Made by a program: the position numbers and the translations under genes
From: Gammaproteobacteria bacterium
GTDB lineage: Bacteria > Pseudomonadota > Gammaproteobacteria > Ga0077536
Length of the DNA: 64,000 nt
Assembly: GCA_963662545.2 (NCBI GenBank)
Contig: CAXXLL010000003.1
Location: 736,001 to 800,000, forward strand
Direction: 5' to 3'
Notes under the pieces: model-generated
Told to the model about the DNA's origin: nothing
Databases searched by the model: none
The model's input: only the letters and a program-made list of their open reading frames with translations
Shown here: positions 1 through 64,000 of the stretch, one piece after another
Position numbering within the stretch: the first letter of the stretch is position 1
Layout of the letters: every line of letters starts with the position of its first letter

Positions 1-417
1 CGCGCGCCAATACGGGAAGGCAGCCAATGAAAAACTCAAGTCGTCCCAAACCTGGGACCGGTAGAGACGTTCCAGCGCCGCTTCTTTCTCGCCGGCGGCG
101 GCTTCGGTCTGGCTCAATTTACGCTCGGTCGCGCTGCGCATTTTACTGCATAGTCGGCGCATCTCGCGTAACTGGTCCGGCGTCACTTCGGCTTGGCGAA
201 GTTCGTCGACGATGGGACCTAGTTCGTTGGCGACGACCACGAACTCCTCGTGGGATGGCAGGGCTTCCAGACGGGACAGCAGCGCCTTCGTCTTGGCGAT
301 CGAATCGGTGCCGATATCGGCAAACACCGGGGTGAACCCGATTAACAGCGCCGCGAACAGGGCGGTTCGCACCAGATGGACGAGGCGCGATCGCAGAGGG
401 CATGCAAACGCGGGCAC
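1..417 (-). CDS. Secreted helical protein, partial (runs off left edge); last visible gene of the exbB-exbD-exbD-vWA operon
   Basis: Not in the ORF track. A GTG at 417 overlaps the TAG of the upstream vWA gene and the frame stays open to position 1: ...LVHLVRTALFAALLIGFTPVFA-DIGTDSIAKTKALLSRLEAL... (signal-peptide-like N-terminus, then helical sequence). Confidence 0.7.
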   Translation of the reverse strand, partial: MPAFACPLRSRLVHLVRTALFAALLIGFTPVFADIGTDSIAKTKALLSRLEALPSHEEFVVVANELGPIVDELRQAEVTPDQLREMRRLCSKMRSATERKLSQTEAAAGEKEAALERLYRSQVWDDLSFSLAAFPYWRA

Positions 418-1538
418 TATAGGATATCCAGCAGCGCCTGCATTTCGTTGGCGAACCGGTCGCCCATGATGAGGGTGATGAGCCGCTTGGTGAGCTTTAT
501 CTCGCCGTCCAGCGTCGCGGCGTCCCCCATGCCGGCTTCGCCAATGACGAGGAAAGAATGCATGGGCGCGGCCCGGTACAGGGCCCGGCTGACCTTGCGC
601 CCGACCTTGGCCTCGAGCAGATGGGGATTGGCCTGGTCGCTGACGTCGAGCGTTGACACCGTTCCGCCCAAGCGCCGGAAGCGCTCGACAATCCTGACCA
701 CCGTTTTCAACTGACTCTCTTTCATCGGCGCATCGCCGATGACGATGATGATCTTGCGGGCGCCCAGCCGCCATCCTGAAAGTTCCACGGCGTCCTTCAA
801 GCCCGCGTCGATCGCCTCGAACCAGTCGCCGCCGCCTTTCGCTTCGAGCGAATTCAAAAACCGGTGCAGTTTTCCGGTGCTGTAGGTCAAGGGTTGAACG
901 CGGGTCAGGAATTCCGGATCGTCGCGATCGCGGTAAGCCACGAACCCGAAGCGCGCGATCGGGACCAGTGAGCGCACGATCTGCGCGATATCCGCGATTC
1001 GATCCTTGACCTCGTCGAGTACCCAGCCCATGGAACCGGTGGCGTCGACCGCGAATACGACGTCGAGACCCGCTGCCCTCAGGCCGGCGATGTAGGCAGC
1101 AAAACGCGCCGTACCGTCGCCGAGACCGTTGCCGATGCCGGTCTTGAAGCCGCCGAAACCACTGCCCTGACTCAAGGGCATAGTGGCCAGTCCCGAGGCC
1201 ACTTCGATCCCCTGAAAACCGCCGGACTGGGCTTTCAGGGCAAGGGTGACATCCGGCGGCGGCGGTGCAACGGCTTTCGGCGCGATCAGTATTTCGGGCG
1301 GGTCGAGTTCCAGGTCCTCCTCGAATTCGAGCTGATCTTCGGGCGGCGGCGGTTTTTCGATCAGGGGTTCAGGAGGCGCGTCGATGACGATTTGCGCTTC
1401 TTCGTCCGGGATCGGCAGTGGCGCCAGCGGTTCAATTTGTCGGCCGACCTGCCACGACACGATGGCATGAATAACGCTCGAGAACATCAGCAGCGTCAGC
1501 CACAGGCCCATGCGCTTCGGTGATGCCAAATGGAGCAT
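417..1538 (-). CDS. Membrane-anchored vWA domain protein with a TonB-like Pro/Glu-rich linker
   Basis: N-terminal TM (GLWLTLLMFSSVIHAIVSW), Pro-rich linker (PPEPLIEKPPPPED), Gly-rich segment, vWA MIDAS DATGSM and IVIGDAP. Start moved to ATG 1538 to avoid overlap with exbD. Confidence 0.85.
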   Translation of the reverse strand: MLHLASPKRMGLWLTLLMFSSVIHAIVSWQVGRQIEPLAPLPIPDEEAQIVIDAPPEPLIEKPPPPEDQLEFEEDLELDPPEILIAPKAVAPPPPDVTLALKAQSGGFQGIEVASGLATMPLSQGSGFGGFKTGIGNGLGDGTARFAAYIAGLRAAGLDVVFAVDATGSMGWVLDEVKDRIADIAQIVRSLVPIARFGFVAYRDRDDPEFLTRVQPLTYSTGKLHRFLNSLEAKGGGDWFEAIDAGLKDAVELSGWRLGARKIIIVIGDAPMKESQLKTVVRIVERFRRLGGTVSTLDVSDQANPHLLEAKVGRKVSRALYRAAPMHSFLVIGEAGMGDAATLDGEIKLTKRLITLIMGDRFANEMQALLDIL

Positions 1539-1543
1539 AGGTT

Positions 1544-1993
1544 TTACTCCGCGTCCAGCCTGCGTTGCGTGACGAGGACGAACTGCAGGACCCCAGCCTC
1601 CGACGAGGTTTTCATGATCTCGGACAGGGTTAGTGCGTTCACTTTCAAGTCCGCATGTATCTTGAGGCGCTCGTGACCGGTGACCTTGGACAGCTCGACC
1701 TTGAGTTGGTCCCACGTCACCGGCCGGTTTTCGAACCGCATGGAACCATCTTCTTTGACACTGACCGTCGGAATATGTTTCGCGGGCTCGGCGTCGTTGG
1801 TCGAAAACGGGGGCGTGACGTCATAGTCCGGCTGCAGGTTACCGGCGATCATGAAATACAGCAGCAACAGAAAAATGATGTTGATCATCGGAATGACGTT
1901 TTCCTGCTGCGTCGCACGGTTCCCCACCGCGCGATTGCGGAGCTCCTGGTAATCCGATGATTTTCTGTTGCGTCGCGTCATGGTGGTCCCCAC
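1544..1993 (-). CDS. exbD: ExbD/TolR family biopolymer transport protein
   Basis: NVIPMINIIFLLLLYFMIAG TM motif (Asn in place of the usual Asp); C-terminal IHAD...V motif. Confidence 0.85.
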   Translation of the reverse strand: MGTTMTRRNRKSSDYQELRNRAVGNRATQQENVIPMINIIFLLLLYFMIAGNLQPDYDVTPPFSTNDAEPAKHIPTVSVKEDGSMRFENRPVTWDQLKVELSKVTGHERLKIHADLKVNALTLSEIMKTSSEAGVLQFVLVTQRRLDAE

Positions 1994-1998
1994 CTCGC

Positions 1999-2421
1999 CT
2001 ACTCGAAACGCCTCGCCGCCGACAGCGAGATATTCATGATGTCGTATTGATTGAAGAGATCCATGACCTCGACTGCGTCCTGCAGTATGACGTCCTTATC
2101 GACGGCGAGCAGTACCCGGGTCTTTTCCACCTCTACAATGCGCGAGGCGTAAGCCCGCAGCTCGTCCATGCTACTGGCCCCGCCGTTCAACCAAATCGAA
2201 CCATCGGCGTGCATTTCGACGCCGATCAACGCGAGATCGGTCGACGCATTATTGCTGCCGGCCGAATGCGAAAACTCGATCGCGCGCGGTCGCAGAAAAT
2301 TGGTCTGCAGCATGAAAAATATAAGCAGAATAAACACCACGTCGACCAGCGGGGTGAGCGACATCTGTCCCGAGCGCCGATGGCGCCGCATGGGCATAAT
2401 CGCCTGGCGGGAGGCCTCCAA
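1999..2421 (-). CDS. exbD: ExbD/TolR family biopolymer transport protein
   Basis: SLTPLVDVVFILLIFFML canonical motif; LAVDKDV...VEVMD. Confidence 0.92.
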   Translation of the reverse strand: MEASRQAIMPMRRHRRSGQMSLTPLVDVVFILLIFFMLQTNFLRPRAIEFSHSAGSNNASTDLALIGVEMHADGSIWLNGGASSMDELRAYASRIVEVEKTRVLLAVDKDVILQDAVEVMDLFNQYDIMNISLSAARRFE

Positions 2422-2423
2422 GC

Positions 2424-3083
2424 TCAGCCGTCCTCGCCCAGGGTGAGTACGCGCGTGATCAAATCGGTCACCTCATCGGCGAGAAACTCGAGCCGCGATT
2501 CGAGCAGAGCGTGCATCACGGCAAACGGGATCGCGATCGACAGCCCCACGGCCGTGGTCAGCAGCGCCTCCCAGATGCCGCCCGCGAGCGCTGAAGACTC
2601 GCCCGACGCGCCGGCGCTGACGGCGAGACCCTTGAAGGCATCGATCATGCCGAGGACGGTGCCCAGCAGTCCTAGTACGGGCGCGAGGTAGTAGATCAAT
2701 TCGAGCGGCCGCAAGTTACGCGAATAGCCGCGCAGAAAGGCCGCCGCCCGGCGCAGCAGTTCGTCGTGCAGGATGTCGGGGTCGTGTTCCGACCTCTTCT
2801 CAAGGCCGAAGCGGATGTCCGCGGCGATGGACAGCCGCGATCCGTCGAGCATCTTGAGCGCCTTGGTGTGATCGCCTTGCTGCCAGAGATCGATCGCTTT
2901 ATCCATGCGGTTCATTGCCGCGCGCCCGACACCGGAGAACTGGATGAACTTGATGAGCGCCAATGCGAGCCCCAGCACGGATGCCGCCAGCAGGATGCCG
3001 ACGACCGGGCCGCCGAGCTCGAGCAGAGTCGCGGCGCCGGACAGAATCTCAGTGATCAGGCCCTGGTTTTCTGAAGCTTCCAT
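2424..3083 (-). CDS. exbB: MotA/TolQ/ExbB proton channel protein
   Basis: APVLGLLGTVLGMIDAF and LAGGIWEALLTTAVGLSIAIP motifs. Confidence 0.93.
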   Translation of the reverse strand: MEASENQGLITEILSGAATLLELGGPVVGILLAASVLGLALALIKFIQFSGVGRAAMNRMDKAIDLWQQGDHTKALKMLDGSRLSIAADIRFGLEKRSEHDPDILHDELLRRAAAFLRGYSRNLRPLELIYYLAPVLGLLGTVLGMIDAFKGLAVSAGASGESSALAGGIWEALLTTAVGLSIAIPFAVMHALLESRLEFLADEVTDLITRVLTLGEDG

Positions 3084-3234
3084 ACGGGTTTATTTCAGCC
3101 TTTTTTTTCGCGCGTCTAGCATACCGGATCCGTCAGCCCGACGACGCGTATGATTAACTTTTTAACGATCGTGTCGGCGTGCGAAACAAACCAGCCGATC
3201 GACCGGTGTGCTTCTCAATCCCATGGTAGGTCCG

Positions 3235-3264
3235 AAAAAAAGAGCCGGCGCAAGGCCGGCTCTT
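3235..3264 (-). terminator. Rho-independent terminator after the DUF1302 gene
   Basis: Stem agagccggc/gccggctct followed by a T-run on the minus strand. Confidence 0.8.
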
Positions 3265-3289
3265 GAAGCTGGATTACTGGGGTATCGAT

Positions 3290-5644
3290 CTAGAAGTAAT
3301 AAGTCATGCGAAGGAAGATTTCGTCCGCAAAATCGATCGTCTCCATGATATCGTCGTTTTCGTCACCGCCGTCCTGGACGAGGTTGGCGTAGAGATCCCA
3401 CTGCCAGTTGGCGGCCGGCCGGTAACGGAAACCGGGTTGTATGAAGTAGCCACCCTCGACGTCGATCAGTACGGCGAAGTCAAAACGCCAGATCAGGTTC
3501 GGGAACGGCTGCTGGAAAGCGAACACGACGTAATCGGCATTGTCGCTACCCTTCGGCTTTGCCGCGTCCTCAATGAACGCCGCCGGCGTGAAATCACCCG
3601 TCACCGGATCGATGAACGTATCGAAATCCACGCTCTCCGTACCGCTCAGGTGACGCCCGAAGAGGTCGGACTCGGTGCGGTGCATCCACTGGAAAACCAT
3701 GTACATCGAGGGAAAAGCCGCCGTCCAACGTTGGTATTTCTCGAAGATGAGCGCCGATACGACTTCGGTCTTCTCGATGAACTTGAAGCTAAGCCCCAAG
3801 TCCGTGAACTTCTTGTTCGGCGTGACCGACACTTCACCGCGGATCAGGAGTTGATCGAAGATCGAATTCGGATCCGTGTTGACGAGGTAGTTCGCGCCGA
3901 CCGCGAGGACGTGTTCACGCTTGAATTCGCGTGTGACCCAGGCGCGGAAAGCACCGAAGGAACTGTGGAAGCCTTCGACCGTGCGCAGGGCGTCGACGAC
4001 GTTGCGTTCCTGGCCGAAACCGAATATTTCGCGGGTGGCCCATTGGTCTGCCGGCCATTCGTCAACTACAACGCGGAGCGCCTTCATCGGGTCGAGGCGG
4101 CCGCGATTGACGAGATGAAAAAACTCGGTCGAGTTCGCCGCGATCGGATCGGGCGACAGCGGCGTACCACAATACCCAGTCGCCGTTCCAGGAGCATGGT
4201 CCGGCATATTCGGTATCGCGCCACCGAAAAGAGTGCTCACATCAGCTTTGCCGTTGGGCAAAACCCCCAATCCGGCAAATAATCCACTACCCCCCGCGGT
4301 TTTGTCCGCAAGACCCTTGAGGATGTTATTCGTGTCGTTAAAGGCACCCAGGCAGAAGCGGTTTTCGGTACCCGCGTGAACGCTTGGGGCTTCGGCATAG
4401 CGCGCCACACCGTCCGGGTTGCGGCGGTTGGTGTACATGAATAGGGCCGTGAAGTAATCGGTTAACGGCATCGTCAAACGGAAGCCAAAATTGATCGCGC
4501 CCCGGGCATCGTTGAACTCGTCGCGCTCGTTCAGGGTGACGCCGGCACCGATGACGCTGTAGGGCGAGTTAATCGCTGGCAGGATAGTCGGCGACCACAT
4601 CTGTGCAAATGCATCCAGTTCCCATTCGTTCTTGAACGTGTAGCTCAAGCGGATAGCGGGCGAAGCAACACGCTGGTCCGAGTATTCTTCGGCACCGGGA
4701 CCGAGGGTCAAGTGACGGCGCAGGTCGAGGCCGTTGGCGACGTCCATGACGCGGAAGAAATAGGCCTCGCCCCAGGCGATGGTCTGGTTACCGACGCGGA
4801 TCCACAGGGGCCCCTTGTTGTAGTCGATATAGGCGGCCGGGATGTCGACGATGAAGTTCGGCGAATTCCATTCCGCGAGCTGACCGCTGGTACCCCAGTA
4901 GGGGTTTCCATAGTGATCGGAGATCTGACCGTCGGTGAAACTCGACGAGCCGTCGAAGTAGGTACGGATCTTCATGTAGCCCGCCCAGTTCTTGTTGAAA
5001 CGGGCCTGGATGTCGACTTCGAGGCGGGAGTTGAAGGTATTGAAGTTGATGTCGTCGTTGAGCCCTTCGCCCTGCACGCTGCGGCCTACCCCAACTGCGG
5101 CGGCGCCCACGGCGCCATTGTTACCGGGCACAAAGAACGAACCAGCACCGGTCAAGGTACCACCAGCGCCGAGTCCGCCGGAGGGACACAACACGCCACG
5201 GAATCCTGGGATATTCGTCGAACCAAAGACGCCTGAGAGTCCTCCCGATCCCGCATTGATCGCATTCTGACTGCCGAACCGGCAGTTGACAGGCGAATTG
5301 GTGTTGGCTCCCGCCTTGATAAAAGCTGCGCCCGCGTTAAATACGCCACCTTGGAAACCACTAGTCGCGTTTATAAACGACGTGGTATCCGCGTCCGCAT
5401 TCGCACCCGTGCCATACGCGGCATGCGTGTAATTCGGTACGATCCGGTTGTTGAACGTTGATCCCATCGAGTTCAACTCATTGTTGTTCGCCGCGATGCT
5501 GTAAGCAATTTCCTCGCGGAAAAAACCCGTAATATTCCAGTCGATGGCCGACACGGCGCCTGCAAACAGGACGCTGGAGGCCACACCCCCAGTCATGAGA
5601 ATGCGTGCGATTGCGTGCTTGATCACTCCCGCTCTCCTCTTCAA
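3290..5644 (-). CDS. DUF1302 family outer-membrane beta-barrel protein (AupA-like)
   Basis: Signal peptide; RVGNQTIAWGE, DVANGLD motifs; amphipathic beta strands; C-terminal aromatic (RMTYYF); adjacent to BNR and RND genes. Confidence 0.8.
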   Translation of the reverse strand: MKRRAGVIKHAIARILMTGGVASSVLFAGAVSAIDWNITGFFREEIAYSIAANNNELNSMGSTFNNRIVPNYTHAAYGTGANADADTTSFINATSGFQGGVFNAGAAFIKAGANTNSPVNCRFGSQNAINAGSGGLSGVFGSTNIPGFRGVLCPSGGLGAGGTLTGAGSFFVPGNNGAVGAAAVGVGRSVQGEGLNDDINFNTFNSRLEVDIQARFNKNWAGYMKIRTYFDGSSSFTDGQISDHYGNPYWGTSGQLAEWNSPNFIVDIPAAYIDYNKGPLWIRVGNQTIAWGEAYFFRVMDVANGLDLRRHLTLGPGAEEYSDQRVASPAIRLSYTFKNEWELDAFAQMWSPTILPAINSPYSVIGAGVTLNERDEFNDARGAINFGFRLTMPLTDYFTALFMYTNRRNPDGVARYAEAPSVHAGTENRFCLGAFNDTNNILKGLADKTAGGSGLFAGLGVLPNGKADVSTLFGGAIPNMPDHAPGTATGYCGTPLSPDPIAANSTEFFHLVNRGRLDPMKALRVVVDEWPADQWATREIFGFGQERNVVDALRTVEGFHSSFGAFRAWVTREFKREHVLAVGANYLVNTDPNSIFDQLLIRGEVSVTPNKKFTDLGLSFKFIEKTEVVSALIFEKYQRWTAAFPSMYMVFQWMHRTESDLFGRHLSGTESVDFDTFIDPVTGDFTPAAFIEDAAKPKGSDNADYVVFAFQQPFPNLIWRFDFAVLIDVEGGYFIQPGFRYRPAANWQWDLYANLVQDGGDENDDIMETIDFADEIFLRMTYYF

Positions 5645-5953
5645 AATGCAATTGATCTTCTCTAGAACCCCAGTAGTACTCGGACGACAATCATATTGTT
5701 GTTTGTCTGGTACACAATAGGCCGTACCACCGGCATCCCGGCGATGGGCTTATTAGCGCCCATTCAGGCAGGAATGTCAACGGTTCCAAGCGGTCTCAGT
5801 GGGCTGTGCGCAGCGCGTAAAGACGGCCGATTGTTGTATCGTCGCAACGTTTTTAACGACGAGGGCGGCACCTCCCGTCTTTGAGTACTGCCGCGGCACC
5901 AGGACGGACCGCCACAGGGGCACGGAAACTGCTGAAATCCTCGGGATCGCGGG

Positions 5954-6979
5954 CTATTTGAGGACGCGGGCGATGGTGCCCTGATGTCCCACGATGTAGA
6001 TGATCTGCTGGCGCAGGAAGCCCTTGTTGCCGGCCTTGGATTCGGTCACACCCGCATCGACGGCCTGAAACCACGTGCGGATGATTTTGTGATCTCCGGT
6101 GGCCGTGAAGCTCGCGCCGTCGTCGCTGCTGCGGAGCAGGGTACGGATCCCGCTCGCCACCACTTCACTGTTGCCCGCCCAGACACCGAGCAGGTTCGTC
6201 TTGACGCCGACGTCCAGGCGCTCCCAGGTCAAGCCGTCATCGGAGGTTTTCAGCATCAGCCCTTCCTGGCCGACCGCGTAGCCGGTATGGCTGCCGTCGT
6301 TGGCAAGGCGCATGGCGAATACGGACTCGTCGCCCCTGTCCACGTCACGCCAGGTGTCGCCGTCGTCCTCGGAGCGCAGGATGAGACCGAATTCGCCCGC
6401 GACCATCAAGGTGCCGTCGTCGGTCACGATCGCGTCGTAGAGGTGCGGCTCGTAGCCTTCGTCGTTGTACTCCATCCAGTCGATCGTGAGCGGCTCCCAG
6501 GTTTCACCGTGGTCGCGCGAGCGCGCGAGGAACCCGAACTCGCCGACCACGAGGGCGAAACCCGATGGGTTCATGGCGACGTTCAGTAGGCGCACCTCGA
6601 TACCGCTATCGATCTCACGCCACTCCTCGCCCTCGGCCCGCACCATGACGATCCCCTTCTGCCCGACGATTATCTGGCGGTTGCCGGCATGCGTAATGCC
6701 GAGCAAAGCCAAGGTCGTCTTCGGCGGCAGCACGGCCCAGTTCAAGCCGCCGTCGGTGGTTTCCAGCATGAGTCCGAAATTACCGACCGCCATGCCCCAT
6801 TCACCGGTCATTTCGAGCCCGAACAAGGCGTCGTGGGGAATGCCGCTGCGAATGACTTCGATGCCTGCTTCGGGGCCGTTCGCTTCCTGCGCGTGCGCGG
6901 AAAAAACGGTCGCCGCGAGGACGAAGAGCAGCGCCGCTTGTCTGCCGAACAAGCGGCCGAGGGTCACTATTTCTTTCAT
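5954..6979 (-). CDS. YCF48-like BNR/Asp-box repeat periplasmic beta-propeller
   Basis: Signal peptide; repeated T/S-x-D-G-G-x-x-W Asp boxes (TTDGGLNW, SRDHGETW, SEDDGDTW, TSDDGLTW). Confidence 0.9.
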   Translation of the reverse strand: MKEIVTLGRLFGRQAALLFVLAATVFSAHAQEANGPEAGIEVIRSGIPHDALFGLEMTGEWGMAVGNFGLMLETTDGGLNWAVLPPKTTLALLGITHAGNRQIIVGQKGIVMVRAEGEEWREIDSGIEVRLLNVAMNPSGFALVVGEFGFLARSRDHGETWEPLTIDWMEYNDEGYEPHLYDAIVTDDGTLMVAGEFGLILRSEDDGDTWRDVDRGDESVFAMRLANDGSHTGYAVGQEGLMLKTSDDGLTWERLDVGVKTNLLGVWAGNSEVVASGIRTLLRSSDDGASFTATGDHKIIRTWFQAVDAGVTESKAGNKGFLRQQIIYIVGHQGTIARVLK

Positions 6980-7009
6980 TTTATTTGAATCCGAATGGCT
7001 GGAGATCTT

Positions 7010-9439
7010 TCAGGAAGAGTGCTCTCGCTGCGCGCCCATTATTTCCGCAAGTTCGATGTTCTCCGAAACGATGAGGTGTTCGCGCTCGACGAATCGGGGC
7101 TTGAAAATGTAAACCAGCAACGGCAGCACGATCAGCGCAATGACCATATTGATGAGCATGATCATCACGAGCAGCAGCCCCATCTCCGCGAGGAACTTCA
7201 GCTCCGACATGAAATACCAGGGCAGGATCCCGATGAGTACGATGGTTGCGGTAAAGAAGATGGCCTTACCCGTCGTTGTAACGGCGGCTTCGATCGCCTG
7301 TCCGTGATGCTCGCTGTCGCGAAACTCCTCGCAGATCCGGCTCAACAGGTAGATGCCGTAGTCGATACCGACGCCGATGCCGATGGACGCGATCGGAAGG
7401 CTGTTGACGTCGAGGCCGATGTCCATCAAGACCATGACCGATAAGAGCAGCACGTTCGAGAAATTAACCGGGATCAGGAGCAGGATCCCGGCCACAAACG
7501 AGCGGTAAGCAAAACTGCAGGTCAGCAGGATGACGCCGTTGAGCGCCATCAGGATCCACCACTGGTAGGTGTCCACCGTGTCGTTGACGGATTGTTGCAG
7601 GGCGATAGCGCCGGTCCCCAGGCGGATGCGAAAACGGTCCTTGTCGATCCCGATTAACTCGAGAGCGGCACGCGTGTGCATCAGCGCGGTATCGACGGTT
7701 TCCTGTTTGTTGTCCTTGTACCAGAGGGACACGGTGCCGTTTTCCATGGAGAAATCCGTCACGTGCGAATAGGACTTCGGACTCGAGCCGATCATGAGCG
7801 CGTTGACGGCGGCGTTGACCGATACGTCGTTGTAGTCGATCGGGGCCCACTTCGGATTACCGCCGCTGAACAGGCGGTTGGCCTCCGGCAGGTAATCACC
7901 GAAAGACAGGGTTGCCGAAGGCGGCGGATCCTGCGATTCGAGATACCGCTGCAATTGGATCATGGTGCCGATGGGTTCGGCCTGACGCAGGATGCGTTCG
8001 CGCTGCTCGGGGCCTCCGGATTTACCTTCGAAGACGACCTCGAGCGTCATGATGCCCGGGAAGTGGTCGTTGATGGCGCGCACGGCGGTGTTGTAGTCGG
8101 ACGCCACCTTCAACAGGTTGCTGCCCTCGACCGGGTTGCCGACCTTGATCTGCAGGGTCAAATAGAGGCCGACGGCCGCGAGGATTAGCACGACCACCGT
8201 GGTCGCGCGCGCGCGCGCGCCGTGCGACAAAGTCGAGATCATCCGCAGCAACTGGATGATGCGCGTATGCCAGGTTTTGGTCTCGGATTTGCCGATCAGC
8301 GTCGCCACGTTCTTCGGCGCCGGAAACCATGACAACAGGATCGGCGTCAGGAACAAGTTCGACGGTACCAGTATCATCGCCCAGAAACCGCAGAAGATGG
8401 CGAAGCGCTCCATCACGGGGATCGGCGCGATCATGATCAGGAACAAGCCGGCCGCGTCCGTGATGATGCCGAGCACGCCCGGCGCCATCATGACGCCCAG
8501 CGCGAGCTCGGCGGCTTTCCGCCGGTCCTTGATCTCGTAGTAGATCTCGTAGAAACGTTCGATAAACTGCACGCAGTGGCTGAAGGAGCGCGCCACCAAC
8601 AGCAGCGGCACGACCATGATCAAGGGTTCGATCGGATCGCCCAGCCAGCCGACGAAGCCGAAACCCCAGATGGCCGCTACGATACTCACCGCCAGCGGCG
8701 TGACGACGCCCGGAATATTGCGCATATAGACCACGAGCGACAGCAGTAGGGCGCTGGCCGTGATGGCGAAGATCTTCAGCATGTCGACTTCGTACTTGTA
8801 CACCCAGCCGGTCAACATGGGCTGTCCGGCGGCGTAGATTTCGTGACGCTCGTCGGACGCGTTCGCGATCATCTCCTGGATGTATTTGAAAGTTTCTCCG
8901 TAATCGAGCGAAAACTCGATGAAGGTCGCGGTGATGAGGGTCGCCGTTTCGTCTTCACTGATCAGAAAAGTGCGAACGTTGGGCGCCCTATCCACCGCCA
9001 ACCGGAATTTATTGAGTTCTTCCTCGGTTTCCGGCGCCTTGTCGCCCATCAAGGGCTTGAAATCGATGCCGTAGGGTGTCGCCTCGGCCCAGCGTGCCTT
9101 CTCGGTCGTGATCGACAGGATCTGATCGTGGTCGACGGCCGGCGTGAGATCGATGTCGCGCGTCATGTCCCAGACTTTGGCGAGGGTTTCCGCGTTGTAG
9201 ATCGTCCCGTCCTTGACCTTGACCATGATCGTAATGGTCAGGGGGTTGCCGAAGTTGGGGTGGTCTTTATAGGTCTGCACGAAGGGATGGTTCTTCGGAA
9301 AGAGGTCGGAGAAGACAGTGCGCAGTTCTACTTTAGTCAGTCCGACGGCGAAGAACGCAGTGATACCGAAAATAACCGCCGCAACAAGCACGCGATGTTT
9401 CAAGGTCAGCATCGCCAGCGTATAGCGTAAGCCCTTCAT
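7010..9439 (-). CDS. RND superfamily / MMPL family exporter
   Basis: 809 aa with two TM-periplasmic-multi-TM repeats; IGIGVGIDYGIYLLSR and TTGKAIFFTA motifs. Confidence 0.92.
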   Translation of the reverse strand: MKGLRYTLAMLTLKHRVLVAAVIFGITAFFAVGLTKVELRTVFSDLFPKNHPFVQTYKDHPNFGNPLTITIMVKVKDGTIYNAETLAKVWDMTRDIDLTPAVDHDQILSITTEKARWAEATPYGIDFKPLMGDKAPETEEELNKFRLAVDRAPNVRTFLISEDETATLITATFIEFSLDYGETFKYIQEMIANASDERHEIYAAGQPMLTGWVYKYEVDMLKIFAITASALLLSLVVYMRNIPGVVTPLAVSIVAAIWGFGFVGWLGDPIEPLIMVVPLLLVARSFSHCVQFIERFYEIYYEIKDRRKAAELALGVMMAPGVLGIITDAAGLFLIMIAPIPVMERFAIFCGFWAMILVPSNLFLTPILLSWFPAPKNVATLIGKSETKTWHTRIIQLLRMISTLSHGARARATTVVVLILAAVGLYLTLQIKVGNPVEGSNLLKVASDYNTAVRAINDHFPGIMTLEVVFEGKSGGPEQRERILRQAEPIGTMIQLQRYLESQDPPPSATLSFGDYLPEANRLFSGGNPKWAPIDYNDVSVNAAVNALMIGSSPKSYSHVTDFSMENGTVSLWYKDNKQETVDTALMHTRAALELIGIDKDRFRIRLGTGAIALQQSVNDTVDTYQWWILMALNGVILLTCSFAYRSFVAGILLLIPVNFSNVLLLSVMVLMDIGLDVNSLPIASIGIGVGIDYGIYLLSRICEEFRDSEHHGQAIEAAVTTTGKAIFFTATIVLIGILPWYFMSELKFLAEMGLLLVMIMLINMVIALIVLPLLVYIFKPRFVEREHLIVSENIELAEIMGAQREHSS

Positions 9440-9832
9440 ATGCGCTTCCCCCGTCGCCCTGCTGCGTTCCGCCCTAAGGCCGGGCGCAGAGCGTCATTTC
9501 ATTATTCGAAAAAAACGACGCAGCTTTGCGCTGCGTTCCCTCGTGTAGGTTTTCGGCTTCTCGATGGGCCGCCGACCGCACCGGCGACCTTGCCGGAAAG
9601 GGATTATTACAAATTTGACTGCGCGCGTCAGACGCCACCGTTCGGGTATCAAAGGGTGTCTGGAGCATGCGCGAGCGCCTGAATATAGAGGCGCACCGAA
9701 AATCTGTCAACTGCTTAATTTTCATAGCAATCTTCACCTTCGCATCCGTCAAGGGTGCCTTACTAATCGCAAGGCTGCGACGCTACGATCAGGTATCATC
9801 CCGATTATCTTGCCATCGACCGCCTTCAGATC

Positions 9833-10447
9833 GTGCCCACGTCGCTGACCAATAAAAATGCCCGCACTGCGGTCAGCAACCGCAGTGAAGAGGTTCTCGA
9901 AGCGCTCGAAAAACTCATTCTTGCCGAGGGTTTCTCCCGGCTCAACGTCTCGGACATCGCCGCGCGCCTCAGTTGTTCCAAGCGCACACTGTATGAACTC
10001 GCCCCGAGCAAGAACGAACTCGTGCTGAACGTTCTCGATGGCTTCTTTCGGAGAATCAGGCACCAAGCCGCTGGCGCAACCGACAGCAAGATGGGTCCCG
10101 AGCGGCAGGTATTCGAATACCTGCAAGTCGGCGTGGTTGCCGCGGAACGGCTCAGCGCCGCCGCGCTCGCCGACATCCACCGCTGGGAACCCGCTCGCTT
10201 GATCTGGCAGGAGCACGTAAGACTCCGCGTCGAAGGCCTGCGCCGGATCATCGAAAACGGCGTCGAGGCAGGGGTCTTCAGCGAGGTCCGTCCCGCTTTC
10301 GTCGCCGAGATCGTGTTCGCCAGCATCAATCGCCTGCGCGAACCCGACTTCTATCTGTCGACGGATCTCACGATATCGGAAGCGTTTCACGAACTCTACG
10401 GGATGCTCCTGAAATCCCTCACGCACCGACCTAGTAACTCAGCTTAA
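9833..10447 (+). CDS. TetR/AcrR family transcriptional regulator
   Basis: N-terminal HTH EGFSRLNVSDIAARLSCSKRTLYELAPSKNEL; divergent from the RND gene. Confidence 0.92.
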   Translation: MPTSLTNKNARTAVSNRSEEVLEALEKLILAEGFSRLNVSDIAARLSCSKRTLYELAPSKNELVLNVLDGFFRRIRHQAAGATDSKMGPERQVFEYLQVGVVAAERLSAAALADIHRWEPARLIWQEHVRLRVEGLRRIIENGVEAGVFSEVRPAFVAEIVFASINRLREPDFYLSTDLTISEAFHELYGMLLKSLTHRPSNSA

Positions 10448-11278
10448 CTCGCGCAGTACCGAAAGCACGGTTTCAGGATGGGCGGAGTGCGGAATGGATC
10501 CGTAAAGTAAACGGCCGGCCGACGCACCCGCATCGATCGCGGCTCCACCCCAGAAACTGTCGGTAAGCCCGCCGCCCAGACGCGGTGCTTCGGCCTCGGC
10601 CGCTATCGCGTCGAGCGCCAGTTGTGGAAACAGGATCAAATCGAGGTCTAGAGCGACCGTCGGGACTGCCCCGTCTGCCCGATCGGGCAGGCTCATGGCC
10701 GTGACCCAATCGTAATGCCTGGCGGCGCTGATGATCGGTTCGTAGGCATCGATCTCGTCAGCACTCAGCGCTGCCTGCCCGCGCTTCTCGAGCAGCACCC
10801 CCGTCAACGGTCGCTCGGCCAGCGGCCGCAGAAAATTCGACATTGCGCTCGCCAAGTCATCGAGTTCGTCAAATTCAAGCGCCGCGGTGCCCTCCCCCGC
10901 ACCCAGGAGATCCGCAGGCGCGTGCAGTACGACGATGAGATCAACGTGGCCGGCGAATCGATGCACGAGTGCATCCAGCACATTGTTCACGAAATCGATA
11001 TGGGCATCGGCTCCGAATAGCTGGACCAGCTCTTCGGCGTTCGGCGCGCCGTCTCTCTCTCCCAGGGCAGGCAACAGGGGAGCACACAGGTCGATCGAAA
11101 GGCATTGGGTCGCAATGGCGCCTTGCGCCTGGATCAAGCTCGCTGCGAACCGCGAGGCATCGGCGTACCAATCGTCCGGCGAATTGGCGAAGACATGACG
11201 CGCGTACGCTTCGAATTCCACCCAGAGCAGCCGGGATCCGCCGTCGTCCAACCAGGATTTGAGCGCGGACATGGGCAC
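10439..11278 (-). CDS. Putative acetophenone carboxylase epsilon (ApcE)-like accessory protein
   Basis: 279 aa, last gene of the hydantoinase-family operon; size and position match the fifth apc gene (call by synteny). Confidence 0.55.
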   Translation of the reverse strand: MPMSALKSWLDDGGSRLLWVEFEAYARHVFANSPDDWYADASRFAASLIQAQGAIATQCLSIDLCAPLLPALGERDGAPNAEELVQLFGADAHIDFVNNVLDALVHRFAGHVDLIVVLHAPADLLGAGEGTAALEFDELDDLASAMSNFLRPLAERPLTGVLLEKRGQAALSADEIDAYEPIISAARHYDWVTAMSLPDRADGAVPTVALDLDLILFPQLALDAIAAEAEAPRLGGGLTDSFWGGAAIDAGASAGRLLYGSIPHSAHPETVLSVLRELS

Positions 11279-11304
11279 GCCTGCGATCGCCGCCTGCCGC
11301 GCGA

Positions 11305-13566
11305 CTATTTCCGGGCCTTGGCGGCTTTCTTCCTGGGTTTCGCCGCGCGCTTGCAGGCCTCGAGTTCACGCTCGAGTTCGGCGATGCGGACATCCTTGGG
11401 ATTCGGCATCATCACCGGAACGATGGCATCCGCCGGACAGGTATCGTCGCGCGAACCGCGATAGATCAGATCCCGGTCTTTCCACGACCCGTAGTAGGGA
11501 AGGTTTTTCGGCGGGTGCTCGGTTTCCCATTGCGCGACGAATTCCTCGTAAGGCTTGCCGCGCTTGATGCGTTTCTTGCGCTCGGCCTTGCGCGCTTTTT
11601 CAGTCGCCTTCAAATCGACCGCGCCGCTCTCTTCGTCGAGCACGACATGGTAGATGTTCTTCACGGTGTTCATCGAGATCAGGGCGTCGAGATACTCTTG
11701 CGAGACCGCTTCGGGTTCGCGTTCGAGCACGTCGCCGTAACCGCCGCCGGACCCTTGAGTCAGCATAAAGAGTTCGCCAGGCTGGGCGAATTCGAGCTGC
11801 ATGCCCATGTGATGGGTGGTGTACTTCGCGCCCGGAAACGGTTGATCGTTCATGATGTCTTCAATGGTGTAGCGCAGTAGATCGCGTCTGTCCTTCATCA
11901 CCTCGAACACGTTGACGCCCTTGACCTTGCACAGGGGATAACACCCGGGCGCATAGCCGCCGAAAATGCCCATCGTCGTCGGGAATTTGGAACCGATGCT
12001 GCAACACATGAAGCCCCACATGGAGCTGTCTTTCATGGTGGCGATCTGCTGGTAGCCGTGTCCGCCCCGGAACTTCCCGAACCCGTTCGCGTCCTTCATC
12101 AACTTGTTCGGCACGATCTTCATGATCGGAACTTCTTCCTCGATGAGTTCCTGTTCACCGATATCGGCCATCGGCGCAAAGATCGGCGCGATCGAATGTT
12201 CGCCGTCGCGATTCCAGCGGGCGGCGCCGCCCATGCCGTTGAGATCGGCACATACGTTCCCCACCAGTTCCCCGTACTGGTTCACGCCGCCGTAAATGAA
12301 CGTCACGATCATGTTGTACCAGCCGGCGATGATATCCGTGGCGCGGTGCCCGGCGCTGTAGAGAAATTTCGGGACGCCGATCTGCACCGCGGTAAAGCTC
12401 GGAAAAAAGGTCATCATGCTCTGCGCGTTCGGGGCCTCGGGCGAACAATGCAGGGTTGAGCGATCGTCGGTCAGCACCTTCATCGGGGCAAACACCGCCT
12501 GGTTGCGAGGCAGATCCGGCCACACGAAGCTCAAGAATTCCTGGGCGAGCATGCCCTTTAGCGACGCCAGCACCGTGTTGTTCGCGCGATTGAGAAACTC
12601 CGGTGAAGAACCGCGAAAGTCGATGGTCAATTCGTCGCCGCGCTTGTCGAGTTCGCAGCGGATCTTGATCAGGCAATTCTCGCGCAAGGTGCCGTCCGCA
12701 AACAGATTGGTGCGCACTTTGCCGTCGGGCCAGGTGGCGAGCCGCCGCCGCGTTTCCTGCTCGGTGTCGGTCATGGTTTTGCGCAGTGTGGCGATAACCG
12801 CATCGACGCCGTACTCCGTAATGATGTCGTCGATCCTCGATTTCATGCGCATGGCCGCGAACAGCTTGGACTTCATGCCCTCGAGCTGGAGCTTGGGCTC
12901 GCGCACCGAATTCTGCAGAAAGGTCATGAGGTCGCGGCGAAATTCGTAGTGCTCGCCGACGAGTATCGGCGACATCTTGAGGCCCTCGTCAAAGGGAGAT
13001 TCGGCTGCGGATGGCATGCCGCCCGGTTCACAAGCGCCGTTTTCGCCTTCGTGCACGATGGCGCCGGTGAAGCAGATCAACTGGCCCTCGTGAAACAACG
13101 GGATCATCAGACTTTGATCCGTATTATGGATATTGCCGTAACGCGCATCGTTGTGCATGAAGATGTCGCCGGGCTTGAGGCCGACGGTCGGATCGTCCCT
13201 CCAGTATTTCAGAATGAATTTCGTCGGGTGCTGGGTCAGAACCGAAAAGATCAACACCCCGCCCATGCTCGCCATCGCGAGGTCGCCGTGCATGGACCAA
13301 ACGCCGGAGATCAAATCGCCCCACTTGGCTCCGGGCGCGGCGCCCATCTGCTCGACCATGTCGAAAGATTCGTTGCACGCCGTCTGCAGCTTGTGACGCA
13401 CCAGGTTGATCTTGTCCGAATCGTCGAAATTCCCAAGCGCTTCGAGTTCCCGCTCGGAGGCCGGCACGAGGCTGTGGTCCTCCATGATTTCGGGATCAGG
13501 TCCGAGAAACAGAACGTTCTCTTCGAGAAATTTCTCGATGACTGATTTTTCTTGATCACCACCCAT
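11305..13566 (-). CDS. Hydantoinase B/oxoprolinase family; acetophenone carboxylase delta (ApcD)-like
   Basis: GDIFMHNDARYGNIHNTD, VHEGENGACEPGGMP, GKFRGG, GGGYGDVLER motifs; start ATG 13566 with GAGG RBS. Confidence 0.88.
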   Translation of the reverse strand: MGGDQEKSVIEKFLEENVLFLGPDPEIMEDHSLVPASERELEALGNFDDSDKINLVRHKLQTACNESFDMVEQMGAAPGAKWGDLISGVWSMHGDLAMASMGGVLIFSVLTQHPTKFILKYWRDDPTVGLKPGDIFMHNDARYGNIHNTDQSLMIPLFHEGQLICFTGAIVHEGENGACEPGGMPSAAESPFDEGLKMSPILVGEHYEFRRDLMTFLQNSVREPKLQLEGMKSKLFAAMRMKSRIDDIITEYGVDAVIATLRKTMTDTEQETRRRLATWPDGKVRTNLFADGTLRENCLIKIRCELDKRGDELTIDFRGSSPEFLNRANNTVLASLKGMLAQEFLSFVWPDLPRNQAVFAPMKVLTDDRSTLHCSPEAPNAQSMMTFFPSFTAVQIGVPKFLYSAGHRATDIIAGWYNMIVTFIYGGVNQYGELVGNVCADLNGMGGAARWNRDGEHSIAPIFAPMADIGEQELIEEEVPIMKIVPNKLMKDANGFGKFRGGHGYQQIATMKDSSMWGFMCCSIGSKFPTTMGIFGGYAPGCYPLCKVKGVNVFEVMKDRRDLLRYTIEDIMNDQPFPGAKYTTHHMGMQLEFAQPGELFMLTQGSGGGYGDVLEREPEAVSQEYLDALISMNTVKNIYHVVLDEESGAVDLKATEKARKAERKKRIKRGKPYEEFVAQWETEHPPKNLPYYGSWKDRDLIYRGSRDDTCPADAIVPVMMPNPKDVRIAELERELEACKRAAKPRKKAAKARK

Positions 13567-13607
13567 GGTCGTTACCTCGAAGTCGAAATCCCAAAGTAGA
13601 AAAAAGC

Positions 13608-15734
13608 TCAGGCATCCCTGACCATGACCGCAGAGCCCATGCGGCCCATCGTCAGATTCCATCCGGGCTCGACCAGATAGGTCGTGCGCGGGGTTTCGAT
13701 CAGCGCCGGTCCGGCGAGGTGCATGCCTTCGGCCACATCACTATGGTCGTAAACCGGGGTTGGGACGGGATCGTCGAGCTGCGGAAAATAGCAGGGTCGT
13801 TCGGTACGGGCCTTTGGCTGGTCGTCGTTTGACGCGGTCGAACGTTCGAGCGTCAGTCGTTCGTGCTCGACATAGGACACTACGCGCAGCACGTTGATCC
13901 GCACCCCGGCCTCGGGCGCCTGGCTGCCTTCACCGAATCGCTGTGCATAGTTGTTGCTGAATTTATCGAGCAGCGCAATGACGTCGTGCGGTGAGCTCAA
14001 GCGGGGACTCGGGCTCATCACACTGACCTGCGCGAGCTGGTTGCCGTAACGCATGTCCATTTCGACCCGCGTTTGCACGTCCTTTGGATCCACGCCCTGG
14101 CGTACCAGATCCTCCCGTCCCCGCTCTTCGAGTTCTTCGACGGTCTGATTGAATACTGTGTAGTCCTCAAGGACGTGCCTGAAGGTCGCGTCGTAAAGCA
14201 TGAGGTAGAGTGATTTTTCATGGATATGGAGCTGGTTCATGTTGCCAGCGCCCAAGGCGGCGAAAACCGAGCTGAACGGCGGAATGAGAATCTTCGCCAC
14301 GCCGATCTCGCCCGCATATCCGCAGGCATGGATGGGCGCACCGCCGCCGTAGCTCAGAATGGTGAAATGCTGCGGGTCGTACCCCTTGACCGCGACTTCC
14401 TTGAAAATCGCAGACGCCATATTGGCATCGACTTTGCGTTTGATGGCCTTGGCCGCCTCGATCAAGGTGAGTCCGGCCGGTTTCGCGACCGTTTCTTCGA
14501 TAGCGCGCTCGGCGCGGCGGCGATTGATCTTGATCGTGCCGCCGGCGTAGTTGTCCGGATCGAGATAGCCCAGGACCAGATTCGCGTCGGTGGTCGTCGC
14601 CAGCTTGCCACCGCGCCCATAGCAGGCCGGCCCCGGATCGGAGCCCGCGCTTTCGGGACCGACTTCGACCGCATTCCATAGACCATCAAAACGGGCAATG
14701 GACCCGCCTCCCGCGCCCAGGGTATGCAGGTAGGTCATCGGTGTGCTGACCAGCCAGCGGTCGATCACCGGATTGAAATCGTAGAACTTGACGCCGTCGG
14801 CCGTCACCAGACCGATATCGAAACTGGTGCCGCCCATGTCAGTGGCGATCACGTTCGGTTCGGCGAACTGCTCGGCGAGATAGTTGGTCGCTTCCAGACC
14901 GGCGACCGGGCCGGAATGAATCGTCTGCAGTGAATGGGTGGAATTGAGCTGCGCCATGCCCGAGGTGTTGTGGACCAGGAGCATCGGCCGTGCATAACCG
15001 TTACGGCGTAAAGCGACTTCGAGCGACGACATACCGTGATACATTTGATCATGGAGGTAGGCGTCCAGGATCGCCGACATGGTGCGCGAATACTCGGCCT
15101 TGCGCCCTGCGACGCGATGCGAAAGAACGATGGGCGTGGCGCCGAGCACGTAGGTCGGGTACTCATTCAGAATAATTCGCTCGACTTCCTTTTCGTGCGC
15201 CGGATTGACCACTGCGTTGGTCAGGGCGACGACGAAGCCCTGGCAGCCCTCGTCGACGAGCTTGCGCACCTGGGCGCGCACGTCTTCTTCCTCGACGCTC
15301 AGGTTCACCGTGCCCTTGTAGTCGATACGCTCCTTGATACCGACGATCATCGTCATCGGGATCAAAGGCTTGGGACGGTCGGCGCCAGGCAGATCCATTT
15401 GCTCGGCATGGGCCAACCCATCGCCGTACCCGCGCGCGCGCATGAGAGGAACCGTGGACTCGAAACCGGCGGTCGTCACCAGGCCGATGCGGGGCCCGTT
15501 GCGCTCGATCAACGCGTTGGTACCGAGCGTTGTGGCATAACGGACCGCGTCGACCGTGCTCAATACTTGACCGATGCTGAGATTCAATTCCGCGCATGCG
15601 TTTTCAAGCGCCTCCATGAAACCGGACGCCAGATTGTGATGGGTCGTTAAGGCCTTGGCTTCGATGTATTGGCCGTCGTAGACCAGGAAGCAATCGGTGA
15701 ACGTACCGCCGATATCAACACTAACCCGCCGCAT
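13608..15734 (-). CDS. Hydantoinase A/oxoprolinase family; acetophenone carboxylase gamma (ApcC)-like
   Basis: VDIGGTFTD, ATTLGTNALIE, HSGPVAG, DMGGTSFD, GPESAGSDPGPACYGRGG. Confidence 0.9.
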   Translation of the reverse strand: MRRVSVDIGGTFTDCFLVYDGQYIEAKALTTHHNLASGFMEALENACAELNLSIGQVLSTVDAVRYATTLGTNALIERNGPRIGLVTTAGFESTVPLMRARGYGDGLAHAEQMDLPGADRPKPLIPMTMIVGIKERIDYKGTVNLSVEEEDVRAQVRKLVDEGCQGFVVALTNAVVNPAHEKEVERIILNEYPTYVLGATPIVLSHRVAGRKAEYSRTMSAILDAYLHDQMYHGMSSLEVALRRNGYARPMLLVHNTSGMAQLNSTHSLQTIHSGPVAGLEATNYLAEQFAEPNVIATDMGGTSFDIGLVTADGVKFYDFNPVIDRWLVSTPMTYLHTLGAGGGSIARFDGLWNAVEVGPESAGSDPGPACYGRGGKLATTTDANLVLGYLDPDNYAGGTIKINRRRAERAIEETVAKPAGLTLIEAAKAIKRKVDANMASAIFKEVAVKGYDPQHFTILSYGGGAPIHACGYAGEIGVAKILIPPFSSVFAALGAGNMNQLHIHEKSLYLMLYDATFRHVLEDYTVFNQTVEELEERGREDLVRQGVDPKDVQTRVEMDMRYGNQLAQVSVMSPSPRLSSPHDVIALLDKFSNNYAQRFGEGSQAPEAGVRINVLRVVSYVEHERLTLERSTASNDDQPKARTERPCYFPQLDDPVPTPVYDHSDVAEGMHLAGPALIETPRTTYLVEPGWNLTMGRMGSAVMVRDA

Positions 15735-16098
15735 CGGACGCTCTCTCCCCGCTCAAGTGTGTTTCCTTGAGCTTGTCGATATCGAGTTCAATATCATTGG
15801 TTAAAGGATGGCCCGGTGGCAGGTACTCGTTTTCCACCATCGTGCCGCATGCCGGGCAATAGAACTCGACGATCCGACACCATTCGGGATCGGGTGCGTA
15901 GGTGTAGTCGTATTTATCCGCGTCGAGGATCGGCCGGTGAATTTCCCGTGGATCGCGGTCGTATACCAACAGCCCCTCTTTATAAGGCGAACGCGCGGGC
16001 CCGATATCGTGGCCGCAACGACGGCACAACCAACGCTCGGCTTCGAGCTCGATTTCTAGATATTCAGTTATTGCAATGGTCTTTCCAGCCATGGTCAT
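15721..16098 (-). CDS. Acetone carboxylase gamma-subunit family; ApcB-like small Zn-binding subunit
   Basis: ITEYL, C-x-x-CGH, YKEG, EFYCPACGTMVENEYLPPGHP motifs. Confidence 0.9.
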   Translation of the reverse strand: MTMAGKTIAITEYLEIELEAERWLCRRCGHDIGPARSPYKEGLLVYDRDPREIHRPILDADKYDYTYAPDPEWCRIVEFYCPACGTMVENEYLPPGHPLTNDIELDIDKLKETHLSGERASDAAG

Positions 16099-18023
16099 TC
16101 ACTCTCGAGGAAAAGATCGCCGTTGGTAAACACGCGTAAGATCCATCCGGCATCGATGATACTGGTGAGGTAATCGCCTCGAATGAGGCTCGGACCGGTT
16201 AACTTTTTACCGGGTTTGAGATCACGGTCATTGATCAGGGGTAATTCCAGCACGCGCTTGCCATCCAGGTTGATTTTAGTCTTAGCGCGCGCACGCATGG
16301 CCGTGTATTTCTTCTCCTTGTTCGCTTTCAAGCTCAAAGTCGGCAGTTCAAAGACGGCTCTCACCGTCAGCCTGGGATCCGATAATTTTTTGTTCACTTT
16401 GATTTTCTTGCCGGAGAACGGCTTGTCGACCACGATATCGTCCTTCGCACCCCACACGGATTTTTTATAGGTGCACGCGCTGGGATCGACACCCTCGCCG
16501 TACATGTCACGACGTAGACGGGATTCGAGCTCGGCGCCCAGCGCGCCGATGTCCTGTGAGGCGCCGTCGAGAGGCGCCTGGTATTCGTGGGCAAGGTGAC
16601 TGAAGCCGATGCCGAACGCGCTGAATACCGATGCGAGGCGCGGCACGATCACCTGCTTCATGCCGGCCGCGGCGGCGATGCCGCATGCGATCATCGGGCC
16701 GCCGCCGCCATAGGCCAGCAGGGCCGTCTCGCCCGGATCACAGCCGGCATTGTCGATGGCATTGGTGACTTCTTTGCCGACCAATTTCTGGAATTCGGTG
16801 ATGATGGTCGCAGCCGCCTCGGCTGCATTCTGTCCCAGGGCATCCCCGACATTCTTGACGACCGCCTGCTCGGCGCGCTCGCGATCGAGCGCGATTTCGC
16901 CGCCCAGGTATTTATCCGGATGGAGTACACCCGCTACGAGCAGTGCGTCGGTCAAGGTCGTTTCCGTACCGCCACGTCCATAACACGCAGGGCCCGGCGA
17001 TGCACCGACGCTTTCGGGTCCGATTCTGACCGTGCCGTTTTCGACACGAACGACCGAGCTGCCGCCCAGTCCGAAGCTGCGAATCGTCGGCAACGGAAAT
17101 GAGGTCGGGATGTTTTCGATCGCACCGTAGGCCAGCAGCGTCACCGCTTGACCTTTCACCATCGAGACGTCGGTCGTAGTCCCGCCCACATCCATCGCCA
17201 CGACGGCATCCAGACCATAATGTCTGGCGTAGGCGACCGCGCCCTCGAGCCCACCGCGCGGCCCCGAACCCCAGGTCTTGATGGCAGTCGTCTTGGCGAC
17301 CCGGGCCGAATCGCCGTCATTGCGGAAGATCAGCAGGGGTCTTTTCAAATGCTGCTCTTTACAGATGTTCTCGGCGCCATACAGAAAGTGCTCCATGCCG
17401 GGGTGCAGGTAGGAGTTGACCACCGCTGTGATCGTGCGGCGCGCAAGATCGGAATCCTGCGCAAGTTCGGATGATATGAGGAACGGGATCGCGCCCAACA
17501 GGTGGCGCGGATACCGATCGAGGAGAAGATCCTTGACGTTCTGCTCCGCTACCTCGGAACTCAAGGCGACGACCAGTCTCAAGGCGCCCTGCGCCAGCAT
17601 CCTGTTGACAGTCGCGATCAATTCGCCGGCTTCGATCTCGCCGTTGCTCGAAAAGCGAAGACCCACCGGTTTCTGCGGCACCATTGCGCGCCATAAGGCA
17701 CTGTCACCGAGTCTCGAAATGGCACCGTAGACGCTGTCTTCTTCGCCCGCATCGACCAGCACGGCTACCGCTGTGCCCTTGTGTTCGACCACCGCATTGG
17801 TACCGGAGGTCGTCGAGTAGCGCAGACAATCGGCTTCGCGAATCAGGCGCGCGGCATCGTCTTCACCGTAAAACTCTTTCGATCCCCGCTTCAGGATCTC
17901 CAGAAAACATTGGGTCAGGTCGTGCGGCGTCGTGGCTGTCTTGGCATGCACGACCTTGCCGCCGTCGCTGATGCACACATCGGTGAACGTGCCGCCGTTA
18001 TCGATATTGACCAGGATGCCCAT
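16095..18023 (-). CDS. Hydantoinase A/oxoprolinase family; acetophenone carboxylase alpha (ApcA)-like
   Basis: VNIDNGGTFTD (NIDNGGT variant typical of ApcA), STTSGTNAVVE, DVGGTTTD, GPESVGASPGPACYG; GAGGAGG RBS. Confidence 0.88.
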   Translation of the reverse strand: MGILVNIDNGGTFTDVCISDGGKVVHAKTATTPHDLTQCFLEILKRGSKEFYGEDDAARLIREADCLRYSTTSGTNAVVEHKGTAVAVLVDAGEEDSVYGAISRLGDSALWRAMVPQKPVGLRFSSNGEIEAGELIATVNRMLAQGALRLVVALSSEVAEQNVKDLLLDRYPRHLLGAIPFLISSELAQDSDLARRTITAVVNSYLHPGMEHFLYGAENICKEQHLKRPLLIFRNDGDSARVAKTTAIKTWGSGPRGGLEGAVAYARHYGLDAVVAMDVGGTTTDVSMVKGQAVTLLAYGAIENIPTSFPLPTIRSFGLGGSSVVRVENGTVRIGPESVGASPGPACYGRGGTETTLTDALLVAGVLHPDKYLGGEIALDRERAEQAVVKNVGDALGQNAAEAAATIITEFQKLVGKEVTNAIDNAGCDPGETALLAYGGGGPMIACGIAAAAGMKQVIVPRLASVFSAFGIGFSHLAHEYQAPLDGASQDIGALGAELESRLRRDMYGEGVDPSACTYKKSVWGAKDDIVVDKPFSGKKIKVNKKLSDPRLTVRAVFELPTLSLKANKEKKYTAMRARAKTKINLDGKRVLELPLINDRDLKPGKKLTGPSLIRGDYLTSIIDAGWILRVFTNGDLFLESE

Positions 18024-18361
18024 CGCTAATCCGACCCTCCTCGAGACGATGCCATGAATTCGGCGCGGCAGGCGCCGGCCCTAATTATGTAGTGTCCGCA
18101 CGAACAGGTGTCGCGAATTGACTGACGGCAGGCAAGTAACGGTACTAATTAGACAAAATATTACCGTTCGTGCAAGCGCGTGAGCGGGCGGAAACGAAGC
18201 GCGAAGATAAGCGTTTTTTGCAGTCCCGTCACCGACTGTTAAAGATTCTTCACCACCTGGCTCGACATAATCCTCGCGGCAGTAGCGCTGTACAACTCCT
18301 AGATAAAGTTAAGCTCGGTCAAATCCGGCACCCTTCGCCCAGGGGTTTGGAGAACTCGCGA

Positions 18362-19918
18362 ATGATATTCGATGTTTTAATCATCGTTTCGTATTTCGTC
18401 ATCATCATGGTCGTCGGCATCGTGTCGGCGCGACGTCAGACTGAATACACCGCCGAGGAGTACTTTCTCTCCTCGCGATCACTGAGATGGCCGTCCATTG
18501 CCATCTCCACCATCGCCACGAACATCCATGCCGGGCACTTCCTCGGCATGGCGGGCTCAGCCTACCTGTTCGGTCTAGCGCAGGCCAACCTCGAAATCAA
18601 CGCGATCGTCGGCATTCTCCTGGCGACATTCATCTTCGTGCCTTTCTACTTGGGCGCCCGCGTGACGACGATCAGCGAGTTCTTTGCATCACGATTCGGT
18701 CCCAAGGTGGGGCTCATCTATGCCGTGTTGATGATGGTGTTATATGGATTCATGTACCTGGGCTCCGCTCTCTTCTGGGGTGCGTGGGCCATCGATGGAG
18801 TCTTCGGCGACCTCGTCTCTTTCCTGGGCGACAGCGCACCCGTACGTCTGGCGTGGATGGTTGTGATCCTCGGCGTTTTCTCTTCCACCTATACCTACCT
18901 GGGCGGACTCACCGCCGTCGTGCGCACTGACGTGGTGCAGTTCGTCCTGCTGGTTGTGGGTGGCCTGATCATGTTGGGTCTGGCAATCCACGAACTCGGT
19001 GGCTGGTCCGAACTTTACATTCAGACGCCCGACAAGATGCACCTGCACCTACCTGCCGATCACGAAACGCTACCTTGGATAGCGCTCATCGGCATGAATT
19101 TGCTCAACCTCAACTATTGGGGCGCCAACCAGATCATTTTGCAACGCGTCCTCGCGGCCAAGAGCCTGGCGCATGCTCAGATCGGCCTCTTGGTGGGAGG
19201 GGTCCTCAAATACGTCATGGTTCTCATCATCATCGTGCCAGCCATCGCGCTGGTCGGCATCACTGCGGCCAATCCGCTCACAGACCCGGATCAAGCTTAT
19301 GTAACCATGGTTAATACGCTGCTCCCCAGCGGCTTGCGTGGCTTCATCCTATGTGGCCTGTTCGCCTCGCTGATGAGCACCGTGGATTCCATCTTCAACT
19401 CCGTATCCACCCTGTGGTCGGTGGATATCTATAAGCGCTACATCAAAACCGACGCCAGCGATACGGAGATGGTAAGAGCCGGGAAGTGGGCCATCGTCGG
19501 CACGCTCCTGACCGGTTTGAGTTTTGCTTTCATTCAGATCTACGTCAAGTTTGATAATCCTGAATTCCCATTGACGCATTGGTTCAACGAGCTCAGCTAC
19601 TACGTGAAGAATGGCTTCGTGCTCCTCATAGTCGCCGCCATCTTCTTGCTGCGACCTTCGCCCCGTCTCGTGCTGACCATGCTGGTGACCAGCATTCCTC
19701 TCACGGTGGCATTCAAGCTTGGCTTTCCCGACATGAATTACTTCGTCCGCTCCATGTGGATCATCTTGGGCCTTGTCCTCGGCACGGCAATTCCCACGTG
19801 GTTCAAGAATGGCTGGCGTCTCGACGTGAAGCTGGTAGTAGCTTCGAGTCCCGCTGTTGCGCGATTTGGTGTCGCGTTAGCTGCCTCCCTGATCGCTTGT
19901 CACATCATCTTCCACTGA
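18362..19918 (+). CDS. Sodium:solute symporter (SSS/SLC5) family, likely sugar/polyol
   Basis: EEYFLSSRSL, STIATNI, YLGGLTAVVRTDVVQ, YWGANQIILQR, ASLMSTVDS; start ATG 18362 after GGAG. Confidence 0.93.
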   Translation: MIFDVLIIVSYFVIIMVVGIVSARRQTEYTAEEYFLSSRSLRWPSIAISTIATNIHAGHFLGMAGSAYLFGLAQANLEINAIVGILLATFIFVPFYLGARVTTISEFFASRFGPKVGLIYAVLMMVLYGFMYLGSALFWGAWAIDGVFGDLVSFLGDSAPVRLAWMVVILGVFSSTYTYLGGLTAVVRTDVVQFVLLVVGGLIMLGLAIHELGGWSELYIQTPDKMHLHLPADHETLPWIALIGMNLLNLNYWGANQIILQRVLAAKSLAHAQIGLLVGGVLKYVMVLIIIVPAIALVGITAANPLTDPDQAYVTMVNTLLPSGLRGFILCGLFASLMSTVDSIFNSVSTLWSVDIYKRYIKTDASDTEMVRAGKWAIVGTLLTGLSFAFIQIYVKFDNPEFPLTHWFNELSYYVKNGFVLLIVAAIFLLRPSPRLVLTMLVTSIPLTVAFKLGFPDMNYFVRSMWIILGLVLGTAIPTWFKNGWRLDVKLVVASSPAVARFGVALAASLIACHIIFH

Positions 19919-20105
19919 GATTTCTCAGCAGTCGCACTTCTCACTGAGCGTACTCGGCGTAGGACCTTCGTGTGACATTGGGCGGGTGCCAAGAGGGCTT
20001 CCTCCGACACCCCAACCTCAATACAAACGTCAAGCTCGGTCAACTCCGACACGCTTCACCCGTGACCCTGGAAAATCGTTAAAAACCAGTGGCGATACGC
20101 GTAAA

Positions 20106-20125
20106 TACTGTATATAATACCAGTA
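20106..20125 (+). promoter_or_regulatory. LexA (SOS) box upstream of the DUF222/HNH gene
   Basis: TACTGTATATAATACCAGTA = CTG-N10-CAG, close to the E. coli consensus TACTG(TA)5CAGTA; 23 bp upstream of ATG 20149. Confidence 0.85.
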
Positions 20126-20148
20126 GTCCTGCTGGAGCGAAATACGCC

Positions 20149-21555
20149 ATGGAAGACCTCGCTATCACGCCTTGCCATACCCCGCCCGAGCTCCATCCCG
20201 AGCGGTTTCTCAACGACGCCCTGGAGGATTCGATCACCGCCCTCGCCGCCAACATCGCTGCCGCCACCTGGCAATTGCTCACGTTGATCGCGGAGTTCGA
20301 TCGCCGCGAAGTCTGGGGCAATCACGGCCTCAACTCTTGCGCGCACTGGCTCAACTGGCAATGCGGGATCGCACTCGGTGCGGCGCGTGAAAAGGTGCGC
20401 GTCGCGCGGGCACTGGAACACCTACCCCTTATCAGCGCCGCATTTGCAGCAGGCGTTGTGAGCTATTCCAAAGTGCGGGCCATGACCCGTGTAGCAACAC
20501 CCGAGAACGAGGACACCCTCTTGATGATCGCGCGCCACGGCACCGCGATGCATGTCGAGCAGACGGTCCGCGCCTACCGGCAGGTGCAGCGAATCGAAGA
20601 AACCGAGAAGGCGAACGGTGCACACAGGGCGCGCAGCCTGGACTGGTATTACGACGATGACGGTATGCTGGTCATTCAAGCGCGCTTGCCGGCCGAGACC
20701 GGCGCAATGCTGCTTAAGGCCCTGGCCGCGGCGGCGGACGATCTCGCGGCCGATGACGTGCCCACCGGGCAGATCAAAGAAACTGCCGTCGATGCCGACG
20801 TTCCCGCGGGAACGTCGGCACGCGCAGCGCATCCGGCGGCTGTACGGCGTGCCGATGCACTGTGTCTTCTGGGCGAGCAGTTCCTGGCGCATGGCGCGGT
20901 GACATCGAGGCAAACCGACCGCCATCAAATCGTCGTACACGTCGATCGGGACACCTTACGTGCCGCTGACCGCACGGCACGCTGCGAAATCGAGCATGGC
21001 CCGGCCCTGGCTGCGGAGACCGCCCGGCGGCTCGCCTGCGACGCCGGGATCGTCCAGATCGAAGAGGACGCCGACGGCCAACCGCTCGCCATCGGCCGCA
21101 AGACTCGCGCCGTGCCTTCCGCAATCCGCCGGGCACTCGAAGCGCGCGACCGCGGCTGCCGGTTTCCCGGTTGTACTCGCCACCGCACCGTCGATTCGCA
21201 CCATATCCGGCACTGGGCGGACGGCGGCGAGACCAGCGTTCAGAACCTTGTACTGCTGTGCCGACATCATCACCAACTGGTGCATGAAGGCGGCTTTTCA
21301 CTCGAACGGCGCGACGACGGCAAGCTTTTATTCCTGCGTCCCGATGGCTTGCCGCTCCCCGAGGTGCCGGCGCCAACGCCTGCGACCGAAGACCTTGCCG
21401 AATGGGTGCGGGCGAGCGGTCTTCACGTCTCCGCGGAGACGTGTGTACCAAACTGGCGTGGCGAGCGATTGGATCTTGATCATGCGGTGCTGGGCTTGTT
21501 GCAAAGTGACGGGCGGATGAATAACACGCGCATGCGCTTGAGCTCTGGATCGTAA
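20149..21555 (+). CDS. DUF222 domain + HNH endonuclease (13E12-repeat family)
   Basis: AHWLNWQCG..AAREKVRVARAL, ARRLACD, RRALEARDRGCRFPGC...HHIRHWADGGETSVQNLVLLCRHHHQLVHEGG. Confidence 0.92.
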   Translation: MEDLAITPCHTPPELHPERFLNDALEDSITALAANIAAATWQLLTLIAEFDRREVWGNHGLNSCAHWLNWQCGIALGAAREKVRVARALEHLPLISAAFAAGVVSYSKVRAMTRVATPENEDTLLMIARHGTAMHVEQTVRAYRQVQRIEETEKANGAHRARSLDWYYDDDGMLVIQARLPAETGAMLLKALAAAADDLAADDVPTGQIKETAVDADVPAGTSARAAHPAAVRRADALCLLGEQFLAHGAVTSRQTDRHQIVVHVDRDTLRAADRTARCEIEHGPALAAETARRLACDAGIVQIEEDADGQPLAIGRKTRAVPSAIRRALEARDRGCRFPGCTRHRTVDSHHIRHWADGGETSVQNLVLLCRHHHQLVHEGGFSLERRDDGKLLFLRPDGLPLPEVPAPTPATEDLAEWVRASGLHVSAETCVPNWRGERLDLDHAVLGLLQSDGRMNNTRMRLSSGS

Positions 21556-21705
21556 TCATCCTTTTCGTTAAATTTTATCGCTCCGAAATATGCTCCGGCA
21601 TTTTTTGTGAGCATGGAACGCCGCGCTCTCAAGAGTGATCCGCTAACTCACGAGTAGCACTTCCCGGACGCGATAGGCTTGTGCGTTGGTAACCTATCGA
21701 AATAT

Positions 21706-21781
21706 TGGGGCCGGCTGTCCGACTCGAACGGACGACCTGATGCTTACAAAGCAACTGCTCTACCAACTGAGCTAAGCCGGC
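21706..21781 (-). tRNA. tRNA-Thr (anticodon TGT)
   Basis: Reverse complement GCCGGCTTAGCTCAGTTGGTAGAGCAGTTGCTT-TGT-AAGCATCAGGTCGTCCGTTCGAGTCGGACAGCCGGCCCCA; 76 nt, encoded CCA. Confidence 0.97.
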
Positions 21782-21862
21782 GTCGTTGTTTAGTGATCTC
21801 CTACGGATATCGAGCCCGCGCACGATTAGGGGCCAGATTCTGCCATCCCGATCGCCTTCATG

Positions 21863-22621
21863 CTAATTCGTTGCAGTCGGATCATCGGCGGCGATGTCTG
21901 AATCACTTTCTGCACTCACCTGCACGAGCTCAACGCATTCAATTTCTGCAAGCCCGGCCGCGCTCAGCAACTCGTCAGGTATCTCGGGCAGGGTTTCGGA
22001 GTCGGCTGCAAGCTGGGCAGTGACCCAGTATCGATCGGTCGTTTCGTAGCGGGGGACGACCACCGGTTGATAGCCCTGTTCGTTGAGTTCAGCGAGGCGT
22101 CGGTTGACCGAATCCTGGGAACTGAACAGACCGAGTGAAATAGCGTTCTTGAGGCCGCCGCGCCGTATCATCATGTAATCCTGCACGCCGCGGCGGCGCA
22201 GGTCGGCCATGCGCTGCTCCGCCTCTACATCCGACTTCGGTTCGAGGTAGATCCAAAAAAGCTGCCGTTTGCGGATGGTTTCGACGCGGAAATGGAGGGC
22301 CGCGACGAATTCCCCTACCCAATCCGTGAAACCCTCGCGCGCGAATTCGTTGCTGAATGGTCCGACTTCGATGCAGAGATCAGCCGCTTCGACGTCCGCC
22401 TTGACTTGCGATTCGCTAGTCACGGCCGGGGCCGGTTCCGTCCCCGGAACCTTGAGCTGCGCCAGCACATCCAATTCCGACAACAGTACGAGTTTCGGGG
22501 TTCCTGCAGGCATCGGCGGCCGCTCGATTAGTTCCCGTGTAGCTTCTTCGACGCGCAGGTTGTACTGCCAGGCAAACAAGACGACGTTCAACAACAGAAA
22601 GACGATGCCAAACAGCTTCAT
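21863..22621 (-). CDS. SPOR domain-containing membrane protein
   Basis: N-terminal TM; C..VGPF and NAISLGLFS motifs; conserved position after coaX. Confidence 0.85.
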   Translation of the reverse strand: MKLFGIVFLLLNVVLFAWQYNLRVEEATRELIERPPMPAGTPKLVLLSELDVLAQLKVPGTEPAPAVTSESQVKADVEAADLCIEVGPFSNEFAREGFTDWVGEFVAALHFRVETIRKRQLFWIYLEPKSDVEAEQRMADLRRRGVQDYMMIRRGGLKNAISLGLFSSQDSVNRRLAELNEQGYQPVVVPRYETTDRYWVTAQLAADSETLPEIPDELLSAAGLAEIECVELVQVSAESDSDIAADDPTATN

Positions 22622-23361
22622 CGGCAGGTCTCGCCGAAAATTGCGAGCCCGCGCAAAACGAGGCTAGGCTCGTACACATGCTGCATCGGCAGCATCGCGC
22701 GTACCGCCCCGGCCCCGCCGCCCGTCAGATACCAGGTGAACGTCGTGCCGGACGCCAGTTGTTCGAGACGACTGGCGACTTCGACCAACAGCCCGCGCAC
22801 GGCGAAGTGGCATCCAAGCGAGATCGCGTCTGGTGTATTCGTCGCAAAGCCCCGCGCCGGTTCGACGCCGTCGCTGGCGAGCTGTGCGGTACCACGGGTC
22901 AGGCTACCGCTCATCAAATCCGCTCCCGGCGCGATCAGCCCGCCGCAGTGCACGCCTTCTTGGTCGACGACATCCACGGTCAGGGCGGTGCCGGCGTCCA
23001 CTACGCATACGGCAGCGCGGCACGCATGATAGGCCGCCAACGCCGCGAGCCACCGGTCAGCGCCGAGCTGCGCGGGATCGGTGTAGCGAGTCTGCAGGCC
23101 CGCAAACTCGAGGCGAGGATGAACGAATTCGGGTTCCACCTGCCAGCGTTCAAACGCCAGCCGTTCGAAGGCACCCGCGATGTCCGGGCCCGCGACATTG
23201 CTGACGAGAATTCGCCGGAGTGGCGCCGTCGATGCGATTTTCTCCTGCCACGCTTCGATCGGCGGCGCCGCCGTCGTCGCGACGGCTGGTAATTCGACCA
23301 GCCGGCCCTCCTCGGCATAGGCGGCTTTGATCCTGGAATTGCCAATGTCGATCAGCAACAA
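22618..23361 (-). CDS. coaX: Type III pantothenate kinase
   Basis: LLIDIGNSRIK, LGADRW, VVDAGTALTVD, GGLIAPG, LTGGG; probable TTG start just after the birA stop. Confidence 0.95.
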   Translation of the reverse strand: MLLIDIGNSRIKAAYAEEGRLVELPAVATTAAPPIEAWQEKIASTAPLRRILVSNVAGPDIAGAFERLAFERWQVEPEFVHPRLEFAGLQTRYTDPAQLGADRWLAALAAYHACRAAVCVVDAGTALTVDVVDQEGVHCGGLIAPGADLMSGSLTRGTAQLASDGVEPARGFATNTPDAISLGCHFAVRGLLVEVASRLEQLASGTTFTWYLTGGGAGAVRAMLPMQHVYEPSLVLRGLAIFGETCR

Positions 23362-23365
23362 GAGC

Positions 23366-24334
23366 TTAGCCCTGGCGCAGGTGACCGGACATGAATTTTT
23401 CACGGCGGCCGCTGTGCTCGATGATCAACGCGCCGTTCTCGTCGACGCCCCGTGCGATTCCCTCGACCACGCGTCCAGCCAGATCGAGGCGCACCGGTGC
23501 GTCCGCGAGGACGTCGAATTGCCGCCATTCGGGCCAAAACCCGGCGAAACCCTGGCGAGAAAACAGGGAGAGTTTGCAGCTTAGACTGTTCAAAAGAGTC
23601 GCTGCGATCGCGTTGCGCGAGATCGCATGTCCCGCTGCCGACTCCAGATCCGACGACGGTTGCTCGATACGCCCCCGCGTCTGTCGCGACAGGCGGATAT
23701 TGATGCCGAGACCGATCACCGTCGTGCAAGGTCCGCCGGACTCGGAACGCATTTCGATCAAGATGCCGCCCAGTTTGCAGCCATCGCGGACGATGTCATT
23801 CGGCCATTTCAGCATCGTCCGCGTTATGCCTTCGGCAGCCAGGCCGCTGACGATGGCGAGTCCGACGACGAGGCTTAAGGCCGAAAACGTCGTGGGCGGG
23901 GAATCGAAGCACCAACCGAGCGACATGCACAAGCCGCTGCCGGGCGGTGCGATCCATCGATCACCGTGCCGTCCCCGGCCCGCGGTCTGGTATTCCGCCA
24001 GCAGGACACGACCGTGGATGTCGTCGTTGGGAAGCGCCGCCAGCAGCCGTTCGTTGGTCGAATCGGTAACTGCAACGGCTTCGAGCGCGGTGATGCTGCT
24101 GCAGTTCAATTGCTGCAAGCGACGGTGGATTTCGGCGGTGTCCAAGGCCTCGAATCCGCCTTCGAGTACGTAGCCGCGACCGCGTGTAGCCCGCACCTCG
24201 ATGCCTTCTTTGCGCAGGCGGTCGATGTGATTCCAGACCGCTGCGCGCGAGACACCCAGCCGCCGCGCGAGATCCGCGCCCGAATGCTCGGCGCCGTCAT
24301 GCAGCAAGGCCAGCAGCTCTAGCGATTTGCGCAT
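23366..24334 (-). CDS. birA: Bifunctional biotin-[ACC] ligase/repressor
   Basis: N-terminal HTH (HSGADLARRLGVSRAAVW), DSTN, QTAGRGR, KWPND, KLGGILIE. Confidence 0.97.
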   Translation of the reverse strand: MRKSLELLALLHDGAEHSGADLARRLGVSRAAVWNHIDRLRKEGIEVRATRGRGYVLEGGFEALDTAEIHRRLQQLNCSSITALEAVAVTDSTNERLLAALPNDDIHGRVLLAEYQTAGRGRHGDRWIAPPGSGLCMSLGWCFDSPPTTFSALSLVVGLAIVSGLAAEGITRTMLKWPNDIVRDGCKLGGILIEMRSESGGPCTTVIGLGINIRLSRQTRGRIEQPSSDLESAAGHAISRNAIAATLLNSLSCKLSLFSRQGFAGFWPEWRQFDVLADAPVRLDLAGRVVEGIARGVDENGALIIEHSGRREKFMSGHLRQG

Positions 24335-24406
24335 GATTCGAATGGCGGCACCGTCAATGCCATTTGCGGTTTCGGCGTGTCTGCCGAAGCATTTCCCGAT
24401 CCAGGA

Positions 24407-26620
24407 TCAGCTTCCGAATACGGTGGGTCCTTCGGCGTCGTCGTCCGGACTGTCATCGTCTTCGGCATCGTCGGGTTTAACCGCGGGCAGCGTCCCTTCG
24501 GCCGTGATATCAAACACATCATCGATGGCCGGCGCCTCAGTGACCTGCTCCGGCAATAAAGTCGCGTCTTCGCTGTCCGTTTCTTCAAAATCGACGAGCG
24601 GCGTTTCGAAGGAATCGGTGCGCATGAATTCATCGAGGCTGATGTCGGAAGTTGCTTCGAGTGTTTCATTTTCGTCGCCGGTGAGAGAAGCGGGTAGCAG
24701 GGTCTCCGATTCGCGAAAATCTGCCTCGTCTCCGTCGCCGCTGAGCGAAGCGGGAAGCAAGGTTTCAGTTTCGCTGAGCTCTGCCTCGCCGCCGCCGATA
24801 CCCGGCTCCGTCAGCGGCGCCGGACCGTCATCGTCTTCAAAGCCGCTCATATCTTCGTCGTCCACCGGCCCCGGAATGAGACTGTCTTCGCCGAAAAAAG
24901 CCGACGCCTCGGCATCGAACGCGTCATCCGCTGGTCCGTCCGCTTCATAGCTTGGCGCAACGGTGACAAACTCAGGCCCTTCCTCGGCATCGCTGGGGTC
25001 GGTATCGACAAGAGCGGTTTGCGCTTCCGAATCGATCTCGACCGCTTCTACTTCGGCGGCCTGCGCGTCGCGGTGCCTGGCGGACAGCGCGGTTTCGGCT
25101 TCGTCATCGAAAATGTCGGCCTCGGGGTCCGGCGCCGCGGCGCCGGCAGTCAGGTCGATCACGTCGTCGGAGGGCTGTTCCTGCTCGATCACCTCGCCGA
25201 TCATGGTGGCTTCCAAGTCGTCGGGATCGGCGAATACCGTATGCCCCGCATCCTCCAATTCCGGCATGCTGAATTCGAACTCGTATTTATGAAATTTAAT
25301 ACGGTCGCCGTGTTTCAATTGCCGTTCGCCTTCAATACGTTCACCGTTCACGAACGTGCCGTTGACGCTGCCTTGTTCGATCAACCAGAACGAAAAATCG
25401 CGATACTGGATGATCGCGTGACGCCGCCCTACGGTGCCCTTATTGATGACGAAATAATCGAGGTTGGCCGGATCGTTACCGGCGACTCGGCAGATCATGA
25501 GGGCCTTGGTCCCGATCTGGACCGCCGGTTCATCGCTGATGCCGTGGATATCTTTGATGAATGCATCGGGCACCAACACCGGCTCCGCTTGCTGAGATGC
25601 CGGGGCACCCGCTACGCCGCGTCGCTTGCGGATCACCACGACAACGACTACGACGATACCGAGAAGCACAAGCGCAGCCAGCCCAAATACCAGGATCACC
25701 CCGAGCACGCCGTCTTCGGATACGGCCTGGTCCGCAGGTATGATTATCGCGGTCCCTTCCGGGGCCAGCGTCATTTCGGTGCATAGTTGCTCGGCCGCAA
25801 TGCCGACTTCGGCGGCCATCTGCTCGAATGCCACCCGTTCGTCCGGAACGAGACTGGCCATGCACTGACCCAATGCCGCAGAACCGGTAGTGGCGCTCGG
25901 GGTCGGTGCGGGAACCGGCGGCGGCGCTTCGAGTATTTCGTTGACCTTGGCGAAAACACCGGCGAGATCCTCCGGCGTCAACGCGCGAAAGTACGCGCCG
26001 TCGGTTTGCTTTGCGAGCGATTGAATCAGGAAAAAATCGGCGTTTTCGGTAAATGCGATGCCGAATACTTTGATGCCGCTGTCCGCCGCATCCGCCGCCA
26101 GCTCTTCGCGCATCCACTTGGCCTTTTCGCTGTCGACTTCCGGCTTGCCGGTGTCGACGATGCCGTCGGTCATGAAAATAATGACTTTGACCACGTCGTC
26201 ACGGGCATTGGCTTTGAGTTCGTAAATGGCGCGCTCGATGGCGGCCGGGCTGTCGGTAAACTTGCCGCGGTAATCGATGTCGTCAAGAGCGCGTTGGATA
26301 GCGGTGCGAGTGTTGACCGTCAACTCGGTCAAGGGCACCGAATATTTGACCTTCTCATCGAAAATCAAAATGCCGACGCGGGTTTCCTGATCCAGGTCGG
26401 AGACGAATTTACTGACCGCTCGTTTGGCCAGGAAATCGGGATCGTTTTTACGCATGCTGCCGGAATTGTCGAGCACCAGAATGGCATCCGTCGGCACGGC
26501 GGCAAGCGCGGCTGGCGCGAGCGCAAATCCGGTCAGGCAGCCGAACGCCGCCAGCACCGCGACCATGCAAGACCGCAGCGATCCCGACAAGCTGCGGCGT
26601 TTACTCCTCAATACGATCAT
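24407..26620 (-). CDS. Signal peptide-vWA-TM-FHA protein with a long acidic tail
   Basis: vWA LDNSGSM / FMTDG; central TM; FHA-like RRHA...GSVNGTFVNG..LKHGDRI; very D/E-rich C-terminus. Confidence 0.85.
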   Translation of the reverse strand: MIVLRSKRRSLSGSLRSCMVAVLAAFGCLTGFALAPAALAAVPTDAILVLDNSGSMRKNDPDFLAKRAVSKFVSDLDQETRVGILIFDEKVKYSVPLTELTVNTRTAIQRALDDIDYRGKFTDSPAAIERAIYELKANARDDVVKVIIFMTDGIVDTGKPEVDSEKAKWMREELAADAADSGIKVFGIAFTENADFFLIQSLAKQTDGAYFRALTPEDLAGVFAKVNEILEAPPPVPAPTPSATTGSAALGQCMASLVPDERVAFEQMAAEVGIAAEQLCTEMTLAPEGTAIIIPADQAVSEDGVLGVILVFGLAALVLLGIVVVVVVVIRKRRGVAGAPASQQAEPVLVPDAFIKDIHGISDEPAVQIGTKALMICRVAGNDPANLDYFVINKGTVGRRHAIIQYRDFSFWLIEQGSVNGTFVNGERIEGERQLKHGDRIKFHKYEFEFSMPELEDAGHTVFADPDDLEATMIGEVIEQEQPSDDVIDLTAGAAAPDPEADIFDDEAETALSARHRDAQAAEVEAVEIDSEAQTALVDTDPSDAEEGPEFVTVAPSYEADGPADDAFDAEASAFFGEDSLIPGPVDDEDMSGFEDDDGPAPLTEPGIGGGEAELSETETLLPASLSGDGDEADFRESETLLPASLTGDENETLEATSDISLDEFMRTDSFETPLVDFEETDSEDATLLPEQVTEAPAIDDVFDITAEGTLPAVKPDDAEDDDSPDDDAEGPTVFGS

Positions 26621-26903
26621 CTTCCCGCTTCTCCACCCGTCGCGGCTGGCCGCGCTCTATAATAATGCGCCGTATCCGCACGCGGAAGGATACCAAGACT
26701 CTCACGAAATTGTTGGCGCAAACGCTTGCGATCACGGAATTTTCCGTCGGAGCCGATGTTAATCTGCCAGCCGTGGTTGAAGGCGCCGGAAATATGCCCA
26801 GTCGGCGGTTCGACGCGATCGGTTGCGCGGCGATCCGAGGTTCCCCCTGGCAACTGTGCCAAGATTCCAATCGATGTTCGAACACGAACCGGTGAGATGC
26901 GAA

Positions 26904-27989
26904 ATGCGTGAACTGGTCCTGGCGCTCATTTTCACCACGACTTTATCCGGCTGTTCGACAATGGCGTATTACCGTCATGCCTTGACCGGACAGTTTGAGA
27001 TATGGCGCAATCAGGAACCGATCGAGGTACTCCTCGAGCGCGACACCCTGTCGCCCGCACTGCGCGAAAAATTGAACTACGCGGTGAATGCTCGCGATTT
27101 TGCCTTCGAACGACTCGCGCTGCCTGATAATGGCAGCTATCGAGACTATGTCGATCTGAAGCGTGATTTCGTCGTCTGGAACGTATTCGCAACCCCAGAG
27201 CTGTCACTCACACCGGTCCAATGGTGCTATCCATTCGCCGGGTGCTTCGGATACCGCGGGTTTTTCGATGAAGACCTCGCAATGCGACGCGCGGAGGCCC
27301 TGGAAACGGAAGGATTCGAAGTTTATATAGGCGGCGTATCCGCATATTCCACCCTGGGCTGGCTCGACGACCCGGTGTTGAGTTCCATCCTGAATCGGGA
27401 GAAACCGCGTATTGCCGAGATCATTTTTCATGAACTCGCGCACCAAAGGCTTTATGTCAAGGACGATACGACTTTCAACGAAAGTTTTGCGCTAGCCGTA
27501 GCTACGGCGGGATTACGATTGTGGATCCCGGCCCAGAACGGGAACTTGGCAGAATTTACGGAGGATCAACAGCGCGAACGCGAATTCATTACGCTCATCC
27601 TGCGGTTCCGGGAGAAGCTTGAAACTCTATATTCGAGCGACGAACCCGACGACAAAAAACGCAAGATCAAACGCGTAGTATTCACTGATCTTATCGCGGA
27701 ATATCGATCACTTAAGGCAACGTGGAACGGCGATTCATCGTATGACGAATGGGTGGGGACCGATCTGAACAACGCCAAAATCGCTTCCATTTCGACCTAT
27801 CACAATCATGCCAATGCGTTCATGTCTATACTTGAACGATACGATTATGACTTCACCGCTTTTTACACCGCAGTTGAAAATCTCGCGGCCTTCGAACCAT
27901 CGGAGCGCACGGCATGCTTGAGTGCGCTGACCAAGGGCATGCATATACAACCAGCATGCTCGATGGTAGTCGGGCTCGCGCAACCTTAA
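26904..27989 (+). CDS. Putative zinc aminopeptidase lipoprotein
   Basis: Lipobox LSGC; WCYPFAGCFGYRGFF, AYSTLGW, IFHELAHQ, FNESFA motifs. Confidence 0.88.
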   Translation: MRELVLALIFTTTLSGCSTMAYYRHALTGQFEIWRNQEPIEVLLERDTLSPALREKLNYAVNARDFAFERLALPDNGSYRDYVDLKRDFVVWNVFATPELSLTPVQWCYPFAGCFGYRGFFDEDLAMRRAEALETEGFEVYIGGVSAYSTLGWLDDPVLSSILNREKPRIAEIIFHELAHQRLYVKDDTTFNESFALAVATAGLRLWIPAQNGNLAEFTEDQQREREFITLILRFREKLETLYSSDEPDDKKRKIKRVVFTDLIAEYRSLKATWNGDSSYDEWVGTDLNNAKIASISTYHNHANAFMSILERYDYDFTAFYTAVENLAAFEPSERTACLSALTKGMHIQPACSMVVGLAQP

Positions 27990-28039
27990 CCGGTGTTTCG
28001 CTAAGGGCCTGCATCCGATCGATACTCAACGCCTTGTTG

Positions 28040-28636
28040 ATGATGATCGCGTGGACCGGTTTCACCGGATCCTATGCGGCGGACATGTACGCGCCTGCGC
28101 AACCGGTAGATCGTGGCTCGATACTCGTCGCCAGCGATTCGCTGCTCGACCCGCGCTTTGCCCGCTCCGTCGTGTTGATCACCGACTACGGCGTAGACGG
28201 AGCCGTCGGCGTGATCCTCAATCGCCCTACCCTTATTCGCGTGGTGGACGCGATCCCGGTGTTGGACAAGCTTTTGCATCACCCCGACAAGACCATGTAT
28301 TTCGGCGGTCCCGTGGCCCCCAATACCGCACGAGTGCTGATCGCCGCCGGGGAAGCGCTGCTTGGCGCAACGCGGATTGTCGACGGGGTTTACGGAATGG
28401 ACCGCATGTCCGTCCTCCTGCCGTATTTCGAGGAAGAGGAGTTCGCCCCTCGCACGAGGTTCTACGGCGGCTACGCCGGGTGGGGCGCCGGTCAACTGCA
28501 GCAAGAGATCCAGCGCGGCGACTGGATCGTCATCGAAGGCGACGCGACTACGATTTTCAGCGATACCGTGGACACGCTCTGGAAAGACCTGAGCGCGCGT
28601 TTTTCGGGCTTATGGGTACTGCTGGAAGCGTTGTAG
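28040..28636 (+). CDS. YqgE/AlgH family protein
   Basis: DPRFARSVVLI, GAVGVILNRP, FGGPV, GYAGWGAGQLQQEI; start uncertain. Confidence 0.88.
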   Translation: MMIAWTGFTGSYAADMYAPAQPVDRGSILVASDSLLDPRFARSVVLITDYGVDGAVGVILNRPTLIRVVDAIPVLDKLLHHPDKTMYFGGPVAPNTARVLIAAGEALLGATRIVDGVYGMDRMSVLLPYFEEEEFAPRTRFYGGYAGWGAGQLQQEIQRGDWIVIEGDATTIFSDTVDTLWKDLSARFSGLWVLLEAL

Positions 28637-28849
28637 CGGCCGAACTGCAAAGCCTGGTGGGCTTTCAAACTTGTCTTGGCACGGTCCTGGAATGTATGTG
28701 AAGATCGTCACGGTTCGGGCACCGGATTGGCGTACTAGGAGCCCCGCCAACCTATAATCCAGGCGAGAAGGGGTCTGCCCCGCAATCCACCCTCTGGGGG
28801 GCCTATCTCGGGCACGTGGCAATCGTTACAACAATGAAGATCACTAGAC

Positions 28850-29767
28850 ATGCTCGAAAAGCTTTTTAGCAAAGCGTTGTCGCTCAATATCAGCGGCACA
28901 GATATATCGTTCAACACATTGGCGGAATTTGAGTTTGCGCTGGGCGGGCGAACCAACGTGCCTGCCAGCAAAATGACCGACCTCATCCTGCTGTCCCCGG
29001 GCGCGTTGAAGCACGAAGCGAAAAGTATCAAGTCCGTCGAAAAGCGGTTCGTAGACATTCTCTCCCGTTCCATCGAGCAGCCCGGTGAAATCGGAAAGCT
29101 CGTGCGGGACGTCGACATCCAGGTTTTCTCTAACGACTACGAGTGGCGGAATATCTTCAAGGCCTTGAACCAGCAGGACGAAGAATATGATGAGTTACGC
29201 CGCGTGGCAGTCGTCAAATACATGCAATACCTTCGCTCCCGCCAGGACGTTATAAAGCAGACTTATAAAGTCAAACTGAAAGAATCCAAAAAAGGTGCCG
29301 AGGAAAATAGCGGTGATTCGAATGAGGTGGGGGAATCGACGTCCCCGATGGAAGACACCAAGGATTTCCTGAAAGAAACGAACATCTTTGATTCGATCTC
29401 CATTGAAACGCCGCTGGACCTGTCAGAGGCATCGTTTACACGACTGCCGAAGGGTGAAGCGATCCACATCAAGCCCTACGAGGGCGTCGACTTCGACATG
29501 AAGTTATCAAAACACCATTTCATTTTTCGCAACGGGGAGTCAATGGAGATCGTGGACGAACATGGGGAGGCTCACCAGCTCAATGCCGGCAAAAATATTG
29601 TCGGCCGTGATTCTGTCTGCAACGTGGTGGTCGACAACTCGCTGCGTGACGTTTCCCGAATGCACCTCATCATCGAACCGCTCGATGATGGCATGATCAG
29701 ATTTACGGACTTGTCGTCACACGGAACTTTTCTGCCGTCGGGACTGGTTCCGAGTGTCGAAGACTAG
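28850..29767 (+). CDS. FHA domain-containing protein
   Basis: C-terminal VGRD...VSRMHL...DLSSHGTF canonical FHA motifs. Confidence 0.85.
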   Translation: MLEKLFSKALSLNISGTDISFNTLAEFEFALGGRTNVPASKMTDLILLSPGALKHEAKSIKSVEKRFVDILSRSIEQPGEIGKLVRDVDIQVFSNDYEWRNIFKALNQQDEEYDELRRVAVVKYMQYLRSRQDVIKQTYKVKLKESKKGAEENSGDSNEVGESTSPMEDTKDFLKETNIFDSISIETPLDLSEASFTRLPKGEAIHIKPYEGVDFDMKLSKHHFIFRNGESMEIVDEHGEAHQLNAGKNIVGRDSVCNVVVDNSLRDVSRMHLIIEPLDDGMIRFTDLSSHGTFLPSGLVPSVED

Positions 29768-29798
29768 GAGCCTATATTGTCATAAAGGCGCCGGCCCC

Positions 29799-30818
<1,020 letters not shown>

Positions 30819-30905
30819 TTATTCAATAGAATAATCTGGCGAGTCGCCGGCGCCGGCAACCATCACCCAGAGCATGGTGTAGCGGGATTAGCGGGGATTG
30901 TGGTG

Positions 30906-30941
30906 ACTGAAGCCCGAACCGCATCGCGTCCGGGCTTCAGT
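30906..30941. terminator. Stem-loop downstream of the YdcH gene (possible terminator)
   Basis: actgaagcccg ... cgggcttcagt 11-bp inverted repeat; no clear U-tract. Confidence 0.45.
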
Positions 30942-30961
30942 GGATGAAAACGTTCGCTGGG

Positions 30962-31183
30962 TTAATGGTTCAAACTATGTGCGTGGATGATCGCCTGCAT
31001 TCGATCGCGAAGCATGAGTTTTTCCTTTTTCAGGGTTTCTAATTCAAAGTGCTCCATGGCGGCACTGCCGGAATTGACCTCGTCGACTTTGACATTGAGG
31101 TCGCGGTGTTTGTCGTATAAACGGCGGAATCGGTCATCAGTGGTCAACAATTGGTCGACGGTAGCCTGATCGTATTCGAACAT
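30962..31183 (-). CDS. YdcH/DUF465 family protein
   Basis: FRRLYDKHRDLN...LETLKKEKLMLRDRM; GGAG RBS. Confidence 0.9.
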   Translation of the reverse strand: MFEYDQATVDQLLTTDDRFRRLYDKHRDLNVKVDEVNSGSAAMEHFELETLKKEKLMLRDRMQAIIHAHSLNH

Positions 31184-31521
31184 ACGGCTCCTCCCGATGG
31201 TGCGGTTTTCATCTCTCTCCTTAGCAAAGCTAGATCAGCTGACGGCCTACGACAAGTGCTGTAACAATAATTTATCCAGCGGGCGCGAAATCCGGCAATC
31301 CGATCAGTCGGTTTGCCTCGATCGGTGAGCAACTCGTGACAAATATTCGATAAGCCTATGTTTTCGCAAGATTGTGATTGAAGTGTGCTGAACGTCTACG
31401 GCGCCGTACTTCTGGCGGTCCCTTCCGCCACGGTCCGTTGCAACGGCGTTGAGGCAGCGCCGGCACGGCACAACGGTGACGTACACTTGACGCGGTGCGA
31501 TATCGGGGCGCGGCGCATTTC

Positions 31522-32925
31522 ATGACTGAACACATCCTTTTCGTGACCGGCAAACTCGCGGAAAAAAGCTTGAAACGCGTTCTCGCGTCCATTGAGAACC
31601 GAGAGTTCAACTACGAGATCCGCGTACTCGGTGTCTCTGTCGCCGCATTACTGACCGCGGCCATGATTCGGCGGCGAGTTGGAACGGTCGAGGGTTTCGA
31701 TCGCGTGATTCTGCCTGGGCGCTGCCGCGGCGATCTCGACGGGCTGGCCGCCCACTGCGGCGTCCCGTTCGAACGTGGCCCCGAGGAACTCAAAGATCTC
31801 CCGACTTTCTTCGGTGCACGGGCGCACCCACGAAATGTCGCGCGCACCGACGTTACCCTTTTCGCGGAGATTGTCGACACGCCTCAGCTCGACATCGACG
31901 CGATCATCCATCGCGCCCGCCAATTCAGTGCCGACGGAGCAGACGTGATCGACCTCGGCTGTCTGCCTGATACGCCGTTCTTGCATCTTGAAGACGTGGT
32001 CAGAAACCTGAAAGAGGAAGGATTCAAAGTCAGCATCGATTCACTGGACACCCAAGAACTCCAACGAGGTATTGAAGCCGGTGCGGACTACGTTTTCAGT
32101 CTCACGGAGAAAACGCTCGATTTGGTCGCGGAGCACGCCTGCGCGCCCATCCTGATCACCGAAGATCCTACCGATCTTGATTCGCTTTGCCGCACGATAG
32201 AGACCTTCGCGAAACTAGACCGCCCCTTCTACGCGGATCCGGTACTCGATCCGATACACCACGGATTCACACTCTCGCTCAGCCGTTACAAAACGCTTCG
32301 TGATCGGTTTCCCGACATTGAAATCATGATGGGCATCGGCAATCTGTCGGAACTGACACATGCCGACAGCCTCGGACTCAATACCCTGCTGATGGGCGTC
32401 GTTTCGGAACTGCATATCACAGCCGTGTTGACGACCGAAGTCAGTGCCCATTGCCGTAGCGTGATACGGGAGCTCGATCGCGCGCGTCGCGTCATGTTTG
32501 CCGCGCGCGCGGACAATACGCCGCCGCGTCACATCGACGAAACACTGCTCGCTCTGCACGAACGACACCCGTTTCCCTATTCGACCGAAGAGATCGCCGA
32601 ATTCGCGGCCGATATCGCGGACGACAACTTCAGGATACAGATCAGCGCCGATGGCATTCACGTATACAATCGCAAGGGCCTTCACGTGGCGCAGGATCCT
32701 TACGAACTCTACCCCACTCTCGAAGTCGACGATGACGCGCCTCACGCTTTCTATCTCGGTCTCGAACTTGCGAGGGCCCAGATCGCATGGCAACTCGGCA
32801 AGCGGTATGCGCAGGACGAATCACTCGATTGGGGTTGCATCCTGCCTCAAGCGAACGACGACAAACTCGAATACGCACGCGCACGCAGTACCTTGAAAGC
32901 CAGACGCCGGCGGCGTAAGCCCTAG
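31522..32925 (+). CDS. Dihydropteroate synthase-related protein (DUF6513; Orf20-like, tetrahydromethanopterin biosynthesis)
   Basis: ILFVTGKLAEKSL, VILPGRCRGDL, GPEELKDLP, GADVIDLGCLP, MMGIGNLSELTHADS, HAFYLGLELARA. Confidence 0.82.
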   Translation: MTEHILFVTGKLAEKSLKRVLASIENREFNYEIRVLGVSVAALLTAAMIRRRVGTVEGFDRVILPGRCRGDLDGLAAHCGVPFERGPEELKDLPTFFGARAHPRNVARTDVTLFAEIVDTPQLDIDAIIHRARQFSADGADVIDLGCLPDTPFLHLEDVVRNLKEEGFKVSIDSLDTQELQRGIEAGADYVFSLTEKTLDLVAEHACAPILITEDPTDLDSLCRTIETFAKLDRPFYADPVLDPIHHGFTLSLSRYKTLRDRFPDIEIMMGIGNLSELTHADSLGLNTLLMGVVSELHITAVLTTEVSAHCRSVIRELDRARRVMFAARADNTPPRHIDETLLALHERHPFPYSTEEIAEFAADIADDNFRIQISADGIHVYNRKGLHVAQDPYELYPTLEVDDDAPHAFYLGLELARAQIAWQLGKRYAQDESLDWGCILPQANDDKLEYARARSTLKARRRRRKP

Positions 32926-33034
32926 TCCGCCTGTCGCATGAAGGAAAGCAGCTGCCTGCGCAGAGTAAGCACGTCTGGGTGAACGGCGCGGCCGCTAACG
33001 CCTTCGTACGTTAGGCGGGCTAGGCCGCCCCTTC

Positions 33035-34276
33035 CTATTCTTCGCCGGGCTTAGGGTGGACAGTCGCCAGACCGATCGGGATCAACAGCCATGCAAGCGT
33101 TGACCAATAAGAACCGTAAAAAGCCATATGGGCATTCAAGGGAAACCAGGCCACCAGGGCGCACAGCAACCAGGCCGGAAGTCCAAATCGCGACTGGGCT
33201 CGCAGCATTTCGCGACCCAGGAGAAGGGTAGCCCCAATCAATCCGAGAATGCCCAGTATGCCGGTTTCAATGGCGACCTCGAGGAAGAACAGGTGGGGGT
33301 GCGTCTGCCCGACCCCATTTCGCCGCAACCAGAAATCCTCTTCATCGGCGTACGCCACATAGGCATAACGGAACCCGCGGGGCCCGATCCCCGCAATCCA
33401 GTTATCGGCGAGCATCGAGGTACCGGTGCGCCACAGCGACAAGCGATTTGCCGTCGCCTCTTCGACCTCGACGGCGTCGGTGCTGAATACCCCGGCGCTC
33501 GATTGGAGGCGGTGCTTGAGTGCGGGATTGAAGAGCACCGTGGTGACGACAACGGTGAGGACGATCGCGATTGGAAGAACCGGCAGATCCCGGATGCGCT
33601 GTCGGTTGATTCTCAGGTGAAGAAACAGATATCCGGCCATGCCGACGAACAACATGATCCAGGCCGTACGCTTGAGAGACATCAGAATGACGATGATGAT
33701 CGGGAGCAACAGGAACCACGTTCGTGGCACGGAACGACACCAGCGGATGACCGCATCGACGCACAAGGGAGCGAATACGGCGAGAAACAGGCCCAGGCGC
33801 TGCTTGGGGTAGAAGACACCCTTCAAGATCTCGTCGTCATAAGGATAACCGAACAGATCGACGTGCCAGATCAACTGCGCAAACGCATCGAATCCTGCAA
33901 AAATCACGAGCACGGCCGTACCGAAGGTAACCAGGCGTAACACGTCGGCGTCACGGCATGCTGCGAGGACGAAGTAAGCCGCCGGCAGGAAATGAAAATA
34001 ACGCGCCGTCGTCCCCGCCGACCGCTCAAAATTGACGGCATCGAAAGAGGCGATCAGCATCGGGATCCAGATCAGGGCGAACACGATCAACAGGGTGCGC
34101 GCCTGCCCCGTGAGACAATCGCGCGGGCGCCAAACGATCTGCGCGAGGCCGAGAAGCGACATCAGCGCGACTGGGTAATGAACGTAATTTTCGGTTGCAA
34201 ACAGCGCGAAAGAAATAAGGATCAACACCGCTTTGGCGTATACCCCAGAGGACGAAACGCACGAGATGGCGGTCAT
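33035..34276 (-). CDS. O-antigen ligase (WaaL/Wzy_C) family membrane protein
   Basis: Multiple TMs; RLSLWRTG..M..NWIAGIGPRGF; HPH..FLEVAIETGILG. Confidence 0.88.
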   Translation of the reverse strand: MTAISCVSSSGVYAKAVLILISFALFATENYVHYPVALMSLLGLAQIVWRPRDCLTGQARTLLIVFALIWIPMLIASFDAVNFERSAGTTARYFHFLPAAYFVLAACRDADVLRLVTFGTAVLVIFAGFDAFAQLIWHVDLFGYPYDDEILKGVFYPKQRLGLFLAVFAPLCVDAVIRWCRSVPRTWFLLLPIIIVILMSLKRTAWIMLFVGMAGYLFLHLRINRQRIRDLPVLPIAIVLTVVVTTVLFNPALKHRLQSSAGVFSTDAVEVEEATANRLSLWRTGTSMLADNWIAGIGPRGFRYAYVAYADEEDFWLRRNGVGQTHPHLFFLEVAIETGILGILGLIGATLLLGREMLRAQSRFGLPAWLLCALVAWFPLNAHMAFYGSYWSTLAWLLIPIGLATVHPKPGEE

Positions 34277-34330
34277 GTCGTCTCGAGATGGCGTAGGTAG
34301 AGGTTGATTGTGAAGGCGCGGATCGTCGGC

Positions 34331-35119
34331 TCAGCCAAGAGCGGCGACCAGCTTTTGGTGCGTTCGCTCGGGTTGCTCGCTCATCAAAATATGGCCGCAT
34401 CGATCGATGAGCTCGATCGAGCAATTCGCTATCACAGAGGCCAGATCCAAGGCTGCCCGGTACGGCGCCATCCGGTCTTGCGCGCCACAGATAATCGTCG
34501 TCACGGCGGTGACCTGCGCGGCCGCTTTCGTGCCGCGTAAATAGGCATTGCTGGCGCACAAGTCATTGAACAGAAGGCCCGATTGCGCGCGCTCCAACAG
34601 CCGTGACGCGGTATTCATGACATGGATGCCCGCGACCGGGTTAGCACCGAATTGAGCATGGAAGCCATGCCCCCAGAGCATCATCATGTCGCGCGCTTGA
34701 GGACGATCCTCGCGTGCGGCATCGAGCAATTGCTCACTGACGGGCATCGGAACCGCCGCGCCCAAGAGCGCAAGCCGCTCGACCCGGGAGCCGCCGGTCG
34801 CGGCCGTTTCCAGCGCCACCAGAGCACCCATGCTATGCCCCGCAATGGCAGCCGTTTCGATCCCAAACGCATCCATGCATCGCAACAACCATCCCGCCAT
34901 GGCTTCCACGGAGGTGATGGCCGCGCCGTTGGAACGACCGTGAGCCGGCAGATCAGGTGCGATCACGGAACGGCCGATGTGCATGAAATAGCGCGTGTGC
35001 ATAGCCCAAACGGTGTGGTCCATCGCGGCTCCGTGTACGAGTACTACCGGTGGCGCCGGAGAAGCCTCCGCGATTCTTCCAGCGGCGAATACCGTGTGAC
35101 CGTCGACTTCAGCGTACAT
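34331..35119 (-). CDS. Alpha/beta hydrolase
   Basis: VLVHGA, DLPAHGRS, GHSMG nucleophile elbow, GAQDRM, CGH. Confidence 0.92.
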   Translation of the reverse strand: MYAEVDGHTVFAAGRIAEASPAPPVVLVHGAAMDHTVWAMHTRYFMHIGRSVIAPDLPAHGRSNGAAITSVEAMAGWLLRCMDAFGIETAAIAGHSMGALVALETAATGGSRVERLALLGAAVPMPVSEQLLDAAREDRPQARDMMMLWGHGFHAQFGANPVAGIHVMNTASRLLERAQSGLLFNDLCASNAYLRGTKAAAQVTAVTTIICGAQDRMAPYRAALDLASVIANCSIELIDRCGHILMSEQPERTHQKLVAALG

Positions 35120-35125
35120 CGCTGA

Positions 35126-36424
35126 TCACCCTTTCTGCGATTGGTATATGGCCCGGGACAAATCGTCGATGAGATCGGAAACATTCTCCAGCCCCACCGA
35201 TAAGCGCACTAAGCCCTCGGATATGCCCGCGGCACGCAGCGCTTCGTCGTCCATGCGGCTGTGGGTCGTCGACGCCGGGTGAATGACGAGAGATTTTGCG
35301 TCTCCAACATTGGCCAGGTGCGAAAAAATCTGCAGCCCCTCGATCAGTTTCCTCCCGGCCGCGCGCCCGCCGCGTATCTCGAAACTGAACACCGCGCCGG
35401 CGCCCTTCGGTAACAAGCGTTTCGCGAGTTCGTGATCCGGATGTGCAGCCAGTGCCGGATAGGTCACGCTATTGATCACTTCCTGGGCGTCCAGAAACTC
35501 GGCAATCGCCGTCGCGTTAGCCACGTGCCGCTCCATGCGCAAGGGCAATGTCTCCAATCCCTGCAAGAGGTGAACTGCCGTTACCGGACTCATCACCGCC
35601 CCGAAATCACGCAGTCCCTCGCGCCGCGCGCGGATGATGAATGCCGCGGGACCGAATTCCTCGACGAAATTCAGTCCATGAAACCCTTCGTACGGTGTAC
35701 ACAAGGTGGCGAAGCGCTTCGGATCCTGATCCCAGTCGAAACGTCCGCCATCGATCACCGCGCCGCCCAGTGCAATGCCGTGCCCCCCGATGAATTTGGT
35801 GAGCGAGTGCACCAGGATATCGGCGCCGAGTTCGAGTGGTTGCATCAGGTAAGGCGTAGTCAAGGTTGGATCGAGAACCAAGGGCAAGCCGTGCTCGTGG
35901 GCGAGATCGGCGATCACGGGAACGTCGAGGATCTCGCAGCGCGGGTTACCGATGGTTTCAGCGTAGATCATAACCGTGTTACCGCGAATGGCGTCGCGAA
36001 ACGCCGCCGGATCGCGTGGATCAACGAAAGTCGTTTCGATGCCGAAACGCGGCAGCGTGTAGCTGAACAGATTGTGCGTGCCGCCGTAGAGCGAGCGCGA
36101 GGAAACAATATGGCTGCCGCTGCCGGCCAGCGTCGCGATGGCGAGGTGAATGGCCGCCATGCCACTGGCGGTCGCGACAGCGCCGACGCCTTTTTCGAGC
36201 ACCGCGAGGCGCTCTTCCAAAACGCTTACAGTCGGATTCGAAATGCGCGAATACACGTGCCCGGAACGCGCGATGTCGAACCGAGAGCCCGCTTGATCGC
36301 TGTCTTTGAACACGAACGAAACCGTCTGATAGACGGGGACTGCGCGGCTCCCCGTCGCCGGATCGGGTTCCTGCCCGGCATGTAGGGACAGGGTATCGAA
36401 TCCCAGGTATTTGGGTCCTGACAT
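35126..36424 (-). CDS. metY: O-acetylhomoserine aminocarboxypropyltransferase/cysteine synthase
   Basis: LHAGQEPDP, YSRISNPT, HSLTKFIGGHG (PLP Lys), HLANVGDAKSLVIHPASTTH. Confidence 0.93.
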   Translation of the reverse strand: MSGPKYLGFDTLSLHAGQEPDPATGSRAVPVYQTVSFVFKDSDQAGSRFDIARSGHVYSRISNPTVSVLEERLAVLEKGVGAVATASGMAAIHLAIATLAGSGSHIVSSRSLYGGTHNLFSYTLPRFGIETTFVDPRDPAAFRDAIRGNTVMIYAETIGNPRCEILDVPVIADLAHEHGLPLVLDPTLTTPYLMQPLELGADILVHSLTKFIGGHGIALGGAVIDGGRFDWDQDPKRFATLCTPYEGFHGLNFVEEFGPAAFIIRARREGLRDFGAVMSPVTAVHLLQGLETLPLRMERHVANATAIAEFLDAQEVINSVTYPALAAHPDHELAKRLLPKGAGAVFSFEIRGGRAAGRKLIEGLQIFSHLANVGDAKSLVIHPASTTHSRMDDEALRAAGISEGLVRLSVGLENVSDLIDDLSRAIYQSQKG

Positions 36425-36437
36425 GGAAGTATCCTGC

Positions 36438-36603
36438 TAGCAGCCTGTCGGACTTAGGGAATCGTAGCGAGGCGGTTGGGAGAGCGGTCTGAGAGGTGTC
36501 ATGGTTTGAGGCGAATAGTGGGGCTATGTAACGAGAACCATGGCACATCTGGACCGCGATCCCAACGCCGCAGTAGATTCTTCTTAAGTCCGACAGGCTG
36601 CTA
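36438..36603. mobile_element. MITE (166 bp) with perfect 19-bp terminal inverted repeats
   Basis: tagcagcctgtcggactta (36438-36456) / taagtccgacaggctgcta (36585-36603); internal arms also pair (gttggga/tcccaac, gcggtc/gaccgc, catggtt/aaccatg); CTA at both ends. Confidence 0.85.
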
Positions 36604-36639
36604 AACGCAGCGGGCATGTTATCGCGGATGCGAAACGGG

Positions 36640-36670
36640 AAAAAAAAGCCCCGCCATAAACCAGCGGGGC
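36640..36670 (-). terminator. Rho-independent terminator upstream of metY
   Basis: Minus strand GCCCCGC-TGGTTTATG-GCGGGGC-TTTTTTTT. Confidence 0.85.
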
Positions 36671-36828
36671 GAAAGAGCGTTGGTCGTGCACTAATACGAC
36701 CGATTGACACTATCCGGACATCGCGGGGCGGACATTGATTCGCCGTAAACATGACTCGGCCGATATCATTGCCCGCCTCGGTACTCGACCGCGCAGTGCG
36801 CCGGTAGTGACGGGAACGGACCCGTCGG
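36640..36828 (-). ncRNA. Candidate sigma54-dependent sRNA or leader RNA
   Basis: Bounded by a -24/-12 promoter and an intrinsic terminator; no convincing long ORF. Confidence 0.45.
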
Positions 36829-36838
36829 GTCAATACAA

Positions 36839-36854
36839 TGCAATAAGGTTGCCA
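36839..36854 (-). promoter_or_regulatory. Sigma54 (-24/-12) promoter
   Basis: Minus strand TGGCAACCTTATTGCA matches TGGCACGNNNNTTGCW with exact GG-N10-GC spacing; AT-rich upstream region. Confidence 0.65.
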
Positions 36855-37005
36855 ACTTGATAGGTCATTCATTTATAAAGAGTTTTAATGGGGCAGCCGG
36901 CGCGGTCACCCTGATTTTGTAAAGAATCTTGACAGTTTCGCCGGCGCCGGCGCGCTTAAAAGCGAGTTTTTTGTATATAAGCTTTTGTTTTGACGTAACT
37001 TTCCT

Positions 37006-38061
37006 TCATTTTGATGCGGTGTCAAATTTCTTGACACCCGGCGCCTTTCGCAAACCTGCCCGAAACAGCTTGGCACGCACCGTCTGGCGGTATTCTGAGG
37101 GGGTGACCGACATTTCCCGCCCGAACAAGCGCGCGAAGTGACCCGCGTCTTCGTAACCGACGCGGTATGCCACCTCGCTGATAGTGAGATTGGTGTTTTC
37201 CAATAATCCTTTTGCAAACCTGACACGCTCGCGCTGCCAAAAAGAACGTGGACTGGTACCCAGCGCCGCGAGAAAGCGCCGGTTGAGGGTACGAGAACTA
37301 GTGCGCAGGCGCGTGGCGAGTTCAGCGATGGTGATCTGAGTCGACAGGTTGTTTTCGATCCAGGCCTGCGCTTCGACGACGAGTTCGTCGTCGAGCGGCG
37401 AGTTTTCGCCATCCATGTACCGGTATTCTTCGTAGGTACGCCGGATTTCATGCGAAAAATTTCGTTCGACGTGATGAGCGGTCGCGCGATCGTATGCACG
37501 TTCTATCAGGTTTACCGTCACGTCAGCGAGCGAATTGATGCTCGCCGCGCAGTACAGCGACCCTGCTTGTGTGATGAAGAACTGGCGTTTCAGATCGACG
37601 CGGGGGAATTCCCGTTCGAACGTTTCGAAATAGTACCAATGTGTCGTCGCCGCCTTGCCGTCCAGTAATCCCGACGCCGCCAGCAGACTGACACCGGTAC
37701 CGACGGCCGCGATATCCGCTCCGCGTTCGAACTGCCGGACCAACCACGGCCGCAGCCGTGCTCTGACGACCCCGGTCCGAGCCGGGTTGCGCCACAACGC
37801 GGGCAAATAGACGACATCGAAATCAGGATGGCTGTCGAGCGTGCAGTTCGGCGTAATGGGCAGCCGGCCGAACTGACCGGGAAGATCTTCGCCGCAGGAA
37901 ACCAGTCGCAGGCCTGCCGAACGGCCCCCACGCCGCTGACCCCGCCGGTAATCGTCCGCTGCGGCCCACATCTCGTATGGCAAGGCGGTACCGGTGGTCA
38001 GCATGCCGGGCGTCAGCACGAACCCTATCGTGAGCACGTCGTGATCGAAGGTCTCGGGCAT
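37006..38061 (-). CDS. GlxA family AraC regulator (DJ-1/PfpI + HTH)
   Basis: GLLDGKAATTHW; C-terminal AraC double HTH (SSRTLNRRF, ISEVAYRVGYEDAGHFARLF). Confidence 0.92.
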   Translation of the reverse strand: MPETFDHDVLTIGFVLTPGMLTTGTALPYEMWAAADDYRRGQRRGGRSAGLRLVSCGEDLPGQFGRLPITPNCTLDSHPDFDVVYLPALWRNPARTGVVRARLRPWLVRQFERGADIAAVGTGVSLLAASGLLDGKAATTHWYYFETFEREFPRVDLKRQFFITQAGSLYCAASINSLADVTVNLIERAYDRATAHHVERNFSHEIRRTYEEYRYMDGENSPLDDELVVEAQAWIENNLSTQITIAELATRLRTSSRTLNRRFLAALGTSPRSFWQRERVRFAKGLLENTNLTISEVAYRVGYEDAGHFARLFGREMSVTPSEYRQTVRAKLFRAGLRKAPGVKKFDTASK

Positions 38062-38174
38062 TCAGATGATCGGGATCAGCGTCTTAAATGACCAATAATA
38101 TGGCGCATTTGGCCTCAAACAGCCACCCCGACACTCCATAGAATACCGTCGATTGTTTTAACCGGAGGGGTTGC

Positions 38175-40070
38175 ATGACTCGATTGCCCGTGATCGTCGG
38201 CTTTGGCGGAGTCGGACCTGCCGGTCGTTCTTCGTTTCACCACGCTTACGACCGCATCATCTGGGAAAGCCTCGATCGGCGTCGCCGCCGCACCACCGTT
38301 ACCGCACTCTCTTCGATGATGAATCTCGCCTTCGAGCGGGACGGCGAACTGCGTGCACCGGACGGCACCGAAATCGATTCGCCGGCTTACGCGGAACTCG
38401 AGGCGAAGGTCCTCGCGGGAACACTCATCCGGCGCTTGGAGACTACCCACTTCGATCCGGACAGCGTGCCGGTCAACACGCCGCTAGCTATCACTGCCGT
38501 CAGCGGCACGCAGAGCATCCTCACCATCAGCGAGCGCGATCTGCCCGATCCGCTGCCCGCGGGCTGGCAGGTCGTTTCCAAGGCCGAGGGACGAGTCATC
38601 GTGCGGGTCGAGTGTGGTCAGCTGTGGGTCGAGACGCGGCGCAAACTGGCCGTGCAGTCTGCCGGACAATTACCGTCGGGCTTTGATCCCGCAGCACTCT
38701 ACAAATCACGATTTCATCCGCGCGGTTTGCAGCTCGTGATCATCGCCGCATCCGATGCGGTTCGTTCGATGGGTATCGAATGGTCGACCATTGTGGAAAC
38801 GGTACGTCCTGACGAAATCGCGGTCTATGCTGCTAGCGCAATGGCGCAACTCGACGGCAACGGTACCGGCGGCATGCTGCAGGCACGATTGCGCGGCAAT
38901 CGTGTCAGCTCGAAACAACTCCCGCTCGGTTTGAATACCATGCCCGCCGATTTCGTCAATGCTTATGTACTCGGCAGCGTTGGTGCGACGGGTGCTAATG
39001 CGGGCGCCTGTGCGACATTTCTCTACAACCTCCGCCTTGCCGTTGAGGACATCCAAAGCGGGCGCCGGCGGATCGCTGTGGTCGGTAACGGCGAGGCACC
39101 GCTGGTTCCGGAGGTCATCGAAGGTTACGCCGCGATGAGCGCGCTCGCCACCGACGACAACTTGTGCCGGCTCGATGGCAGCGACACGCCCGACTACCGC
39201 CGCGCCAGCCGGCCGTTCGGCGAGAACTGCGGCTTCACGCTGGGCGAATCCGGACAATATTTCGTGCTCATGGACGACGCGCTGGCAGTGCAGCTGGGGG
39301 CGCAGATCCACGGCGCCGTCACGGACGTATTCGTCAACGCCGACGGCTTCAAGAAATCCATATCTGCGCCCGGCCCGGGCAATTACATCACGCTCGGAAA
39401 AGCGGTTGCGGGCGCACGATCGCTGTTCGGGGACGCTGCCGTGCGCGATCGAAGCTTCGTTCAGGCACACGGATCCAGCACACCGCAAAACCGGACGACA
39501 GAGACACGCATCCTCGACCGCGTCGCGGCAGCATTTGAGATCAAGGAATGGCCGGTGACGGCGGTGAAGGCCTTCGTCGGCCACCCTCTTGCTCCCGCGA
39601 GCGGCGATCAGTTGGTCAATGCACTCGGTGTGCTGCGGCATGGCATCCTGCCCGGCATCAAAACGCTGGACCGTCTGGCCGATGATCTTTATAACGAACG
39701 CCTCAACATCCCGCTGTCAGACATCGATCTGGGCGAGCGTGCGCAGATCGCCTTTCTCAATTCAAAGGGCTTCGGCGGCAACAACGCGACTGGAACAGTG
39801 GTCTCACCTGCGGCTACCGAAGCGATGCTGACTAAACGATATGGCGCGAAGGCGATGTCCGCCTACCGCGCTAAGCGCGAGGCGGTTGAAGCTGAAGCAC
39901 TGGCCTACGACAGTGAGTGTCATGCTGGCCCGATGCAGCCGATCTACCGCTTCGGCGAAGCGTTGATCAACGAGGACGCGATCGCATTCGAAGGCGGTGA
40001 ACTCTCTATCCCCGGTTATAAACTAGGCGTGGAACTGTCCGGCAAAAACCTTTATCCAGACATGGTCTGA
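38175..40070 (+). CDS. fabY: Beta-ketoacyl-ACP synthase, FabY type
   Basis: MTRLPVIVGFGG..PAGRSSFHHAY, GACATFLYNL, VQAHGSSTPQNR, FLNSKGFGGNNATG; 631 aa. Confidence 0.9.
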   Translation: MTRLPVIVGFGGVGPAGRSSFHHAYDRIIWESLDRRRRRTTVTALSSMMNLAFERDGELRAPDGTEIDSPAYAELEAKVLAGTLIRRLETTHFDPDSVPVNTPLAITAVSGTQSILTISERDLPDPLPAGWQVVSKAEGRVIVRVECGQLWVETRRKLAVQSAGQLPSGFDPAALYKSRFHPRGLQLVIIAASDAVRSMGIEWSTIVETVRPDEIAVYAASAMAQLDGNGTGGMLQARLRGNRVSSKQLPLGLNTMPADFVNAYVLGSVGATGANAGACATFLYNLRLAVEDIQSGRRRIAVVGNGEAPLVPEVIEGYAAMSALATDDNLCRLDGSDTPDYRRASRPFGENCGFTLGESGQYFVLMDDALAVQLGAQIHGAVTDVFVNADGFKKSISAPGPGNYITLGKAVAGARSLFGDAAVRDRSFVQAHGSSTPQNRTTETRILDRVAAAFEIKEWPVTAVKAFVGHPLAPASGDQLVNALGVLRHGILPGIKTLDRLADDLYNERLNIPLSDIDLGERAQIAFLNSKGFGGNNATGTVVSPAATEAMLTKRYGAKAMSAYRAKREAVEAEALAYDSECHAGPMQPIYRFGEALINEDAIAFEGGELSIPGYKLGVELSGKNLYPDMV

Positions 40071-40075
40071 CCACT

Positions 40076-40501
40076 ATGCGTACTGATCAAAACAGTGGCG
40101 CAGATCATTGTTTCGTATGCGGTAGCGCCAATCCGATCGGCCTGAAACTCGAGTTTACCGTCGACGGCGATGTTTGCAGCGGTGAATTCACGTCCGCCGC
40201 CAACCATGCCGGCTTCGATGGCCTTACCCACGGTGGAATTATTTTCAGCGTACTCGATGACGCAATGGCGAACTGGTTTTTCCTTCAAGGTGCCCGCGGT
40301 TATACGGCCAAATCTCAAATTCGATATCGAGAAGCAATGCCCCTCGGCAGTACGGCCACGATCGAATGCACCATGACCAAACGCAAAGGCCGCCTCATTC
40401 AGCTCACGGCGCGCGCGATAAACCGCGACACCGGTAATGTAATCGCCGAAAGCGACGGCAGTTTCATGTTGGAGAATTTTGGTGATCTACCGTCCTCGTA
40501 A
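40076..40501 (+). CDS. PaaI family thioesterase
   Basis: CFVCGSANPIGL, HGGIIFSVLDDAM hotdog motif. Confidence 0.9.
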   Translation: MRTDQNSGADHCFVCGSANPIGLKLEFTVDGDVCSGEFTSAANHAGFDGLTHGGIIFSVLDDAMANWFFLQGARGYTAKSQIRYREAMPLGSTATIECTMTKRKGRLIQLTARAINRDTGNVIAESDGSFMLENFGDLPSS

Positions 40502-40506
40502 CGCTC

Positions 40507-40740
40507 ATGTCGGATAAATCCTGCTCATCTTGCGGTGTAATCTTCGCCTGCGGCCGCGATGAAGACGATTGCTGGTGCCAATCCCTGCCCCCCTTATCGC
40601 GATCGGCGATTGACGCGGCTTCGAACTGCCTGTGTCAGGCTTGCCTCGAGCCGCGTACCCGTCAGAATCGAGAAGTCCGTGCCCACGGCGCCGTAAGCGA
40701 TGCTCCCGAATCCGATCCTGATTCTCCGGCATCAGCATAA
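40507..40740 (+). CDS. Cysteine-rich CWC family protein
   Basis: CSSCG..FACG....CWC...CLCQACL. Confidence 0.85.
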   Translation: MSDKSCSSCGVIFACGRDEDDCWCQSLPPLSRSAIDAASNCLCQACLEPRTRQNREVRAHGAVSDAPESDPDSPASA

Positions 40741-40879
40741 TCACCCGCCCGGGTTTTTTGCCGAATTCCTCGCGCGCGCCGGCTTGGCGACGATGACGCG
40801 GCGCGCCGGAACGATCGATGGTTGATCGGGTCGAATGCCCAGGAAGACTTTGCTTCATGGGAGGCAGCGTTGCAATCGC

Positions 40880-42127
40880 ATGCGAGAATCTATAGCGCTA
40901 GTTTCAGGCATTTTTTCCTTCTGCCTGCCGTTTTTGGCGGCGGCGGACCTCGAACCAAACCTACGGCCGGAATTGGCCGCGAGTCAGAGAAGCTATGAAA
41001 ACCTGATCGAAACGCTGGGGCGATCCCATGGCCCGCTCGCGTTCGAACTCGCCGAACAATGGTCCGCGCTCGGATTCCTGCAACGCGAATCGCGTAATTA
41101 CTCGGGCGCCATCGACAGCTTCGAACGTGCCCTGCATATCGAACGGGTCCACAAGGGCTTGTATCATCCGGATCAAATCCCCTTGATCGAACGACTGATC
41201 GAGAGCAACCGCGCGCTCGGCGCATGGTCGGAGGTCGCGCAGAACCACAAGCTTCTTCAATTCGTCAATGACCGCGGAAGGCCGCGCATCAGCCCCGAGC
41301 GGATCGCTACTTTGCGCAAGATCGCGCTCTGGAATTTGGAAGCGGCCGATCTGCCAACAGGCCAGGCGCCGTTCCGTCATCTGCAGACAGCCCAGGACCT
41401 CACCGAAGAAGCCCTTGAACTGGTGGAATCACGCCACCAGGACTCCGCGCTTACTCAAATAGAGATTCTAAACCTGAAAGCAGCGATCGCCTTTCGGATC
41501 GCTCACCACATGACGACCTGGATCGGTGAACCGATACACGGTGTCACCGCAGATAGCATCATATCCACCACGTCAAATGACGTAAGTGACCTGATATTTC
41601 GTCAAAATCTGGTCATCAGCAATTACAGCCAAGGACGCGCCGCTCTCGATCGCGCCAAGCGGATCGCCTACGAGAAGAACGACAAGGCAAGCCAGGCGCG
41701 CGCCGAACTGTACCTGGGTGACTGGCACCTATTGTTCAATCGGCGAAACGCGGCGGCCGAGCACTACGCCAAAGCGCAGCGGCTGTCGCAGGAGGCAAAT
41801 GTCAACTTGTTCGAAACGTATCGCCGCCTGCCGAATTTCATCGACGGCGACGACGACCGCTTGGCATCCGCGCCATCCGGGGGTCATGTAAACTATGTGC
41901 GTACGCGCTTTGACATCGATCGGCAGGGTCGTGTGCGCAACGTGGAAATCCTGGAAGTGAATCCACCAGGCAAGTCGGGGCTGGCCAGGCGCGCACGAAA
42001 ACAGCTGCGCGAGACGCGGTTTCGACCCCGTTACGATCGAGGAAAGCCGGTGAAATCCAAAGGTGTCGAAATACGATTTTTATTTCCGCAAGCCGATACC
42101 GCCAAACGTGCGGAAGGAGCGACCTAG
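40880..42127 (+). CDS. TPR-containing protein with a C-terminal TonB domain
   Basis: Signal peptide; TPR-like helices (YSGAIDSFERALHIERVHKGL); C-terminal YVRTRFDIDRQGRVRNVEIL...RFRPRYDRGKPV. Confidence 0.8.
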   Translation: MRESIALVSGIFSFCLPFLAAADLEPNLRPELAASQRSYENLIETLGRSHGPLAFELAEQWSALGFLQRESRNYSGAIDSFERALHIERVHKGLYHPDQIPLIERLIESNRALGAWSEVAQNHKLLQFVNDRGRPRISPERIATLRKIALWNLEAADLPTGQAPFRHLQTAQDLTEEALELVESRHQDSALTQIEILNLKAAIAFRIAHHMTTWIGEPIHGVTADSIISTTSNDVSDLIFRQNLVISNYSQGRAALDRAKRIAYEKNDKASQARAELYLGDWHLLFNRRNAAAEHYAKAQRLSQEANVNLFETYRRLPNFIDGDDDRLASAPSGGHVNYVRTRFDIDRQGRVRNVEILEVNPPGKSGLARRARKQLRETRFRPRYDRGKPVKSKGVEIRFLFPQADTAKRAEGAT

Positions 42128-43065
42128 TGGAATCCCGATTGTTCAATTCGTGTTTTAAACTCGCCCTGTTGATCCTGGTGGCCTGCGCGCTCGGCGCATG
42201 CAATACGAATCCGCCGCGGCCTGAGCCGGCACCTCTCCCGCGAACGCTCCCGGAACCTCCACCACCGCCCCCGCAGCAATCGAGTACTCACCAGGAGCCA
42301 GCGGGCACGAACGAGGTGCAATCGGCAGAACAGCAGTCCTACCCATCGCCCAGAGCGGACGCGGCCGAAGTTGAAGTCGAGGAAATCAGCCTCGACGGTG
42401 AGTCGGAAGCATCCACGCAAACCGCAAGCACCGCAACCACGCAGGCGCAACGCCAAACGGGAGGCGAGGCTGTCCACAGCACACCGTCGGGCGGTGGCGG
42501 CGGTTCCACTCCACGCGGCGCAGCCTACGAGGCAGCTGCCGGCGAGCTCGCCAGAAGCACCGGCGTCGTTTTACTGAACCCGGCCGGCACCGAGACAGAA
42601 GAAAATCTGACCGGGCCGAATATGAACATTGGCGCCCAAACAGAAGCCGAACAAATCGCGCGGCTCAACAGCGAATTGGACGGCCGCCTCGCCGAATTCG
42701 ACGAGCGGATGCGCCGCGCGCGCGCGGCGGCCGAAATGGATAAAAACCAGGCCTACGGTGGTGATGGCAGCCCCGCGGGAATCGAGGGCGGCCGGGGCCA
42801 GCGATACGAAGCACCCGACGAGCGGCGCGGTGAGGGCGGTGCCGCCGCCACTGGAACCGGGCTCGGTAATACACCCGATCTCGTCGGAGAAACCGGCGGA
42901 GGGGGGCGGCACATCGCCGCAGCAGCACCTCCGCCCAATATCCCAGACGGCCGCAACGACGACATCGTGGCGCGTCAATTGCGTGAAGCCGCAAGCAAGG
43001 AAGCCGACCCAATTCTGCGCGAAAAACTTTGGGAGGAGTACCGCAAGTACAAGGCGGGACTCTGA
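42127..43065 (+). CDS. Lipoprotein with a disordered linker and a conserved-looking C-terminal helical motif
   Basis: Lipobox LGAC; Pro/Gly-rich; ends IPDGRNDDIVARQLREAASKEADPILREKLWEEYRKYK. Confidence 0.75.
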   Translation: MESRLFNSCFKLALLILVACALGACNTNPPRPEPAPLPRTLPEPPPPPPQQSSTHQEPAGTNEVQSAEQQSYPSPRADAAEVEVEEISLDGESEASTQTASTATTQAQRQTGGEAVHSTPSGGGGGSTPRGAAYEAAAGELARSTGVVLLNPAGTETEENLTGPNMNIGAQTEAEQIARLNSELDGRLAEFDERMRRARAAAEMDKNQAYGGDGSPAGIEGGRGQRYEAPDERRGEGGAAATGTGLGNTPDLVGETGGGGRHIAAAAPPPNIPDGRNDDIVARQLREAASKEADPILREKLWEEYRKYKAGL

Positions 43066-43069
43066 TTTG

Positions 43070-44266
43070 ATGCGAATTGGAAGCTTAAGTACCGCTTGCT
43101 CGATCGGTTTGCTATTCGCACTGGCGGGTTGTGCCACGCAAACCGTGCGTTCAACGGCTGTGGTACCCGTCAATTCGGTCGTCGAATCCATCCCGGACGA
43201 CTTGCTGCTCGATGTCAACATCGCGATTCTCGATCCCGGTATCGAGAATCTTGATCCCAAGAAAACGACGACGACGCCCGGGATCAGGCGCGCCGAAGGA
43301 CATTACATCGCCGAGCGGCTCAAGCATACGCTCGAATCCTCACGGCAATGGGCTGCGGTTCGAGTCGTGCCTGAAATCGGGCGTGAAGTCGATGTCACGG
43401 TGTCCGGCAAGATCTTAAAGTCCGACGGCGAAACCCTGAAAATCCAGATCACCGTGAACGATGCAACAGGGCGCACCTGGTTCACGAGGACCTACGACGA
43501 GCAAGTGAGCCGGTTCGCCTATGACGCGGAGATCAGAAGGCGGCAGGAACCCTTCCAAAACGTCTACAACCGGGTCGCCAATGATATGCGCGAATACCTC
43601 ATGCGGCAGGACCTGACCACGCTAGGTAACATCAGGACGACCAGCAAACTCCGCTTCGCCGCACGATTCGCACCAGAACCTTTTGCCGATTACATCGAGG
43701 TGGATTCCAGGGGACATTACTCGATTCAGCGGCTCCCCGCGGAAAACGATCCGATCCTACAGCGCGTTCGCCAGATCCGGGTGCGTGACGAGATGTTCGT
43801 CGATCGTCTGCAGGATTTCTACCGGGAATTCGATCGCGACATGACGACTTCCTATGACAACTGGCGCCTGGAAAGCTATACGGAGACAGAAGCCCTGCGT
43901 GAACTCAAGTCACAGGCATTGGCGCGGACGCTCGGCGGCGCGCTCGCCGTAATCGGCGGCATCCTTGCGCAAGGCAGCAACAGTGCGACGGCGCGGACCG
44001 CGGGCGTGCTCGGCATCGGGGTAGGCGCCTACATGTTCAAGAGCGGCCTGGATAAGAACGCCGAAGCGCGCATCCATACCGAAGCACTCAAGGAGCTTTC
44101 CGAATCGTTGAACGCCGAAATACAACCCCAGACGATCGCGCTGACTGACCGCACGGTCGAACTTTCGGGGACGGTCGAAGAACAGTACCGGCAATGGCAG
44201 GAGCTGCTGAATCAAATCTATCTCATTGACACAGGGCAGGCATCACCCGACATCATCAGCCATTGA
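43070..44266 (+). CDS. Hypothetical lipoprotein with a Gly-zipper-like hairpin
   Basis: Start ATG 43070; lipobox LAGC; hydrophobic Gly-rich pair LGGALAVIGGILA / AGVLGIGVGAYMF near the C-terminus. Confidence 0.8.
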   Translation: MRIGSLSTACSIGLLFALAGCATQTVRSTAVVPVNSVVESIPDDLLLDVNIAILDPGIENLDPKKTTTTPGIRRAEGHYIAERLKHTLESSRQWAAVRVVPEIGREVDVTVSGKILKSDGETLKIQITVNDATGRTWFTRTYDEQVSRFAYDAEIRRRQEPFQNVYNRVANDMREYLMRQDLTTLGNIRTTSKLRFAARFAPEPFADYIEVDSRGHYSIQRLPAENDPILQRVRQIRVRDEMFVDRLQDFYREFDRDMTTSYDNWRLESYTETEALRELKSQALARTLGGALAVIGGILAQGSNSATARTAGVLGIGVGAYMFKSGLDKNAEARIHTEALKELSESLNAEIQPQTIALTDRTVELSGTVEEQYRQWQELLNQIYLIDTGQASPDIISH

Positions 44267-45825
44267 ATTCATTGAGTACTGACACCCAAAGACCCGCAAC
44301 GCGAAACCCGATGATTGAACCGGCATCCTTCAAGATCCGGGCTAATGAGGCCGACATGCGCACCTCTGGAGAGCGATCTTCGCTCAAGGTCGTGCTTGCC
44401 GCATCGGCGATTTCGTTTCTGGTGTTCGTGCTGTTCGTCGTGGTCGTCGTGCTGCCGAAGTGGGTTGCCGGTCCCGAGGTGCCCGCGAAGCTGGTTCAAG
44501 GAAGTGAAATAACTCCGAACGAGCCCGATCCGGAAGGCACCGCTGGCACCGATGCCGGCGAGATCTCACAAGATCGCGCGACGACGGACGCAGATCGCAC
44601 GAACACACAGGATCTCCTGCGCTCAGCATTGGAAAAACTCGATTCGCTCGAATCGATGGATGCTGAATCCTGGGCTAAAACGGAAATCCACTTGATTCGC
44701 GAGCGGATCGCCGAAGGCGAGAAAGCCTATCGAGAAAAACGCTACGTCGCTGCAAAAAACAGCTATCTCGACAGCGTCGAGCGTATCGAACGACTATTGA
44801 GCGGCATCCCCGATATCGTCGAAAAGCTGACGGACGCGGGATACCTCGCACTCGACAACGGTGATTCCGTGCAGGCGGCAGCCGCCTTCGACGAAGTCCT
44901 CGCCATCGATCCCGATCATGCCAGAGCCAAGCGCGGCCGCGCGCGGGCTGAGACGCTCGATCAGGTCCTCGCCCTGGTCGGGCAGGCGGAAGGCTACGAG
45001 CGGATGCAACAGATCGACAAAGCGCTGACGGCGAACCGGGAGGCGGTGAAAATCGATCCGGATGCGCCCGGGGCCGCCGCTGCGATCACGCGGATCGAAC
45101 GTGCTGAACGTGAATCGGCGTTCCACACGGCCATGTCGAGCGGCTTTCGCGCTTTCGAAATTCAGGAATTCCGAAAAGCGCGCGAAGCGTTTCAACGCGC
45201 AGTGAAGCTCGACCCCAATGCGCCGGAAGCCGAATCCGCCATTAAACAGACGGACAACGCGGAGGCCTCCTTCAAGATCGAGCGTTACCTGGGTGGTGCA
45301 CGAAAGGCCGAGCGTGAAGAGCAATGGCACACGGCGGCCAAACAATTCGAAGCTGCCCTGAAAATCGATCCTCGTTTGTCACCAGCGATCGCCGCCAAAC
45401 AAAACGCCGATATGCGGCACCGGCTCGATGTCAAACTCACCGCTTACCTCGCGCGCACCGACCGCTTCTCTGCCGACGCCGTTCACAAGGAAGCAAGTCG
45501 AATACTGGCAAACGCACAGGGCGTTCCGACCCCCGGTCGCGTACTCCAAAAGCAGATTGCCGATCTTTCGCACGCACTGAAGCTCGCGCGTACACCAGTC
45601 GCCGTAAGCCTGCAGTCGGATAATTTAACCGCTGTTACGATCTACCGCATCGGTGACCTCGGCCATTTCGAAGTTCGCGAAGTCCCCCTCCTGCCTGGCG
45701 AGTACACGGCGGTCGGAAAACGAGACGGATACCGTGACGTCCGCGTAGAATTCGTGGTGAAACCCGTCGATCAGGGACCTGTAATAACGGTTAGGTGCGA
45801 CGAGCAATTCGCCTTCGGAAGTTGA
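44263..45825 (+). CDS. Membrane-anchored TPR protein with a C-terminal PEGA-like domain
   Basis: One TM; repeated A..AF..A..IDP TPR motifs; C-terminal PGEYTAVGKRDGYRDVR. Confidence 0.82.
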   Translation: MNSLSTDTQRPATRNPMIEPASFKIRANEADMRTSGERSSLKVVLAASAISFLVFVLFVVVVVLPKWVAGPEVPAKLVQGSEITPNEPDPEGTAGTDAGEISQDRATTDADRTNTQDLLRSALEKLDSLESMDAESWAKTEIHLIRERIAEGEKAYREKRYVAAKNSYLDSVERIERLLSGIPDIVEKLTDAGYLALDNGDSVQAAAAFDEVLAIDPDHARAKRGRARAETLDQVLALVGQAEGYERMQQIDKALTANREAVKIDPDAPGAAAAITRIERAERESAFHTAMSSGFRAFEIQEFRKAREAFQRAVKLDPNAPEAESAIKQTDNAEASFKIERYLGGARKAEREEQWHTAAKQFEAALKIDPRLSPAIAAKQNADMRHRLDVKLTAYLARTDRFSADAVHKEASRILANAQGVPTPGRVLQKQIADLSHALKLARTPVAVSLQSDNLTAVTIYRIGDLGHFEVREVPLLPGEYTAVGKRDGYRDVRVEFVVKPVDQGPVITVRCDEQFAFGS

Positions 45826-45831
45826 ACGCCA

Positions 45832-47928
45832 TTGAGCACACGAGAATCGACGCCGGAATCTAATGACACAGATCCTGGCAACGTCATCAAGGCAACGCGA
45901 TTCCGCCCGCCCACGGGCGGACCCGAGCTGCCCACGGTCCGGATCCCGTGGACACTTTCGATCGTCGTCGCCGTTCTCGCCACAACCGTCTGGGCAGCAT
46001 GGTTCGTATGGACCGCGCGCTCCGTCGCAATCAAGGTCAGGCCCGATATCGCTTCGGTATTCGTCGAAGAGTGGCTCGCGCCCCGCGTCGGTAATCACTG
46101 GCTCCTGCGACCAGGGCAGCGCCGCATTCGGGTCGAGGCCCCGGGATACACGACGTTCTCCGGAACGATAAAAGTTGGCGACGCGCCCTTGCAGACCCAG
46201 CAGGTGACCCTCCAAGCGCTGCCCGGACACCTTCGTATCGAAATAGAGCCGGTGGCCCAGGCCGGTGTATTCATCGACGGATCGGAACGCGGATCCGCGC
46301 CGGGCATCATTAAAGACATTGCGGCCGGTTTGCGCGAAATCCAGATCCGCGCGCCACGCTACCAAACATTCGTCGCGACCGTCGAGGTGGAAGGGAAAGG
46401 GATCGAGCAAAATCTGACCGCGGTGCTGGATCCGGCCTGGGCCGCGGTCGCGATCGATTCAAAACCCTCGGGTGCGCAGGTAATCGTCGATGGTGAAAAC
46501 CTTGGCGAGACTCCGCTCGACGTCGAATTGCTGCAGGGGCGGCGCGTCGTGCAGATCAAGAAAGCCAAATATAAAAGATGGCAGCAGACGCTCAAGATCG
46601 TGCCCGGGAATCGCGTGAACCTGGGCGAGATCGTGCTTATTAAGGCGGACGGCCACTTGAAGATCGACTCTTCACCCCGCGGCGCGAGTGTGACAGTGGA
46701 CGGCCAGTTCGAAGGCCGTACGCCGATTGAACTTGCGCTGACTCCCGACAAAAAGCATCGGGTTCGCCTTCTGAAAGAAGGGTTTAAATCGGCCGAACGG
46801 ACCATCGAACTCGAATCGGAAAAGCTCGAAAACATGAACATCGAACTTGCCCCCGAACTCGCAACGATACGTCTTTTGACCTCGCCCGAAGACGCCGAAC
46901 TGTTGATCAACGGAACACCGAGCGGCAGCGCGACGCAAACCCTGAACCTGCCGACCCACGAACACCGGATCACAGTGCGGCGGGCGGGATACGCGACCTA
47001 TGAAACGACCATCACGCCGCGCAAAGGGGTGGAGAAGCGATTCAAGATCCGGCTTCGCACCGAGCAGGAGATGGCACGCGCTGGACGACAGCGTAAGAGT
47101 TCCAAGAAAGGGTTCGCCACCACTTTCGCGGGCCAGGAAATGAAACTCTTCACGGGCGGGCGGATCGTGATGGGATCTTCACGCCGGGAGAGCGGCCGGC
47201 GGGCAAACGAAGTGCAGCGCGAAGTCGCATTGAAGCGGCCGTTCTACCTGTCGATCAAGGAAGTCACCAATGGCGAGTTCCGGAAATTCCTGGCCAGTCA
47301 CCAATCGAAGCCGTTCGAAAAAAACGAACTCAATAAAAATGAACAACCCGTTGCCGACATCAGTTGGGAACTTGCGGCCACCTATTGCAACTGGCTGAGC
47401 CGGCGCGACGGCTTACCGCCGTTTTACCAGATCAAGTTCGGCGAGGTCCTCGGCATCAATCCCGACTCCACCGGTTACCGGCTGCCAACCGAGGCCGAAT
47501 GGGAATGGGTGGCACGGGTTCCGCCCAAGGGGACGCGCACGATCTTTCCCTGGGGAGAAAAGTTTCCGCCGCGTGGGCGTTCCGGAAATTATGCGGATTC
47601 GACCGCTGCCAATATCATGGGTGACACGATCGAGGGATACTCGGACGGATTCGCGGTCGCGGCGCCCGTTGGGAGCTTTGCCGTTAATTTAAGGGGTCTT
47701 TATGACACGGGCGGCAATGTGGCTGAATGGGTACACGACTACTATGATGCGGCTCCGAGCGTCGCGCCGTCGCTCGATCCCCTGGGGCCCGCGGCGGGCG
47801 CCCAGCACGTGATCAAGGGTTCCAGTTGGGCGCACGGTTCGGTGACCGAGCTGCGGCTTGCCTACCGGGATTACGGCGGCGAGGGACGCGACGACCTTGG
47901 TTTCAGATTGGCACGATATGCGCAGTAA
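45832..47928 (+). CDS. PEGA-repeat + SUMF1/FGE-sulfatase domain protein
   Basis: TM; several S.P.GA.V.VDG..G.TP PEGA repeats; EVTNGEF, YRLPTEAEWEW, GLYDTGGNVAEW, DLGFRLAR. Confidence 0.92.
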   Translation: MSTRESTPESNDTDPGNVIKATRFRPPTGGPELPTVRIPWTLSIVVAVLATTVWAAWFVWTARSVAIKVRPDIASVFVEEWLAPRVGNHWLLRPGQRRIRVEAPGYTTFSGTIKVGDAPLQTQQVTLQALPGHLRIEIEPVAQAGVFIDGSERGSAPGIIKDIAAGLREIQIRAPRYQTFVATVEVEGKGIEQNLTAVLDPAWAAVAIDSKPSGAQVIVDGENLGETPLDVELLQGRRVVQIKKAKYKRWQQTLKIVPGNRVNLGEIVLIKADGHLKIDSSPRGASVTVDGQFEGRTPIELALTPDKKHRVRLLKEGFKSAERTIELESEKLENMNIELAPELATIRLLTSPEDAELLINGTPSGSATQTLNLPTHEHRITVRRAGYATYETTITPRKGVEKRFKIRLRTEQEMARAGRQRKSSKKGFATTFAGQEMKLFTGGRIVMGSSRRESGRRANEVQREVALKRPFYLSIKEVTNGEFRKFLASHQSKPFEKNELNKNEQPVADISWELAATYCNWLSRRDGLPPFYQIKFGEVLGINPDSTGYRLPTEAEWEWVARVPPKGTRTIFPWGEKFPPRGRSGNYADSTAANIMGDTIEGYSDGFAVAAPVGSFAVNLRGLYDTGGNVAEWVHDYYDAAPSVAPSLDPLGPAAGAQHVIKGSSWAHGSVTELRLAYRDYGGEGRDDLGFRLARYAQ

Positions 47929-48154
47929 ACGCATCAGAAATTCGCTTTGCGCGATGTCGATGAGCCTGATCTTGACATGGGCGAGCCCCGCTTTTAGCCA
48001 AGTGGAAGAAACTGACGAACGCCTGAGTTCCGGCCACGAACTCGGTAAGGAAACGCTGCCCGAGCATCGCGTCCGCCCCCTGCCCTTTGATACCTTTAAG
48101 CCCTCCGAGGAAATTTCCGAAGACTATCCGGTACCGTTCCCGGTAGACATCTAG
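47918..48154 (+). CDS. Small secreted protein
   Basis: Signal peptide (ASPAFS); C-terminal FKPSEEISEDYPVPFPVDI; overlaps the upstream stop. Confidence 0.75.
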   Translation: MRSKRIRNSLCAMSMSLILTWASPAFSQVEETDERLSSGHELGKETLPEHRVRPLPFDTFKPSEEISEDYPVPFPVDI

Positions 48155-48165
48155 AGTCCTCAAGC

Positions 48166-48963
48166 ATGAAGCACAATCCGTTGTCAGAGTTTTTCTACCA
48201 GCTGATCGCGTTGTTTCTTGCCATCATTATCGTTCATACGATTTACGTCACCATCATCAGGCCGGGAGCCCAGCTTGTCCTGGAAGAACAGCGCGCGCTT
48301 CAGTCCGAAGGGTTGGCCTACGACATGGACCGTTCCCTCTACGTAGTCATCAAAGACTACGAACAGGAAGCCTGCTTCGTACTGATGCTGTGGGCGACGG
48401 CCATCATGGGCTACAAGGCGAGGTTCCTGCTTGGCGAGCGGCAGTTACTCCGCCGACCGATGATCGAAGTGGAATCGGGAACGCGGATTTTGCCGCAGGA
48501 CGCGCGCAAGTATTCGCGCCCACTGCAGGCCTTGCCCGACCATGAACGCGAATATCTCCTGCCCCGCGCACTGCTGTCGGCTTTACAGCGATTCGGTTCG
48601 ACACAGAATATCCAGGACGTCTCGCAGACGATCCGCGAGATATGTGAAACCGAGGCGGAGCGGCTCGATTCAGAGCTCTCGATGATCCGCTACATCGTTT
48701 GGGCCATACCCTCCATCGGATTCATCGGCACGGTGCGCGGTATCGGCATGGCGCTCGGCCAGGCGCATCGCGCGGTGGAAGGCGACATCGTCGGGGTGAC
48801 GGTAAGCCTCGGCGTAGCATTCAATTCGACCTTCATCGCGCTCATCATCAGCCTGTTCATCATGTTCCTGATGCATCAACTCCAGTTGCTGCAGGAACGA
48901 CTCGTGCTCGACAGCCAATCGTATTGCGATATAAACCTGTTGCGGGTGCTGGCGGTACGCTGA
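48166..48963 (+). CDS. MotA/TolQ/ExbB proton channel family protein
   Basis: IVWAIPSIGFIGTVRGIG and SLGVAFNSTFIALIIS; four TMs. Confidence 0.9.
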   Translation: MKHNPLSEFFYQLIALFLAIIIVHTIYVTIIRPGAQLVLEEQRALQSEGLAYDMDRSLYVVIKDYEQEACFVLMLWATAIMGYKARFLLGERQLLRRPMIEVESGTRILPQDARKYSRPLQALPDHEREYLLPRALLSALQRFGSTQNIQDVSQTIREICETEAERLDSELSMIRYIVWAIPSIGFIGTVRGIGMALGQAHRAVEGDIVGVTVSLGVAFNSTFIALIISLFIMFLMHQLQLLQERLVLDSQSYCDINLLRVLAVR

Positions 48964-48976
48964 GGGATAGCGACTC

Positions 48977-50287
48977 ATGACCTTGCGTCTCATCGAGCTG
49001 AACGATTCCGGTGTGCGCGTTTTTCGCGAAGGCAAGATCATTTGCGAAAGCCCGGGCGTCGCCATCGTCGAACCTAATAAGGTCATCACGGGGACGGCGG
49101 CGCAGGCGTCGGCGCAATTGAACCCGCGCGCGGTTAACAACCGGTTCTGGCAGCACCTGAACGAGGTCAAGCTGCCGAACGCGAACCGCCAGGTCAGGCA
49201 CCATGCTGACCTCGCTTATCACCACTTGAGTACCGTGCTGGCGCAAGCCGGCCGCCCGCCGGACGCCGTACTCGCGGTACCCGGCCACTATGACGAACGG
49301 CAACTCGCGCTGTTACTCGGCATCGCACAAGCCTGCGATCTCAAGGTCTCGGGATTGATCGATAGCGCCGTTGCCGCCGTGGCGGGAGCGCTGCCCGAGG
49401 GGCGATACACGGTCGCCGACATCCATCAACACCACGTTACACTGACCTTGGTCGAGGTCGACGAAACCGCACGGCGCAGGTCGGCGAAAACGATCGACCA
49501 AACGGGCCTCAACCGCATCTACGAAGCCTGCGTCGACTTGATCTCCGATGCGTTCATGGAGCAGTCGCGATTCGATCCTCTACACGAGGCGGATACCGAG
49601 CAATTGCTCTACACGCATCTGCCCAAATGGCTCGAAGAGGCAGCGAACGCACCGGAGATCCAGATCGCCGTGGAATACCGCGGCAATCGCTTCAGCGTAA
49701 AAATACCTACGCGGGAATTCAGCCGCGTGACGGAGAATGTGCTCGCTCCGATCAACGATCATCTGCCGGGCGACACCGGCTTATTGCTGTGCGCCAGGCT
49801 CGCCCAGCTCCCAGGTTCGGTAGATCACCTGGCCGCGATCGATGTGCTTGCCGTGGACGCATGCTACCAGGGCGTTGCCGAACACCGAGTCAAGCTGGCC
49901 GGGGACGGGTCGGGCATGCCCTTCGTCACCGCGCTGCCACGCGCTACTAATCCGGTATTGGGCAGGTCGAAGCCAAGGTCCGAAAAAACGGACGCCCTCG
50001 GCGCCGCGACACACCTGTTGGCGGGGAGCAGGGCGTTCGCCCTGTCAAACTCGCCGCTCTACCTGAAACCGGACGGTACCGTCGACAAGACCCCTGAAGT
50101 AACCGAAGCGTGCGCGATCACGCTGGACGCCGGTATCGCTACGCTGCGTGTCAATGGCGCTGATACCCGTTTGAACGGCGAGCTGGTATCTGGAAGCTGC
50201 CAGGTGAGACCGGGCGATCACATTACTCTCAAGGGTGGGCGGGCTTTGTTCATTCCGATAGCGGTATTCGACTCCGGTGCGTTATAA
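48977..50287 (+). CDS. Divergent Hsp70/actin-like fold protein with a C-terminal FHA-like beta domain
   Basis: IELND.., SPGVA..VITGTAA..LNP, AVLAVPGHYDERQL..A..GLIDSAVAA, VADIH mirror Hsp70 NBD elements; C-terminal RLNGELV..VRPGDHITL. Confidence 0.6.
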   Translation: MTLRLIELNDSGVRVFREGKIICESPGVAIVEPNKVITGTAAQASAQLNPRAVNNRFWQHLNEVKLPNANRQVRHHADLAYHHLSTVLAQAGRPPDAVLAVPGHYDERQLALLLGIAQACDLKVSGLIDSAVAAVAGALPEGRYTVADIHQHHVTLTLVEVDETARRRSAKTIDQTGLNRIYEACVDLISDAFMEQSRFDPLHEADTEQLLYTHLPKWLEEAANAPEIQIAVEYRGNRFSVKIPTREFSRVTENVLAPINDHLPGDTGLLLCARLAQLPGSVDHLAAIDVLAVDACYQGVAEHRVKLAGDGSGMPFVTALPRATNPVLGRSKPRSEKTDALGAATHLLAGSRAFALSNSPLYLKPDGTVDKTPEVTEACAITLDAGIATLRVNGADTRLNGELVSGSCQVRPGDHITLKGGRALFIPIAVFDSGAL

Positions 50288-51353
50288 ACGACGCGGCTTT
50301 TCCGCAATCAGCCTTGCGTTTCTCGACATCATGTCCTGCGGATTCGGCGCGGTGGTGCTGCTGTTTCTGATCATCAAGCATCAGACCGATGTCGCCATTC
50401 AGGTACCGGAATATGATCTCTCGGTCGAAGTCGATCAGATCAGGCAACAGATCGGCGATGCCGAAACGGTGATCGGTCGCCTCAAAAGCCAATCGCGTGA
50501 TACCGATTCGCGCATCACCGCGGCCAAAAAACGGGCCGAGGAGATCAAGGGTGCGCTCAAGACAGCGACGTCGCAAACGCGAGTGAGCACCACCGGCAAC
50601 CGTGAAATCGACGCGCTCAAGGCGACCTTACGACGCATGGAAACCGACCGCAAAAACGTGCAGTCGCAAATCTATGAAAAATCACGCCATGTACGCAGCT
50701 TCGTCGGCGACGGTAATCGCGAATATCTCACCGGAATCCAGCTTGGCGGCCAACGCATCCTGATCCTGCTCGACGCCTCGGCGAGCATGCTGGACGACAC
50801 TATCGTCAACATCATCCGCCGGCGGAACATGGATGACGCGACAAAACGCCGCTCGCGAAAGTGGCGACAGGCCCTCGCCACGGTCGACTGGATCACGGCC
50901 CGTTTTCCGGCCCAAAGCCAATATCAAATTTATACGTTCAACACCGAGGCCAAGCCGGTGCTGGCGACGACGCGCGGAAGGTGGCTGCCGGTATCCGACA
51001 ACCGGCAGTTAAATGACGCTGTCGCCATGACCAAAGACATCGTCCCGCAAGGGGGTTCGAGCCTCGAGCGGGCGTTCCTCGTGATCACGCAGCTAAGCCC
51101 GCGGCCGGACAACGTTTTTCTCGTCACCGACGGATTGCCGACGCAGGGGCTCAAACCACCGCGCGGTACGACGGTATCGGGGCGCGAACGCCTGAAGCTG
51201 TTCGAATCTGCCGTGACGCGCATCCCGCGGGGCATCCCCGTCAACGTCATCCTGCTCGAAATGGAAGGCGACCCGATGGCCCCGTCGGCATTCTGGCAAA
51301 TAGCCCTATACACAAAGGGCGCTTTTTTGAGCCCGGCGAGGGACTGGCCGTGA
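50277..51353 (+). CDS. ExbD/MotB-like TM + coiled coil + vWA protein
   Basis: SLAFLDIMSCGFGAVVLLFLII; coiled coil; LLDASASM and LVTDGLP. Confidence 0.85.
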   Translation: MRYKRRGFSAISLAFLDIMSCGFGAVVLLFLIIKHQTDVAIQVPEYDLSVEVDQIRQQIGDAETVIGRLKSQSRDTDSRITAAKKRAEEIKGALKTATSQTRVSTTGNREIDALKATLRRMETDRKNVQSQIYEKSRHVRSFVGDGNREYLTGIQLGGQRILILLDASASMLDDTIVNIIRRRNMDDATKRRSRKWRQALATVDWITARFPAQSQYQIYTFNTEAKPVLATTRGRWLPVSDNRQLNDAVAMTKDIVPQGGSSLERAFLVITQLSPRPDNVFLVTDGLPTQGLKPPRGTTVSGRERLKLFESAVTRIPRGIPVNVILLEMEGDPMAPSAFWQIALYTKGAFLSPARDWP

Positions 51354-52348
51354 AGCTCAACCGGCGCGAAAACGAAGCGACTAGCATCGCTTTTCTCGAC
51401 GTCATCACCTGCGGATTCGGCGCGATCATCCTGCTCCTCATGATCGCCAAATTCGGCGATCCACCCGAGCCGGAGGTCCCGGACGACCCGCGCATCTCTG
51501 AGATCTCCGCCTTGCAGCGCAGCCTTTTCAAGATGCAGAGCCGCGCACGCGAGGTCGAAACCGCGATCGTCTCCAAGGACCAGCAACTGGCGGTGTGGAA
51601 ATCGGAATCCGTGCGCCTGGACAAGGAATTGATTGCGGCACGAAACCGCGGAAAAAGCATTCGGGATACGGCCGCCGCTAATGCCGCCATCCTCGGTGAA
51701 CTCAAAATCGCCCGGCAGAAACTTACAGAGGAGATGCGGCGCCTGTACCAGCAGCGCGACCGGGTCCGGACCGACCTGGTCGGAGGCATACCCATCGACA
51801 GCGAATACATCATCTTCATCATCGACACCTCCGGCAGCATGTTCCGCTACGCCTGGCCAAAGGTGATCGAGCAGTTCGTGGAAACCCTCACCGTCTACCC
51901 GAAATTGAAGGGGATCCAGATCATGAACGACATGGGTGCCTACATGTTCTCCAGCTACCGGGGAAAGTGGATCCCGGACACGCCCGGACGCCGACAGGCG
52001 ATCATCGATCGCCTGCGCACCTGGAACGCATTCTCAAACAGCAGCCCGGTCGAGGGCATTACGGCCGCGATTCGTTCATTTTATTCAGTCGACAAGAAGA
52101 TCAGCATTTACGTCTACGGCGACGAGTTCACGGGGCGTTCGATCCGCGAGGTCGTCCAATACATGGAAGCTATCAACCGCAAGGATGCACAAGGGAATCC
52201 GCTCGTTCGCATCCACGCGATCGGGTTTCCCGTGCAGTTCGCCAATCCACCCCACCTCCAGGGCACGGGGATCCGGTTCGCAACGCTCATGCGTGAACTT
52301 ACGCGCAGGAACGGCGGCACCTTCGTCGGCCTTAATTCGTTTCGATGA
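51350..52348 (+). CDS. ExbD/MotB-like TM + coiled coil + vWA protein (paralog)
   Basis: SIAFLDVITCGFGAIILLLMI; coiled coil; IIDTSGSM and VYGDEF. Confidence 0.85.
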   Translation: MKLNRRENEATSIAFLDVITCGFGAIILLLMIAKFGDPPEPEVPDDPRISEISALQRSLFKMQSRAREVETAIVSKDQQLAVWKSESVRLDKELIAARNRGKSIRDTAAANAAILGELKIARQKLTEEMRRLYQQRDRVRTDLVGGIPIDSEYIIFIIDTSGSMFRYAWPKVIEQFVETLTVYPKLKGIQIMNDMGAYMFSSYRGKWIPDTPGRRQAIIDRLRTWNAFSNSSPVEGITAAIRSFYSVDKKISIYVYGDEFTGRSIREVVQYMEAINRKDAQGNPLVRIHAIGFPVQFANPPHLQGTGIRFATLMRELTRRNGGTFVGLNSFR

Positions 52349-52469
52349 TTGGGTATGGACGACGCTTTTGGAAACGCGTTCGCAGAGACCTCGCATAATG
52401 GATCACCCATGCCAACAGGCGCGGGATGGTCTAAGCTTTAAGATCCCATTCCGCTGCACGGGGCAGCCT

Positions 52470-53078
52470 ATGATGAGATCCCGTCTCGCCGTCTTTCTCC
52501 TGGCCGTTGTGTTCGCGATGGTGCTCACAGGATGCCAGAAGAATGTGACGCTCAAGGTGCAAACCGAGATACCCGAACCCCTGGTCACGAAGCTGCCGCT
52601 TTCCGTCGGCGTGTATTATCCCGACGCGTTCCGCCGCTACGAATACGCCGAAACCACCGAGGAGCGCGGGACCTGGCGCATCGAGAGCGGCGACTCCCAG
52701 GTCAGGGTCTTTAATCGCATTCTCAGCGATCTGTTCTCGGAATTTCGCGAACTCAACAGCCCGCAAGCGGGCGCCGTCGAACTGATCGTCGTCCCCGAGA
52801 TCGCGAAGATGCAGTTCTCGATGCCGAAAGAAACGGGCTTCGACTATTTCGAAGCCTGGGTGGAATACGTCGTCAAGCTGCAAACCGGCGACGGCGAGGA
52901 GCTACCCTCGTGGCGCTTCACTGGCTACGGGCAGGCAAGGACCGGGCGCTTCGCTGGTTTCGAAACAGGCCTCGCCGATTCGCTGAGCGACGCACTCAGG
53001 AACGCTGGCGCGCAACTGGCCACGGGCCTGCCCGCGCATCCACCGGTCAAGCAGAGGGCCCAAAGGACAGGTCTTTGA
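52470..53078 (+). CDS. Hypothetical lipoprotein
   Basis: Start ATG 52470; lipobox LTGC. Confidence 0.75.
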   Translation: MMRSRLAVFLLAVVFAMVLTGCQKNVTLKVQTEIPEPLVTKLPLSVGVYYPDAFRRYEYAETTEERGTWRIESGDSQVRVFNRILSDLFSEFRELNSPQAGAVELIVVPEIAKMQFSMPKETGFDYFEAWVEYVVKLQTGDGEELPSWRFTGYGQARTGRFAGFETGLADSLSDALRNAGAQLATGLPAHPPVKQRAQRTGL

Positions 53079-53734
53079 TCTTACGCCTGATATGCCCAGT
53101 CCTGGTGTGTGCCCTGTTATCCGGCTGTAAGAGCCACACCGTCATCGATCGGCATCAGGAGATCCCCGTCGCCATGGAGAGTGGGGACTCCATCGTGCTG
53201 TTGGGCCGCAGTACGCGACTGGCGGAAAGCGGCGATCACGATTTTGTCGAGTGCGTTGGCAAGGCACTCGAAACGCGAAACGCAAACCTGGACATCATCG
53301 AAGAAAACGAATTCGTCGACGCCATGTATCCCTGGTTTGAAAACACCACCGCGCCGACGGAGGTAGGTATGCTCGAGCCCCTATTCAAAAATGACGCTAT
53401 TACCAATCGTTTTGCAGAACTCGCCATTAAGTACCTGATATGGATCGAAGGACGCACCGAGACCCTGGAGAGTATCGGCGGCATTACTTGCTCCATCGGA
53501 CCCGGTGGTGGCGGCTGTTTCGGATACAAAAGCTGGGATGACGAAGCCGACTACGTGGCCGCGATCTGGGACATTGACCAACAAGCGGATGCGGCGAGAA
53601 TCGGAACGCGGACCAACGGAACTTCGTACATGCCGGCCGTGATCATACCGATACCGCTGCTTGCCAGGGTGAAGTACACGGCCTGTGACGCGATGGCAGG
53701 GCAAATTTCGGATTATCTGAGTCTGCCTGAATAG
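53075..53734 (+). CDS. Hypothetical lipoprotein
   Basis: TTG start overlaps the previous TGA; lipobox LSGC; CSIGPGGGGCFG and PAVIIPIPL motifs. Confidence 0.75.
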   Translation: MILRLICPVLVCALLSGCKSHTVIDRHQEIPVAMESGDSIVLLGRSTRLAESGDHDFVECVGKALETRNANLDIIEENEFVDAMYPWFENTTAPTEVGMLEPLFKNDAITNRFAELAIKYLIWIEGRTETLESIGGITCSIGPGGGGCFGYKSWDDEADYVAAIWDIDQQADAARIGTRTNGTSYMPAVIIPIPLLARVKYTACDAMAGQISDYLSLPE

Positions 53735-53861
53735 CACGATCAGACTGGATTCGTAAATGGTCTGTTGACACGTTTATTTTGTCGATAATTGATCCCATAA
53801 TTAGAAGAGTGATCTCACATCCGCTTGGGATTATTGCCAAACGCAAAGGGAGTCCAGGCAA

Positions 53862-54536
53862 ATGATGAACAACGGCCCGCTATCACCACCATTCCGCGTA
53901 TATATCCTCGACGACCATAAGTTCGTAACTGAAATCTTAACCCATCGTCTGAATTCTGATCCGAATATCGAAGTTGTAGGGATCGGGAACAAGGGAAGTT
54001 CCGCACTGCACTTCATACAAACCCACCGTGTCGATATAGCTCTCCTAGATATGGAGCTCGAAGACGATGATGGCGTCCACGTCGCCGTTGAAATGATGAA
54101 ATTCGATCCTCGCATTCGCGTCGTGGGTTTATCAGCACATGTCACGAATCACTATCCACTGGCACTTCTCGAAGCCGGCGGGCGTGGATATATTTCGAAA
54201 AAAGCTTCCTCTACTGAAATAGTCGAAGGCATCCGCCGTGTAGCTCGCGGCGATATGACCATTAGTCCCGATGTTGCTTTTCACCTCGCAACTGAAGTTC
54301 AAGAAGCCGGGCCAGTAAGCAAGATTCGTGGCCTTACTTCCAAAGAGAGCACGATTCTAAAGTTGTATAGTCAGGGATATTCGGTTGACGAAATTGCCGA
54401 AAAACTGGGTATCACTGCCAAAACAGTTCAATCCCACCGCATCAACTTAAAACGAAAACTCAATATCCGTACCGATGTGGGCTTGTGTCTAGTGGCTTTA
54501 AAAGCCGGAATAATCGGGATTAGGGATACGAAATAA
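53862..54536 (+). CDS. NarL/FixJ (UvrY/GacA-like) response regulator
   Basis: ILDDH, ALLDMEL, GYISK receiver; LuxR HTH LTSKE..EIAEKLGITAKTVQSHR. Confidence 0.93.
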   Translation: MMNNGPLSPPFRVYILDDHKFVTEILTHRLNSDPNIEVVGIGNKGSSALHFIQTHRVDIALLDMELEDDDGVHVAVEMMKFDPRIRVVGLSAHVTNHYPLALLEAGGRGYISKKASSTEIVEGIRRVARGDMTISPDVAFHLATEVQEAGPVSKIRGLTSKESTILKLYSQGYSVDEIAEKLGITAKTVQSHRINLKRKLNIRTDVGLCLVALKAGIIGIRDTK

Positions 54537-54616
54537 ATAATCAGATCCCCGTCTGAATCCGGGGGTCAGACACTGATTCCCCCCCCGTGTATCAGGCTCC
54601 GGTTTTTCCGACGTCC

Positions 54617-54782
54617 TAAGGAATCTCTGATTAACATGGTACGTCTGAATTGTTCATGCAATGGTGCAGATCAAAGCACGAATCGCAGGCTATAGCGGGG
54701 ACTACGGGCAAGGTTCGTCGGTTAAGGCTTCGCGATTTCATGGACAAGGCGGATGGGCCATGACTCATTCAGAGGTTTCTTA
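54617..54782. mobile_element. Degenerate MITE (166 bp) with IS5-like ends
   Basis: taaggaatctctgattaa / tcattcagaggtttctta (14/18 inverted match); central motif shared with the 36438 MITE. Confidence 0.6.
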
Positions 54783-54944
54783 ACATCAAGCTTGATGGAT
54801 CGTGCGAAGTTCTGTCGCGTGCATCAATTTTTATGAATTTTCTAACAAACCTCGATACCAACCAAACTGACCTGCTGAAGAACGAAATCGGTCAAGCAAA
54901 GGTGCGCCTAGGGATTTGCCTGTTCATGGCGGCCTATTTTTATA

Positions 54945-56363
54945 GGGTCTACGCGGAAACGTGTGGGTTGATATTGGCATTTCTGGGTAGTGGCGGAAGA
55001 AATGCCGCAATGATTTTCAGTTTGAGGAATTCCTCATCACGATAGCCATAGGCGCGTCGTTGCAGGACCCGGATTTTGTTGTTGACCCCTTCGACCAATC
55101 CAAGAACATTTTTATTCATTCTACTGACCCAAATTTCGACTGACTTTATTCTTAGCATCACAATAGGAAGCAATGCCATCCCAATGGGATTCAATCAGCT
55201 CAGCAAACTTGCGATACGGCGCCAATCGCTGCCATTTCAGACTGTCCTTCCAGCGCTCGAAAAAGGCACGCGCGCCGCGCTCGGTACGGTAGTCCCAGAG
55301 TTGGCCGAAGGTTTCCTTGAGGACGTAGGCGGTGTTCAGACGCCGGTTGGCCTGGAGCAGTTTTTTCAGGGCTCGTCTGCCATCCAGATTCAGGTTCTCG
55401 CGTCGCGAGAGCAAGGTATATCGCTGGCCTTTGATGTAACTCCTGTCCTTGCCGCGGAGACGTTTGTATTCACGGCGCCGGACTTCATCGAGAGCCTTTG
55501 AGAGGTGGCGCATGATATGGAACTTGTCATAGATGATCCGCGCCTGCGGTGCGTTGTTCATGACCGAGTTACGGAACGGCTTCCACATGTCCATCGCCGC
55601 CAGTTCGATGCGAGCGCTCTTGTTCTCGCCCAATGCCTGGAAAAACAGGTCGATGTCAGCCTCTTTGCGACCTTCACCACCGACCCAGATAGGACGCCCC
55701 CGATCCAGGTCACTGACGATGACCCGGTAGTTATGTCCTTTGCGGATGGAGATCTCATCAATACCGATGGCCCGGGGTGCTGGCATGCCCGCCAGCTCAA
55801 CCTGCTTTTGCATGTACAGCTTATCGAGGTCTTTCACCGTGCTGTGGTGCAGGCGTTCCCTCTCGGCGACAGCCTGGTTCGGCATGTCCCGGCACAGCTT
55901 GCCCACCTGCATGGCAAAGCGCTGCGTATAGCGAGGGTTCTTTGCCAGCCAGTCAAGATGTTCTACCTGCACGCCGCCGCACCTCCGGCAACTGACACGC
56001 CAGCGTTCGAACTCCAGGTAGATTCGCCATCCGGCAACTGACAGGTCTCGTACTCGCAGCACCTTCTTGTCGTAACGCCCGCGGCACCGGTGAGCACAGT
56101 GAGAACAGATCGCTGTTTTTTTCGCCTCTTGAGTTGGATCACACGGGCATACCGATCACCAAACATGCCCACCAATTTCGATGCGGCGGTAAAACCAGGG
56201 AACGCAAACAGCGCTCGGATCGACTTGGGATTCTTCATGGCCTTAGCCTACCCACAAAATGAAACCACTTTCACCCCATACGAAATCTCTGAATGTCTAC
56301 ATGATTTCAATGGTTTACACTTGGTCTAATTCAGAATTTACCCACATGAATCCGCGTAGACCC
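54945..56363 (-). mobile_element. ISL3 family insertion sequence
   Basis: IRs gggtctacgcggaaacgtgtgggt / acccacatgaatccgcgtagaccc; 8-bp TSD tttttata (54937-54944, 56364-56371); IGIDEISIRKG, AMDMW, IYDKFHI, VEGVNNKI. Confidence 0.95.
54949..56238 (-). pseudogene. ISL3 transposase (likely programmed -1 frameshift; C-terminus disrupted by a 34-bp insertion)
   Basis: ORF pieces 55963-56238, 55121-56062, 54949-55194; A7C slippery site near 56115; insertion at 55105-55138. Confidence 0.85.
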
Positions 56364-57873
56364 TTTTTATACAACCGGCTACACGAATCACCCACTGTAT
56401 ATCTCATTCATCGTCTATTGTTTCTCATTCTTCATCATAAGCCACTCTGCAAAACGCTTTTCCCTGTTCCGGACTTTCTTCTGCCTATTTTTAGACAACT
56501 ATTTCACTATTGCCGGACTATACGTAACAGGGGAAAAAGGAACATTTTTATTCATTCTACTGACCCAAATTTCGATTGGTTACGGATTACGATTTGGTCG
56601 CGTTTATCATTGGACGTCAGTCTTAGTCGCCTGCGTTGGCGTAATAATCCTATACCTCTATTCCCCTTCTTGGAAAGGAAATCTACACCTTGCTCTTGCT
56701 TATGTTATCGGCACGCCATTTATCGCTTTCTATATCGATTTCTTGGTAAAAAATCTTAAGCGTTCGAAATTGGAATCAGATGAACGCGCTAACGACATAG
56801 CGGATCTACTCGCCTTCGTAGCACATGACATACGTACGCCGCATCATTCTCTTCTAACTACTGCAGCAGCCGCTAAATCTAACGCTGACGACGAACAGAT
56901 GCGAGCGCGTATCACGAGGATAGAAGATGGAATCAGATCGCTAGCGCGTTTGGCTACCGACGTACTGAGTGCTACCTCTGGAGACGTGCGCAAGCCGCGC
57001 GACTTGCGAACCACGATTTCTGTCTGCCAATGGGTTATTGAGGTATCCCGGAGGTTTCGAGACGAATTGGAATCGAAAAATATTCGGTTGATCTACAGTT
57101 TCAATATGGATGTATGGGCAGCTATTAGCCTGGATTTACTTCCTGCCGAGCGGCTTCTACTCAATACACTTTCTAACGCGGTACGACACGCCGGGAATGG
57201 AGAAATTGAGATTAAGCTTACATTAACATGTCACAACGAATCTAAGGGAGACCTCGTTTTTACTATTACGAATAGGTTAGGAAAACCAACTGGAATAGCA
57301 GATTCGTTATCAGTTAGCGAACCCGCCGCCTCCTCCAAGGAGTACTACGGAGCGGGTCTGGGACTACTGGTCGCAAACGAACTCGCTTCTTCTTTAAACG
57401 GTGACTTTTCATTCCATCAAAATGACCTAAATGAATACATCACACGGATACGCATACCCTGCTACCACGCTAGCAATGACGAAATCAGTGGGGTTCTTCT
57501 TCCCCTGGTGCTCGTAACCCAGAGTATCGACCTCGTATCGCGTTTTCGATCAGTACTGCGAGACGAAACTAACGTAATTATATTTCGTCGAATTCAAGAC
57601 CTATCTTCTTTTGTACGAGACATAGACAAAAATGTCGCAGCAATAATCATCGACGAGGCATTAGTGGGCGATACCCTCGCAACTTCCAGTGCTGCTTCCA
57701 CCCTTACTCTCCCGAAATACTATTCTCTAATTCAGTCCACAGCAGACGTCCGACCTTCGGCGCTCCCCCATTCCGCTCTCAATTCTATTGGCTCGGATCC
57801 AAGTGACAGAGAAATTCTAAATACTGTTCGTTCTCAGTCGGCTATACGTGAAAATGAAACCCTAGGTGACCTT

Positions 57874-59294
57874 CATAGGTTAGTTCTTAAGCGGCCGCAT
57901 GAACATGCTGAAGGCCGAGCTTGAGTCGTCCCGAAATGCAATCGCGGTCAGGTTTTGCGCGCTGAGCGTTGCTGGCCAAATAGCGCAACGCGTGTTCGAG
58001 CGGTCGGTGTAAAGAGCGGGGCCGATGGATAAGCGTATGGAGAATGGGACCGAGCACGTGATGAATGCACTTGGCCGCGGTATGAGTCGAGATGGCGACG
58101 TTCAACCAGCGCTCGGTGACATGAGCGCAATAGCGCTGCAGCGTTGCGGCGCATAGTGCGGCCCAGATAAGCCCTTCGGCGATGTGCGGGTTGGCGGTAT
58201 CAAAGGCGTGTAGATTGGCGTAAGACTTCCACTCTTTGAATAGCAGCTCGACCTGCCAGCGTAATCGATACGCGTCGCTAATATGCTCGGGCGTAAAGGT
58301 GGTGGCGTCGAGATTGGTGATGAGATAACGAGGTGCTGCACCTTTTTTAAGGTTGGGGTGCACGACTAAACGACAGGTCCAGGGTCCCTGCACGCCGTCG
58401 AATTGCACGGCCATGTCGAGGCAATCGAAGCGCTTTAAGGTCGATGCCACCGCTTTCAATCGCTGCTTGTCAAAGCGTTTGACCCGCCGCCCATCGGCGC
58501 GACGAGCGGCAACGATCAGCGGATTGATACCTTGACCCGCGCGCACGATGAAATAGCCGCCGGCGGTGTCGAGCGCTTCAAAGTAAGGCCGCGCGAAGTA
58601 GCCACGGTCGGCCAGCAGCAAACCGCCAGCGACCTCTATCCGCCGGCAAGAACTGCCGCTCTGCTGAGCTGTCAGGGCTGAGTACGACCTCGTTCAGGGT
58701 CTCACTGAGCAGGTCGAGATCGGCATGGAGCTCTACCGCGGCGGGACTCACGGTCGTGAAGCGACCGGGAAAGCTGTCCTTCAGCGCCGGTTTTAACGCA
58801 AACGAGGTGCCGTCCTGGATGCGGATGTGGTCAAACTGCGCAAATGGGCTGTTGGGTTCGAATCGGAGGACATCGCAGGCCAGGCCATTGAGCAATTCGC
58901 TTAGCAGCGCTTGCATAAACATCGGAAACTGTTTTTTGGCGAGCTGATTATGAAACGGTTTGTAGCGCACCGTGGTCGAGCACAGCGCATTGAAAGCGCG
59001 TTGAATATCAGCGATACAGCTCGCTGAGTGCCCGGCGAAGCTTTCGATTAGGCTTACCGCTAAACGGAACGGCGTGACCTCCCTTTCTCGGCGACAGAAT
59101 CGCGTTGCACGCCCCAAGTCGTTGAGCGTACGCTCGCCTAGCGTGCGTTTTAACTGCCGGCTCACTGTGCTAATTTCGCTGTGCTTCATCCGATACTCCC
59201 AGATCACGAAGTCGATTGGTGTTGATTTCATGATCTGATCGGATGGAGCGCTTTTGGTTCCCTCTTTTCAACGGCTTATAAGATCCGACCTATG
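57874..59294 (-). mobile_element. IS4 family insertion sequence
   Basis: IRs cataggttagttcttaagc / gcttataagatccgacctatg; 10-bp TSD aggtgacctt (57864-57873, 59295-59304). Confidence 0.93.
57887..59189 (-). pseudogene. IS4 family DDE transposase, frameshifted
   Basis: IQDGTSF, LLADRGYF, YRLRWQVELLFKEWKS (YREK); frameshift near 58640. Confidence 0.88.
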
Positions 59295-60238
59295 AGGTGA
59301 CCTTAATCTGGAAAACATTAATAGTGGCACCTTAAAAGGAAAGCACGTTCTGATCCTCGATGATAACCGTGTGAATCGGGCTTTACTTCAGGAAGGCATA
59401 CGGAATGCAGAAGGAGAAATCACGATCGCCGCCAATATCGTGGACGGCGTAAATATTCTAAAAATCAAAAATTTTGATGCCATTCTTCTTGACTGGAATT
59501 TGGGCGATCAATCGGGTGTTCGGATTCTAGAATATCTATCTTCCATTCCAAAAGAAAAACAGCCTGCCGTTTTTGTACTAAGTTCAGAATCCTCAGGGAA
59601 AATCAATCTACAAGTGAAACCTAATTCAGTAGCGGCTGTTATGGAACGGCCGGTTGCGATAAGCGAAGTCATAAAGACTATCGACCAAAATTTAAATGGA
59701 TATAGTTCGCAAGCCCATACTTTCAGGAGTTTTCGTGGATCGAATTTATTTGATATTTCTATGTACGACGAGCTAATTTCAAGTGGCACGCAATGCAAAC
59801 AAATTCTCTCTCTGTTGACCGATTTTGAATATTCGATAGAGAAACATATCCAACTCATAAAAAAAGCTATACGAGAACGAGACCTTTCGAACTCCGCCAA
59901 GCAGTTTCATTCGATAAAAAGCATCTGTTTTGCTTCGGGCACCTATACGATGGGTGAATATTTTGACTACTCGGCGGTTCGAATGTTTAGTAACTCAAAT
60001 TCCGCATCGATGATTGATCTATCGAGGTTTATCGATCCAGGAATTAGGATCTGGGATATTACGCGGGCGCATATCAATATTTACAAATTGTCATTAACGG
60101 AAATGTGATTTCTCCGTGTATTTCGAAGACGTACAATTTGCAGGTTTTGTCAAATAGAGGACTTCTTTTTAGGGCGCCCGATCGCTAGGGCCTCAGGGAA
60201 TATCTTCCGAATATTAAAAATATATCAAAACGATTTGC

Positions 60239-61108
60239 TTAGCCCGCTAGTTTTGCAACACCGATTGGTGGTTCGAATTCAATGTTGTGTATCTGATCTC
60301 GTTTCACTTTGTTGAAAACATCACCGGCCAAAACATAGTCATCAAGCGTCCAAGGGTGAAACTTTGGATGAAAATACCGGATTAAGTGCAATACAATCGC
60401 AACGAATACGCCCTTATCATTCAGCAGCTTGGTCGTGTCAATAATTAGTTGCCGTTTGCATAACTCATGCTCTTGAGCAAGCAAACGTACTGTTCCCAAA
60501 ATCAAAATCCCGAAAAAGACGGGGAAAACCAATATGGCACCCATTATCCTGGTGAAATATCCTGGATATAAGGCCTGCAATGCGTTGTGAGCGACTGCTT
60601 TATGCTCTATTTCTTCGGCGAAATGCCATTCAAAAAGGCGTTTTAATTCAGGCGTCGCTTCTTGCAGTAGATTTTTCCCCAGATAAATGTTTCCAAGACT
60701 GGCGTTGATGTGCTCTATCGCGGCGACCACTGAGATCCGTAGCCAACGTGGTTGCAACGGCTCCAGTATCTTATAGAGAAAGGTATTTATAATCGCTACG
60801 AAGCGATCGACATTCACTCCATATTCTGAGAGTTTTTCCCAGTACTTTTTATGGGCGATGCCATGGAGCGATTCCTGTCTGAAAAATTCGCGTAATTCCG
60901 CTTTGTGCTCTTCGTCCGGTATCAGTTCCAAGCAGGGCTGCAACGATCTAATGTAATATTTTTCGTTGTCCGGCACTAGCATCGTGTAAACGTCAAGCAG
61001 GGTTGTCTGTAAAGGACTGCCACCCAACCAGTACCTGGATTTCGAACCCGAGAAATCCCACGTTAATTTACGGGAAATGATGGGCCTAAGTGCCGATGAA
61101 CTTTTCAT
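60239..61108 (-). CDS. 'Metal-dependent hydrolase' family (ferritin-like diiron, PF10118-type)
   Basis: PDNEKYYIRS, FFRQESLHG, AAIEH, WHFAEEIEHKAVA, YFHPKFHPW; start uncertain (could extend to 61165). Confidence 0.85.
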   Translation of the reverse strand: MKSSSALRPIISRKLTWDFSGSKSRYWLGGSPLQTTLLDVYTMLVPDNEKYYIRSLQPCLELIPDEEHKAELREFFRQESLHGIAHKKYWEKLSEYGVNVDRFVAIINTFLYKILEPLQPRWLRISVVAAIEHINASLGNIYLGKNLLQEATPELKRLFEWHFAEEIEHKAVAHNALQALYPGYFTRIMGAILVFPVFFGILILGTVRLLAQEHELCKRQLIIDTTKLLNDKGVFVAIVLHLIRYFHPKFHPWTLDDYVLAGDVFNKVKRDQIHNIEFEPPIGVAKLAG

Positions 61109-61130
61109 CTGGTCATTAGCGGTTGGCGAT

Positions 61131-62003
61131 TTATAAACCCATGAGGTGTGCGATACCACAGCCACGCATCACTGCGAGGTCGTCCTGACGGTCCCTGAAG
61201 TACTGGTGATCAAGGTCGGCGTCGGAAATAATGCTCACGACTTCGAAACCTGCGGTTTTCGCAAGACCCTCAATATCCGCGGGTGATTGAAATGATACAT
61301 ACGGTTCGCCGAGGCGTGCCGTATACGCACACGTCGAATCGTAAACATCCCGATAGGCCAGATCGACACATTCTTCGGGAACCAAGAAATCGAAAATGAC
61401 TTCGCTTTTCGGTTCCGCCACCTTCGCAATCGAGCCAAGCACATTCGAAATGGCGCCATTCGTCAAATAATAGATAACGCCCAGCCACGAAAAGAACGTT
61501 GGCACACTGCAATCAAACGACGTCCGCTTGAGACAGTCGTCGATAGTTTCTTCTTCGAAATCGATCGGCACCAGTTCCAGGCATTCCGGTAAAGAATAGT
61601 TGTTCTTCTTAATCCTTTCCCGTTTCAAGGACTGCGTGTCGGGGTGATCAAGTTCGAATATACGGACGTTTTTCAACCACTGGGGATTTCTAAGCGCCAC
61701 GGAGTCGAATCCTGCACCGAGCTGCACGAACTGCGTACCTCCTGCCGCCACGAAAGCTTCGAGCTTGTATTCGGCTATATGGCTTCTGGCAAGAATCCAA
61801 CCGTGCACCGGACGCAGATGACCGAATTTTTTGCGGATGACCAGCCAGTGCAGCAGCTTATTTCGGCACACCAGTCTCCAAGCCGGGCTGGTCATTTCAA
61901 TGGCAAGAGGATCTGAAAACACGAGCGGACTGTCGTGTAGAAAATGGCTTGCGCGGATGGCAGCCGTAACTTCCGCGGTTCTACTGTGAAATCCTGGTCT
62001 CAA
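61131..62003 (-). CDS. Class I SAM-dependent methyltransferase (leucine-carboxyl-methyltransferase/TIGR00027 type)
   Basis: SRTA..AAIRA, QFVQLGAGFDS, IFELDHPDTQSLK, TFFSWLGVIYYL. Confidence 0.92.
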   Translation of the reverse strand: MRPGFHSRTAEVTAAIRASHFLHDSPLVFSDPLAIEMTSPAWRLVCRNKLLHWLVIRKKFGHLRPVHGWILARSHIAEYKLEAFVAAGGTQFVQLGAGFDSVALRNPQWLKNVRIFELDHPDTQSLKRERIKKNNYSLPECLELVPIDFEEETIDDCLKRTSFDCSVPTFFSWLGVIYYLTNGAISNVLGSIAKVAEPKSEVIFDFLVPEECVDLAYRDVYDSTCAYTARLGEPYVSFQSPADIEGLAKTAGFEVVSIISDADLDHQYFRDRQDDLAVMRGCGIAHLMGL

Positions 62004-62074
62004 CTTTCGTCCCGTAATGCAGTGTCATTGCCGAAAAATGCACTTCGCCCCCGGGGCTCAATGCGTCGGCGGAG

Positions 62075-62131
62075 TGATCGAGTAAATAGCTATGCCAAGC
62101 TAACGGGCATAAGGGCCCGCGGCCCATCAAT
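62075..62131. repeat. 57-bp direct repeat, copy 1
   Basis: tgatcgagtaaatagctatgccaagctaacgggcataagggcccgcggcccatcaat, identical to 62664-62720. Confidence 0.95.
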
Positions 62132-62329
62132 GGAGGCGAGTTGGCGATGGAGAACGATTTTTTATCCACAGTGCTCGGGCGCGACCGATGAGCGAGCGCC
62201 GGCAACAAATTCACACAGCGCATAAGGTGCGGTCGTGGCATCAGCTCACCGTCCCGAGCCGGTCAGCCAGATCTGATACAATCGACGAGATCCATGGATT
62301 TCGTGGCTGGTCCAGATGGATTTTGTATT

Positions 62330-62663
62330 TCCGGGAAGGGACACAAGATCTACCCGTGCGCGAGGAACCAGGTCTTCGCTACCTCCCGATGGCCAGAGGG
62401 ATGTACCTGGTGGCCCGGGAGGCGCTGGAAGAGGCCCTGCAGCGTTTCGGCGCGCCGGAAATCTTCAACACCGATCAGGGGTCCCAGTTTACCTCCGAGG
62501 CGTTCACCGGCGTACTCAAAGACCAGGGCATCAAGATCAGCATGGATGGCAAGGGGCGCTGGGACGTGTTCGTTGAACGGCTCTGGCGCAGCGTGAAATA
62601 TGAGGACGTATACTTACGCGCCTATGCAACGCCAACCGAGCTTCGTGTCGGATTGGACCGCTT
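62330..62663 (+). pseudogene. IS3 family transposase (integrase core) remnant
   Basis: PEIFNTDQGSQFTS..ISMDGKGRWDVFVERLWRSVKYEDVYL, with internal deletions; left boundary approximate. Confidence 0.85.
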
Positions 62664-62720
62664 TGATCGAGTAAATAGCTATGCCAAGCTAACGGGCATA
62701 AGGGCCCGCGGCCCATCAAT
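62664..62720. repeat. 57-bp direct repeat, copy 2
   Basis: Identical to 62075-62131. Confidence 0.95.
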
Positions 62721-63010
62721 CTGAGCGCATAGCGGTCGATCACTCAACCTTCTACAAATGGATTTCGGGCTGGTCCTTGTTTAACCCGGTGCGCAGGAAT
62801 TCGAGACCCGGCGAGCTTTAAAAAAGCGCATCGCGATGTCGTAAATCCTTACGCTTTATTATTGTTATCTGCCTTATTTAGCGCAGATGCTTACTAGAGT
62901 ATAGGTGCTTGATTATGGATATTGAATGGCCCCTCACCGATATTGAGTATTCGACGGTCGAAAATTGCTTTCAGTCCAAAGCCTCGGTGCCGGTTTGCGC
63001 GCTCTCCAGG

Positions 63011-63045
63011 CAAAAAAAATCCCCGAGCCGACAGCTGGGGGATCT
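63011..63045 (-). terminator. rRNA operon terminator
   Basis: Minus strand hairpin atcccc..ggggat followed by T-run, just 3' of 5S. Confidence 0.75.
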
Positions 63046-63056
63046 TAGTCATTTAA

Positions 63057-63174
63057 TGCCTGGCAATGACCTACTTTCGCATGGTGGATTCCACACTATC
63101 ATCGGCGCTGAGCAGTTTCACTTCTGAGTTCGAAATGGTGCCAGGTGGTTCCAACTCGCTATTATCGCCAGGCA
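63057..63174 (-). rRNA. rrf: 5S rRNA
   Basis: Reverse complement TGCCTGGCGATAATAGCGAGTTGGAACCACC...GAACTCAGAAGTGAAAC...AGTAGGTCATTGCCAGGCA. Confidence 0.97.
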
Positions 63175-63318
63175 AACTGGTTTTGCGGCAGTTCGCAGAG
63201 CAGGGGCCATAGAATGCACTGGCTTCTATAGCCTTACTCTGCCTCTTTCTACCGCAGTGTTCGGATTAGTCGTTTAGGCTTCATTTACATTCAGCCTGAC
63301 AAAACGCTTGAGCGTTAT

Positions 63319-64000
<682 letters not shown>

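Follow-up and report, generated by a model that had tools for sequence, protein, structure and literature searches.

Results

ORF analysis of the window (the whole stretch analysed, 64,000 nucleotides of gammaproteobacterial DNA) shows positions 40880-53734 to be filled by twelve plus-strand genes, here called A to L (Table 1). Base 42127 is common to A and B; the ORFs overlap by 4-11 nt at E/F, H/I, I/J and K/L, and of the remaining intergenic gaps two stand out, J/K with 121 nt and C/D, which measures about 45 nt up to the start selected for D; all others are 4-14 nt long. The original prediction of 12 co-directional genes, many overlapping or abutting, is borne out by these junctions, and most of its domain calls stand under Pfam, the reading of signals and lipoboxes, and AF2/Foldseek. 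The GC content of the cluster equals that of its surroundings; transposases and a GC drop lie directly downstream.

Table 1. Genes A-L and their features (positions in the window)
Feature	Position	Strand	Basis
A, secreted TPR + TonB_C protein, 415 aa, accessory	40880..42127	+	Pfam, signal peptide
B, lipoprotein, core	42127..43065	+	lipobox
B, conserved C-terminal helix, ~45 aa	42925-43062	+	tblastn
C, lipoprotein, 398 aa, core	43070..44266	+	lipobox, AF2, Foldseek
D, bitopic inner-membrane TPR protein, C-terminal beta domain, core	44311..45825	+	TM + TPR
D, cytoplasmic tail motif IEPASF	44314-44331	+	sequence
E, bitopic inner-membrane PEGA-FGE protein, core	45832..47928	+	TM helix, Pfam
E, cytoplasmic tail motif VIKATRFRPP	45883-45912	+	sequence
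F, small exported protein, 78 aa, core	47918..48154	+	signal peptide, conserved C-terminus
F, C-terminus FPVDI-COOH	48137-48151	+	sequence
G, MotA/TolQ/ExbB-family channel subunit, 265 aa, core	48166..48963	+	PF01618 (MotA_ExbB) 1.3e-13
H, cytoplasmic, accessory, one large subclade	48977..50287	+	AF2, Foldseek
H, Hsp70-NBD-fold domain	residues 1 to ~325	+	AF2, Foldseek
H, FHA-like beta domain	residues ~345-430; 50009-50266	+	Ki-67 FHA and Pfam matches, weak
I, TM helix + coiled coil + vWA head, core	50277..51353	+	Pfam, alignment
I, TM helix with Asp17	50307-50375	+	sequence
I, MIDAS DASAS in vWA head	50772-50786	+	sequence
J, I paralogue: TM helix + coiled coil + vWA head, core	51350..52348	+	tblastn, alignment
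J, TM helix with Asp17	51380-51448	+	sequence
J, MIDAS DTSGS in vWA head	51824-51838	+	sequence
K, lipoprotein, 202 aa, accessory	52470..53078	+	lipobox
L, lipoprotein, 219 aa, accessory	53075..53734	+	lipobox

Twelve loci keep the order B-C-D-E-(F)-G-(H)-I-J, as do a further 20 loci from 20 genomes and 6 more, 4 of which are from another class. Gene order, named in the original prediction as a point on which it could fail, is conserved in all 38 related loci examined, one other proteobacterial class included; its preservation in related genomes makes the cluster more than chance. The conserved unit is not the 12 genes first proposed: it comprises 8 (B, C, D, E, F, G, I and J), and A, H, K and L are accessory, found in part of the family only. 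Of 18 sampled genomes of the window's own family 16 carry the cluster, and in a sample of 400 genomes of the class J was found in 37; flanking synteny is preserved in a closer lineage, and carriers include genomes as small as 1.7-2 Mb.

It could be objected that two or more unrelated operons lie here side by side. The accessory genes are indeed missing from many loci, G varies in position (after J or on another contig in some loci), and one locus, L054, has G-I-J only. Against this, the order B-C-D-E-(F)-G-I-J holds down to 30-40% identity across two classes, neighbouring ORFs share or adjoin their start and stop codons at most junctions, and H is predicted to bind E (see below); we consider the objection very improbable. 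Both genomes in which G is gone from the cluster keep it on another contig, and G was found in 4/4 genomes tested.

MotAB-like 5:2 motors can serve defence, as in Zorya, and the transposases and GC drop downstream would suit an anti-phage or conflict system with a MotAB-like sensor. Yet we give this reading hardly any credence: PADLOC on the 12 proteins gives no real match (only coiled-coil noise on I), none of the proteins has a nuclease or other effector domain, and the GC content, the frequency within the family and the preserved flanks described above speak against it.

G belongs to the MotA/TolQ channel family, as was originally claimed, and its T189 (GTVRGI) and T222 (NSTF) are invariant in 23/23 orthologues. 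The claim of two single-TM vWA partners that keep the ExbD-type Asp holds as well: F15, D17 (the TM Asp), C21 and G24 are kept in 40/40 N-termini of I and J. I matches VWA_2 at the cut-off (6e-6) and has coiled-coil-type matches at residues 46-157; D17, D166, S168, S170 and D285 are invariant in 22/22 orthologues. J has no Pfam match; its paralogy with I is seen in whole-region tblastn matches of 20-27% identity, and D17, D159, S161, S163 and D258, which include the DxSxS motif, are invariant in 24/24 orthologues. PF02472 (ExbD) is absent from the cluster, all 5 of its matches in the genome lying elsewhere; a profile-profile comparison of the I/J N-termini with the genome's five ExbD/TolR proteins was not significant (probability 7%, 21 columns), with the Asp residues aligned. 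At another place in the genome, a J-type and an I-type head (72% and 70% identity) are joined in one secreted ORF, a Rosetta-stone argument that both heads work together.

D was first described as an inner-membrane TPR-PEGA protein. The TPR part is found in 25/26 orthologues, and the PEGA part in 0/26 at E<=0.1; the only match of the C-terminal 89 aa is CarboxypepD_reg (E 0.1). E is the PEGA-FGE protein that was predicted, with PEGA in 5 stretches (3.5e-58) and FGE-sulfatase (1.7e-39); its FGE fold appears to be devoid of the catalytic Cys pair. In hhalign, D and E align only at their tails (tail and TM resemblance; E 2.5e-4, probability 43%).

Another conceivable reading is a gliding-type surface-motility or adhesion apparatus, with an adhesin or a track moved by the motor, as in Agl-Glt with the vWA adhesin CglB or in GldLM with the GldK/GldJ T9SS/gliding machinery. 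The domain vocabulary is shared (TolQ-type motor, TPR, TonB_C in A, vWA, FGE fold). GldLM (PorLM) has a 5:2-type motor with an axle reaching far into the periplasm, and its FGE-fold partners GldK/PorK and GldJ likewise apparently lack the catalytic Cys pair. The part of PMC12204202 that floats a gliding role does so for its first vWA family, which are TonB/TolA-like transducers. E, however, falls far short of the cut-offs of both the GldK model (96.5 bits where 350 are required; 2e-27) and the GldJ model (2e-11), carries PEGA repeats and is TM-anchored, whereas GldK/PorK and GldJ are lipoproteins; the cluster showed no homologues of GldL/M/N, SprA or PorV. The I/J heads, on a coiled coil of about 100 residues at the inner membrane, are out of reach of the cell surface; an outer-membrane barrel, a secretin, an SprA/PorV-type translocon and a large adhesin are all missing from the conserved set; A, which carries TonB_C, belongs to the accessory genes; and some carrier genomes are only 1.7-2 Mb. 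We regard this apparatus as unlikely.

H was called a degenerate Hsp70/actin-fold protein. The Hsp70-NBD fold stands (AF2 pLDDT 89.7; the best 50 Foldseek matches are all of the Hsp70 family, E ~1e-16); the description falls short in that H also has a weakly supported FHA-like C-terminal domain (Ki-67 FHA match, E 0.007; Pfam FHA in 2/46 members) and a predicted binding to the E tail. Its family counts 2064 representatives at E<=1e-3. The predicted complex of H with residues 1-48 of E scored 0.76 in 3/3 runs, compared with 0.00 for the best of 3 controls; the score mark is reached by 58/80 solved complexes and by 2/110 mismatched pairs. Contact agreement between runs was at least 72%, and partner pLDDT was 46-52. 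Part of this score may stem from actin-fold/peptide complexes that the model remembers, and alignments made in this analysis served as input. The predicted interface on E, residues 16-28, is the conserved tail motif, and 8 of 28 contact residues of H fall in columns conserved at >=90% (57/436 overall). The motif occurs in E in 24/25 H-carrying loci and 0/10 H-less loci; as a quick J tree reduces this to ~2 independent changes, the co-occurrence is weak as statistics. H is predicted to clamp the tail motif common to D and E.

Turning to the exported proteins, A is the expected TPR-TonB-C protein, with TonB_C above cut-off (4.6e-7) and TPR_2 below it (4e-4), an N-terminal signal peptide and no TM anchor; orthologues were found by BLAST in 6/30 loci, plus L084. 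Four lipoproteins and a small secreted protein, also foreseen, are B, C, K, L and F. In B, for which no Pfam family was found, a long low-complexity Pro/Gly/Ser-rich tether precedes the C-terminal helix, and conservation is limited to the last ~45 residues (tblastn matches at q~267-312 in distant loci). The lipobox Cys is invariant in C (Cys21, 22/22), K (Cys22, 10/10) and L (C18, 10/10, together with four further Cys, C60, C139, C148 and C204). K and L have no PDB or Pfam relative; the Atlas gives leads only, to YajG/DUF4136-type lipoproteins for K and CsgG/CT253/DUF4823-type for L. F has a signal peptide and a conserved C-terminus: 25/28 loci have, between E and G/H, a small ORF with the ending [FLW]PxD[IFS], and the shortest forms (41-52 aa) have 12-17 residues after the hydrophobic segment.

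The model of C (AF2 pLDDT 76.7) consists of a PelC/FlgT/CsgG-like N-terminal domain, a long helical hairpin, Gly-rich and of low confidence over one stretch, and a small domain at the C-terminus; Foldseek matches are FlgT (1.5e-4), CT253, XCC0632, PelC (TMt 0.57) and the TolB N-domain. Export machines contain TPR and FGE-fold ring proteins, and it is tempting to propose a Pel/curli/T9SS-like system for export or assembly of a polymer or protein, with C and its relatives as an outer-membrane-proximal ring and the motor energising passage. Two observations point that way: the N-terminal domain of C is similar to PelC, CsgG and FlgT, which are ring-forming lipoproteins (Foldseek 1.5e-4 to 1e-2), and L has CsgG/CT253-type Atlas matches. 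But the structural matches are weak (query-normalised TM-scores 0.16-0.23), those of the Atlas are leads only, and a glycosyltransferase, a polymerase, an outer-membrane channel, a cargo gene and an ATPase are all absent from the conserved neighbourhood. Such a system seems to us quite improbable.

Discussion

A TolQ-like channel with two vWA-headed, Asp-bearing partners has been published before, as a computational prediction. PMC12204202 (Mol Biol Evol 2025) predicts, in its main text, a class of TolQ-like pentamers in which the axle is a dimer of two different TM-anchored vWA proteins that carry the conserved Asp; its AF3 models place the Asp pair inside a Thr ring. We liken our cluster to this family, seeded there from Idiomarina, by its described features: a TolQ/MotA gene adjoining two paralogous TM-vWA genes with no tolR/exbD, an Asp per TM helix, the channel Thr, no SHLS motif, and occurrence in Proteobacteria. 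That main text treats the motor trio only, whereas here the trio lies inside the conserved 8-gene unit with accessory genes; a word search of it returned zero for PEGA, FGE, sulfatase and Hsp70, and FHA only as FhaC, and its Fig. 4c or supplements may show neighbours. The original view that none of the systems it named describes the cluster exactly stands for Ton, Tol-Pal, flagellar, Agl-Glt and T9SS systems but overlooks the motor core predicted in that main text. Of the trans-envelope motor first proposed there remains one conserved envelope cluster centred on a PMF motor, with a core already predicted in the same source and 8 genes, not 12; the suggested roles in motility, adhesion and secretion are guesses. 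We have not found in print the conserved partner set around the trio, the near-invariant FPVDI C-terminus of F, the Hsp70-NBD fold of H with its weakly supported FHA-like domain, the predicted H clamp on the D/E tail motif, or the secreted J-head/I-head fusion.

We are inclined, though not strongly, to see in the cluster a PMF-driven trans-envelope machine on a 5:2-type motor, with a vWA-headed I/J axle and a Tol/Ton-like catch-and-pull. G would form a TolQ/MotA-like pentamer, and we infer an I/J heterodimer in place of ExbD/TolR/MotB: each subunit would place its Asp helix inside the pentamer and reach into the periplasm with a coiled coil some 100 residues long, topped by a head whose MIDAS is intact. 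Protons passing via G onto the two Asp would turn or ratchet the stalk, and an outer-membrane-linked partner could be gripped by the MIDAS through an acidic ligand, with force applied Tol/Ton-style (catch, then pull). The best ligand candidates, at the level of a guess, are the C-terminal helix of B on its flexible tether and the FPVDI C-terminus of F; if the hydrophobic segment of F is an uncleaved anchor, its shortest tails (12-17 residues) would not stretch as far as the heads of an extended stalk. D (TPR) and E (five PEGA modules and the FGE fold) may make a static periplasm-spanning scaffold, which together with C, K and L (PelC/FlgT/CsgG-type folds or leads) would lead to an outer-membrane-proximal part. 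The physiological role is probably outer-membrane or envelope maintenance. The cluster has no outer-membrane beta-barrel and no peptidoglycan-binding domain, which counts against the proposed machine.

In the window's subclade, H might couple the scaffold to the cytoplasm by clamping the D/E tail motif in the fashion of PilM and PilN, and its FHA-like domain may tie the scaffold to regulation. In the type IV pilus PilM clamps PilN, and PilM-PilN/GspL platforms resemble the arrangement predicted here, where a cytoplasmic actin/Hsp70-superfamily protein clamps a short N-terminal tail motif of bitopic inner-membrane proteins. The differences are that H is structurally nearest to Hsp70 NBDs and not to PilM (Foldseek), has the FHA-like domain, and is paired with a TPR and a PEGA-FGE protein; a pilus or secretion ATPase is absent.

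With ExbBD-TonB the cluster shares a MotA/ExbB-family channel, an Asp-bearing helix and a TonB_C domain (in A); it differs in that PF02472 matches neither I nor J, a cleavable signal peptide takes the place of the TonB anchor helix in A, and a TonB-dependent receptor is lacking. Tol-Pal (TolQRA-TolB-Pal-CpoB, YbgC) is similar in its TolQ-family channel, TPR protein and outer-membrane lipoproteins, and probably in catch-and-pull. In contrast to Tol-Pal, the cluster lacks TolR, TolA, TolB and Pal, and its own axle bears heads; as originally noted, it contains no Pal, TolB or flagellar gene, the genome's own TolQ/TolR/TolB locus and FliG lying elsewhere. A gene for a 4HBT thioesterase directly precedes the cluster in the closer lineage, a position like that of ybgC.

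The cluster and its surroundings

Twelve plus-strand ORFs, lettered A to L, lie at 40880-53734, the majority of them abutting or overlapping. These boundaries, which are those of the original prediction, are right, since distinct genes flank the cluster on both sides: a ketoacyl-synthase-like gene with a 4HBT thioesterase gene upstream and a gene for a LuxR-type regulator downstream. The GC content of the cluster is that of the surrounding genome (0.56-0.61) and falls to 0.47-0.54 only downstream of 54 kb, together with transposase genes.

These flanking genes accompany the cluster only in the closer lineage: the upstream pair occurs in loci L001, L002, L004-L006, L008-L010, L043 and L047 (L007 has the thioesterase gene only), and the LuxR-type regulator in L001, L002, L004-L006 and L008-L010.

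Features of the window and one distant ORF (starts of A to L are those yielding sensible N-termini)
Feature	Position	Strand	Remark
A	40880-42127	+	ORF, start picked
B	42127-43065	+	ORF, start picked
C	43070-44266	+	ORF, start picked
D	44311-45825	+	ORF, start picked
E	45832-47928	+	ORF, start picked
F	47918-48154	+	ORF, start picked
G	48166-48963	+	ORF, start picked
H	48977-50287	+	ORF, start picked
I	50277-51353	+	ORF, start picked
J	51350-52348	+	ORF, start picked
K	52470-53078	+	ORF, start picked
L	53075-53734	+	ORF, start picked
Ketoacyl-synthase-like and 4HBT thioesterase genes	38175-40501	+	upstream of cluster
LuxR-type response regulator gene	53862-54536	+	downstream of cluster, directly after J or L
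ISL3-family transposase	55121-56062	-	low-GC stretch
Histidine-kinase-like ORF	56743-57924	+	low-GC stretch
DDE_Tnp_1 transposase fragment	57887-58621	-	low-GC stretch
TM protein: Ser..His...Ser helix, Pro/Glu-rich linker, vWA with DxTGS	within 417-1715	-	second vWA-motor locus
ExbD-like gene, Asn in place of TM Asp	1544-1993	-	second vWA-motor locus
ExbD-like gene with TM Asp	1999-2421	-	second vWA-motor locus
ExbB/TolQ-like gene	2424-3083	-	second vWA-motor locus
784-aa ORF	3290-5644	-	adjoins second vWA-motor locus
J-head/I-head fusion ORF, 473 aa	G000:C3:2715581-2717002 (L063:13581-15002)	+	about 1.93 Mb away, same contig

The motor core

The channel subunit G matches MotA_ExbB (PF01618) at 1.3e-13, and its T189 (in GTVRGI) and T222 (in NSTF) are invariant in 23/23 orthologues; we take them to be the counterparts of TolQ T145 and T178, the threonines of the TolQ/ExbB family. 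The neighbouring genes I and J are paralogous (identity 20-27% in whole-region tblastn matches), and Pfam finds in I, besides a TM helix and a coiled coil, VWA_2 at 6e-6. The metal-ion site (MIDAS) of their heads, i.e., DxSxS and a later Asp, is invariant in 22/22 I and 24/24 J orthologues. Both N-termini consist of an Arg/Lys-rich stretch of about ten residues followed by the helix sFLDvmsCGfGA, which lacks the SHLS (Ser-His-Leu-Ser) pattern.

It was predicted that these two partners keep the Asp of ExbD/TolR. The residue itself stands: F15, D17, C21 and G24 are invariant in 40/40 N-termini from 20 genomes. Family homology is not supported: hhalign of the I/J helix against the five ExbD/TolR proteins of the genome gives a probability of 7% over 21 columns, in which the Asp residues align. 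The five PF02472 (ExbD) matches of the genome all lie outside 40880-53734 and none is on I or J, and none of the 12 cluster proteins has an OmpA/MotB match in Pfam. As judged from sequence, the resemblance of I and J to ExbD/TolR is confined to the Asp helix.

The likeness to Tol-Pal extends to the upstream 4HBT thioesterase gene, which recalls ybgC at the head of tol-pal; however, TolR, TolA, TolB and Pal are all absent from the cluster. The absence of Pal and TolB was correctly predicted, and the TolB_N match of the genome is found with TolQ-like and ExbD-like matches at C3:1.674-1.676 Mb of the same contig. Considering that the genome has this TolQ/TolR/TolB locus of its own, FliG, and nine MotA_ExbB-family genes in total, the cluster is an additional system and not a replacement.

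Relation to published motors

Ref. PMC12204202 (Mol Biol Evol 2025) describes, in its main text, vWA proteins that co-occur tightly with tolQ homologues in the absence of tolR/exbD, mostly as heterologous pairs without the SHLS motif and with a conserved Asp in a “transpore helix”. The AF3 models presented there for the authors' own examples place the helices inside a TolQ-like pentamer, with the Asp pair ringed by threonines; the proteins are reported mainly from Proteobacteria and Verrucomicrobia, and the main text gives no function. As far as that text goes, the window agrees with it on each point: a MotA/TolQ-family gene (G) linked to vWA genes, no tolR, exbD or motB in the cluster, a heterologous TM-anchored vWA pair (I/J), the TM Asp D17, no SHLS, and conserved channel threonines in G. 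Thus, of the predicted new PMF-driven machine whose motor has two vWA partners, the motor features are present, but the newness is not, the core having been predicted in that paper.

The words PEGA, FGE, sulfatase and Hsp70 do not occur in the main text of PMC12204202, whose Fig. 4c and supplements may show neighbour genes. Literature searches for combinations of PEGA, FGE, MotA/TolQ/ExbB and VWA returned no relevant paper; those for TolQ with vWA returned only PMC12204202 as relevant to such pairs, and no other paper on such a cluster. The partner set, the F and B motifs, the fold and predicted clamp of H, and the head fusion (all described below) were not found in print by these searches. 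Overall, the observation that led to the original prediction is confirmed and its interpretation is partly supported.

Distribution and the conserved unit

Gene order is conserved in other genomes, as expected originally. It is kept, as far as the contigs extend, in all 12 loci reached via H homologues (MAGs of uncultured Gammaproteobacteria, Pseudomonadota and Chromatiales). A J match is found in 37/400 sampled genomes of the class (a tally that includes one unpublished genome, G039), representing 30/321 genera, and of 18 further genomes sampled from the family to which the window belongs, 16 have the system. A wider J search gave 6320 hits among the 8000 candidates scored. Named J homologues come from Sneathiella, Rhodospirillales, Magnetovibrio and Chromatiales; Idiomarina is not among them.

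Gene counts were obtained by tblastn on 19-kb stretches from 20 genomes of the class sample, one stretch being cut by a contig end and one containing only G-I-J. I and J are found in 20/20 stretches, G, D and E in 18/20 each, C in 17/20, B in 15/20, K and L in 7/20 each, and A in few; H is found in 13 (14 with a short form revealed by a profile). G adjoins I/J in 18 of the 20 loci, and the other two genomes have a G of 45-71% identity on another contig. In a second proteobacterial class, four loci of one non-gammaproteobacterial family keep B-C-D-E-G-I-J in this order; Sneathiella and Rhodospirillales are among the named J homologues of that class. Eight genes (B to G, I and J) thus make up the conserved unit; the remaining four (A, H, K and L) were added in one large subclade of the Gammaproteobacteria.

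The composition of this unit bears on what the machine could be. A gliding or adhesion apparatus, as well as an export system, needs an outer-membrane channel, an adhesin or a cargo, and the conserved set contains none of these; both explanations therefore lack parts that they need. Nor does a defence system fit, given the vertical inheritance of the cluster and its lack of an effector domain; PADLOC has no defence model that fits the cluster proteins and returns only coiled-coil noise on I. The vWA/Hsp70 conflict systems of Kaur et al. 2020 (PMC7159879), as described in the accessible part of that paper, include no MotA, and the description does not cover this cluster.

Several variations of the layout were seen. 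G is mobile within the system: it follows J in G129 (L043) and occupies a separate contig in G204 (L045/L067) and G302 (L047/L068), where tblastn finds no other cluster genes around it. A second, divergent I/J-type pair (33-41% identity) accompanies the main one in G795:C255, G788:C34 and G191:C2. In a quick unrooted J tree, the four loci of the non-gammaproteobacterial family (f265) nest inside the gammaproteobacterial H-less rows, which hints at transfer between classes.

Partner proteins A, D and E

Pfam and NCBIfam have no family for B, C, F, H, J, K and L, and NCBIfam gives nothing above cut-off for the cluster proteins. The predicted TPR/TonB-C protein is A, where Pfam finds TonB_C above cut-off (4.6e-7) and one TPR below it, behind a signal peptide; A shares TonB_C with TonB but has a cleavable signal peptide at its N-terminus instead of the SHLS-bearing anchor helix.

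D has a TM helix and TPR (Pfam/NCBIfam). The PEGA domain attributed to it earlier is unsupported: 0/26 orthologues match PEGA, hhalign of D against E detects none, and the C-terminal 89 residues match only CarboxypepD_reg, at E 0.1 (Pfam).

The PEGA-FGE protein was identified correctly in E, a protein with a TM helix in which Pfam finds PEGA in five stretches (3.5e-58) along with an FGE-sulfatase fold (1.7e-39). The region near the end of this domain, where we presume the catalytic Cys pair of FGE to be located, reads KGSSWAHGSVTELR and by eye has no Cys in 22/22 aligned E sequences; in this respect E appears to differ from a catalytic formylglycine-generating enzyme. The NCBIfam equivalog models of the T9SS proteins GldK/PorK and GldJ score E far under their cut-offs (GldK 96.5 bits vs 350; GldJ 43 vs 458), and E differs from these proteins also in having an N-terminal tail and a TM helix and no lipobox.

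The small protein F and the lipoproteins

F is too short to be found by BLAST at a distance and was sought as a small ORF between E and G/H. Such an ORF is present in 25/28 loci, with an N-terminal hydrophobic segment and the extreme C-terminus [FLW]PxD[IFS], mostly FPVDI. The longer forms have F.PSE.IS.D.PV.FPVDI in common; the shortest (41-52 aa) comprise hardly anything beyond the hydrophobic segment and SLNSPA.FPVDI. The mature part of F has no Pfam match. [quoted passage not shown] Pfam gives DUF6381 at E 0.022 for the C-terminal 46 aa. This helix and the C-terminus of F are the two best candidates for a ligand of the MIDAS heads.

The model of the lipoprotein C (pLDDT 76.7) consists of an N-terminal alpha/beta domain, a long helical hairpin enclosing a Gly-rich stretch of low confidence, and a small C-terminal domain. 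Its N-terminal domain resembles FlgT, PelC, CsgG, CT253, XCC0632 and the TolB N-domain (E 1.5e-4 to 1e-2). For the lipoproteins L and K the Atlas provides leads only, to the CsgG/CT253/DUF4823 type and the YajG/DUF4136 type, respectively, and PDB sequence searches with profiles of C, K and L gave nothing usable.

The Hsp70-fold protein H

A protein of the Hsp70/actin fold was predicted in the cluster, and modelling confirms this for residues 1 to ~325 of H. In a Foldseek search of the PDB with the AF2 model (46-sequence alignment, pLDDT 89.7), the best 50 matches are all Hsp70-family nucleotide-binding domains (E 7e-17 to 4e-15, TMt up to 0.69). H has this fold in common with Hsp70/DnaK but not the sequence membership: 0/46 H members match Pfam HSP70, the phmmer match in the PDB has an E of just 0.1, and what we take to be the second phosphate loop reads by eye DIHQHH, its glycines missing. 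Another difference is that the C-terminal domain is FHA-like and not an SBD. This beta domain (residues ~345-430) has weak FHA similarity: a profile search of the PDB gives the FHA domains of Ki-67 (E 0.007) and KIF13B (0.012), 2/46 members match Pfam FHA (best E 0.011), and two homologues are labelled “FHA domain-containing” by their sources. H belongs to a large family without a name: at E<=1e-3 it has 2064 cluster representatives, and at E<=1e-30 it has 1107, most of them 420-470 aa in length.

The cytoplasmic tails of D and E have a common motif, [IVL]-x-[PA]-x-x-[FYW], represented in the window by IEPASF (D) and VIKATRFRPP (E), and only the tail and TM region align when the D and E alignments are compared by hhalign (E 2.5e-4, probability 43%). 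The motif is present in the E tail of 23/24 loci scored as H-carrying and 0/10 H-less loci; the ambiguous L058 has the motif, and a profile search reveals a short H there, which makes the former count 24/25. None of the 10 genomes whose loci are H-less has a match to the H profile, which recovers H in 5/5 positive controls. On the quick J tree, two changes suffice to account for the H label, so the association rests on about two independent events. One of the two is a secondary loss of H, and the only locus there that still has E (L052) is without the tail motif.

Modelled as a complex, H and E residues 1-48 score 0.76 in 3/3 runs, and the best of three controls scores 0.00; the former score is reached by 58/80 solved complexes and 2/110 mismatched pairs. 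The runs share at least 72% of contacts, and the E tail has pLDDT 46-52, so its own fold is uncertain. The confident contacts involve E residues 16-28, which is exactly the tail motif, and H residues 71-82, 107-119, 127 and 311-318; 8 of the 28 H contact residues are in columns conserved at >=90%, vs 57/436 overall. The modelling lends support to a predicted binding of the E tail by H; part of the score may come from the model's memory of solved actin-fold/peptide complexes.

In L057 (G052) and L058 (G317) the short H (~307 aa) lacks the FHA-like domain, and D is also much shorter (~260 aa).

A fusion of the two heads

The genome of the window encodes, far from the cluster, an ORF in which a signal peptide is followed by a J-type head (72% identity to J 120-332) and an I-type head (70% to I 117-358). 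Both DxSxS motifs are kept, and there is no Asp helix, TM helix or coiled coil. The fusion was found in 1 of the 31 related genomes searched and not in the two genomes of the same genus; its neighbours are unrelated metabolic genes. Its arrangement supports joint action of the I-type and J-type heads and argues, at the level of sequence, for an I/J heterodimer. The fused, secreted protein may compete in soluble form with the heads of the motor.

Proposed mechanism

Motors of the 5:2 type (a pentameric channel with a dimeric axle) power flagella, nutrient import, outer-membrane maintenance, gliding and type IX secretion. For the cluster, the mechanism with the best support is catch-and-pull of the Tol/Ton kind, where the axle of the 5:2 motor would itself be the transducer. 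The rotary axle of the proton motor would transmit the force directly. With its two integrin-like MIDAS heads it would grip an acidic ligand and reel it in, working against the PEGA/FGE/TPR scaffold; the ligand would be either the hook helix that ends the long tether of the outer-membrane lipoprotein B or the FPVDI tail of F. In one subclade, the Hsp70-fold clamp with its FHA-like domain would lock the scaffold from the cytoplasm.

It is tempting to propose the complete scheme, i.e., an eight-gene trans-envelope machine with the axle as transducer, MIDAS heads reeling in an acidic ligand, a third mode of PMF use, and an envelope function unrecognised in model organisms; taken as a whole, we regard it as a tentative proposal that is rather unlikely to hold in every part. 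If true, it would add a third mode of PMF force transduction to the side-mounted TonB/TolA and to GldM.

The 2025 prediction of vWA axles named, in its main text, no partners or function. The window supplies a concrete parts list: eight co-inherited genes, two conserved short C-terminal elements as candidate MIDAS ligands, a clamp predicted on the cytoplasmic side together with the peptide motif that it would bind, and a natural head-to-head fusion. Each part is a direct experimental handle, and culturable carriers are named by the sources (Elongatibacter sediminis, which has an H homologue, and Sneathiella spp.; Idiomarina is cited in the main text of PMC12204202); with these, what vWA-axle motors pull on, and why, becomes testable.

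Other loci in the window

A second vWA-motor locus (417-3083, minus strand) is of the other type published in PMC12204202: its gene content fits the “TolA/TonB-like vWA force transducer” beside tolQ and two heterologous tolR genes, as the main text of that paper describes it. Right behind the cluster, the stretch 54800-59300 (GC 0.47-0.52) is an apparent insertion zone.
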